Of a stretch of 64,000 nt of DNA, positions 1 to 64,000 are shown piece after piece. A model generated the notes under the pieces. The model was not told the origin of the DNA and searched no databases. It saw only the letters and a list, made by a program, of their open reading frames with translations. A program made the translations under genes and the position numbers. The DNA lies in assembly GCA_964016885.1 (NCBI GenBank), contig CAXHJY010000447.1:1-64000 (forward strand), written 5' to 3'. How positions within the stretch are numbered: position 1 is the stretch's first letter; every line of letters begins with the position of its first letter. Source of the DNA: Eledone cirrhosa (Eukaryota).

Positions 1-291
1 CCTCTTCCTTTTACCATACTAAACTTTCTTTAATTATTTTATTACTATATTTCAAAGGAAAAATACTGTCAATGATTTTCGAATCATTTTGAAAATAATC
101 ATGAATTTGGTGGAATTTAGTTATATATCAACTTTATCATTATTAAGTTGGTGTTTGGAGTATAATATAACAAACGTTCGTATGTCAAGTTATGATGGAA
201 GTGTTTTAGATAAATATAAACATGTTAAAACAAACAGTTTTATATTATAGAATCAGGAGCAGTTTCAGGTGGTTTGCTATGAAAGGATTAA
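1..291. mobile_element. Degenerate copy of TTAA-flanked piggyBac-like MITE (same family as 18341-18600)
   Basis: Ends in gaaaggaTTAA; reverse complement aligns by eye with the 18341 copy (ttaacccttctgatatcaaactacttgaaac...). Confidence 0.5.
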
Positions 292-1051
292 TATTATTTT
301 CTTCTTTTTAGTTTAGTGGCTCCAATTTGTTCATTTTCAATTTTTGTCTTTCTTAGAGGTAATGTTTAATTTGAGTAAAGTTTAGTTATGTCTTGCAGGT
401 CATTAGAGCACAGGACAAAAAGCCTTCCACTATTTTTTCTGGCTCACATTGCATTGGGTTTAAATCCTGCTGAGGTAAACTTTGACTTTCATTCAGGTGG
501 GGTTTATAGAATAACATTTATGTCCTATGGATTGACAAACATTGTTTATACATTGGAGAAAATACCTATTTGTTTTTAGTTTTTAGGTTTTAGTCCTATC
601 CATCATTTGGTCTAACACTACGATGTGGCACTTTGGTACCTTTGTCAGTGTCCATTATGCTGCAATCATTTGGGCCAAGTCATCTGCTCCCAGTTACTTT
701 TCTCCAACTCTTCCACTAGTCTCTGAAGCCTGGAAAAAGTTCATGGATATTGCTCTCCCCCACTTTGATTAAAAAATATAATTTTTAAAAGTTGTAAGTT
801 TATTGCACTGGCATTTCACCACACACTCAGTTTTATTCACTTCCACTTCTCTCTCTCTCTCTTGTTTTTGATCCATGCATTTGTGCTGATTTTCATATTT
901 AAAGATACCCTCCATTTTCTCTACCATCAGTTTCAGAAGCCCTGTAAAAGTTTCTGGGCACTGCTCCTCCCACCCTGACAAAATGGAAAACAAAAACCTA
1001 CAAGTTTATTACAGTGATATTTTTATCACTTTCTAGCATCTATTATTGTCT

Positions 1052-1241
1052 GGCAGTGGATTGGCAGCATCGGTAGAGGGTCTGACGCCATGCTTTACTG
1101 CAAAGAGTTACGGTCCTTTATGGTCTGAGTTCAAATCCTGCAGAGGTTAACTTTGCCTTTCATACTTACGGGGTCGATAAAATAAAGCACCAGTAATACA
1201 CTGGAATAATTGGTGGCCTTGTGCCAAAAGTAGAAACAATC
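1052..1241 (+). mobile_element. tRNA-derived SINE, family S1
   Basis: A-box-like ttggcagcatcgg, B-box gagttcaaatcc, body gcctttcat...ggggtcgataaaataaagcaccag; near-identical copies at 17177, 27301, 27500, 31689. Confidence 0.8.
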
Positions 1242-2833
1242 ATTTTCTATTTCTATTGTGTTGGTGATTTCTTTTCTTGGATAAGGGGTTATAAAGACAA
1301 GAAAGGGAAAGATATAGGATGGCAGAATAAAAACACCATCTTGAAGATAGGTGCATCAGCAGTGTTCAACAATGGACTGAAGGCATCAGAAAATGACATT
1401 CTTTATGTGTATGAGGAGGTGGGTAGGGTGAGAAGATATTTGTTATACTTTGAGCTTGGTTTCCTTATTGGTTTTTGTTACTTTATTGTTTTTTTTATTT
1501 TTTAATAGAAATTAAGCTCAATGAATAAAAACATTTTTGTTATTATTCATTTTATTTTCGATTTTATGATTTATATTTTAATGATTTCTCCAAGGATTTC
1601 ATAATTAGTTGTCTTTTATGATGACTTTCATTGACAGAGAAAAATGAACTTAAAATTATTTATTCCTCCCGTCTCCCTCTTTCTGTTATCTTTCCTCTCC
1701 AACCTTCTATACCCCTTCCATTTTAGTAATTTTAAATAAATTGTATTGCCTTTTAATGGTAACCTCAAGCTGGCCAAAACGCACACACACATATGTGTGC
1801 ATATCCATTATCTGTCTATATATATCAATATATGTATGAGTGTGTGTATATGTGTCTCTGCCTGTATCTATGTATATGTGAGTGCACATGTTCATATGTG
1901 TATGCATACACACATTCATGCATACATACTTACACATATGTGCTGATGCACAAACATTAATGCAGGCACATGCAGGCACACGCACATACCTACATATATT
2001 TATATTTGTGTGTATGTGTGTTCATATGAGAGGAAGTTTGTGGAGCAAAAGACAGTGTTTATGTTTTATTATTTGGTGGGGGTTTGTTTGGCTTTGTCTT
2101 CAAACCAAACATGGGACAGCTTTTATTCTGTTCAACTATTTTTGCATCTATCTCCCTAAAGAATTCTCAATATTACAGAGAAGAATTTCATTATCAACTT
2201 CAATAAAAAAAAACTTTTGTTTGTTTAGACTATTTGAATTTACTTTATTTTATTTTTATATATTTTTCATTTATTTTCCACACCACAAACAAACAAAGAA
2301 GAATTACATTTTGACACAATGTCTTCTTTCAGATATAATATATGGATTCCATTTGTAAAACTTTTTTCCTCCCACTACTGGCTTGCAACAAACAACCTAT
2401 CTTATGAGACATATATACTCACTACAAATTCTATCCTCCTATACTCCCCTACTACACTTACAGTCTACTGTCTGAACTTCGTTTTTCAATCAGTGTACAG
2501 AGAAAATATGGCAAAAACTGTTCAACGGGAGGACATAAATTTAGGTAAGACATATAGAGCAGACACATTAGTCATTGGTTTTCAAAAGAAATTACTGAAA
2601 CAATAACTTCATTTTGAAATTTGTCTTTATTATTCTATTTTATTAAAAATAATTTTCATATGTTGACAGCATCAATGGTCAACTATACGTTCGTGGCAGT
2701 TGATCAGAATTGACATTATATACATTTGAAAACCTGTTTGCTGAGTAGTTCAGCTTGCATACATAATACTTTTCATTTTAAATTTCTTGTTCCCAATGTC
2801 CGTTTTGATACATTATGAATGTATAGAAAAAAA

Positions 2834-2848
2834 AACTCATTTACATCT

Positions 2849-2942
<94 letters not shown>

Positions 2943-2959
2943 ATAGATGTAAATGAGTT
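2834..2959. repeat. Palindrome centred on a (TA)n tract
   Basis: aactcatttacatcta-(CA)n-(TA)n-(TG)n-tagatgtaaatgagtt. Confidence 0.85.
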
Positions 2960-3489
2960 GCGTTGGTATGGACATGTGATATGTATGAAGGACGACAGCT
3001 GCATAAAAAGGTGCAGAGCACTAGAAGTCAATGGAAACTGCGGAGTGGGGATACTCAAGAAGACCTGGGATGAGGTGATAAAAGCTGACATTACCCAATT
3101 ACACCTCTCAAAGGTGATGACACACGACCGTGACTTCTGGCGTCACGCAGTAATACAGCGTACCCGAGCTCCCATGGGTACAAGCTGAAGCATATAGACA
3201 ATATGCCCCCCCACCCTCCCACTGCAAGGTGGTCGTGGAGGTGCCACGGCAAAAAAGTACCCAGCCCATACTGTAAAGTGGACGTGTAGGCGCCATGGAA
3301 AAAGCACCCAGCACTCACTGTAAATGAGGTTGGTGTTAGGAAGAGCATCCAGCTGTAGAAATCAAGCCAAAATCAGTTCCTTTATGAGCAAGGCATGGTC
3401 AGCCGACCAGACACTGCCCACAACAGGACAACCCATCTAACCCATGCTAGCATGGAAGAACGGACGTAAAACGGTGATGATGATGATGA

Positions 3490-3491
<2 letters not shown>
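2955..3491 (+). mobile_element. 5'-truncated RTE-clade LINE (C-terminal ORF end, 3'UTR, (GAT)n tail)
   Basis: LRWYGHV...KKTWDEVI...DRDFWR, homologous to the end of ORF 3883-5037; tail gatgatgat. Confidence 0.85.
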
Positions 3492-3522
<31 letters not shown>

Positions 3523-3525
<3 letters not shown>

Positions 3526-5078
3526 TCATCATCATCATCATCATCAACGTTTAACGTCCGTGTTCCACGCTTGCATGGGTTTGGACGGGGGTAGTCCCAC
3601 TTGAGGCAAGAGTGATTGTCTTGCTCGCATAGGACTGTCTGGCAGGTTTTCTACAGTTGGATGCCCTTCCTAACACCAACCACATTTACAGTGTGGGTCT
3701 GGGAGGTTTTTACCGTGTTGCCTACACGGCCACATTACAGCGTGGACTGTGTGTTTTTTTTTGTCGTGACACCTACACGATCTCATTTGTTTCGGCATGG
3801 ATGGCGCGGCACCAACATAACTTTACATAGAACGGGGTGGTGTGGATGGGGTGGGGGTGGTGGCGGGACGGGGTGTATTTTGTTAGAGATGCCTACTGGC
3901 AAGGCGGGTCTTCTCTGTTACTGAGTACCGCCAAAGGTCTCGGTCCAGTGACATTGTCTTGGAGAGGTGTAAGTGTGTGAGGTCGGAGTTTATCAGCTCA
4001 TCCCATGTTTTTCTAGGTCTGCCTATTCCGTGGCTACCGTCTATCTTTATTGCCCTGCACTTTGTTATACAGCTATCGACTTTCATGCGAATCACGTGTC
4101 CATACCAACGCAGCCTTCTCTCGAGTAAACAACATCTGATCCCTCTTATTTCTAATTTTTTCCTTAGTTCGTTTATGCTTTGCCGTTCACGTATATTACT
4201 GTTACACATCCAGCGGAGCATGCAAGCTTCGTTCCTCTCTAGTCTGCGTATATCCTCTGCACACAATGCCCAGGTCTCACTACCATGCAACATTGCTGTT
4301 CGTATGCAGGCATCGTACAACCTGCCTTTCATTTTTAGGGAGAACCCTTTAGCAGCTAATAGTGGTATAAGCTCTCTGAACTTTTTCCAACCAGTTCTGA
4401 CTCTAGCTACAGTACTTTCAGAGCACCCTCCCCCACTGCTGATTTTATCGCCCAGGTAACGGAAGCTGTCCACTATTTCTATAAAACCCTCTGCGCAATT
4501 GAAAGAGCTAGTATTTTGTGGGCACTTGCTGCTACTTATTGCACCAGAACACCGGCCACATGTAAAATCTATGTTCTTAGTTAGCTTACCTGTGATCCCA
4601 CTACATCTTTTATGCACCCATACTTTGCATTTAGGACATAAAATGGAGTTTCTACCTACGCCTTTCCTACACACCGAGCACGACCATTTCCCAGAAGGGA
4701 CCGCCGCCTTGTTTTCTTTCCTACAAACTAGAACTTTGGTCTTAGCCAGGTTAATTTTAAGTCCTTTTGACTCTAGGCCGTGCTTCCATGTTTGGAATTT
4801 CTTCTCTAGCTCGGCCATTGATTCCGCTATGAGTGTCAGGTCGTCTGAGTATAGGAGTTCCCATGGGCAGCCTGTCTTGAACTCCTCTGTTATAGCCTGA
4901 AGGGCAATAATAAATAGTAGGGGGCTGAGAACAGAGCCCTGATGGACGCCAACTTTTACGCTAAACTCTTCACTATATTCGTTGTTAATTCTAACCTTGC
5001 TGACTGTTTCTTTATACATGCCTTGTATAGCCCTCACAAGCCATTCGTCAACGCCTAGTTTTCTAAGAGCCCACCAGA
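3523..5078 (-). mobile_element. 5'-truncated RTE-clade LINE with 3'UTR and (GAT)n tail
   Basis: RT ORF 3883-5037, 3'UTR shared with 7700-7901 and 33117-33405, (CAT)n on + strand at 3523-3545. Confidence 0.92.
3883..5037 (-). pseudogene. Partial RTE reverse transcriptase ORF with embedded PHD-type zinc finger
   Basis: GVHQGSVLSPLLF, LLYSDD, GLKINLAKTKVL, FRYLG, HGSETW, RLRWYGHV, GRPRKTW motifs; C4HC3 pattern at aa 120-163. Confidence 0.9.
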
Positions 5079-5080
5079 TA

Positions 5081-5436
5081 TATATATCAATAAAAGATCT
5101 GAGGCCATCTTCAGTTGATTTAGGTTTATTTAAAATATGTTATACATACTTTGCTGAGGATTATCAGGCAAAAACCTATAAAAATAATGAAAGTTCCTAA
5201 AAAATCACCATGTGTCCGGCCAGCCCTCTGTATCAAGAAAAGAAAATATTTCTTGAAGAAGTTATTGATTTTTCCAAACTTAAAGGTTATTTTAGCAACT
5301 TTCATTGTTTTTATATGCTTTGCCATCTGAAGAACTCAGGCTATCATAAGTGATAATCCTCAGCAAAATATGTACAATGGATTTTAAATAAATCTGAATC
5401 AACGGAATATGGCCTCTGATCTCTTATTGATATATA
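5081..5436. mobile_element. Fold-back element (imperfect inverted arms ~120 bp) with decayed hammerhead at 5323-5380 (+)
   Basis: atatcaataaaagatctgaggccat vs atggcctctgatctcttattgatat; ccat-CTGAAGA-hairpin-(A)AAA-tatgta-ca-atgg. Confidence 0.6.
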
Positions 5437-5540
5437 ATGCTCCAGCTTGCACCATCTATAAAGGTGCTTCATTTTATCAGCTTCACAACCAACTGACCAA
5501 AATATAGTCCACACATCCCTGTTCTGTTAACACCATTCTA

Positions 5541-5826
5541 TATATATGAATGTATGTATAGTATATTCAGCAATATACCGTATCTTTAATTAAAAATATT
5601 TGGAAGACCATTCACTATCAGTTTTAAACTATGTCACTTTCTCGCTGGTTGGCTTTGATAAATACCAACCAACGAGAAACAGCTGTCAGCCTCACTCCCA
5701 GCCTTTGCTGAAAATAAGTAAGTGACATAGTCACTACTTAAAAACTGATAGCGAATGGTCTTCTAAATGTTTTTAATTAAAGATACGGTATATTGCCAAA
5801 TATACTATACATACATTCATGTATAA
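5541..5826. mobile_element. Fold-back element (inverted arms ~95 bp), possible PLE pLTR relic
   Basis: atgaatgtatgtatagtatattcagcaatataccgtatctttaattaaaaa mirrored at 5770-5821. Confidence 0.65.
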
Positions 5827-5856
5827 ATCACTATTTCAGAGCACCAATACTAATAT

Positions 5857-6485
5857 ATCATCATCATCATCTTACATCCGCTTTTCCCTGCTTACAAGGG
5901 CAGGACGGGAACTTATTCTGGCTTGATTTCTATGGCTGGATGTCCTTCCTAACACCAACTTCATTTACAGTGAGTGCTGGGTGCTTTTTTCTGTGGCACC
6001 TACATGTCCACTTTACAGTAGAATGATAGGGACCCCAGTCCTATCATCTCATTTCTACAGCTGAGTAAACTGGAGCAATGTTAAATAAAGTGTCTTGCTC
6101 AAGGAAACAACACATCACCCGGTCTGAGAATTGAACTCACAACAATTCGATTGCAAGCCCAATAATCTAACCACTAAACCATGTGCCTCCATATATCATC
6201 ATCATCATCATCATTTCATTTTACGTCTTGATTTCTACAGCTGGATGCCCTTACTAACACCAACCTCATTTACAGTGAGTGCTGGGTGCTTTTTTGCCGT
6301 GGCACCTCCACGAATGATAGGGATCCCAGTCCCTATAATCTCATTTCTACAGCTGAGTAAACTGGAGCAACGTGAAATAAAGTGTCTTGCTCAAGGAAAC
6401 AATACATCACCCGGTCTGAGAATTGAACTCACAACCTTTCGATTGCAAAGCCAATGCTCTAACCACTAAGCCATGTGCCTCCACA
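5857..6485 (-). mobile_element. Two tandem composite SINEs (tRNA head plus RTE-derived tail plus (GAT)n), family S2
   Basis: Minus strand: A-box tggcttagtgg, B-box gagttcaattc, tail cacccagcactcactgtaaatgaggttggtgttag shared with the RTE 3'UTR at 3305-3365. Confidence 0.8.
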
Positions 6486-7049
6486 TGTATATATGTATGT
6501 GTGAGTATGTGTATGAGTGTGTAAATGTATATATATTATATACAGATATAAAATGAGATGACACAGGAACAGGTTCTCTGGCATTATGGTGTATTGCAAA
6601 AAATCTGCCTTCTCACAGGTTGAAACAAAATGTAGATGACACTAGCCTGCAACGAGTGTCCCACCCTCTCTGCCCTCACCATCTAAATACCCCATTCATG
6701 TAATCTATGTCTAATACGCATACCCTCTGCCCTTCCCCAAATTACTTGCTCTCATTGTACATCTCTGATCAAGCTCAACCCCTACATACAAGCGAGGAAT
6801 GTAGGACATGCTCCAAATATTCTCCCTCTCCAATAATGCTGCTCTCATGGACAAAAAACACTGTGTCTACTCCTCACACAAGGTATGTACCCCTCCTTAG
6901 GCCTACCTCTCCCATTCCCATCCTGCATATACACACACCACACACTCCTTCCACACCACATTCTATATCGGATACAATCCTCTTGTTGAAGCCATGCATA
7001 CAAGCACAAAAACCTGGAAATACTCCCCCACAATTGTGCTGACATAGCT

Positions 7050-7382
7050 AAATACCCCCAGCCCAACTTGTAAAGTGGTGGTGTTGGTGACACAATTAAA
7101 AGCACCCAGTCAATCCAATATTCTGGTCATGCTGGTGACATGCCAAAATGCGTCCAGTCCAACCTGTTAGCTGATCATTTTGGTACCACAATAAAAAGCA
7201 CTTGCTCCAGGCTGTAAATGTGGTTGGCATTAGGAAAGGCATCTAGTCATAGGAACCAAGCCAGTGACATTTCTGTATGACAAGTCATCGTGATCTAATC
7301 AGACTAGTCTCAAAATCCGACAGCTCATCTAGCCCATGCTAGCGTGGAAAAATGAACGTTAAATAGTGGTGATGATGATGAT
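7050..7382 (+). mobile_element. Degenerate RTE 3'UTR with ~50-bp internal repeats and (GAT)n tail
   Basis: Repeated aaagcacccagtc-type units, ggttggcattaggaaaggcatc, cccatgctagcgtggaaaa...gatgatgat. Confidence 0.65.
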
Positions 7383-7438
7383 AAATCTGTGTATGTATGA
7401 ATATTAGTATATGGTAACATATATGCATATATATATAG

Positions 7439-7571
<133 letters not shown>

Positions 7572-7630
7572 GAATAATCGAGTATCGAAAAATCGGCGCA
7601 CGAGTTCACGATAAACAAAATTCGATATAC

Positions 7631-7699
<69 letters not shown>

Positions 7700-7700
<1 letters not shown>

Positions 7701-7901
7701 GCGGTAATGTGGCCGTGTAGGTAACACGGTAAAAACCTCCCAGTCCACACTGTAAACATGGTTGGTGTTAGGAAGGGCATCCAGCCGTAGAAAACCCGCC
7801 AGACAGTCCTATACGAGCAGGACAACCAATCTTGCCTAGGAAAACTCCCGTCCAAACCCATGCAAGCGTGGAAAATCGACGTTAAACAATGATGATGATG
7901 A
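7700..7901 (+). mobile_element. RTE 3' terminal fragment embedded in (TA)n
   Basis: Reverse complement of 3545-3745. Confidence 0.85.
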
Positions 7902-8188
7902 TATATATATATATATATATACATAAACGTAAAAAATGAAACGAAATTTCATTTCCCACTCTTAGTACGACTGTTACTTAAATATAAGTATGTACACGTA
8001 CATACATATATGTATACAGACGTACAGTAGTATGTATATATATATACATGCACATATATATATATATGTACGTATGGATTCACCGAACATTTATTATAAT
8101 GCTCGGTGTGTTTGTAAACAAACATCCCATATTAAGCCTTAGTGTCTAGCAACCATCGTTGCTCGTTTGTTCAACACTGACAAAGGAA

Positions 8189-8229
8189 CGCTGTACTAGT
8201 TTCAAGCTTATTAGCTATCGTCAGCAACG
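8189..8229 (-). ncRNA. Minimal type I hammerhead ribozyme (R1)
   Basis: Reverse complement of the 8709-8749 motif. Confidence 0.85.
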
Positions 8230-8708
8230 TATACCTTCCCGCCAGATTGTTGAACGTATATACTTACCTTATGCATATTAACGGCTGAGCAGCCCAATTT
8301 GCATATCGAGTGGGTTAATTGGCCGGGTGCACCGAAAACGATAAACGGAAAAAATGAAACGAAATTTCATTTCCCACTCTTAGTACGGCTGTTACTTAAA
8401 TATAAGTATGTACACGTACATACATATATGTATACAGACGTACAGTAGTATGTATATATAAATATATAAATACATGGACACATATATATATGTACGTACA
8501 GATTCACCGAACATTTATTATAATGCTCGGTGTGTTTGTAAACAAAGAGCCGTACTAAGAGTGAGAAATGAAATTTCGTTTCATGTTTTCCGTTTATCGT
8601 TTTCGGTGCACCCCGCCGATTAACCCACTCGATATGCAAAGTGGGCCACTCAGCCGTTAATATGCATAAGGTAAGTATATACGTTCAACAATCTGGCAGG
8701 AAGGTATT

Positions 8709-8749
8709 CGTTGCTGACGATAGCTAATAAGCTTGAAACTAGTACAGCG
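8709..8749 (+). ncRNA. Minimal type I hammerhead ribozyme (R1)
   Basis: cgttg-CTGACGA-tagct aata agctt-GAAAC-ta-GTA-cagcg: intact core, 5-bp stem I, palindromic stem III (ACTAGT), GUA site. Confidence 0.85.
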
Positions 8750-8964
8750 TTCCTTTGTCAGTGTTGAACAAACGAGCAACGATGGTTGCTAGACACTACG
8801 GCTTAATACAGGATGTTTGTTTACAAACACACCGAGCACATTAATAATAGTTCTGTGAATCCATACGTACATATATATATGTGTGCATGTATGTATATAT
8901 ATATACATACTACTGTACGTCTGTATACATATATGTATGTACGTGTACATACTTATATATATAT

Positions 8965-10017
8965 TTCGTTTCTGAATTTGTTTAGCAAGATTCTTTATCT
9001 GAAAACGTGTGTTGAAACCGATATTATTATGCTTTGGGAGGGTCATGTTGCCAATAAGAAACACACTTAATAAATACCAGAGTGTAATGCTCATCAATAC
9101 AACCCATAGAGGTGAATTAGCTTACAAATTTAGAAGGGCCCTAGATAAACCTAAACTCAATATTAAGATAGTAGAAAGACCAGGTACCTCCATAATAACA
9201 CTTATTAGCAATACATATCCTTTTCAAAGACCTCCCTGTATAGATAATAAATGTATAATCTGTAAACTAAGCCCCCATATTAACTGTAAAACTAGAAATG
9301 TAGTATATAGCATAAGATGTACTGAAGGACAATGCAGAGATAAGAATATAGTGTACATAGGTGAGACAGCTCGTAGTATAGGAGAACGGATAAATGAACA
9401 CTGGTGAGAGCTTCAAGATAGAAAAGAATCATCTGTACTCCACCAACATGCTAAAATAGAACATAAAGGTAAATTAGAGAACATAGAAATAAAAATAGAA
9501 TCTACACACAGAAAAGACGCAATGTTTAGACAAATCACAGAGGCAATAAACATAAATGAACTCCAACCAAAATTAAATAGAAAACTTGAATGGAATAGCA
9601 ACATCACAACTTACAATTAAGGACAAAATGAAAACACACACACACACACATAGAACAAACAATCAACATGTAACATGTAAATAAACAAATAAATAAACAA
9701 ATATAAACACACACAGACACCCGGATGTAACACAGGCGCAAACTAAGCGCACACCACACACAAAAAGAAGATGGGGTACGACCGAACAAAGGAGAGGCAT
9801 AAAAACAAAGAAAAGAATCCCTAGTCACTGAAGAGGTCACAGAATGTGTGACGAAAGAACTTTGACAATATATGAACAACCGTCCGGTTGTGGAACCAAC
9901 CAACCAACCGAATATTTATAAATTCTTAAATTTATAAATTTAATTTATAATAAATTGGAGTGAAAGGAACTGGTGCGTGTGTTTCTTATTGGCAACATGA
10001 CCCTCCCAAAGCATAAC
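8965..10017 (+). mobile_element. 5'-truncated Penelope-like element family B (GIY-YIG plus pLTR) with inverted 5' pLTR fragment (8965-9066)
   Basis: CIDNKCIIC..CKTRNVVYSIRC..YIGETARS..ERINEH..LNRK; 9030-9066 is inverted relative to 9978-10017. Confidence 0.9.
9824..9866 (+). ncRNA. Minimal hammerhead in PLE-B pLTR
   Basis: gtca-CTGAAGA-g-gtcaca gaatg tgtgac-GAAAG-aa-CTT-tgac. Confidence 0.7.
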
Positions 10018-10118
10018 CACATATATATATAGAAACAATAATAAATTTGAAGACTAAAATCCAAAGAGAGCTCGATAAAGATAAATATATATCAAATATA
10101 TAAGAACAGTAGAGCAAA

Positions 10119-10455
10119 TATTTATTAAAATAACAGATTACGTTTTAAGCAAAGAATCGCTGCTTTCACCCTTAACGGAATCTTCTGAAACAACTTACAC
10201 ATTAAGACATACACATATAAATACATATGTTTCTGTATGTATGTTTATATATATATAAACATGTATGTTTATATATATATAAACATGTATGTATGTTTAT
10301 ATATATATTTATATATACATCTGTATGTATGTATGTTTATATTTATATATGTTTATATTTATATTTATATATTTATATAAAGAGTTTCAGAAGATTCTGT
10401 TAAGGGTGAAAGCAGCGATTCTTTGCTTAAACTTTAATCTGTTATTTTAATAAAT
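10119..10455. mobile_element. Fold-back non-coding element family D (other pieces at ~13845-13918 and 53514-53585)
   Basis: tttattaaaataacagatt...cccttaacggaatcttctgaaac mirrored at 10385-10455; HHR-like CAGAAGA...GAAA without a clear stem I. Confidence 0.65.
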
Positions 10456-10691
10456 ATATATATATATATACACATATATACATACATATATATATATTGT
10501 TATACTTGGGGAGGGTCATATTGCCAGAATTAATAACAGAACACACTCACTGTTTGGGTGGTTTTCGCTTCCCGCTTCTGTGTCTTTTATATCGGTAATC
10601 TAACTTACTCGATCCTCAATGTTGCCATTGACTGACCGATGGTCAAAAATAATACAGATACAATATAGACACAAACACATATATATAGTTT

Positions 10692-10733
10692 ATCATAAAT
10701 CTTTCGTTGCACATCTGCAACATCGTCAGTGGT
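10692..10733 (-). ncRNA. Slightly decayed minimal hammerhead in PLE-A pLTR
   Basis: acca-CTGACGA-t-gttgca gatg tgcaac-GAAAG-at-TTA-tgat; same layout as the PLE-B HHR. Confidence 0.6.
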
Positions 10734-10984
10734 GTTATTGTTTCCTCCTGTTGTATTGTATGTCTACGCCATTTTTATTCAGTCTGTCTATATATTTATT
10801 TATTTATTTGCTTGTTTGTTTATTTTATTTTGTCTTCTTTGCGCATGCGTTTGCGTGTGTGTATAGTGTTTTGTTTGCTGTGTGATGGGTGACTAGTGTG
10901 TGTGTATGTGCTTGTTGTTATTGTGCTTGTGTATGTATTTATTTATTTATCTATTTATTTATTTATTTTATTTTATTTACTTAT

Positions 10985-13346
10985 TTATACTTCTCTTAGG
11001 TCAGTGTTGCTTGTTTGGGTGTTGTTGTTATTCCATTCATTCTTTCTGTTTAGTCTTGGCCTTCTAATTTCTATTTCACTGGCCTCTCTGATTTGCCTAT
11101 CTGCTGGGTCATTTCTATGTTTAGATATTATTCTAATTTCTATGTTGTCTATGTTACCGTCATGTTGTTGTCTAGCATGTTCGTATAGTACTGAACCGTT
11201 TTTTCGTCCTTTTAGTTCCCCCCAGTGTTGGTCTATCCTTTCACCTATGCTACGAGCTGTCTCACCTATGTATGTTGTTGTCATGTTTCTGCAAGTACCC
11301 TCTGTACATCTTATGCTATAGACTACGTTTCTAGTTTTACAGTTTATCCGGGGGTTTACCTTACAAATGATACATTTCCTATTGGTACAGTGGGTTTTCT
11401 TAAAAGGGTAGGTTTTGCTGATCAGGGATTTTATAGTGGTTCCTGGCTTTTCTACCACCTTAATTTTTAAGTGGGTCTTTCTCAGGGCCTTTCTACACTG
11501 GTTAGCTAATTTCCCTCCAGGGGTAGCGTCCACAAACATGACACTCTGGTATCTCTGGTTGTCCTACCATGAGGTGGCTTTCCCTATCTTATGTCTAGCC
11601 CTATCTAAGCTATTCCATGATTTGCTCCTGTATAATGGGCAAATTCCTTTCATGTCCAGTTCTATGAGGGTCTTATACTTCTCCATGGCTCCTTCGTATA
11701 CTTTGACTCTGTCTCTTTGGTTGTAGCCAGAGAACTGCATGCGGTTGATGAAGTGTTGGATGTGTCTTTCCATTTCTGTTGGGTCGCACATGCTGGACAC
11801 ATTCTTCATTACTCGTACCAAGTCTGCGATCAGAATATTAAACTTAGCACTACTTGACATTGCTGAGTTTTTGAGTATCAGGTATTTGGAGGCCATGGGT
11901 TTAGCATAGTATGAGTGGAGAAGTTGGGCTCTCTCGTCTATAGTGTCAATCCAGAATTCTGTGTCTAATACAGGTAGTCTATTGTTAGGGTGTTTGGAAG
12001 GGAAGTCGATAGTTACAGTTATACTCTGGTGTATGGAATTAGCTATCTGCTGGATGCTTTCCATCGTGCTACGTTCTAAATCAAACTTGTTAGTGCTTTC
12101 TAGTGGGGATGTTCTTATAACTATATTGATATCGTCTACATAACGAGAGTACATGATGAGGTCTATGGAGCTCTCATTAAGGAGATCTTTAAGTCTCCTT
12201 TCCCACCATACCATGAAAAGGTTGGCCATATCACCAGCTATGCTGACGCCAATGGCTGCACCCTCATTTTGGGTGTAGATCTTCTCGTTGAACTTAAATA
12301 TGTGGCCCTTTAGGGTAGTTTTGATACTAGCCCATATTGCATGTGCGACCATTTTTCTTAACTGATCATTGTTTTGGGGGGTCCGTATAGCTTTGGTCCA
12401 CCCAATCCACCTTCCCATGGGAGTCTTTTTTGCCATTGAGGTTATGGTGGGGGGGTCTACCTCTTATGGGTCTACTAGGGCAGAAACGTCTAAGGTCATG
12501 GCTGTCTAGGTAGTCAGTGTCGTAGGTAAGTCTAAGTAGGAGGCCCAGTTCGTCTGTGTCGACGTCGCAGAACTCCACCCCACTCTCAATGATCACCTCC
12601 ACACATCTTTTCACAGCAAAATCAATGTTAATGGATGGGTACAGTGACACCACATCCATGCTGCCTATTATGCAGTTGGATAGGTTCCTGTTTTTGTTGC
12701 ACTCACTGATTCTGCTGAGGAGGTCCTCTGTACTGTCACATACATCTGGAGAAATCTTGATTATGGGGCGTATAACCATTGAGAGGAAGTAGGAGATCCT
12801 GTAGTTGCTAGCTATATTAGCTCCGCATACGGGTCTTGTTGGTGGTCCTGTTGTCGGGTCGTCGACTGTCTTGTGGTCTTTGCGGAGCCCATACAAGGGT
12901 GGTATGCCATTGTTAGACGCCTGGAAGTTTTTGGCAGTGCGTCTGCTTGGCTTTAGGATGTCAGTCCACATCATCATATTAGCGTTGAGGATTTTCTCTC
13001 TCCCATCGTGTGTTTGTTGTGCAATTTCGCTCGTGTTGGTGATGTGGGGTTGCATAGCCTTGATATAGTTCGGCATGCTATCTATTGACATCCTACCAGA
13101 CTTATCCGTGGGTAGACATACTACCTCACCATCCCTTGTGCGCTGCTTGAGGCTAACCAAGCCTTCTACAGGTTTCCTCTCAAGTTGTTGGGCCTCTGGT
13201 CTGCTCTGTCTCTTAGTATACCTGTCTACTATTTGTCTAATCTTATTTCTAGCTATGGTGAACTGTGCCTCTGTCTCGTCATCTATTTGTTGTGGTATGC
13301 AAACTCTTTTATTAAAGGGTAACCTCGTAGGATAGATATTACCCAT
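10985..13346 (-). pseudogene. PLE-A polyprotein (RT plus GIY-YIG), one frameshift at the G-run ~12450 and one TAG at 11564
   Basis: PPLYGLRKDHK, RPVC, SMDVVSLYPSI, YTQNEGAAIG, YSRYVDD, LPVLD, YAKPM, SGY, CTNRKCIIC, VVYSIRC, YIGETARS, LNRK. Confidence 0.9.
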
Positions 13347-13656
13347 CTTATATGTTTGTCAGCTGGGTTGAAAAATAGTTTCTCTAAGGGGTTGTCATTA
13401 TATCTATCGTCGTAGTAGTGTGTGTTGCTATTATTGTTATCATGGTGGTTGTTGTTGTTTCTATCATTAGCATTATTATTATTGTTATGATTGCTAGATG
13501 TATTGTTGTTTACTTCACCGTTATTGTTGTTGTTACTGCTATTTCTACCATTGTGGTTATTACACAAATATGACCCTCCCCAAGTATAACAATATTTGTT
13601 TCGACACACGATTTCATATAAAAAACCTCGCAAAACTAATTCATATATATATATAT

Positions 13657-13762
<106 letters not shown>

Positions 13763-15193
13763 TTGACCAAAGATAGGGCTCAATATGAAGTGTAGAGCCA
13801 AATATCTATTAAAAATGATATCGTTTTGAAATATATATTTGTGCATATATATAAACATACATACAGAAACATATATATATTTATATATTTATATATGTAT
13901 GTCTTAATGTGTAAGCTGTGTCCATGGTCAATGGACACACCATTCTAAGATAGGTTGATCCAACAGTTGTAAATAGGGACTTTTATATGTAGGGTAAATT
14001 GTTAGGTTGCATTACTGATTATCGTTCTTCATATGTAAATTTAGTTATATTGTAAGGGCAATTGGTTGTCTCTTCAAAATTTGTTGCCAGAATCCAGTGG
14101 AAAATATATTATAATATAATGAAATAGGAGCCGATTCTCATCAGACCAAAGAAACTATGTTTTATTTTGTCTTTTCGTTTCTGATACTATCTGTTAGAGA
14201 ATTGTTGGCACACTGTATAACAAACTCATGCAACCTTTGCCAACATTGAAAAACAAATGCTAAAATGTGGATGATACAATTACAATATAAATGTGTATTA
14301 ATAAAATATGTAAATAAGAGTATATTTTCTGAATATGCATATATTTAGAACAGATATAAAAAAGAATTAAAGAGCAGCCAGTTATTTATAATGTACTTAC
14401 TGAATAAGACCATATTTGAGGTCAGCACAATAATATTGAAGTATATTTCATGTAAATCAAGTACATGCTCTAGTTTTGAATCTCTTTTGTTATCATTTGG
14501 CATTGCTTTGGTACATTTCTATTTTTAAAGTAAAGCATGCACAATACACAATCTCATACCCTATCCACTATACATGTAATATGTCATCATCATCATTATT
14601 ATCCTGGAGAACACTGATGGTCTTAGGAAAGGTACAGATATCAAAAACGTTCTTCTTCTTCGGTTTCATATCTGTGTAAGAGATAATTTTTATAGCAGTT
14701 GTTATAAAATAGCAATAAGCTTTTAGAAAGCCATGACTGAGCCCTAGCATTGACTATACGTTGTAAACACATGAGTTATGTTGCCAATTTTCCTGAAATT
14801 GCCTCTTATTCTGCAGATTTATGTCTTCATAATAAATCAAAGTTTAACTACAACAGATGAAGCACGAAAGCTCTTGCTCAACAGATTGAAATTTTTCCTT
14901 TGTTTTGTTTATTTTTTCCTTTCTGCTCTTCACTATTCTTTGTTTATCTTTCATTCAATTTTTATTTTCATTCCTTCCACCCACCTTCCTTTTCTATCTA
15001 ATTGCATTTTCATTCCATTAATATTTTTTATATTATATATATATATTTATTTGAGTGTTTATTTTCTTCACTGTTTCTTTAACTTTTATTTTTTATATTC
15101 TGTTTGCCTACACTTAAAATATCTTTTCTTTCATATCTTTATTTACTACTTTCATTTGCTTCTTCTCTTTGGCTCCTTTCTATTTTCTTTTGC

Positions 15194-15249
<56 letters not shown>

Positions 15250-16071
15250 GCATAACTTTACTTTGATAACTTTGATAGGTTTCGGCCAGTATTGGCCCAG
15301 GCCATGTCTAACTTAATAGCCCCACCTTATATATATAATCATCAATTTTTTTCAGTGTTTTTCTTACTTCCCTTCTTTTGTTTTAAAAAGAATAAGAAGT
15401 TGCATGCTTTCCTTTTTTTTTACATTCAGAATATATAAAAATTTCTCCATATATTTCTGCTATAAAGATGACTTCATGAATTTTTTTTTGTCAAAAGTTC
15501 TTCAGATTATATTTCCTATAATTTGTTTTAATATATTTTCCTTGCTATCATACAAATTCCTATTTTTATGGGAATTTGTGGCCAACAGCATTTTTTCTAA
15601 ATTAAGTATTTGAAATTCTTGAATAATTAGTTCAAGCATCATGGGGTCCATTCAATGACAATGCTTTCTTTTGTGTCCTTAAGGTAAGTATATTTCTCTA
15701 TCTGTTTCACAGTAGTAATTCACACTGTTCTGTGCCTCTCGGATGATGATATGAGGATTTGAAATGCAACTTTGCTAAAGTCCCTCAACATATTATATTA
15801 GTATAATATTTCAAATATTACATCCAAGTGGTCCCACAATTGACAATGAAGGGGAGTTGTTCATAAACTAATATGTCATACATCAATAATGTAAAACACT
15901 TTTCAAAGTAGTTCTTAAACTAGGTTGATAAATTCAAGATACTGCTTATATAGTTTAGCCTTTTCAAAATTTAACACCACTACCACAACCATCATCATCA
16001 CCAGCACAACCCCACCACTACCACCAGCACAACCACCACCACCACTACCACCACTAACACCAGCACCACCA

Positions 16072-16102
<31 letters not shown>

Positions 16103-17176
16103 TTTCTGTCTACTTTCTCTACTTGCATGGATTGAAAGGTTTGCAGCAGTCTGAATAAGTTCTTATTAAGAGTTACTTTCCCCATAAATGGGTAAGAAGA
16201 CCATATTTCAATGGTACATTCTATTTTTTTGCCATGGAGTATATAGCTGGATGCCCATCCCAATACCAACAACTTAGCAGGGAGTAGTAGGTGCGTTTTT
16301 TCAGGAAACCATCACAAGAGTTTTTTTATGCTCACAGCAAAACTTTAGAACCTTCTCTGCATCAACCACTTTACAGGGTGTGCTGGCTGTGTTTTATTAT
16401 GACACCAACATTTAAGAAGTTATGATGTCTCCTAGAAGACAAAAAGAATTCTCTCCACCTTTTGTCATGACCATTCCTTCAAGGTAAATGTATCCAAGAG
16501 TAGGATTTGATACGGAATGATGATCAGGAGACTGAAGGAAGAGAAATTATGAATATGAGTGGGAGGTGGGAAACAAAGGGATAGCATAGTAGGGAGGGAG
16601 ATGGACAGTGTTAGCTACATGAAATATGATGCAAAATTCAAATATGGGAGGGTTCTATTCATCAAGCGTCTGTGAGAATAAACATTCCATTTCATTAGAA
16701 ATATATACAGTATAATATAAACCACCATCATCATCTATACAACACTATCAGTCACATCATGATTCTTATGTGGGAAAATGTATTTACCATTTAGAATTTA
16801 AACCAGCTGTCTGGTCAGCATTCTCTCACCTCTTTCTATTCAAACTGGCCATAACAGGCTGCTCATACTTATGTTAAACTATTGTTCTCAAAATAAATAA
16901 TATCGAAATCCTGTAGATTTGCTATTATATGAGATAATTATGTGAAATAAAGTGTTTACCATGAAAATACAATAGTAAATAAAGAGTAATGTAAATGCTA
17001 AAGGGTTAATAGATGCTGGAATAGTGAAATTGACAAAGCTATAATTTCCCTTAGTCAAAGCATTGTTAAATACACACTCTTGGTGCAGCATATTTAGGCA
17101 CTTAGATAATACATTCGATTTGAATTTTTTCTGCATAATTTGAATGCAAATATATTTTTCAGATGTTTTGTGTTTT

Positions 17177-17358
17177 GGATTGGCAGTATCGGTAGGGGGT
17201 CGGACGCCATGCTTTCCAGCATAGTTACGTCCCTTTACAGTCTGAGTTCAAATCCCGCTGAGGCTAACTTTGCCTTTCATCCTTATGGAGTCGATAAAAT
17301 AAAGTACCAGTAATGCACTGGGAAAATTGCTGGCCTTGTGCCAAAAGTAGAAACAATT
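17177..17358 (+). mobile_element. SINE family S1
   Basis: Aligns with 1057-1241. Confidence 0.8.
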
Positions 17359-18059
17359 ATCTATAAGTGTACCTGTTTTATTATTTTCTAATTAGTTAAG
17401 ACTATAGAAAATAGAACTTATTCAGATTATTAATCCAGATTTATAATGATTATCTAATATGCTCTTAGGTATTTAATGAATTGATTTACAGTTTTATATA
17501 CCAAATTTTGTGAGTAATAAATAAGTTAATGTAAACTGATTGTTAATTGGCTGACATATATACTTAGGTTTTTAGCTATATAATTAATATATTTTCAATT
17601 TTTTGTATAACTAATTTTCAAGGTTACTGGTGTGCATGGAAGAGATTCTATGAATCGAGTGGCATGCTAATGAATGTTGTTGAAACTGAAAGGTTCATTG
17701 TAGGTTGCATATGTGGGAAATGCCATGATTGATGGAAGTAGTAGTTTTAAACTTTGCAATGGATTTTCAATCTATCTCAGGTAAATTTGCCTGTCTCAAT
17801 AGCAAAGAATTGAACTCACAAAGTAAGGTCACATAGTATAAGTTATCATATCACTTCACCAGTTTTATCTCTATATATAAGTATTATAAGGGAAGTAACA
17901 TTTCCCCAATCAGGCATCAAAATATCCTTGTGGGTTTTGATCACTGGGAGATGTATACCTTTACTATAGTATGATACATGCCATACATATATTATAACCT
18001 GTCAATTACACATTCCTATGTAAATAAAATCCATTTTGCACTACTCAATCTTTGATATG

Positions 18060-18245
18060 ATTGCTTGAGCTATTAGAAATAGCAGCAGGCCACCCTCAAA
18101 TCACACACCACTATCTTACATATGGATAACACATTGAATAATGTCGTCTTGAAGGCATCTGACTAAAGAAAAAGGTAGGATATGTTCCTGGAAACATTTT
18201 TTATCCATAGATTTGTTTGATCAGACCATACTTAGCACTAAACAA
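18060..18245 (-). repeat. Old dispersed ~190-bp repeat (about 10 decayed copies: ~19725, 31190, 32510, 36385, 44870, 45660, 46545, 49320, 49630)
   Basis: Recurrent motifs gttgtttagccc...gatcaaa..cattccag..atgaccat...tttgaggga.atttggctgctatttctagcagg. Confidence 0.55.
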
Positions 18246-18340
18246 CATCTACATCATCATCAACAACAACAACAACACCTCTCACATTTTCTACTTTATG
18301 CTAGAATTTATATCAGCTATACAACATGTACAAAATATAT

Positions 18341-18600
18341 TTAACCCTTCTGATATCAAACTACTTGAAACCAATCCTAGTTCTATGATATGAAAACTTT
18401 GCTTTAAAGTGTTCATATTTAAATTTAAACTTTCATAATTTTATGTAAGGCAATTTTGTTAAGTTATGTTTCAATTAGCAGTTTGAAATTTAGAAAGCTA
18501 GTTGTTTTACTAAATCACTTAAAATTCTGGTTTATTTAAAAAAGGAATTGGAAATCATAGGAAGTGTATTTCGTTAGATATATTATAATGAAAGGGTTAA
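18341..18600. mobile_element. piggyBac-like MITE (TTAA-CCCTT ... AAGGG-TTAA)
   Basis: TTAA at both ends with short CCCTT/AAGGG inverted termini; related decayed copies near 1-291, 28980-29240, possibly 16800-17009 and 32060-32393. Confidence 0.6.
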
Positions 18601-20073
18601 TTATTTATGCAAAAGTTGTATTTATATTATAAATTAACGTTTCAGAGTGAGCAATCTGAATCTATTTCTCATTATATCATCATCATCATCATCGTTTAAT
18701 GTCCATCTTCCACGCTAGCATGGAATCAATAGTGCTAAGTGTTGTTTATCTCAAAATCAACTCAGATTTATGCATTTCTAGATTTCCAACTAGGGTCAAG
18801 CTTAGCTTGCTGATTTTGTTGTCCTTGATAACTTCCCAATTCAATATAACACACACACATATATATCATTATCACCATTTAACATCCATTTTTCTTATTA
18901 TACATAGAGATGTGTACTACTGTAGTAGATCAGTTATACTTCCAAAATACTTCTGGTCAATTCAACACTGTACAAGTATAGCTTTGTTCATTCCTCTTTT
19001 TATTATCTTTTCTTTCTCTCTAGATTGCTTCACACTTTCCTTTATTTTACTTATTTACTTATCTATTTATTCATTCATTCATTTTTAGTTTTGTTTTACT
19101 ATAATCTTTTCTGTCTTTGTTTCTTTATTTCATCATTGTCATCTAACAAAATTCCTTCTTTTCCTATAATTACTTTTTTCTCATTCTTTTATTTGTTGCC
19201 ACCTTCTTTTCATGAATATTGTTGCATAAGAGAAATGAAACATACCAACATCCAATGTTTATCAGAAACAAAATAAATGCAATGAGATTGTGTTAGTTGA
19301 TTATCAAATAAATGCCATTAGAACATTCTAGAAGAAAAATAAGACTAAAAAAGCATGAACAAAGTGAGAATTGTTTTTGCTGAAATTAATACAAGTGGTT
19401 AGAAGACTTTTAAAGTTAAAGAAGTTAACATGTAACAGCTGTTTCTGTTTAGTGTCTTCTACTAACGTAACTAATTAAAGTGTTATTCTTGGGGTAGTTA
19501 ATGGAATATGAAAAAAAAAAGAGTAACATTACAAGTGTTATATTGAATTTCAAAGATATGTTTTATTTCAAACATTAGAAGTGTCTAGAAATATTTCCTA
19601 TGAGACACCCAATTGTGTGATCAAAAAAGAAAGTGAGATATATCAGGATAATCTTGTTGCTTTGGTAAAACTTTTCAACTCATAAAAGCATATAGATACT
19701 CAAGTAAACATACAGACATATGTGTGGTGTTGTTTAGACCCACATCAGTCTCAAGCGTTCCATCCATGACCACCTTGTTCTTTCCAGCATTGTGTACTAA
19801 AACTGCATCATTCAATGTGGAGTTTCTTTTTCAAGATTACAGTGTTATATTGAGGAATATTTTAATGCTATTTCATGCAGGTTAAACAACCACCCAGAGA
19901 TTCTTTACTGGCTTTGATGGACACTTTCTTGTTCACAAGTGTTTTTAGGCCTCATATCATGTTCCCTTACTTTATCTGATGAGAACACAATTTTTATCCC
20001 AGGTTGATGTTGTTTTCGAAATGCGCATAATAAAATATATGGAACTATTTTAACCTTCTTTTAATTTCTTCTT

Positions 20074-20102
<29 letters not shown>

Positions 20103-20105
<3 letters not shown>

Positions 20106-20300
20106 GGAAAATGTTTAACCCCGACGGCAGAGCTCAAGCCGTTTCGACGGCTATTTCTGGAGTCCAGAAATAGCTGTCGAAACGGCTTGAGCTCTGCCGT
20201 CGGGGTTAAACATTTTCCTATTACCCACTCTACTACCCTAAGTATTGAGTACTCTGGTGCGTTATGGTCTGTCTGGTTCCTTAGCACACTTCCTTCGGTA
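20103..20300 (+). mobile_element. Fold-back element family E (58-bp near-perfect hairpin plus tail) carrying the 3' half of a hammerhead
   Basis: Hairpin 20103-20221; GAAAC-ggc..gcc-GTC-gggg; second copy at 35034-35233; flanked by (TA)n. Confidence 0.7.
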
Positions 20301-20460
20301 TATATATATATATATATATATATATAAGCAAAGAGTTATTTAATTTGTTGGTTATTCAACAAATGTATTTATAACAGATTCGAAGTACTCTACAGAATTT
20401 CTTCTGAAGTATAATATCACTAATATTAATAAATGGAAACTATCTTTATAAAACCATATT

Positions 20461-20522
20461 TATTTTATTATATATATTTCAAGGGTACCAACATTTTTGG
20501 TACGCTTTCATCAGATAAAATA
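20461..20522 (-). ncRNA. Type I hammerhead in inverted 5' pLTR of PLE-C
   Basis: tattttat-CTGATGA-aagcgtacca aaaatgt tggtaccctt-GAAA-tatat-ATA-ataaaata: 8-bp stem I, 9/10-bp stem II. Confidence 0.8.
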
Positions 20523-20571
20523 CAAAAGTTGTAGAGCACTTTAAACTATAAAAGATTATAAATAATTAATA

Positions 20572-22790
20572 ATGGAATTTTTAAAGTTCTCTTCATCTCT
20601 CAAGGATGTACCTTTACCTACCAATAAAGAATATTTGAAACAGCTAATAAAAAAATCTGATTCTTTCATAAGGAGAATCAGATGGCGCGCTTTCCATTTT
20701 GAAAAGAAATCGGAAAATGAAAAATATAAATCTAAATATAACTTTGATCTTATATTTAAATCCAGGAAAAATCCACCTTTCAACAAACTATTAGCTGAAT
20801 TTGAAAATGAAATAATCTCCATAATACAAAATATTAAATTTAAAAGGAGCCAATATAAAGGCCAGGAATACCTCAAAGCCTCAAAAACAAAATAGATAAC
20901 CTGAGAAAAAAACAAAGAAGATCGTCATAAAATCCGACAAAACTAACAATTTATACGGAATAGAAAATAATTTAATATTGAAAGAACTTAGGAAGAATTA
21001 TAAAAAAAAACTCTAATGAAGATCTATCAACCCTAAATAAAGAAGCTTCGGAAATTATTTACAAATTAGGTATTCAAAATAAGACTGAACCTTTCATACC
21101 AAGGAAACCAAAGATAAACATGAAGGACCACAAAAGAAATTTCGAAGTGGAACTACCAGTCAGACTTATTGCACCATCTATATCTGATTTAGGCATAATT
21201 AGCAAACATATACTAGATAGGATCATACCAGTACTTAAGCATAAATCACACCTTAATCTCTGGAACGGCACTCATGAAGTAATAGATTGGTTCGCAGACA
21301 TTAAATTAAAACATAGGAAAACATTTATACAAATGGATATTGCTAATTACTACTCCTCAATTACTCCTAACTTACTTAATAAGGCACTTATTTACGCTTC
21401 AAAATATACTGACTTATCTAGTGATGAAATAAATATCATTTTAACCGCACGTAAAACCCTAATTGAATTTAATAACCATCTCTGGACAAGAGCTGATAGA
21501 CAGAACAATTTTGATATCACAATGGGATCATCTGACTCAGCCCAAGTAACAGTCCTTGTTGGAATATTTATTCTTAATGTACTACATAGAACACTTCCAG
21601 AGATGGCCGGAGGTTTATATCGCGACAATATGTTACTTATAGTTGATAACCATAGCAATAGCGAACTTAGTAGGAAAAAGAAAATTATCATAAAATTGTT
21701 CAATAATTATAACCTTAAATTAGAAATTGAGAATAATAATAAAACTGTTAACTTCTTAGATGTCACTTTAGTTCAGGACTAATCCATAAGATTAATGAAA
21801 ACCTTCACTATGTAAGCTTCCATGCTAATCATCCTAGAAATGTCAAAAATGCTATTGTCAATAGTGTCCAGCAACGAACTTCACGCATTTCAGCCCCAAA
21901 AAATATTTTTGATAATAAGACAGAATATTACAATGACGATTACATAGAGCTGGTTACATGAATAAAATTAAATACTTAGATAACAATAACATGCAAAATC
22001 ATCCTAAAATTTACTATAATAATAATAATAAGCAATTTAGCATAAATAGTAAATCAAACAAAAGAACTAGAACTACAAGTATTATTTGGTACTCTCCCCC
22101 AATCTCAGGAGTTTAAACACCTGTAGCAAATCTATTTTTCAAAGCATTAGATAAGTGTTTTCCTAAATCCCATAGATACCACTCTATTTTTAACAGACAT
22201 ACTATAAAACTATCTTACTTTACTACTATGAACATAGCACAACATATTAATAGAGTTAATAATAGAAACTTAAATTTAAACCCAACACAATTAAACCAAA
22301 ATAACAATATTAATATTACTAATAACAGTATTAATACTAATGATAATCGTACTGTTCCTATAGACAACAACTCTAGAAAATGTAACTGTAGAAACGAAAT
22401 AAATTGCCCTTTACAGAATAATTGTCTATATAAATGCGCAGTAAAAACTAGAGATAAAATATACAACTATATGGGAGCCACTTCAACAAAATTTAAGGAA
22501 CGCTGGTATAATCACAAACATACGTTTAATAGATCAGACAAAACATTTTCAACATCACTTTCACATCTAATTTGGTACTTAAAAGACAATAATATCGACT
22601 ATTCAATCTCTTGAAGAGCGATTTCGAAAGCGCTCGCATACCGAAATATGGCACTCTCAAGAATTTGTCATTTGTGTATTGAGGAAATATTTCATATACT
22701 TACCAATCAAAACTCTAAATAAAAAGAAAGAATTATTCACCTCTTGAAAACATCGTCAATCTAAGACGTTCAGAAGTATCTATAATCTAG
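20572..22790 (+). pseudogene. PLE-C RT plus GIY-YIG polyprotein, multiple stops and frameshifts
   Basis: ORF fragments 20572-20895, 21120-21782, 22228-22614; catalytic YRDD mutated to YRDN. Confidence 0.85.
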
Positions 22791-24175
22791 AGAAAATATT
22801 ATCTATATTTCACTTGTTTACATTTTATATGTCTTCACTATGTTTTGTTGATGTTTTGTGATGTTTTTTTAAATGATATTTTTCTTTTTAAATAATATAT
22901 TTTTTAATGATATTCTTTTTAAATGAATTTTAAATGATATTTTGAAATATATCTTTTTTGTGATGGTTTTAATGATGTTTCTGAATATACTTTTGATGTC
23001 TGTAATATTTCTTCCTAATAGACTATATAGACATTGCAAAATCCATACATATAAATGCTTAACATATGCATCTAAATGCTATCTAAATACATATATAAAA
23101 GAATTTTTATCTTAGAAAATATGTAATATATGATACTATAAAATCATATATAACATTTTTTTACATATATTTTACATGTATCTTAATTAGAATATATTTT
23201 TTTAAAGTAAATTCTAGAATAAACGGTAAATATAACTTAACTATTTTAACTAAGAAATATTGTAGTTATCTTTTCCTTTATAATGTAACACGCTTACACA
23301 TTTATTCTAAATAACAACTAAACTTTACATAAATATTAACATTTTTTTGTATAATTTCGTTAACTTCGTAAATTTTGCAAATGTATTCCTATCTTGATGC
23401 AACTATTGAATGTACAAAATAATCTTCTATAATAAAATAGAACTACTTCCTTTTTCTTAAATATATATTGAAAATTTAAACAAGAAATTCATCGTAACCC
23501 TTCACATATGAAAAATATTTAAATTATCTCTCTATTAATAAAAACAGCAACATTATGAATATTTATATAAATAACCTGTTGTAATATAATAAAATAAAAT
23601 ATACTTACAACCGTAATTCTTCATAAAATATACTTATAAATATTATCTCTATAATATTAAAACTCACTATTAGAATAGACCCAATAATTAGTAGTATCTC
23701 TCACTTTTTAAAATTGATATTCATCCACTTCAACACATTTATAATTCTCATATTATATTATAGATACTACCAAAATATATAATTATATAATTAAATAAAT
23801 ATAATTATTTCACTCTCTTTGCACCATCAGTAATATGATCCATACAATTATATAATAATAATAATTGTTCCTACTTTAGGCACAAGGCCAGCAATTGTCT
23901 ATTTCTAACTATAATATACTTTTTTCTTATATTCTTTCCTTAAATTTTCTTACACCCTAATATTAATATTAACCTCTTTCTCTTCTTCCCTTAAATAATA
24001 ATCCTAATAATTATTTAAATTTACCTAGCGTCTAAATATAACGATCTTTTTCAACTTTACGTTATCTTCATTAACATATTCATCCTAAGATTTGAATTTC
24101 TTTCACTATTCAAACAGAACTTAAAACGATAAGTTCTTGTTTTTGGATATGTCACTATCTATAAAACAACTTTTG

Positions 24176-24237
24176 TATTTTATCTGATGATTGCGAACCA
24201 AATATGTGGGTACCCTTGAAATATATATAATATAATA
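24176..24237 (+). ncRNA. Type I hammerhead in 3' pLTR of PLE-C (more decayed)
   Basis: tattttat-CTGATGA-ttgcgaaccaaatatgtgggtaccctt-GAAA-tatat-ATA-atataata. Confidence 0.65.
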
Positions 24238-24619
24238 AATATGGTTTTATAAAGATAGTTTTCATTTATTAATATTATATATATATACAGTATATATGTT
24301 AGCTAGGTGTTGCTCGATACACTCGATTTTGTTACAATGTCCATCACACATTGGGTTGTATTCCAGAGTTAAAAGGCCTGTTGTGTGCAATGTGTAAATA
24401 CAGTAAGTAGGATCAAATCACTGTTGCAGCATATACAATCGTTTCAATATTGATCAGCTCAGGGTACAATCATAATGCCTGGATCCTGACTCTTCCTCAA
24501 AATCTCATGAGAAATGCAATTTTATATGTGTAAAGATATATCCAAACTCATACATATATATGTATATTTCTGTTCAAAGTCAGAGGGTGAAGGTTGTTGA
24601 TATATTTGTCTACTTTAAT

Positions 24620-26912
24620 AGTTTTGTCTCAGGGAAGGGTCATAGGACTCCATAATCGAACTAAGGATCGTAAATGTCAGCGAAGCATTCAGTAAGCTGG
24701 GGAGAGGAGTCTGGTCAGACAGCAGATTCTTGATTGGCACTAATACAAGTGTCTACCAATCCTGTGTCCTGACTGCTTTCTAGTACTCTTCTGAGACTTG
24801 GACCACATACTCTCAAGACATTAGAAAAATTCTATCAAAAATCCCTAAGGCCTTGATTTCCAAGATCTTTTACACCTTCATGGTGATATTATCTGCATAA
24901 GCCAACACAGCCTTTCGACATGCAAGTGAGAGCAGGATTCCCTGCAACAGCTCCAGCTTCCACAGTAAAGGCTTGAGAGTCAATATGCATGGAAGGGAGG
25001 AGATAAGGCATCACTAAAATGGTTCCAAATGAAAGCCTTTAACTTTGACCACCGAGCAGATGCTGCTGTGCATTACAGTGATCCAACCTCTAAAGATGGG
25101 ACCAAAGCTAGCTGCCTTGAGAACAACCTCCATGTTTCGATGGTTGACCCTATCAAAAGCTTTCAATTGATCGAAATTGATCAGTGCACCAATGAAGCTA
25201 GGTTTACACCCACTCACTCTATGATGTATCACATGAGGCAGAGGTTGTCATGTATGGAGCTTGTCTGGATTGTGCAAGCTTGCACTTCTCCTACTAAATC
25301 CTCAAATACAAGCGCCAACCTCTTCACTTCAGCAGTGTTTGGGGCACTTTGAAGGTGTAGGTGCCCAAAATCTCCCCCTCTTTCTCAATGAGTTTAAGTT
25401 ACAAGAGCCATAAGAATTTTGTTGACCCTTCTTAGTAACATAAAGTTGGGTGTATCTGTTGCTGTTGGTGTCTGCAAGTGTTTTCTTTTGTGGTTGTGTC
25501 GGTGTTGTTGATGGTTGTGGTGTTGGTGTTGTTGTGGGTGTGCCTATGTTTTCTGTTGGTGTATATTTTGTGCTTGTTGGTGTGTGTGGAGGGGAATTTT
25601 TCTTTTGCTTTTATATGTTTTCTATTTTTTTGCTTTTTGGGGTTCCCCCTCATCTTCCCATGGTGATGTGGAGAAACTGGTGTCAGGGACTCTGTATCAG
25701 AGGGGAGTAGAAGTATGTTTGCAGGTGTGTGAATGTTGTTTTGTGTTTGAGTATGTTTGGAAGAGAGAGAGAGCTTGTTTGGATGACTCGCTGGGTGGTT
25801 TTAATGGTTCTTGTTGGTGTTGGTTCCTTTCCTGTTGATGCTGGGGTTGCCTTTTGTCCTGGTACCAGCGTTGGCTCTAACAGAGGGTTTTGGTCCCCAG
25901 AAGTTTTCAGTTCGGGGCCAAAGGATTGCAGGTGTGTGGCTTCAATACAAACGAAACAATGCCGCTGTATGCCCTTTGTGACTACCTGAATTTTATACCT
26001 GTCCGGTAGTTTTATATGGTCCAGGATATTTTTTAAGTCTTCGGATCTGATTTGGAGAAGAATCTCCAAAACGGAGACGGACCACCTTTCCCTCTTTGTA
26101 AACTTGATGTCGAGGATGGTGTCAGGCCCCCCTGCTGCCATGCATCCCAGGAGCCACAATCATTCCAGTCCCGGTGGAATCCTGGGAACATATGCCCTTA
26201 CTGTCCTTCTCCCCATGTAGGACAGGTATATTATTGTTTGGTCCATTTTGCAGGGGATCACAGAATGCTTCATAGCAAGGGCCTCAGTTTTAAAGAGCAC
26301 CAAGATGCTTTCAAATTTTTGGCCCTTCCTATATGATCTATATCATTATTGTTGATGCATTTCAGTGCCGCTTCAACCTGTCCTTCAGAGGCTGTCTTGG
26401 ATTTCACTGAAATGCATCTATATTTTAATGCTCTCCTTTCCTTTGCTGCCATTACTGCTGGCAGGATGTTTAAGTTAACCTAGGTATTTTCTCTTGTTAT
26501 AATTGTTTTTGCTTGGCACTAACGTTCGTTTGTCCTGTTAAGTTGATATTGTAAAGCATTTGACTTATTGCCACTGTGGCTGCGAAAGTACACCTGTTGT
26601 CACTGTTCATGTTGTCATTCTTTTTTGTTACTGTTTTGCTGCTTTTCGTTGTTGCTGATAGTGTTGTTGGTGAAGTTGTTTGTGTTGTCATTGTTCCTGC
26701 TGTTGATGGTGTTGTCATTTTTGTTCACGTTAGTGTTCTCACTACTGTTAGTGTAGTTGTTCTTGGTGCTTCTGTTGGTGATACTGCCTAATGTGGTGTT
26801 GGTGTTCATATTTGTTGTGGGAGAGGCAACATTATTTATCTCAACATTCAAGACACTTTCAAGTAACAGTTGACTGAACGTTGGGGGTCAGTGGAGCGTC
26901 GTGCTCCGTCCA
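24620..26912 (-). mobile_element. Decayed L1/Tx1-like LINE: ORF1 (T/N-rich N-terminus, CCHC-like knuckle) plus RT fragment; endonuclease region apparently deleted
   Basis: CFVCIEATHLQS knuckle relic; GALINFDQLKAFDRVNH..FGPIFRGWI, AYADNIT RT motifs. Confidence 0.75.
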
Positions 26913-26969
26913 TGTATTTTGAAAATGTTTTTATTAAAGCAAAGTTCGAATATTTAGGCCCAAGGTATG

Positions 26970-27300
26970 TGATAAAGAAAAAAAGTTGATAGATATGAGA
27001 GGTTAGCTTGAGTGATTAAACAGTTGTGGTTACTGAAAAAGGTGGTAGTAATACCAATAATAGTTGGAGTCTTGGGAACAGTGATTAGACATTTGAGAAG
27101 TATGTTAAACAAATAGGAATTTCAATATGGATGGAACTCTTACAAAAAGCATCATTACTTAGAACAGCTCGAAACTTCCAGAGGGTACTAAAGAAATAAG
27201 GAGTGTTACCTCAGTTCCCTGGTAGTGAACAGCTAACATTGTAATACATCTCCAGTGTTAAAAACTGAGCAAAGAAACAACAACAATAATAATAATAATA
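26970..27300 (+). mobile_element. R4/Dong-like LINE 3' end (REL endonuclease C-terminus) with (AAC)/(AAT)n tail
   Basis: Manual translation: K..DRYERLA*VIKQLW..VVVIPIIVGVLGTV..ELLQKASLLRTAR. Confidence 0.7.
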
Positions 27301-27682
27301 ATTGTTTCTACTTTTGGCACAAGGCCAGCAATTATCCCAGTGTATTACTGGTACTTTATTTTATCGACCCCGTAAGGATGAAAGGCAAAGTTAACCTTGG
27401 CGGGATTTGAACTCAGACCATAAAGGGCCGTAACTCTTTGCTGCAAAGCATGGCATCCGACCCTCTACCGATACTGCCAATCCCCCAATAATAATAATAA
27501 TTGTTTCTACTTTAGGCACAAGGCCAGTAATTACCCAGTACATTACTTGTACTTTATTTTATCGACCCCGTAAGGATGAAAAGCAAAGTTAACCTCAGCG
27601 GGATTTGAACTCAGATCATAAAGGGACGTAACTATGCTAGAAAGCATGGCGTCCGACCCTCTACCGATACTGCCAATCCCCC
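27301..27682 (-). mobile_element. Two tandem S1 SINEs separated by (AAT)n
   Basis: 27301-27485 and 27500-27682 are reverse complements of 1057-1241. Confidence 0.85.
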
Positions 27683-30459
27683 AATAATAATAATAATAAT
27701 AGTTACAATGTAATTCAATTAATTTACATTGAAAAATATTAGCTTTTAGATTTCTTGATACAAACTATTTTTTTTTAATATGTCATGTTGACATAACACT
27801 TTATGCTTGATTCTTTCATATTTTTATATTTTTTCATTATTATAATTATTATAATTATGTTTGTTATCTTCTAATCATCAATCTTTACTAAGAGAAGTTT
27901 CTCAGTGAATAATAGAATAATAACAGACCATACACATGATTCTCTTCACTTTCCCTTTTTGCTATTAAAACACTGTAATAGAATTATAAATATTAAGTTG
28001 AAAACACACCAGCTTTCTTTTGTTTTTGCATTTATTTTAATATATTGTTTTGTTTTTTATGCTTACTTTTAAAACTGATATGGATTTCAGCTTATCTTTA
28101 TTAAATTTACAAGGATTGATAAATAACGATGTCTTTCGTTCATTTCTGCCTTAAGTGCTAATGAAAGATTAAAAAGGTAGGGGCTCATGTCATACTCCCA
28201 CAACATATCACCTATCTGTCTTTCATTTTCCTTCACTGATTCTGCCTCTCCTTTTCACTTTCTCACTCTCACTCATTCAAGTTCTCTTTTTTTTTCACTC
28301 CATCCTGGAGACACACACACACATTTACACATAATTTTATCTACTCATTGCTTGCTTCGTTTATCTTTCTTATCAAGAAAGCTTAACCAGATCTTGACTG
28401 AAGGGCTTTACTCTGGGATCAATGAAATAATTGCTCTTTCTATAAACACGCAGTTGAAATTTTCACTATTGTTGATAATAGCAATAACAATAGCAACAAC
28501 AACAAAAATATAAAATAAACTCTCAATAATCATAAAATCCTGTTTTTATTCATTAACATGTTTTACAGTAGTTTACTGTTTTGTAGAAATGAGATGATGA
28601 TGATGATGATAATAATAATAATATTGTTACAAACCTGAAATCTTGAAAATAAATATATAAATCATAACTAAAACTATATACTGATAATGACAATAACATT
28701 TGTTATTGTATTAATTGACAGTTATTATCTTTATTGCTATTACTATCTTCTTTATATCTGTTATCAACATCGTTGTTATCATCATCACCATCACCTTCAT
28801 CATCATAATTATATCATTTAAGTTTACAACTTTTATGTTGTAGAAATTAGTTTCAGGTGTTATTTGTATGGCTTTATAATTATTCATCTTCTCTCTCTCT
28901 CTCACTGGTTTTAGCTCTATATCTCTTGTGGTTTAAGAAATGACTACAGATTATCCCAACCCATGCAAAAAAGTCAAATACAACCCTTTCATCATCATGT
29001 TTCTCCTGAAATACACTGCCTACGATTTCCATATAATTTTTTTTTTATATAACCATGTATTTGGAAGAATTTAGCAAAATATCTAACTTTGTCATTATTA
29101 TGTTTAGAGTAACAAAATGTCTTATAGAAAATTAATATGTAATGATTTTAGATAAATATAAAATATAAACCATTTAAAACAGTTTTGTATCATAAAAGCA
29201 GACCCAGTTTTATGCAGTTTTCAATAAAATAAGTTAAATAATTATTTTAAGTAATTTTATATTTAAATTACCCAACCTCATCCCCCACCTCACACACACT
29301 CCTTTTAACATTCTAACTTCAATATTTACATGCTTGCATCTGTTGAATGGCTTTATAAATTTAAATAGCCAGTTTATATCCAGTTTTGAATAGATACAAT
29401 ATATCCATCTATTTTGTAAAAGGCTACTGAACAGGTTGGAACCAGAAAGGATAATTTGCCATATAATATTGCCTTATAATAAAACATATAATGAGTATGA
29501 AGCTTGTCATGGTGTATCTAAGGCTAGCCACTACTTTAGTAGAAAAGATGGCATAAAAGCTTTATTTTAGTTTATAATAGAAATTATTGCAGTTTGAATT
29601 TTAACTATATATCTACACTGTAGATTTAGAATATCACAATTCTCTTTTAACTCTTTACCTAATTATATATTCTTTTGCAAATATTTATTAATATTTATAA
29701 AATAGGCATTGAAAAGATAATTTCAGAATTCTATTATTAAATGTGAGAGGAGACTAGCTCATTGAATTACAGCTGATGCCCATAGTCCTAATAATGCTGC
29801 TAATCATCAAGCATTGAAAATAGTGCCCCATGCTGTCATATCAATAGTGTAACTTGTAACTATCTACGAGGACCATTAACCACATTGATCTTACTGGACT
29901 TGAAAAGCCTGTGAGAGCCATGGATACAACCTCTTCTTTCAGACCAAACTAATACAAATATAAGATTCCTCAGTTGGCAATAATAAAAAGTTAGTGACAA
30001 TATTCTTTAAAAAAAAGGTAAATGAATATCCATCAGTTTCAATGATGTCAGTACTGTTCCATTTGGTCAATCAACAGAACAGTCTCCTTGTTAAACCAAT
30101 ATACAAGTGGTTAAGTGTTTCACAGAAACATGTATCCTAAATGTAAATCTCAGGGTGATTCAGCATGACACAGTAGGTGACAGTGCTAGCCTTTTGCATT
30201 ACAATCACACTCCATTCAACTGACTTCGAGTTTCTGTCAACTAAATTTTACCCAAAAGTTTCACTCAAGGCTAGAGTAAATGTCACTTGCCCAAAATACT
30301 ATGCAATGGGATTGAACACAGGTTCTTATGATTGTGAAGCAAACTTCTTAACCATTTTGCCATGTTACATCCACACATATATTCTGTAAATTGTATAAGA
30401 ATAGGTATAAATCTATATTTAGCATGAATTATAATTGATTTTCTCACAAGAAAGCCTCA

Positions 30460-30625
30460 TTTTATTTCCATTGTTTCATGCATGCATGGTTGGACGGGTC
30501 CTTCTCAGTACAGCATCTCTCCACTTTTCATGTTCCTTTGTAATATCCTCCATGAGCTTTAGCAATATAAAACCAGCACTTATCACTTCTATCCAGGTCT
30601 TTCTTGGTCTTCCTCTACTGCAGCT
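30460..30625 (-). mobile_element. Old RTE 3' end fragment
   Basis: Minus strand RGRPRKTWIEVI and cccgtccaaccatgcatgcatgaaa tail motif. Confidence 0.6.
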
Positions 30626-31538
30626 TCTTTCACTGGAATATCAAATGTACTTAGTAAGAACCAATATCTTAAAGGTTCCTTTTAAATTGGCGTAACTAAC
30701 AATATGAAAAGTCTTCGCCTTATGACCAATGACTACTGACATATATTACTAGAGACAATAAATAAGACATGCATAACATAGCCAAGCTAATTTCTGTTAT
30801 GAGAGAGATAAGAATTGTATCATGTCAAGGGTACTTGTCGTTTTTGTAATCCTAAATTAAACAGATCTCCTGCTTGATATTCGTACCATATAACCCTGTA
30901 CAGCCTGCTTCATGGACAAGTGGTTTATGACTAAACTGGCTCCTTGACCATACGAAAGTCTGGTGAGGAGGGTAGGTGGAACCATGGAAGCACAAAAAGC
31001 AAGAGTTGTTATAAGAGCAAATAAACGCTTCAGACTCAACGACCATCCACCCCAACGATGAGTTAAATAAGCTCACCAACCTGAAATTGGCTAAACATGG
31101 TGATTATGGCTATACTTCTGACATAAACAAAACCAAACAGAAAGCAGTGGAAGTCAACCAGTGGGGGATTACTCCAATGAAAGTGAGAAAGCTCTTGATT
31201 TGATTGGATGGTCAAAAGCATTTCAGCCATGTCCATTTTGCCCTTAATTGTATCTGGGACTACATTGTATAATATATATTTATTTATTATAAGATGAAAG
31301 AATGCCATTTAAAGGGATTTTGCTGATATTTCTAGCAGGTTGAATGACAGCATAAGTTACAGTTGCAGGGCAAATGTTACTTGGAATTGCATCTTTCATT
31401 GATGATAAATGCTGTCACTGCTGCAAGCACAAAGTGTTAGCTAAATTCTCACAAAAGAAACAAAATATATATGTATGACATATGTCTAAATGTCTAACTC
31501 TAAGTATCAGGGAAAATAGACTTTAAATTATGTCAATG

Positions 31539-31600
<62 letters not shown>

Positions 31601-31616
31601 ATATGTGTATGTATAT

Positions 31617-31688
<72 letters not shown>

Positions 31689-31689
<1 letters not shown>

Positions 31690-31803
31690 ATTGTTTCTAC
31701 ATTTGGCACCAGGCCAGCAATTACCCAGTGACTTACTGGTACTTTATTTTATCGACCCCGTAAGGATGGAAGGCAAAGTTAACCTCGGCGGGATTTGAAC
31801 TCA
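31689..31803 (-). mobile_element. Truncated S1 SINE
   Basis: Matches 27301-27415. Confidence 0.75.
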
Positions 31804-33116
31804 TGACACATATATATATATAATGCTTGTGTTTAATCTTTCTTTGAAGAAGGTTTCTTTTAATTCTTGATATCTATATAGATTATATTCATTCAGATTT
31901 ATGAGCATGTGGACATCAATGTGACAGAGGTTAGAATGCGATTAATTTTGAGCACAACAGCATTGCTTTCATTGTCAAGCCTAAAGATCTCTCTATAAAT
32001 ATTTGAACACAAAAATATTTTTAAAGCAAGACTAGATATATATTTAGTCAACTCATTTGACTAATACATATATCAGTTCTGTGGGTGCTGTTTACTTATT
32101 GGTGAATCTAAACCAGTGATTAATTGAATTATTAATATCTATATACATTTTATTTAAACTGATTAAAGAGTCAGTCACCATGGTGAAATTGAATTATGAT
32201 ACTTTATGTGCGTAAGGATTATCTAGAGTTTCAACCTACATAAAACTAGCTTGGCTGAAACTGGTATGGATCAGGGATAAATTTCTACACATTTTAAAGT
32301 ATTCATATTCAAACCCAAAAATCTTATCAACATTTTATATAAAGAGATTTTAGGGAGTATATCACATGAGTTATATGATCACAAAAGGGTTAAAACTAAA
32401 ACTTCTTCAGTTTTAACCATTTAAATCCTACATAGATATTATCTTACATAGAATTGCTACATTTGTATATAATATTTAAAAAGAATGTTTCTGGGAGTCT
32501 GCATGAAATCTCATCAACTACTATACATGGCAGCTAAATCTGCCTTAAATCACATTCTGCAACTTAAAATAAGGAGGCATTTGATAAGATTGAATGTTTA
32601 TGATCATAGGACAATTTGTTCAGGGCTGATCTATGGCTAAACATCATCAAAAAGAAGGTCAAAGCAACAGTAAAATGGCAATTAGCAAAACAAATTTAAT
32701 CAGAGGTTATAAGAATGTGACAAGTTGCAGTATTGGGTGGAAATTATTAATGAAGCAATGACACAGATTTGAGATCTTTGGCGTTATGCAGTAATACAGA
32801 AGACCCACCTTCCCATGCACACAGATTAAAATATATATCTATTATGCACAACTTAACAACTTTCCTCCCTCCCCTTCCATACAACACCCACATCCTAACA
32901 CCCCCACACATATCTGATCACACCATCCTTTACCCATACCTTTACACCCCTGCACCAGTCCCCCAGTTCACACTGTAAAGTGGTCATGTAGGTGTCACGA
33001 CAAGAAGCACCCAACCCACATGGTGTGGCACATTGGGAAAGTGACTTCTTCTATAATCTTGGGTTAACCAATACCTTGTGAGTTAATTTGATAGATAGAA
33101 ACCCATATATATATAT

Positions 33117-33405
33117 CATCATCATCATCATTGTCGTTTAACGTCTATCTTCTACGCTAGCATGGGTTTAGATGGAAGTTGTCCCATGTGACACAAGATT
33201 GGTGGTCTTGCTCGTATAGGACTGTCTGGCGGGTTTTCTATGGCTGGATGCTCTTCCTAACACCAACCACGCTTACAGTGTGGACTGAGAGGTTTTTACC
33301 GTGTTACCTACACGGCCACATTACAGCGTGGACTGTGTGTTTTTTTGTTGTGACACCTACACGACTTCATTTATTTCAGACTGGATGTTGTGGCACCGAC
33401 ATAAC
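33117..33405 (-). mobile_element. RTE 3'UTR fragment in (TA)n
   Basis: Matches 3523-3822. Confidence 0.85.
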
Positions 33406-33504
<99 letters not shown>

Positions 33505-34976
33505 CGGTGGGTTTCTATCTATCAAATTAACTCACAAGGCATTGGTTAACCCAAGATTATAGAAGTCACTTTCCCAAGGTGCCACACAGTTGAACTGAAT
33601 CCTAAGTCAAAAGGTTGTGAAACCAACTTTTTAAACACATTGCCATACCAGCACTTAAGTAGTGAAGATTTTGAATTGATAACGATGATAGTGTTGATGA
33701 TAATTATGATGATAGTACGATGTTGAAGTAGCAACAGTAATGATGATGACAGTCGTGGTGGTTGAGGAGTTGGCAGTAGCAGTGGTGATAGTGGTGGTGG
33801 TAATGGTGATGATAAGGCTAAGGGGTGTAATATGTAAATGGTGACAATGTTTGTCCTTTCCTCTTACTGGAACTGAAAAATATTTATATAATTTATCATG
33901 AATAATATATGTCCAAATATTTCTCAATTAAGACCTAATCTCTCCCAAAGGACATTTCTTTTGCAGAACTATTTTGAACAAACAGCAAACAAAAATCAGC
34001 AACAACAAGAACAATAACAATAACTATAACGTTGAAAATGTTTCTCAAAAGAAAATTTATCAATCAATTTCATGTGCTGCAGAATTTTTAGACCAGAAAA
34101 ATGACCTTACTTTAAAATAAAACAATAATTATTGTTGCTACGGTCACTATGACTACCGCCACCACCACTACCATCATCATCATTATCATCATAATTATCA
34201 CCATCACCACCACCACCATCATCCTCATCATCATTATCATCATTTTATGCTTGCTTTCGATGCTGACATGGATTTAGATAGTCTGGGACTAGGCTGGTCG
34301 AAGAAACCTGTTTTGTTCATATTTCTGGCATAGTTTATAAGGCTGAATGCCTTTTCTAATATCAAGCAGTTTACAGAGTGTACTGGGTGCATATCATGGT
34401 ACCAACCCTATTGCTTTGCAGAGTGTATGAGGTACATTTCATCATGACGCCAAAACTGTCACTTTATTGCAAACAGCAAAACTACCACTTTATGTTATAC
34501 ACATTCATATGTTAGTTAATTTTCAGTGTTGCATTTTATCACTGTAATCAACAAGCTATGTTGCCGTCAGGCACTCCATGTTAGTTTTACTCATCTAAAT
34601 AAGATATGGTATTGCTAAGACCGGTATCCAGCAGAGTATTGGTATGTTAGTAAATATGAAAACATGGTTCTACATTTCCATACATCAATTTGTTAAATAA
34701 CCTATTTAATAAATTAATTCTGTCTTTTGTTGAATCAACAAGTCTGACGAGTGGATCGATGCTAGAGTCAGGTCCATAGCTTCCATAGGTGACTGTGAGC
34801 TATTCATCTGTGAAACGTTCATAACAGGTTCATAATCAATAAAATCATGTAAATGAAACTTCAGTGTTTTATCCTATTATATAAATATATATATATACTT
34901 TTTGATCCTTGCTGAACCCTCAGTTGTTGTTTGGTATGAGGGAATACACCACACCATATCATCCTCGTTTAACGTC

Positions 34977-35033
<57 letters not shown>

Positions 35034-35034
<1 letters not shown>

Positions 35035-35233
35035 AACAAGTAGGACCCCGACGGCTGAGCTCAAGCCATTTCGATGGCTAATTCTGGACTCTGAGTCCAG
35101 AATTAGCCGTCGAAACGGCTTGAGCTCAGTCGTCGGGGTCCTACTCGTTCCTATTACCCTCTCTACTACCCTAAGTATTGAGTACTTTGGTGCGTTATGG
35201 TCCACCTGGTTCCTTACCACATTTCCTTCGTTA
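35034..35233 (+). mobile_element. Fold-back element family E, second copy
   Basis: Hairpin 35034-35150, tail homologous to 20217-20300. Confidence 0.7.
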
Positions 35234-35369
35234 TATATATATATATATATATATAATAAAGAATTCATATCTAGTAACATATATATACATACAGATGCAT
35301 ATCAATGCTAGCAAATATATAGGTTTTGTCTTAATAACAGTGTGGTTCAATGCATGGTGTTGTAGAACA

Positions 35370-35683
35370 ATAATATAAGAGACGTAAAATAAGAAAATTA
35401 TAAAATTAACTTACTTACTAAAATATCACTTCCAACTAATTAGTTTCTGAAATGGAGTAAATATATTTTCCGAAGAATAATATAGAGAAGCATTCCGTCG
35501 TCTGGAAAGTCTATCCTCATGTAAGTTTCCAGGCAAAGGGGGTAGAATAGACTTTCCTGACGACGGAATGCTTCTCTATATTATTCTTTGGAAAATATAT
35601 TTACTCCATTCCAGAAACTAATTAGTTGGAAGTGATATTTTAGTAAGTAAGTTAATTTTATAATTTTCTTATTTTACGTCTCT

Positions 35684-35690
<7 letters not shown>
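35370..35690. mobile_element. Near-perfect fold-back (arms ~145 bp, spacer ~32 bp) containing a hammerhead
   Basis: ataatataagagacgtaaaataagaaaatt... mirrored to ...aattttcttattttacgtctcttatattat, ending in (TA)n. Confidence 0.85.
35551..35633 (+). ncRNA. Type I hammerhead with long stem II loop
   Basis: actttc-CTGACGA-cggaatg[36 nt]cattcca-GAAAC-taatta-GTT-ggaagt; palindromic AACTAATTAGTT. Confidence 0.65.
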
Positions 35691-35772
<82 letters not shown>

Positions 35773-35819
35773 GCAAGTAAATATTAAGAGGAATATAAGG
35801 AAAAAAAACCAGTAAGTGA

Positions 35820-36201
35820 ACATAATTAATGGGACTTTTTCTACTTGTACAGTTTGTGACAAAATCTCCCTGGACTTCAATCACACATGAGAGCACACAA
35901 AAGTACACTTCCTACTGACTTCAGAACATGACAACCAGTTCACACTTATCAATGCCATATATGTCACAAAAAAATGCAAATTTAAAGGAGGTCTAAAGAG
36001 ACATTTCAATGTTCATCAAGATCAAACAACTCAGACAGTTGAAGCAATACCAAAACTAAAGTGCAATTTATGCAGACAACATTTTAAAAGTATGTCTGGT
36101 CTAAAAAGCCACATGGATTATCATGCCAGAACTGAGCTCCTTGTACATTGATGTGGTCAAGCTTTGTATTGAGCAGGCAACTGTCAGAGAGAGAGAGAGA
36201 G
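35820..36201 (+). mobile_element. LINE 3' end (probably RTE clade) encoding three decayed C2H2 zinc fingers, (GA)n tail
   Basis: Manual translation: CTVCDK..GLQSHMRAH; YQCHICHK/KCKFKGGLKRHFNVH; KCNLCRQHFKSMSGLKSHMDYH. Confidence 0.6.
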
Positions 36202-39200
36202 ATGTACATGTGTTCCTGACTAACCTTTTTTCACTGTTTGTATATGCTCTGTAACTCAGCAGTTTGACAAAGAGATGTCAATAAAATAAGTACAGTGGTT
36301 AACATGATCAACTAAATTCCTATAATGGCTGTTGTTTAATGACATAATCAAGTAAAAGAAAAACTCTACTCAGATATTGCTGCCGTTGTTTAACAATAAG
36401 TCAGCGAAAATTGAGCAAACTAATGATAAAAGTTATTTCAACCTTGACCATCACATCTTTTCAGACATCTTATTTCAGGTTAAATAATCCACTATGTCTT
36501 ATCATTCTTTTACAGGAAGGAACGAATGTAGAGTGTTATTTGAGAGAGATTTGCCTGTTATTTCTAACAGGTTGAACAGTCACATAGAGGCTCCCATATT
36601 GGTCCAATCTACTGAGATATATTTCTATAATACATTTATATAGTTGTTACTCACTTGAAGTTGTGATGCAATTTACCATATAATTTATAGAGTAAAAAAC
36701 AAATATTGAGCACTGTGCATATGACCAAGCTATAAGGTAAATTTCACATTATAACAGTTTATACATCAAAGATAAAAAGCATAAATAAGCAATGTAATGC
36801 TATTTCCCATTTTGAGAAAATAGAAAAACAAAAATCTTGTCTGGGTGATTAAATTTGGAGAAAATTAGATTGACATCATATGTCTTTCATCGCATTTCAA
36901 GAGATTTCTAAAACTTAATATTATAACATGATTCCGAGAAAATAATGCTGCAATAATTGCATTCTGAAATTGGTTACCACACAAAGGAATATTGTAGAAT
37001 AGACAAGTTAGTTCCAGTCATACTGATTTTGCAACACAGTTTCATTACCTAGATGTAGGAATTTCATTTTATCTAAATGGTTAATGCACTTAGAAAAGGT
37101 ATAATCATCATAACTTTATAAGCTATCTCTATGAATCTGAGGCTCTGTTGCTATGAAAACAAAACACTTTGTGTACTCTGGATTGTTGAGGAAATGTCTC
37201 ATTTTTAGTATTTTTGTAAACCAAATATTTCATGATAGTAAGGCTCAAGATTGGTCCCATCGACATTCAGGAATTTAAGAAGAAATTTTATCTAGATAGA
37301 TATGGACAGAGGTTTGGCTCCGTTGTTAAAAAGTGTTTAACAACCACATAGACCTGGGTGTGATCCTACTGCTTATTATCTTGGGTAAATATATTCTATA
37401 GTAGAAGCTGATAGATAGAAACTGTGAAGGAGCCCATCTTTTATATGTACTATGTATTAGATATGTGTATGCCAGTGAGGGATGTAAACGACAGTGAGCA
37501 ATAAACAACAAAAAAAACAGGTTCATTTTAGATGAAGATTTTTGTTTTGCATCTGGTATTTCTTCATTGTCATAAATGCACTGATCTAATCAATGATTGT
37601 TCAGTGGAAACATGTAATTAGAATTGGTAACAGCTGCATCGTTGGTTACAGGGTAGTAGTAGGGCCATATTAACCCATGGTTGAATCCCTAGGCTTTTAC
37701 ACATTTCCAGTACTCTCTAGCATTTCAATCTTTCCTCCTACTACAGCAAAAAAAAAAAGAAGACATTGAAAAGCCCCTAGGTTTCAAACTAATCAACATT
37801 ATAAATAATAGTCCTGGTGAGTTGTCTATTACAAGTAACATTTTGTCAGAAATTCTGGTACATATTTATGACAGCAAGGATACTAAATCACATTGAATAA
37901 AGTGTTTTATATTTTTGCCTTTATTCTTTTTGAACAAAAAGCTCCAGTATTTCTTCATTTGTATTCCTCACTTGCTTTCAAATCTATTCTCAACATTGTT
38001 TTAAGTAATCTATGTGTGTATCTGGTTTTGTATAGATACGTCACATTCTTGTGTGTCACAAGAGGTGATGTTTGGTGTTAGTAAGGCTATCTGCTTGTAA
38101 AACGTTGTTTTCAAAATTACCTTATGAGTAGTATGAAGTCAATCAAAGGGCAACCATGAAGTCAATCGAAGTCACGTTTGCATTTCATCTATTTGAGGTC
38201 AATACAAAAGTATCAATCTAATACTGGGGTTGATTCTTCCTCTATGTTGCTTTCTCACTTCCATTCTCTTACTCTTTATCCTTCTTTGGATGAAATCTGT
38301 TGTACATATTCAGACTTTGAGAGAAGATGGTCTCCACCATGTTTAAAATGCCATAGAAACCTATGACTCCCTAAGGGCTATGCATGCATGCACATAATCA
38401 ACTGTGAGTTGTTAATATTTAACATTCAGCTAATACTGACATTGGCACAGTACTACACATTTTATTGAGAAGAATATTGTTGATTAACTCAAATGCATTA
38501 TTTGAAAGGACATCAGAAAGACAAAAAGTATAGTTAACTTCTGTGAAATTTGAACTCAGAATGTAAAGAGAATTAACATTGGTTTCTAATATTGTTCTTC
38601 AATAAGAGGTGCCATAAGAGGTAATTCCCGAGGCACTAATTCTGTAAATGTCATTTTCATTTCTCACCTATGGTACATTATTTCACTTGTGTTGTTAATT
38701 GTCTTCAGATGTCATGTATATCATAATCCGGTCATATTTCTCTTTTGATACCAATCAAAAATATTTGCTAATAAACACTGTTCTATTATAGAAAACTGTT
38801 TTTTCAATTGCACATACAGAATTCCAAGCGATAATATTTGTTAATTGCCTCATAGACCTTTCAACTTCCCTTAAACTATAAACACTGAAATAGATTTTAT
38901 GCCTGTTGGTTTACAAACAAGACATTACAATACATGTAAACCTTTTCAAACTATTCCTTTGATATCAATCTGAAACAAGAAATCAATACTAATTACTGCA
39001 TGAGAGCTTATTGAAAATGTTATTGGTTACAGCATGGATTCTAAACCATTTAATAAATAAAACATAATGTAACTGTGGGAAGGAAGATATTTAATGAGTC
39101 TATAGGGAAATTAATAATTGTTGTTTTTTGGATATATTGTGATGGGAAACAAATAATTAATTAAACGCTTATAGCTAGTTGCTGTATATTAGTGAAGTAT

Positions 39201-39499
39201 AATGGCTGGGAAGAAATTGTTTGATGTTTTTCATCTTGTCTCTAACAAAGTACTAGAAAATAAAGTACTATTCTTTCCTTCTTAGCTGATTTGTCTAATA
39301 CTTGCAAAGGCAGCAATAGCACCAACATTTCTGCTAAATGTCTATATTTGCAGGATTATGTAACCTTTTATTGAAAACAAGTGGTAACAATGTATAACAC
39401 ATATACACTCATAGAAATTTCTCATTTATTTATTTACATGTCTATACCTGTATATTTATTTCATCGAGACTTGCAAATGTAGGATCAGTCAGATGGAAT

Positions 39500-39840
39500 T
39501 TGCAAATGAGATGGAACTTCTTAATTCATCAGAAGGTGATCTCTGACATGTACTTGATAGGTTTGCTGCTGACTGCTGAAAATAAGTGCTACAAAAACTG
39601 AAACACTCATCTTCTCAAAGAAGCATACAGAGTGCACTCTACATGTCATGAGAGTTCTATTGAAGCAGGTGAAGAAGTTCATACCTCTCAGAGCCATGTT
39701 CATGGGTGATGGAAGACTGGAGTAGAATTATATACAAGAATTGCAAGAGTCGGTGCAGTAATGTTCCAGCTTCAGCATTCGGCAATCAGGGAGGTAGGTG
39801 TAAAAGCCAAACTAACTATCTTCAGTTTGGTATTTGTGAC
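39500..39840 (+). mobile_element. Old RTE (Rex3/Expander-like) RT fragment
   Basis: Manual translation: VLDRFAADC..KISATKTETL..LKQVKKF..GDGRLE. Confidence 0.55.
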
Positions 39841-40029
39841 AACAAACTATGATCAAATATTAGTTTTATATGTATTTTATTGATGAATGCACATATTTTA
39901 TTATACAAAGCATATAATAAATTTATAGTAGAATAACATAACAAATATGTTTTAAATATATACATAAATAACATTACAAATGCTTAGATAACATTATAAA
40001 TTGCACGTGATTCCTTCAGAAAGATATAT

Positions 40030-41662
40030 TCTTTTAATGTTGCAATATTAAAGAAAATGTAAAGGAAGGGGTGAACAATCAAGCAAACACCAGAGCAAAA
40101 GACAGCAGCATTGCGAGGAGTACAAGGCAACTTCCCTAATGATTTTTGAGGCAAGCCAGCACACTCGCAGCATTGCCTCAGGTGATGGAAAAGCTAATGC
40201 ATTGGAACAACCAAGCGCCCTCGCGAAATTCGAAGAGAGGAATCTCGCAGTCAGCGGCTCAACTCCCCCAAATGTCTCAAAAACCACAGTATTTGAGGGT
40301 CTTACTCTGCTCGGCTGCAGAAGCTGTGGCTCTCATCCAAATCGCAGCATCCAGGATGTGGGAAGAAGTAAAAGAGTTACTAACAGTGACGTCCCAGACA
40401 ACACACCTGCCTCTCGACCAGGGGCATAAGGTAAGGCCATCAGGTTTTTGCCGTCACTTCTGGACAACCAAGATGGTTCTAAGATTGAAGGGATGTTCGC
40501 CTGGGCTAAAGCTCTCTTGAGAATGAGGTTTAGCTCTGTGTTACGTGCAAAGTGGCTGGCATTCAGGCAGCAAGAAAGACTGTGGAGGCCTGCGGACTCA
40601 AGGAGTTTGCCGCATTGGCACCTCAAACCCATGCAGATGTCAGCTCCCACTCTGAGGGCGATGGAGACACGAAGTTCATCCAGGCTGAGTAGGCCACCAA
40701 CGTTGGCCACAGGTCGGGCATCAACTCAGTCACCTGAGTATTTGGTGCTGGCAGATAGTAAGCATCACCTTGCAAACTGATCCGACTGGATGAAGAAGGA
40801 GTCGAAGGTGGCCTTCAAACTTATGCTGTCCCAAGTTCTCTGACTTCGACTGTCCTCCATCTTCTCAGGAAGAGACAAGCCCAACTCGCACCATTGCTGG
40901 AGAGCTTCACGCCACTCCCTGTTGGAACTAGTCCATGTTGGAGAGGAGAGGATGCTGCTCACCAGGGTGGAGCAAGCGTGGGTGGAGGAAAGGAAGCAGG
41001 GGAGAGAGAAGGACGAACACTTACAAAGACCAAGACCCCCAAATCACTTGGGCAACCCAGCCTGATCGTGGGACTCTGGAGAGAGTCTCACATTGACCAG
41101 GCACTCGAGTCTCTCGAAGATTAGGTTGTCGAAGCATTGGAAGCAGGACGGAAATCTGTGAGAGGGGCTGACCTTGAGCAGATAGAGAAGCTTAGGAATA
41201 GACAGGTAGTTCCTGAGTATAAAGAAACCTTGATGGGGTTCGATAACTTCAATATTCTTCAGCAGCTGCTCAAGGCCAACCATCTTCGATTGGAAGATTG
41301 ACTCAAAGGCAAGGTCTGTGATTGGTGCTCCTAAGGAGCACCAAGCTGACAGGGGAGGGACCGCGATGGAAGAGAAGGACTCTGCAAACAGGTCGATTAG
41401 CTGTTGGTGTTGAGAAGCCGGGTGGTTGAGGATCAAGAGCTCACATTTGGAGCTATTGACCTGGAGACCCCGGTGGCCAAGTTCCCTAACCATTTTGTTG
41501 GCAGTGGCGAGAACCATATCCAGAGTTCTCCCCATACAAGCATCGTCAGGGTACCAGACATTGAGGTCCAACTCAACCCCCATGTTGGTGACATCATCAA
41601 TGCCCAGTGCAAACAGAATGGGCCCGAGTGGGTCACCCTGTTGGACTCCTGAGGCAGAGGTG
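40030..41662 (-). mobile_element. 5'-truncated CRE-like non-LTR retrotransposon (RT, CCHC finger, REL endonuclease), decayed
   Basis: SGVQQGDPLGP, VWYPDD, GLQVNSSKCE, LRVG..CQCG..GLHSLSC, PDGL..PWSRG..VWDVT, FETFG. Confidence 0.8.
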
Positions 41663-42649
41663 ATGAATTGTGGAAATGTTCAGAATACTAACCGTTCAAT
41701 GCATGAATTCAATATAGTTGTATATATATTCTTCTATTTATTATTATTTTTGAAGTGGATCATATATTTTATTCAATTAATCCATTTAAATACAGTTGGA
41801 ATTAAAGATGATGGTAGTGATGACACTATTTTATTTAAAGGTAAAGGATATGTGTTTATTTCTAATATGAAAATAGAAGAGAATTCTTACAAATTATGTT
41901 AGTATCATTGCATTGCATTTTCTCACATGGAATAGCAAACCACAGCACTAATATATGCATCAATCGATATCACCTTCCCAAAGAAGTCAAGGAGTTGGCA
42001 TCAGACTGAAACACACTCCAACTCAAAATCTTGTGTGCAATTTCCTCCCTTGATAATGCTTGTAGTCATCTTGACATGGTTACGAGAGACACTCACACCA
42101 TCGAACATGCAGTGATTGGTAAGAAAGAGCTCTCAATAAAACCAAATGTCTTTTCATTGAACATTACTGTCAAACAACAGTCTTTCTTTCAAGCCTTCAT
42201 GTTATTCAGTTAAATTTCTACAGATTGTTAACCATGAAATGGTATTGATACACTCATACAGACACACACTCATATATACATACATACAAAATTGTGCAAT
42301 GTAAAACATTCCAAATATTCTGCATGTACACATGTACAGATACAAAACATATGCATATGCACATATAACTCAAAACATCTACATCCAAATATACAATAAC
42401 ATCCTTACCTGCACACATGCAGACATTCTGACATATCTACCTAGTTGATGTTGTCTAAATTCCAATGAAAGAGTCTTGTGTCTATGTTAGAAACTGACTA
42501 TCTCTCTATTAATAAAAATTTATAAAATCATAAAACAAGAAGAACATACATACAGATATGTATATATAAATTACACATTGTTACTATTGGTTCCATATAT
42601 GTGTAGTATCTCAGACAATTTTCAGATGATATAGAATTAATACCTAATC

Positions 42650-43800
42650 ATCATCATCTTTGCAACCACAGTCAAACATTCCTGACAAAGTCTCTCCACA
42701 ATTCACAATTTCCCATTGCTACTGGCAAGTGCTCCTTACTGAAGATTGCTCTACTGTGTCTCATGTGAGTTGATTCCCACGATTGTGACTTGTGTATAAT
42801 TTCCTGCTTACTTCTTCAGCAATGTCCTGTAAATTGTAACCATCTTTGAGCCATTGTAGTTGTTATCTTGGGCACATTTCCATATAAATTTTAATTTGCA
42901 ATATGTTGTCACCATTTCATGTTTGTACAGCCCTAAGCTCAGGAACTTCTTCATAAAGTTGGATAATCTGCCAGGCAAATTACTCTACACATAAATGTTA
43001 CCAAGACAGAATACATTTCACTAAATCAAGAAGATGGAAATCTTGGCACACTAGATGGTGGAATACAGTGATGCATCTTTCTATGATGTGGATGCAGAAA
43101 TTCTGGACCTTGATGACATGGCCAAAGTATTGTAGCTTTCACTTCCTTATGGTCACAGCCACCTGCCTCTCTGTTCCCATCTACTCAAGGACTAGCTTGT
43201 CATTTTTGTGGTCCATCCAGCTGATATATTTTCTTGCCTGTAACATGCTCTCTCAAATAACATCAGTTTCTTAATATTAGTGGTTTTCAGTGTCCAGGTG
43301 TGTAGCCATACAGTGCTGTCAGCCACATTAGTGTCTCCAGAAGATTCAGCTTAAAGCTCTTGTAAAGAATGTGATCTTTCCAAAAGGTGTTGAAGGACCT
43401 AAATGCAGATGTTGCTTTCCCTTGTCAAGTTTGATTTTATGACTCCCATTTGCTGTTTAATCTATGATGGATTCCCAGTACTTGAGTTTTTCACCAACAG
43501 CTAATCGACCTGTTTGCAGAGTCCTTCTCTTCCATCGCGATCCCTCCTCCATTGGCTAGGTGCTCCTTAGGAGCACCAATCACAGACCTTGCCTTTGAGT
43601 CAATCTTCCAATCGAAGATGGTTGGCCTTGAGCAGCTGCTGAAGAATATTGAAGTTACTATATGACATTGAATGCCTAACTGCACTGGTCTCTTTTTTGA
43701 TGCCATAACTCTCGTCTTCCTGCTGTTGATTTCAAGCTGATACTCACCAGAGACCCTTTCTACCTCGTCAAGCTGTTAGGAAGAACAACATTTTGTCACA
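42650..43800 (-). mobile_element. Mosaic of old RTE RT fragments
   Basis: Minus strand LEINSRKTRVM, KYWESII, LYGY..TW, KLQYFGHV, LQFTGHC. Confidence 0.6.
43492..43657 (+). repeat. 166-bp inverted copy of CRE internal segment 41244-41409 inserted in an RTE relic
   Basis: Direct reverse-complement match with about 7 mismatches. Confidence 0.9.
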
Positions 43801-44249
43801 TATTGTTATCTTCCTCCATGTTTTAATACTTATCATTTTCTGCTTATTTCCATAGATAGATAACCATTAAAATATACCAAACAAATATACATTAAAGTAT
43901 ATTTATAATACTTTATCAATGAGAATGAAAATGGAAGAATAAATAAGATGGTGATTGTGGTGTGTAAGTTGTCTTATAGATATTGGCTGGTGATTATAAA
44001 GAATAAGAATATGAGATATGTGGGTTCTGCTTTTATAATTCAACTTGGCAATGTCATAAGAAGAAAGACCTGTTGTTCTGCAGCAAGCTGGCAGTTTTGT
44101 CCTAGCATGATGCTATTTTACATCACAAAGTCCTTAATACAATCAATCTATATATTCCTAGTTTTCTTTTTGGCCTTTTAGCCAAATAAGTTTGTGATAT
44201 ACACACGATGGACTAGTTGTTAGGTTGGCATTCTCTTGATGTGTCTGGA

Positions 44250-44870
44250 CAACTGTACTCATGGCTGTTCTATGTGATGATGTACTGGTGCTCTCCCCAC
44301 CATCTTTCTGATTTCATCAACGCTATTTATATCTTGTCTAGTATTTTGAATTGAAAATATCTTGCTTAGGATGTGGTTGTGCCTAGTAACTATCTTTTGC
44401 TCTGCATGGGATGGTGTAAGTGCTTTTTATGTTTTATATCCTTTTTTTACCATAGCTAGAGTACCAACAATTATCAGTACCACTTTTCCTTTGATATAAC
44501 TAATTTGGAAACCATTTTAATTTGTTGTTTAGAATTATTTTACTGTGATTATTAGGTCTTAAGGGATCAAGATATGTATAAGGATACATAAATTATTTTC
44601 GTTCTTACTAATAATTATATCTTGACAATTTTCCTTCATCTTTTGTCAATATGGATAAGGTATATCTGAAATCAAAGTTTGTTTCCTGTTGACTCCATAA
44701 CTAAGTTTTTACATTAGTTTTGGCATATTGCTTATTGTACATAACTGCCAACTCTTTGTGTTTGTGTGGTATGTAATATATATTCTGACACTGTAAGGTT
44801 TAGATAGCCAGAAATGATGTGGTGAATTCTTGACTGTGCTGATTGCATAGCCAGCAGTTAAAGTTGTTAT
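44250..44870 (-). mobile_element. Old R4/Dong-like LINE C-terminal fragment
   Basis: Minus strand CWLC..IHHIISG, NCQDIII, VVLIIVGTL. Confidence 0.5.
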
Positions 44871-47800
44871 TTTGTTTAGCCCTTGGTAAACTCTTTTTAA
44901 ACAGACTCATGATCAAAACCATTCCAGCTGTGATTGTACCATCTTTTTAGGAGCATGTCTATGACTACATTATCTAATTTGTTCTTTCCTCATTCAAGGC
45001 TTTATGCTATAGCTTGAGGAAAATTAAGCTGCTATTTCTAACAAGTCGAGCAGTCACATAGGAGCTCCCAAGTTGACGTGTATTTTACTTTTTATTTTTT
45101 ATTGTTTACTTATACATATATTTATATATATATATATATTTTTTTTTGTAGATTGATCTTAGACCTTCTTTTCTTCTATTGGTCTATGCTGACTTACGTT
45201 CTTTATATCAAGGCCTATAAAGATGATTTTTCTCTTAAATAATATTGTTGTCAATAGTTGGTAGCTTTACAAAATTTTGCCAAACTCAAGGAAGAAAGCA
45301 AAATTGAAATAAGTATGAAATTAATAAATTATTTATAAATGTTAGAATGACTGGATTAGTGTTTAAAAGGCTTGATAAAATAATTGTAAGTGAAGTAAAG
45401 AATTAATTCATTGTTCTTTGTCTCTGCTTGAGAATTTCTATATTCTTGAATAGTGACAAAGTTGAATTATATTGTCATAAATTTTATCTCATCGTACATT
45501 TATATATCAAAATCAGGTCTATGGAAAGTTGTCAGTTTGGTTGGGTGGTGTTGGCTTTATGTAGAATACTGGCACTGTAAATTTTTTTTGGGGGGTGGGG
45601 TGGGGTGGGGGGGTATTTTGTATAAAATACTGGTAAGCTTGGTGATGAAGCCGGTATATGGCCAATTAAACTGCTAAAAATAGCAGCTAAATATCCCTCA
45701 AATTGCACTTTACAATCTTAAAAATAGATACATAGAGAGAATGTATTGCAAGATATATGGAAAAGGATATTCACAGCCTTTGGTCATAGATCTGCTTAAT
45801 TACAGTAGAAGTTTCAAAAATATTTAGAAATAATATTTTGCCACAAATATGACAGTCATGTAGTTTGTCTCCTGTGTGAATGCAATTAAGAGTAATTAAG
45901 GAAATTTCTTTAGAGAATAATTTATCACAAACCTCAAAGTGATACGTTTGTCATGTTCTATTATTGTGTAGGTTGTGATGCATTACATTATCTTAGCATA
46001 ATCTATATTTATATTACATGTGTGGTTAAAGATATTCTGTTACTTCTGTTAAACTGTCTCCCATGCTATTCATTTTGACTAAGACACAAGATTGCTTTTC
46101 CACTATCTTTGGTAAGCTGATTTTATGACATTATGTGATGGGTAAAGTTTGGTAGTAAAGAAAGCCTTTATAAACTTTTACGTATTTGGCTCCAATCAAT
46201 TTCTGGCTAACTTGTTTGTTTGTGCTGTTATTTTGACTTAGTTATGCAGAGAGATTGTCCATCATTGTGTGCTCCCACTTGGTTAAGCAGCATTGTCAAA
46301 TTGCTTTCATGTTTATTTTGTAATTCCAAAGATTCTGTGAATTACATTGCTAGATGAAAACTCAGGAAATTGATAGGTATAAAATATTCATAAAAGTTTA
46401 ATCAATACCCAAGTAAACTGGAAATGCTAAAACCTTTCCCTTATAAAACTGTTTACCAAACTTATCAATCCAATTCAACAAATCTTATTCATCAAATGTT
46501 GTACTCTAATTGAACACAAATGCTATAAAGTTATGATGATATCAGTATAGTTCTAAATCAGCCTTGATAAAGCAGATCTTTGATTAAAAGTGTTCCATTT
46601 CTAGCCATCCCATTTTAAATTTTAACCACAGTTTCCTTCATTTCTTTTTATGGTGGTTGGATGAAGTTTGAGAGTAATACTAGGAAAATGCTAATCAAAA
46701 TTTAAAAGCACTTTTCTTCACTTTATATCCTTTAGTATGACCAAAAATTCAAAAGTGAAACTTTACAAGTGGCTATTTGAATATGTTGGTAGGAAATAAA
46801 ATATTGATAGACTTTTAAACCTCCACCTACAGTTGGTACTCATTTTTAGCTGAGTATACTGGAGTAATGTGAAATAAAGTGATTTGCTCAAGATCACAAT
46901 CCAGTCCTGGAATCGAACCCACAACATTATGTTTACAAGTCTAACACCTTTACTATTAGGCTACGTGCCTCGACAAAACAAGGAAAATTTAATAGAAAAT
47001 AAATAACTTTGTAGACTTAGCATCTTTTGGAAATAACGTTTGAAGGATATCGTCAGCTATTTGTTGCTAACTATCATTTTATCTGTGGTGAAGTTCCAAT
47101 TTGTCCATGGTAGCAGGTAGGCCATGGCAGGATTTTAATTCTGAATACAAAGAATCTGAAAACATAATGTAATATATCCCATTTGACATTGTAATGATTC
47201 TGTTCAATTAATGGATTCAGTTCCACTGTGTGGTATTTGGGGAAAGTGTCTTTCAATATAGGTTTAGATTGGTCAAGGCTGTTTGAATGAAATTTAGTAG
47301 ATGGAAGCTGTCTATCAAGTTATGTGTGTATGAATCCATCTGTATTTATGTTTAATGTATGTTTATGTCTTCTAATTTAGTAGTTTGGCCAATAGAGATC
47401 AATATAATTTATACAAGACATTAAAAAATGAGTACTTTAATCACTATATGATTAGTGAATTTCCTTCAAGGCAGTATCCCTACATGACCACAATCAAATG
47501 ACTGAAACAAGTAAAAGGAAAAAAAAATAATACTGATGCTCACACATTTATAAATAGCAACAAACCTGAAATGGCTTTTTATGAATTCTAAATGGATATT
47601 TATCTTATTTATTTCATTATTGCATTTATTTAAATAATTACTATCATAGTATTTCAGTTAACACATCTTTAATGTATGTGTTACTAGGTGTATGAGAGCA
47701 CAAGAAAATGATCAGCTCTTTACAAGTTATTGCAAGTTGTGGTTTGTTTTTCTTTCCGATTTGAATCAATTTAGCATTCTAATTTATCACTAATGTCTTT

Positions 47801-50800
47801 GTAAATATATGAAGATCAAATAATCTTATCAGAGCTTGTGAGAGAAATATGAGAGTGTGTAGGAGACACAGCATTGATGAATATATCTCAATTGATTTCA
47901 ACAACTAAACAATTTAGTTTCTTGTCTAATTTAATTATTGTCATCTTGATTAGTGTTTACTTTATAATTTATTAAAATCTCCTTCCTTATTCTTCATCAA
48001 TATGTTGTTTCAGTCACATTTTTTTGTTTAAATATATCATTTCTGTGATGTAAAGAAAGATAAATATATATGCACTTCACTTAAGTATGTATGTTCGAGT
48101 GTTTGTGCATAATTATGTGTGAGTGTTTGAATGTAACTGAGTGTATCAAATATTGGTAGCTGACATGACATTCAACATTAGTGGATATAGGCATGACCCA
48201 GTGGTTATCAATTTTGCTTTGCAATCAAAAGGTCCCAGGTTCGATTCTATTGTGTGACATATTGGGCAAGTGTCTTTTACTATAACTTCAGATTGATTCA
48301 AGTATTGGGAGTGAAATTACATAGCTAGAAACTGCACAGAAGCTCATAGGATGAATTGTATCTATAATGCAAAGGTTAAATATGTCACTCTGATTGAGAC
48401 TGAAAAGTAAATTAAGGGGACACATGACTGTGAAACACTCAACCGTTTACACATTAATTCAACAAAAAGATATTCCATTGAAAGATATTCCATTGAAAGA
48501 TATTCCTCATTGAAACTGATGAAGAATCAATCATCATTAGTCATTTCACTTATTTATGAACATATAGAAATTATTATTATCATATTTGAAATCTAAGTTA
48601 AATATAATGAATGAGATGTTTCGAAATTTCATGTGAGGTTCCTGAATAACTTTTTATAACAAATTTCCTATACATTATTTATGGTTGCAGCATGGCTAAA
48701 TTGTTAAGAAGTTCTCTTTATAATCAGGAGTTACTGAATTTAGTTACTGTATGGTATTTTGAGTAAGTGTCTTTTCCCTAAACCAATGAAATTGGATAGA
48801 CAGAAAATGTTTGAAAGCCTGTTGGATGGGCTCTACTTATAAATTCAAAACACTAGCCATGTCACACACTATTTCACACTGAATGTCTCTGAGAATGACA
48901 TGCACATATCTGTGAAATATTCAGCCACTTATATAGTAATTTAACAGGTAGGCTGTTCTATTAACTGGGAAGCTACAACATTCAGTGTCAACACTGAGGG
49001 AAGTCCATATATATATATTTTGCTATACATTAAAATAATTCCGGTTGTTATCATTTGAAATGTTACCAGGTGCTCACTGTACTCTACTAGCTGCATATTA
49101 CAGGCAATTGACAGTCAACATAAGCATTCTATTGGTGTATTGGAGTAGCGTATGAGCAACACTTACCTAGGAGTGCTTCTAAGTGACAGCATGGGAGTCT
49201 GATTAGTTTCTCGTGATCTCACTTTTTGACTCGTGTGTGTAATAGTGAAAACTTTCATGTACTGCATATGTTTTTGTTTGTAATAATTTTTATGACATAC
49301 CAAGCATCATCTATTGACACATTTGATAATGTAGTGTTTGATATATTCCACATAAACAGATGGAATGATGGTCACAACTGGAATGCTTTTCATCTTAGGT
49401 CTTCTTGTTCAGAGATGACCTGGACCTAAAAGTTAACAACTGAAATATTCTATGGTATAAATGTCCCCATTTTTGTGTATTCATGGGGACATTGCCAATA
49501 ATGTTCACAAACATCATGTATTGCAGATATTTTTAACAAGGTTGACCAGCACAAGGAAATCAACATACATCGGATGATAAATAAAAATGATGTTGATGGT
49601 GCTGTTATCCTAATATAGCTAACTATAGCTAATCAGCCCTCAGGTATTGCAGACATTGATGCAAACATTATATCAAAAGTATTCCAGACATGACTATGCA
49701 GTCTTTATTTATACCAGGAGCTAAATTGTCTAATATATTCTTCTATATTTAAGATGATAGAATTTGATGTGGCTGGTATTTATAGCAAGCAATTAAACCC
49801 TATAGTAACTTCCTTGTTGATAATGGTGATAATAAGAATGATATAAATATATTCCGTGTATAAACATGCATATACTCATTCAGGCTTGATCAAAATTCAT
49901 ATAAGTAAAGTTATTGAACCAAGTAAGTTAAGATTACTCATGGTTTCTTCTCAGATTGTATGTATGTGTGTGTATATGTGTGTATGTGTGTGTACATATG
50001 TGTGTATGAATGAATGTATAGTTGTATGTGTGTATGTATGTACATATGCATGTACATTCAACAGTATGATACAACCTGATCATTCTAATCAACATCAAAT
50101 TATTCACAGAACCCATGTGAGAACAGAGTTTACAATTTAGAAGTTGCTTTTCTTCTCACAGATATATCACTCCACTTTTCACTGTAGCTAACGAACCCTA
50201 TCCATCTCTCTCCAGAATAGATGCTTTGATAAAGACTAAAGATTTCATGTAGTTTTACAAGCTTGATTATTTAACAATGCAGGTATTTCTATGTTCCTGC
50301 ATACTATTGCTATATAGACCCCATGCTGTGTTCATTTGTCCAGTAGGCTGTCTTGCTTTTGCCTTGCTAGATTTCTAGTAGCCATCCCCTTTTGTGTACT
50401 TAGTGATGGTACTGGATTGCATGCTACTCAAGGTAACCTCAATAAAAAAAATTGATTACATCCAATGCATACTACTCGAATAGTAAACAAACTTCCACTC
50501 ATATTAGCATGTCAGTGTCTGGGTATCCACAGAATCTTTTACTCTTCACATAATTCAAAGTAATATTCATCATGACACATAGTGTGATAAGGTTAACACT
50601 GAATTAAAAGTACAGTCTATCCAAACAGTTCCAGTCTTCCCACTTCCTTTTCAAGTCTTAGTTTAATCCATGTAAGAAAATACTTCACAAAGATACATCA
50701 AGTGAGATCAAACCAGCAACCTCATGGTTGTGATATAAACTTCTCAATCATTCAGTCATGCTGACTCCATTGCTCCTATTTTGGGTTTAAATGTAACACA

Positions 50801-52636
50801 TTAACATAAAGCAAACTTTTTATCTTAGTGAAAATAACAATTATATGTAAAGACATTTTAACTTTTGCTAAACTATCCCTGATCTAGTTTTCTTTGAACA
50901 TTTGAACATCACTGACTTTCAAGAAAACTCTGCAAAAAGCAATTTAAAATGGCAAATTAATGTAAATTAATGATGTTGTTTAATGATAGCTTCTTTTATC
51001 TTTCTAGTTTGTGTTTCTCAAATATTAATGTGCCTACTGAAAATATTATTATGTAAAAGAAAATGCTAGAAAATATACATTATTTGAGAATCAATAGAAA
51101 AAATAGGATTGGTTGCTATATTCAAAACAATTTTCTTTGATTTTGTATGACAAAAGCAAAAGAAATATATGTACACACCCAACGCCATACACTGACAGGT
51201 GCAAGCATGACGATGTGGTTAAGAAGTTCACATCACAACTACATTACTTCTGTTTCAATCCAACTAACATGAACCTTGGTCAAGTGTCTTTTGCTATAGC
51301 TTTGGGCCAACAAATGACTTATGAGTGTAATTAGTAGATAGAAAGTACACAGATGCCTGCCATATATATATATATATAAGTCTGTGTGTGTGTGTGTATT
51401 TCTCTCCATGTTTGTTTTACCTTCTATTGGAGCATGTAGAAACTAACAGAAAAGAAAAAGAACGGTGTAAAGCATTAAAACTTGCATAGCAATAGCCACT
51501 TCATAATCGTGGGCACCTGGTCCACTTTTTGTTTCTGATCTAACCTGGGCCAGTGGTTGCTCTTTATCTTCAGTTTCTTTTACTTTTCAACCCCAACTCT
51601 TTATTTGAACTTTACACCTTGCTTTAATTTCTTATTTGGAACCCTGGCTCTTTCTATCACCCTACACTGATTCTAGGCTTCATCTTTCCTCTTTGTCCAC
51701 CTCACATCTGTAAATTATGAACTACTAGTTCCTCCTTCCCCACCACTCTTTCAACTCCTTCAATTTCTTTCATACTCATATACCTTTGGCACAGATAGCA
51801 ATACCACATTTTAGTCTTATCCCCCTTCTCACTCTACTTCTATCTACCATCTATCTATCTATCTATTTTTCTTTCTCTCAGACTAAAGCAATATCTAAAA
51901 CTTTAGAATCTACACTTTTCACAGCAAAAACATTTACTGAGCTTCCTCATAAATATACACTGGTTGCACTGTCAAAATTAGTTTAGGTTAACATTGTTAA
52001 TGTTTTGTTTAACATGGAAAGACAACAATTCCATGGAAAGTACTCAATTCATAAAATAGAGAAGATATATATTTATTTATTGAATTCATTATGAATTCTT
52101 AAAGAAAACAGAACTTATGCTATGCAACTCATTAATTAAATGAAATAAAAGTATTTAGACAAAAAATCCAAATTAAAAATAGAAAAAATATACACAACAT
52201 ATAAACAAGCAAAGTAGTGTAAAATAATCATAAATACTACAGCAGAGAAAACAAGTATTAATAAGACGAAAAGTAGGGCGCTTTTTTTTAATGAACAGAA
52301 TAAATAGACTTATTAGAATAGTTATAAAAGGATTTTGAATACAGGATAAATATACAAATTTGAGAAGTCAATTTTTTCAGAAAAATGTATCAAACTCATG
52401 AGAAATATAAAGGAAAAGAATAATTTGGTGTTTTGTAAGTGTGTTTAGATATGACCATATCAGAAAAGATTAAATTTGATGATAAGTGTATCAAGTTGAT
52501 TGGCAACAATGGTATAGAAATAGAAAGGTGAATGTGAAAGATTTTATTTATCCTAAATTCAATATATCTTGTGTTTTGTATATATACTCGGATAATGATA
52601 TATATATATATATGTATATATAAATATATGTATATA

Positions 52637-52711
<75 letters not shown>

Positions 52712-52910
52712 CTATCTAAGGCGGGTAAAATTCCTGAGATCCATGGACGAGTTCTCTCCAGCGGTCTCTGTCCCTCATTATCGCTGCCATATCCTGCATC
52801 TCCAACAGACCAGTGTCTGTCCTTAGGGCATCAACATATGTTAACCTTGGTCTTCCTTTTCTAGTGTGTCCATGTAGGGGCACCAAAAGGAGAACTGAGT
52901 GCAATGTCAT
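52712..52910 (-). mobile_element. RTE 3' terminal fragment, same family as 58515-59175
   Basis: [26 protein letters not shown]. Confidence 0.85.
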
Positions 52911-53105
52911 ATATACATATATACATATATATGTATATATATGTATATATGTATATATATATATGTATATATATGTATATATGTATATATATATATATAT
53001 ATGTATATATATGTATATATGTATATATATGTATATATGTATATATATATATATATGTATATATATGTATATATGTATATATATGTATATATGTATATAT
53101 ATGTA

Positions 53106-53389
<284 letters not shown>

Positions 53390-53419
53390 TGTATATATAT
53401 TTATATATATATATATATT

Positions 53420-53514
<95 letters not shown>

Positions 53515-53626
53515 TTATTAAAATAACAGATTAAAGTTTAAGCAAAGAATCGCTGATTTCACCCTTAACGGGATCTTCTGAAATTGACAAAGTCAATCTG
53601 TAAACGCGTTTACAGATTTACTTTCT

Positions 53627-54671
<1,045 letters not shown>

Positions 54672-54672
54672 G

Positions 54673-54771
<99 letters not shown>

Positions 54772-54792
54772 TTATATATATATACTTATATA

Positions 54793-55027
<235 letters not shown>

Positions 55028-55043
55028 ATATATGTATATATAT

Positions 55044-55782
55044 ACCGAAAACGATAAATGTAATAGAATGAAACGAAATTTTATTTCTCACTCTTAGTAT
55101 GGCACTTACTTAAATGTGAGTATGTATTTATACGTACATACGTATATGTATACAGACGTACAGTAGTATGTATATATATATACATACATGCACACATATA
55201 TATATATGCACGTATCGGTTTACCGAACATTTATTATAATGCTCGGTTTGATTGTTTGTAAACAAATAGCCTGAATTACTCCGTACAGTATTTTGGCAAC
55301 CCCGTCACCTTTTTGTTCAACACTGACACAGGAACGATGTATGTCGTTTTCGGTGCGCCCAGCCGACTGAACTCACTCGATATGCAAATTAGGCTGCTCA
55401 GCTGTTAATATGCATAAGGAAAGTATATAATTTCAGACGTTCAACCATCTGGCAGGAAGGTATACGATGCTGACGATAGCTAATAAGCTTGAAACTAGTA
55501 CATCGTTCCTGTGTCAGTGTTGAAGAAAAAGGTGACGAGGTTGCCTAAAAACTGTACGGCGTAATTCGGGCTGTTTGTTTGTTTACAAACAAACAAACCG
55601 AACATTATAATAAATGTTCGGTAAACCGATACGTGCATATATATATGTGTGCATGTATGTATATATATACATACTACTGTACGTCTGTATACATATATGT
55701 ATGTACGTATACATACATACATACTTACATTTAAGTAAGTGCCATACTAAGAGTGAGAAATGAAATTTCGTTTCATTCTATT
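55044..55782. mobile_element. Retrozyme-like element R1, second locus (inverted arms 55044-55341 minus, 55344-55782 plus)
   Basis: Homologous to 7923-8958 with a different permutation; (TA)n on both sides. Confidence 0.82.
55465..55505 (+). ncRNA. Minimal type I hammerhead ribozyme (R1)
   Basis: cgatg-CTGACGA-tagct aata agctt-GAAAC-ta-GTA-catcg; stem I covaries relative to the 8709 copy. Confidence 0.88.
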
Positions 55783-55783
55783 C

Positions 55784-55819
<36 letters not shown>

Positions 55820-55825
55820 AATATG

Positions 55826-55908
<83 letters not shown>

Positions 55909-55909
55909 G

Positions 55910-55972
<63 letters not shown>

Positions 55973-55995
55973 TTATATATGTATATATATATGTG

Positions 55996-56050
<55 letters not shown>

Positions 56051-56073
56051 TTATATATGTATATATATATGTG

Positions 56074-56168
<95 letters not shown>

Positions 56169-56178
56169 ATATATATAC

Positions 56179-56288
<110 letters not shown>

Positions 56289-56315
56289 ACATATATAAAT
56301 ATGTATATATATATG

Positions 56316-56346
<31 letters not shown>

Positions 56347-56350
56347 GTAC

Positions 56351-56383
<33 letters not shown>

Positions 56384-56384
56384 C

Positions 56385-56417
<33 letters not shown>

Positions 56418-56451
56418 CATATATATATACATATACATATATATATACATA

Positions 56452-56865
56452 CAGTATTTACGTATCGAGAAAGAGAAAAAAGGGGAGGATAGGTGATACA
56501 TATAGTTATTTGCCAAGTAGCGTATGCCAAAGGTGCTCGATACTAGTGCCGGCAGTATTAAATATTCGAAGTGTTAATATTTAGTGGGCTAGAGAGTTAG
56601 CAGAGCGTAAGCTCGTGGGAAAGTAAAAAATCGGAGAATAGACCGTTAAAACATGTTTATTTAAAACAGCACCTACGTACGTTTCGCCCAGTTGGGCTTC
56701 TCAAGGGCATAAATAATCACAAGTGTTCCTTATATTCCGAGCAATATAAGGAACACTTGTGATTATTTATGCCCTTGAGAAGCCCAGCTGGGCGAAACGT
56801 ACGTAGGTGCTGTTTTAAATAAACATGTTTTAACGGTCTATTCTCCGATTTTTTACTTTCCCACG
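56452..56865. mobile_element. Fold-back element with 123-bp near-perfect arms (56614-56865, 6-nt loop) and a variant hammerhead at 56770-56809
   Basis: tgcc-c-TTGAGAA-gccca gc tgggc-GAAAC-gtac-GTA-ggtg, followed by aataaa. Confidence 0.75.
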
Positions 56866-56963
56866 TATATATAAATATATATATACATATCTATACATAT
56901 ATATATATATACATATATATATACATATATATACATATATATGTATGTATGTATGTATCTATG

Positions 56964-57012
<49 letters not shown>

Positions 57013-57015
<3 letters not shown>

Positions 57016-57290
57016 TCATCATCATCATCATCATCATCATTATCATTTTACGTCTGCTTTTCCCTGCTTGCAAGGGTAGGGCGGGTCCGATTCAGCATCT
57101 CTCCACTTGTCACGGTCCTTCGTCATCTCCTTCGTGAGTTTCAGCGATCTTGAGGTCTGCTCTCACCACCTCCGCCCATGATGTTTTCCTCTATGCATCT
57201 TCCTTCTACTGGGATTTCTCGGCACTTCTTTACTCAGTGGTCATCCTCCATGCGCATCACATGTCCATACTATTGCAGTCTTCTCTTATG
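57013..57290 (-). mobile_element. RTE 3' end with (GAT)n tail
   Basis: Minus strand YGHVMRMEDD, RKTSWAEVVRADL..DRDKWR. Confidence 0.7.
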
Positions 57291-57949
57291 GAACGAAGCT
57301 TAATAAATACAATGTACACAGCATCGATCATTTCCTCCTCACTCATTAATTTCATTAAAACCGAATTATTATAATTTGAATACAACCGATTAGAGTGTAC
57401 ACTTAAACGTTAATCAGTGAGGAAGATGACTTCGTGTGGGTAGGAAGTTTTAGTTACCCGGACTTCTGCACCGGTTTCTGTGATTCTGAACTGCTGGTGG
57501 TGATCTGAATAGAACCACCATTGGCAGAAATTAAATAATGTTAGTATATATTACATAATTAGGCAAGAACTGCTTCGTCAGGAGAAGGATTCACCTCCAT
57601 GCAATGGAAAGTTCTGTATGGCTATCTTGTACACCAGGTTGGTGAACACAAGTGCTGTAGTATTAATCTTTAAACTTTCTGTGACAGGTGACATCACATG
57701 ACGTGGGAGGTAAGCCAGGCCTGACCAATTTACTGGGAACACATTTAATGAGAAGGAGTAAGAGAACAAGATTTTTTGCTCTATTTCCTGCTTATTTTCT
57801 CTTAGATTGTGGGGAATAGCCTGGAGTGTAGGGAATAACCTCGGAGAAGCCCCTATTGCATAAGGCTATATCATAGTAAGGAGCTGCCCTATCGAAACTG
57901 GCACGGTTAGGAGAGGTTAGATATCTGCTTACTAATATGTGGTATCTCA

Positions 57950-58200
57950 TAGAGCTGGTTTAAAAATTGCTTCCATAATCAGGAAACAACATTCAGATAC
58001 GCAAATAAAAGAAACACCACAAATTTGGAAAATAAAATACGGCATCTCAAAGACAAGAATATAGACGTCTCCATCAAATGAAAGATACTAGAAAAAGCTT
58101 GACTATATATAAATGGGCCTAGAGATTATGCCATGATGAAAAATGATGTATACTGAATAATCTCCACAACAATAACAAACTACTAAAGACATGTGCAGAT
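57950..58200 (+). mobile_element. Old PLE-C-like GIY-YIG C-terminal fragment
   Basis: Manual translation FKNCFHNQETTF..TNLENKIRHLKDKNIDVSIK*KILEKA, similar to 22490-22640. Confidence 0.55.
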
Positions 58201-58428
58201 TTCTTCTCACAATGGTCTCATGTTTTTAAGTGACTTTTAAAGAACTGGCCTCCTAAATATTGATTTATGTCTTTTTTAAACTATAGATTTTTCTAGCTCC
58301 TTGTAAATATTAGCTAATCTAGTGTTTGATCATGTTTTTTCGATCAAATTGTCTCCTCTATATCTGCACTGCATCTTCCAATGCATTGAGTATTCTCATG
58401 ATTTCTGGTCTCCCTGATCCCAGCAATA

Positions 58429-58514
<86 letters not shown>

Positions 58515-58519
<5 letters not shown>

Positions 58520-59175
58520 AGACTAAAACAAAATATCTGGTAGAGATTGTTGAGAAGCCAGAGGAGATCACTAATGTAGGCGGGAAGCCGCTAGAATTGG
58601 TTGAGGACTTCCTGTATTTGGGAGCAAAGATTGGGAATACGGAAGATGATGTGGTTGAGAGGAAGAGCAAAGCCTGGGCGGCGTGCCACAGCTTGAGATC
58701 GGTGTGGAAGTCGGACCTTCGTAAAGACCTGAAAATCCGTCTCTTCATTGCTGTAGTGGAGTCTGTGCTGCTGTACGGGTCTGAGACTTGGAGACTGACC
58801 AAGAAACTCACTCAGATGGTGGATGGGTGCTACACGAGAATGCTGAGGATGGCTCTGAACATTAATCAGTATACACTGAGGATGAAAAACTCAGAGCTGT
58901 ATGGGAGCCTCCCAAAAGTCAGCTCAAAAGTGACACAGAAGAGACTGAGGTTGGCTGGACATGCTCACCGATATCCAGAGTTGACATTGCACTCAGTGTT
59001 CTTGTGGGAGCCCCTACATGGACACACTGGAAGAGGAAGACCAAGGTTAACGTATGTTGATGCCCTAAGGACAGAAACTGGTCTGTTGGAGACGCAGGAC
59101 ATGGCAGCGATAATAAAGGACAGAGACCGCTGGAGAGAACTCGTCCATGAATCTCGGGAATTTTACCCGCCCTAG
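58515..59175 (+). mobile_element. 5'-truncated RTE LINE next to a (CT)n tract
   Basis: VEDFLYLG, VLLYGSETW, YTRMLRMAL, RLRLAGH, GRPRLTY. Confidence 0.88.
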
Positions 59176-59184
59176 AATAGAATA

Positions 59185-59410
59185 TACATACAAACTCAAA
59201 TAACACAATAGCTCTGGCTAGTAAAATTTGGCTTGTGGATAACAAACAAGAATAACAAATACTTTGGTCTAAATTATCTAATGCTAGAGCTTACTCGTAC
59301 GGAATGACCCAATGCAAATTATGTAATATGGAATTACTCCATATTTTACAATATAATAACAAATTATAAAATAACAAGATAGAATGCACTATATATTGTC
59401 AGTAGTGATA
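59185..59410 (+). mobile_element. Old PLE-C-like GIY-YIG C-terminal fragment
   Basis: Manual translation ALASKIWL..ILWSKLSNARAY..CKLCNMELLHIL. Confidence 0.55.
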
Positions 59411-60211
59411 TGCCAACACAATCATAAACTAGAAACCACAATAGATGGGATTCGATCCAATACTATAACTTCCCAGACATAACATTTGAAAACTAAGCGT
59501 CACTAGATAGTTTAAAGTACCTTTCTTACAACCATATTAGGATGCCAATATGTATAACTAGCATACCTTATCTTGCAAATTTAGCCATTTATCTACCCTT
59601 TATCTCAATTGCATCATAAATAATCAAATTACTTAACCAATCAAATGCAACCCACTGCCTCATGGAAGCCATAAATAACCCACCAGTCTATCAACATCAA
59701 AGGACGAACTCTTTACCAATCAGATGCAAGAGAAGCTGACAATGTAAAGACATACCTACATAGAATCTAAGAACGCACTCAATATGTCACCATCTCTTTC
59801 CTTCACATCTAGTATCATTTATTTTATTCTATTTCATAACATACTTTATATATCTCATTTTTTATTCTTCACATTCATTATATTATTCTATCTTGAATTT
59901 TTCACATCTCATATATCACTCCTACAACAAGTTTATTGCCCACCAAACATGTGAGTTGCTAAATTTATTTTAATTTTCATTTGATGTTTATATGATTTAA
60001 TATAAAATCGTATTGCTGATTCCGAAATCAGTGTTTTGAAAATTTGCCTAGTATAAGCAGTATTTAAAACCAAGTTTCCCAATAAGATTGATACCGATTT
60101 TAAAACATAATCAGTTGCATACTAGACAATGAAACATATGTTAATGCTTGGAATAAAACCCTATTGTATCGCTTACCGTGTTAATCATCATTCATTATAT
60201 ATATATATATA

Positions 60212-60590
60212 TAACCTTGATCACCTTGACCGACCAGTCTGTCGGGTGCCATTCGCCGCCGCTGGTCACAGCACGTTGCTGTTTTAGCCATACGATGACG
60301 CCATCCCACTGGCTGGGCGGGCAGGCCATAAGTCTAAAGTCTGTCTTAAGCCAGAAGGCTCATTTAGCCGGTCTTTATCCTGGTTTCATGGCGTGAAGCG
60401 ACTGAGAGTACAAGACTCCCCCCCCCCCCCTTGACAGGACGCCAGTCCATCGCAGGGTTAAACCTCCAGCTATTTCTGGTACTCATATTCAGCTAAGTAA
60501 ACTGGAGCAACGTGAAATAAAGGGTCTTACTCAAGGAAACAACACATCACTCGGTCCGAGAATTGAACTCACAACCTTTCGATTTCAAGC
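60212..60590 (-). mobile_element. tRNA-derived SINE with conserved central domain (V/Meta-like cctgcgatggactggcgtcc)
   Basis: Head shared with S2 (6350-6445); distinct 3' part. Confidence 0.65.
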
Positions 60591-60631
60591 TTATATATAT
60601 ATAGAAGTGGTTACACAACAGGTGCCACATC

Positions 60632-60671
60632 CCGAGCTGAAGATCCGCGAAGGTGAAACAATTGTTCTCGG
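60632..60671 (+). ncRNA. Minimal type I hammerhead at the apex of a fold-back (element 60602-60770)
   Basis: ccgag-CTGAAGA-tcc gcgaa ggt-GAAAC-aatt-GTT-ctcgg; flanked by a perfect 20-bp inverted repeat 60602-60621/60685-60704. Confidence 0.78.
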
Positions 60672-60785
60672 TATGGTGAACTAACTGTTGTGTAACCACT
60701 TCTACCTAACTCGTCCCTTGGACTGAGTGCTCTACCACTACGGATATTACCTTCCAGTGTTCCACCACTAATATATATATATATA

Positions 60786-62283
60786 TTTCGTTTCTGAATT
60801 TGTTTAGCAAGATTCTTTATCTGAAATCGTGTGTTGAAACCGATATTGTTATACTTTGGGAGGGTCATGTTGCCAATAAGAAACACACGCACCAGTTGCT
60901 TTCACTTCAATTTATTATAATAAATTTATAATAAATTTATAAATTTCTGGTTGGTTGGTTGGTTCCACAACCAGATAGTTGTTTATATATAGTCATAGTT
61001 CTTTTGTCACACACTCTGTGACCTCTTCAGTGACTGGGGATTCCTTTCTTTGTTTCTGTGCCTCTCCTTTGTTCTGTCCTACGCCATTTTGTTTCTGTGT
61101 GTGTGTTGTGACTCAGTCTGCGCATGCGCCACATCCGGGTGTCTGTGTGTGTTTATGTTCATTTATTTATTTGTTTATTTACATGTTACTGGTTGGTTGT
61201 TTGTTCTATGTGTGTATGTGTTTTCATTTTGTCCTTAATTGTAAGTTGTGATGTTGCTGTTCCACTCATATTTTCTATTTAATTTTGGTTGTAATTCTTT
61301 TATGTTTATTGCCTCTGTAATTTGTCTAAACATTGCGTCTTTTCTGTGTGTAGATTCTATTTTTATTTCTATGTTCTCTAATTTACCCTTGTGTTCTATT
61401 TTTGCATGTTAGTAGAGTACATATGATTCTTTATTATCTTGAAGGTCTCGCCAGTATTCATTTATCCGTTCCCCTACACTACGAGCTGTCTCACCTATGT
61501 ACACTATATTTTTGTCTCTACATTGTCCTTCAGTACATCTTATGCTATATATAACATTTCTAGTTTTACAGTTAATATGGGGGCTTAATTTACAGATTAT
61601 ACATTTCTTATCTTTACAGGGATGTCTTTGAAAAGGGTATGTATTGCTAATAAGTGTTTTTATGGAGGTACCTGGTCTTTCTACTATCTTACTATTGTGT
61701 TTATGTTTATCTAGGGCCCTTCTAAATGTGTAAGCTAATTCACCTCTAGGGGTTGTATCGATGAACATTACACTCTGGTATTTATTGCTATCATACCATG
61801 AGTTTATTCTATTAGCCTTGTTCCTAGTTCTTTCTATTCTATTCCAAAATTTGCTCCTATACACGGGGCAGTTCCCATTTATGTCATTATTTACCATTTT
61901 TTCCCATTTGGTTCTGGCTCCTCTATACACTCTGATTTTATCTCTCTGATTGTAGCCAGAGAACTGCATACGGTGGATGAAGTGTTGTATGTGTCTCCCT
62001 AGTTCTTCGGGGTTGCACATGCGGGACACATTTATCATCACCCGTACCAAATCCGCAATCAGTATGTTGATTTTGGTATGGTCCGAAACGGCCGAGTTTC
62101 GGTGGATCAGATGTTTGGAAGTCATGGGTTTGGCATAATGGGAATGGAGGATTTGTTTTTTGTTATTAATGGTATCTAACCAGAGCTCTGTGTCTAGTAC
62201 AGGTAATCGATGGTTGGGGTGTTTACTTGGGTAGTCTATAGTAACTCTAATGCTCTGGTGGATGGAGTTTGCTATTTGCTGTC
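60786..62283 (-). mobile_element. 5'-truncated PLE family B, second copy (RT thumb, GIY-YIG, pLTR with decayed HHR at 60991-61035)
   Basis: ORF 61409-62329 (QQIANSIH, LPVLD, YAKPM, CKDKKCIIC, YIGETARS); highly similar to 9067-10017. Confidence 0.9.
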
Positions 62284-62295
62284 TGATTTTGAGTT

Positions 62296-62370
62296 TATCT
62301 CCTGATGATCCCAACTCTGGATAATTCATATTTGGATGTCCTAAATAAGGAAGAAACCATGGTAGAGATA
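62296..62370 (+). ncRNA. Type I hammerhead (R2 copy 1)
   Basis: tatctc-CTGATGA-tcc[long loop]ggaa-GAAAC-catg-GTA-gagata; perfect 6-bp stem I, palindromic ACCATGGT. Confidence 0.8.
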
Positions 62371-62960
62371 TAATTACGGTATGTGCGCATTTCTTATGAG
62401 TTTAATTTTACTACTAATTGTGTGTGGTTGATGGTATATTTGGTCGGATTCTGCATGCTGCCGAAATGTTTGATAAATAATGGAACGGGGCTGCCGCGAA
62501 GAGGCTACGATCAATTGTTTGTCAGAGATTTCCCCGTAAGAAAATTTATTCTTAAAGCTTGCTAGATTTTATTTTGTATATGGCTAATTATGCTAATTAG
62601 AAGAAGAAATAGTATATATTTTAATATCTGATGATTCTATAGACATGATTTATGATATAATGCTCTGATTTTTTTTATTTTAATTTATTAATTCTTCATT
62701 GAGCTTAAAAGTGAACAGTTGCAACATATATATATATAATTTTATGTATGTGATAACCTTTATATTTAATAATCTCCCAATTGGTTGAGATTAAATTTGG
62801 CGATATATGGCTGCGCTTTCTAGCAGCAAGCCTACCCGCCGTAAGCAACCAATCACACGCTTTCTCTCTGGCTGGTACACAGCTACGTAGCGATTTTAGC
62901 CATTTTTGAATCTAAATTTGGCGCGATCGGTTAGAAAAACTAAATGTCTGATTTTGAGTT

Positions 62961-63035
62961 TATCTCCTGATGATCCTAACTCTGGATAATTCATATTTGG
63001 ATGTCCTAAATAAGGAAGAAACCATGGTAGAGATA
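62961..63035 (+). ncRNA. Type I hammerhead (R2 copy 2)
   Basis: Same motif 665 nt downstream. Confidence 0.8.
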
Positions 63036-63389
63036 TAATTACGGTATGTGCGCATTTCTTCTAAGTTTAATTTTACTACTAATTGTGTGTGATTGATGGT
63101 ATATTTGGTCGGATTCTGCATGCTGCCGAAATGTTTGATAAATAATGGAACGGGGCTGCCGCGAAGAGGCTACGATCAATTGTTTGTCAGAGATTTCCCC
63201 GTAAGAAAATTTATTCTTAAAGCTTGCTAGATTTGATTTTGTATATGGTTAATTATGCTAATTAGAAGAATAAATAGTATATATTTTAATATCTGATGAT
63301 TCTATAGACATGATTTATGATATAATGCTCTGATTTTTTGATTTTAATTTATTAATTCTTCATTGAGCTTAAAAGTGAACAGTTGCAAC

Positions 63390-64000
<611 letters not shown>

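Follow-up and report, generated by a model that had tools for sequence, protein, structure and literature searches.

Animal non-LTR retrozymes are described in bioRxiv 10.64898/2026.07.22.740005 as non-coding elements with units of 51-972 bp, of which at least two consecutive ones carry complete type I hammerhead motifs. Their origin from Penelope-like elements (PLEs) has already been argued in print. What mobilises animal retrozymes and how their RNA is primed are treated as open questions in that preprint and in PMC7229834. Among PLEs, a Cx3Cx2C linker has been assigned to the Neptune and Nematis clades and linked to (TA)n targeting (PMC8557442). PLE hammerheads have been described as a design that pairs as a dimer through stem III, with a G10.1-C11.1 pair and an extra base between positions 9 and 10.1 typical of the minimal form (PMC4209133). 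The hammerhead of a green-anole PLE needs protein to cleave, and insertion in vitro proceeds without it (PMC11167929); of nine Xenopus dimers tested, only one cleaved itself (bioRxiv 10.64898/2026.07.22.740005).

We have analysed a window of 64,000 nucleotides of Eledone cirrhosa DNA (contig CAXHJY010000447.1, positions 1 to 64,000) that contains a non-coding, hammerhead-bearing element joined head to head to a truncated PLE of another family. The element is better read as 1.67 head-to-tail copies (1110 nt) of one 665-nt unit than as two LTRs and a spacer. Its features are the following:

60787-62281, minus strand: 5'-truncated PLE of another family ('A'), with the end of the reverse transcriptase (RT), thumb, Cx3Cx2C linker and GIY-YIG.
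62280-62281, no strand: 2-nt overlap (TG) at the head-to-head joint with the family-A PLE, read from the sequence.
62280-62725, plus strand: copy 1 of the unit, 5'-truncated and without the ~206-nt spacer part, from the repeat comparison and the joint 62944->62280 in other copies.
62296-62370, plus strand: type I hammerhead motif 1 by pattern match, predicted cut after 62364. Its parts are stem I (62296-62301/62365-62370), the core CTGATGA (62302-62308), the stem II region (62309-62352), GAAA (62353-62356) and the palindrome ACCATGGT (62356-62363).
62365-63029, plus strand: predicted 665-nt monomer between both predicted cut sites, by arithmetic from the repeat spacing.
62726-62738, plus strand: (AT)6 run inside the element, where the units join, in register with the element 3' end; at 13 nt the longest alternating A/T run of the unit.
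62739-62944, plus strand: the 'spacer', the CpG-rich 5' part of copy 2, putatively promoter-like.
62945-63389, plus strand: 3' portion of copy 2, sharing 98% identity with copy 1 in the repeat comparison.
62961-63035, plus strand: type I hammerhead motif 2 by pattern match (core 62967), predicted cut after 63029.
63390-64000, no strand: imperfect (TA)n array at the element 3' end, running past the window end.

Within-window self-comparison of 62280-62735 with 62945-63400 gave 98.0% likeness over 456 nt at a start-to-start distance of 665, in agreement with an earlier note on this DNA that had reported two near-identical repeats of ~450 bp, 665 nt apart. Nine differences lie upstream of the TA run, and the tenth listed falls inside it. 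The same note had treated 'repeat' and 'spacer' as separate parts, a division that we abandon, as both belong to one tandem unit (G+C 0.30-0.39).

In order to search for other copies, as had been proposed there, four public runs were aligned to 61900-62944, namely X1 and X2 from a single sample of organism A, X7 with raw RAD reads of the same organism, and X4 from organism B, and copies were found in all of them. Aligned were 2669 contigs from X1, 2830 from X2 and 120 from X4 and 76706 reads from X7, mostly on the PLE part, and all 30 bins of the interval were covered in four of four runs. The joint of spacer to repeat (62944->62280) was likewise present in every run, with a contig depth, which does not equal copy number, of 173 in X1 and 403 in X2 versus 3.5-14 in the listed long contigs. 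The other joint, from the repeat end through the TA run to the spacer start, is present in at least four X1 contigs, whose loose end after 62735 resembles the spacer start, and in one X4 contig among those listed, which spans 62577-62856; since this joint recurs, the end of the unit leads back into its start. Within the unit, single variants reached up to 62 contigs each among the variants listed, and copy 2 carries the family-majority letter at five of the nine inter-copy differences, among those listed in the public runs. Apart from the loose end at 62745, the seven X1/X2 loose ends listed inside the unit from 62343 on resemble a diverged unit by eye. Since X1 and X2 hardly ever show the letters of copy 1 at 62396, 62398 and 62584, their contigs stem mostly from other copies. 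Because many variant copies exist and both joints are seen in other copies or alleles, the element represents 1.67 copies of a unit from a multi-copy family that keeps both unit joints, and not a one-off duplication; the variety of variants points to dispersal over separate loci. A single-copy duplication, which had been named as one outcome that would overturn the retrozyme reading, is excluded by the many variant copies and by both joints in public runs, and ORF-linked copies, the other such outcome, were absent from the 24 of 798 loose-end rows listed.

Both repeats read TATCTC-CTGATGA-[44 nt]-GAAA-CCATG-GTA^GAGATA, in type I order, with six Watson-Crick base pairs in stem I. Of the hammerhead claimed for each repeat, the motif, stem I, the palindrome and the 44-nt stem II region were found in both, but Rfam gave no hammerhead match in the element, either at the gathering score or at E<=5; over the window there was none at the gathering score, and the two matches at E<=5 are chance ones that lie elsewhere. 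A strict descriptor that required the core, GAAA, a palindromic stem III and six Watson-Crick stem I pairs hit four sites in the real window, two of which are these motifs, versus 0 in 200 dinucleotide shuffles, both strands being scanned. The palindromic 15.2-16.2/loop 3 of PLE minimal hammerheads is supplied by ACCATGGT. Stem II is non-canonical in both copies, with no G10.1-C11.1 pair, no 5' bulge, a U directly after the CUGAUGA core and an unpaired A before GAAA; its base is UCCU/AGGA in copy 2 and only 3 bp in copy 1. Many other copies have an extra A following the core (48 of 100 X7 reads). By folding, stem III of the monomer consists of 2 bp with a CAUG loop, and two copies can pair through ACCAUGGU in a dimer stem III duplex of -11.2 kcal/mol. 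For copy 2, a fold compatible with the hammerhead is 2.1 kcal/mol less stable than the minimum, and the constrained optimum of copy 1 mispairs stem III. In the 1121-nt transcript, the predicted probability is 0.013 or less for stem I and 0.07 for the stem III dimer, and the active fold is not dominant. With an off-type stem II and such a fold, self-cleavage would be possible but probably weak.

Folding of the 665-nt monomer, also proposed earlier as a check, gave z=-2.6 versus only 20 shuffles and a branched instead of a rod-like shape. Back-junction reads at GTA/GAGATA were rejected as a test for circles because the circle joint reads the same as the genomic 63029/63030. A second, type II hammerhead was considered by eye around CTGATGA at 62629 and rejected: it has no stem I, copy 2 alters GAAA and other copies alter the core. 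A metagenome scan for the hammerhead pattern returned two loci, both in coding sequence and both chance matches that share no more than 15 nt. A search of viral contigs gave 0 matches.

The CpG-richer spacer with CCAAT motifs that had been noticed earlier was borne out. The CpG observed/expected ratio is 1.26 in the spacer versus 0.87-0.89 in the repeats and 0.46 in the window, and CCAAT at 62777 and 62849 is accompanied by a reverse CCAAT at 62780. Three or more CCAAT on either strand occur in the shuffled spacer with P=0.01, and AACCAATCA at 62847-62855 is an NF-Y-like CCAAT context (P=0.02 by shuffling). We infer a promoter-like block here. Its folding is unremarkable (z=-1.3). Neither did we find a credible ORF, again as claimed: the longest ATG-started frame of the circular unit has 44 aa, all five stop-to-stop frames of 63-69 aa that were scanned lacked a Pfam match at cut-off, and tblastn of the unit versus the window's PLE peptides and 13 homologues gave nothing better than E=0.15. 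Where an autonomous EN+ PLE has an RT and GIY-YIG ORF between its pseudo-LTRs (pLTRs), this element has a 206-nt non-coding spacer, and the adjacent ORF is antisense, with its own unrelated pLTR. A 22-codon frame starting in the hammerhead core was rejected because common insertions break it in other copies. No SECIS-like structure was found in the AT-rich end by eye, and ARAGORN on 59900-64000 predicted 0 tRNAs.

The minus-strand PLE to the left of 62280 was absent from the earlier note. It comprises 290 codons with a stop at 61409-61411, has 13 homologues at 41-53%, and by its linker is of Neptune/Nematis type. The pLTR of this PLE is a separate one, in which a different hammerhead (core 61030) is degenerate, and its tail runs out in (TA)8 at 60771-60786. 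Beyond 62281, at least 24 (X1), 28 (X2) and 11 (X4) contigs from other copies of the ORF read GATGCT..., and this PLE is therefore 5'-truncated there. Its hammerhead (61006-61036, minus strand) has AAAA instead of the GAAA of the copy at 9828, and so is likely inactive. About 100 nt upstream of the hammerhead in two families stands GCGCATGCG, which we take to be an NRF1-like motif. The order of the locus is (TA)n, left-pointing arm, right-pointing arm, (TA)n, and the retrozyme arm and the PLE arm have no common sequence. This mixed-family head-to-head joint is the one unusual feature of the locus; no report of mixed-family head-to-head PLE/retrozyme insertions was found in the literature searched, which took in few subscription papers. 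The fold-back self-priming offered for inverted arms in PMC3846280 cannot be the source of a mixed-family joint.

Further elements occur in the window. Same-family arms lie head to head with both 3' ends in (TA)n at 8964-10020, 10498-13642 and 20327-24275. The first two are PLEs whose linker is of the same type as that of the family-A neighbour, to which they show ~90% and 71% identity, and each bears a 60-70-nt tail on one arm only. The third, a near-full-length but decayed PLE, belongs to a third family and has an inverted pLTR arm; its hammerheads (20514, minus, and 24184, plus) have a long stem II and the palindrome ATATATAT, and a related solo hammerhead is found at 19976 (plus). At 53515-54533 lies a partial tandem with a 601-nt unit and 308-nt repeats 96.8% alike, ending in (TA)n, with a short inverted arm from the family at 10075-10457, which makes another mixed head-to-head pair. 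No hammerhead core was found in this tandem, which from that absence is possibly Naiad-like. A small non-coding family with a unit of ~418 nt forms tandem and inverted arms between TA runs at 7921-8953 and 55044-55790; it has a minimal hammerhead CTGACGA...GAAACTAGTA with the palindrome ACTAGT (cores at 8200, minus; 8714, plus; 55470, plus) and, to judge from its letters, is a second retrozyme-like family. Palindromic or inverted-repeat elements of ~100-350 nt were seen at 60602-60704, 56614-56865, 5081-5436 and 5541-5825. A LINE-type ORF, possibly RTE-like, is represented by its 3' part at 58402-59175 (Pfam DUF6451, below cut-off), with an inverted piece at 52711-52908. A ~190-nt SINE-like repeat, presumably resembling repeats of octopod genomes, recurs at 1057-1277, 17176-17370, 27268-27697 and 31677-31803.

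The internal TA run had been described as lying exactly where the second repeat ends in the genomic (TA)n, and the coordinates agree (62726-62738 versus a (TA)n start at 63390). The element's 3' end thus falls on the longest alternating run of the unit, with 10 letters common to end and flank. Four of five other element ends in the window, as called by the analyst, share 4-6 letters with the flank, and only 1.5-6% of the positions of those elements begin a run of at least four alternating A/T. Priming through the unit's own (UA)6 on (TA)n is plausible from these letters. A green-anole PLE begins its cDNA at a site without homology to the target (PMC11167929). At other insertion ends, target remnants of 5-8 units are common (six of nine cases), so the internal run may be a once-captured remnant. 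The 3' (TA)n array, which runs past the window end, could also be a tail rather than the target.

The unit shares its layout with the pLTRs of the window's coding PLEs: a CpG block upstream, a hammerhead and an end in (TA)n. In those pLTRs the hammerhead stands 92-244 nt from the 3' end in (TA)n, and the upstream block holds 10 CpG in 200 nt in the unit versus 4-12 in the window's other elements. A comparison with six pLTR or unit stretches of this window, the neighbour's included, gave no similarity above shuffles. We consider it reasonably probable that the non-coding 665-nt unit is a non-autonomous derivative of a PLE pLTR, copied into (TA)n by a PLE reverse transcriptase-endonuclease. Tandem source copies would be transcribed from the CpG/CCAAT block, and the hammerheads, with 2 bp in the monomeric stem III, would cut weakly, mainly as dimers via ACCAUGGU and perhaps with protein help. 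The PLE enzyme would nick (TA)n, and cDNA would begin at (UA)6, the longest A/U alternation of the unit, likely aided by pairing. From 63389 it would proceed leftwards for 1110 nt through both cut sites; as a linear monomer primed at (UA)6 offers only ~360 nt, a circular or an uncut multimeric template would be expected, of the kind proposed in PMC4209133 and PMC7229834. The cDNA end would then be joined over 2 nt to the truncated, opposite-pointing PLE arm, likely in the same event. Copy 1 is without the upstream block, so the locus could yield a monomer only by read-through, and it is more likely a product than a source of retrozyme RNA. Against this pLTR-derivative explanation stand the lack of a parent pLTR among the six window stretches, the off-type stem II, the low predicted probabilities of stem I and of the stem III dimer, and at least three X1 contigs with unlike letters before 62745; so do the single self-cutting dimer among nine Xenopus ones, the green-anole cDNA start without target homology and the target remnants of 5-8 units at other ends. 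PMC3846280 also reports no cross-mobilisation between the two PLE types in a rotifer.

For the joint alone, and compatibly with that explanation of the unit, it is quite possible that the retrozyme and the family-A PLE arrived separately. Either an older PLE copy took up the retrozyme, which brought a (TA)n tail derived from its (UA)6, or a deletion fused two insertions that lay side by side. The arms without common sequence fit such a history, and the 2-nt overlap also fits end-joining deletions, which are common in PLE copies according to PMC3846280; the (TA)n runs past the window end, and the PLE may continue beyond it. However, the geometry is that of the same-family head-to-head insertions in the window, with a tail on one arm only, a second mixed arm pair exists at 53515-54533, and the rough ages are alike (at least five private changes in 456 nt of copy 1 versus at least two in the PLE arm over ~380 nt). 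The joint could also have been made by a single PLE reaction on two RNAs: a Neptune/Nematis-type enzyme would have cut both (TA)n strands and copied its own RNA and a circular retrozyme, with 1.67 turns round the 665-nt circle from a built-in (UA)6 primer site and subsequent cDNA joining. We hold this one-event, circle-primed course to be doubtful because a later deletion or nested insertion can also yield a mixed joint.

The unit itself could instead be the partial-tandem pLTR of an autonomous PLE family, the ORF being absent from a truncated insertion in which RT restarted at the same 3' site and left two short copies. A partial tandem with an inverted neighbour is the standard PLE insertion form in PMC8557442, the window's coding PLEs carry long-stem-II, palindromic-stem-III hammerheads (20514, minus; 24184, plus), and at least three X1 contigs have unlike letters before 62745. 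This reading is nevertheless unlikely, given a joint of repeat end, TA and spacer that recurs in other copies or alleles and closes the unit, no exit into an ORF in the 24 of 798 loose ends listed, and no protein trace versus the window's PLE peptides or the 13 homologues. Highly improbable is a single pLTR-like copy duplicated in place by unequal crossing-over at the TA run, a small satellite with no multimeric or circular RNA, for although the copies are 98% alike, both are without insertions common elsewhere (62307, 62328) and local pLTR amplification has been proposed in bioRxiv 10.64898/2026.07.22.740005, the same joint occurs in other copies or alleles under two organism labels, and X1/X2 hardly ever carry the letters of copy 1 at 62396, 62398 and 62584, so that their contigs mostly represent other loci.

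As a family, the pLTR-derived unit that we favour is one more animal retrozyme in a described class and a modest gain. The mixed head-to-head joint bears on the open question of which autonomous element mobilises animal retrozymes. If the joint is one event, it would name the family-A PLE as the mobilising partner, and if that is true, mixed head-to-head insertions could name the autonomous driver of an animal retrozyme without shared sequence. The internal (UA)6 makes a sharp prediction of the cDNA start point.

Among known systems, the EN-minus PLEs Athena and Coprina (PMC8557442) resemble this element in having short target-complementary repeats beside a hammerhead, but they attach to telomeric overhangs and encode RT. 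Plant LTR retrozymes (PMC4918200) also have two hammerheads 600-1000 nt apart and no coding capacity, but their type III hammerheads, true LTRs, PBS/PPT, 4-bp target duplications and G+C above 55% are all absent here, where the element order is type I and G+C is 0.30-0.39. The retrozyme assignment made earlier stands for a retrozyme-type family with many variant copies and recurrence of both joints, but its plant-type LTR-spacer-LTR arrangement gives way to type I hammerheads and a head-to-tail unit. The pLTRs of EN+ PLEs of Neptune/Nematis type (PMC4209133, PMC8557442, PMC11167929, PMC3846280) share with the element a palindromic stem III hammerhead, a partial tandem, 5' truncation, an inverted neighbouring arm, 3' ends in (TA)n and a short overlap at the 5' joint; they differ in that this unit has no ORF and closes on itself, and that its inverted arm comes from another family and not from the same RNA. 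Animal non-LTR retrozymes (PMC7229834; bioRxiv 10.64898/2026.07.22.740005) differ from it in that the 665-nt unit exceeds the 170-400-nt RNAs of PMC7229834, its 44-nt stem II region has no G-C closing pair, it ends in (TA)n and is fused to a PLE arm, and it is without a matching parent pLTR in the window. They agree with it in their non-coding units, arranged head to tail and each holding a single type I hammerhead, in low G+C, in the absence of a PBS/PPT-type LTR layout and in co-occurrence with PLEs, and 665 lies inside the range of unit lengths of 51-972 bp. Tandem type I motifs (1.67 units, both cores complete), no coding capacity and multiple copies with kept joints were all found in the present element. 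With its layout matching that of the window's PLE pLTRs, the unit most likely represents a new family within a known and already described kind, the animal non-LTR retrozyme.
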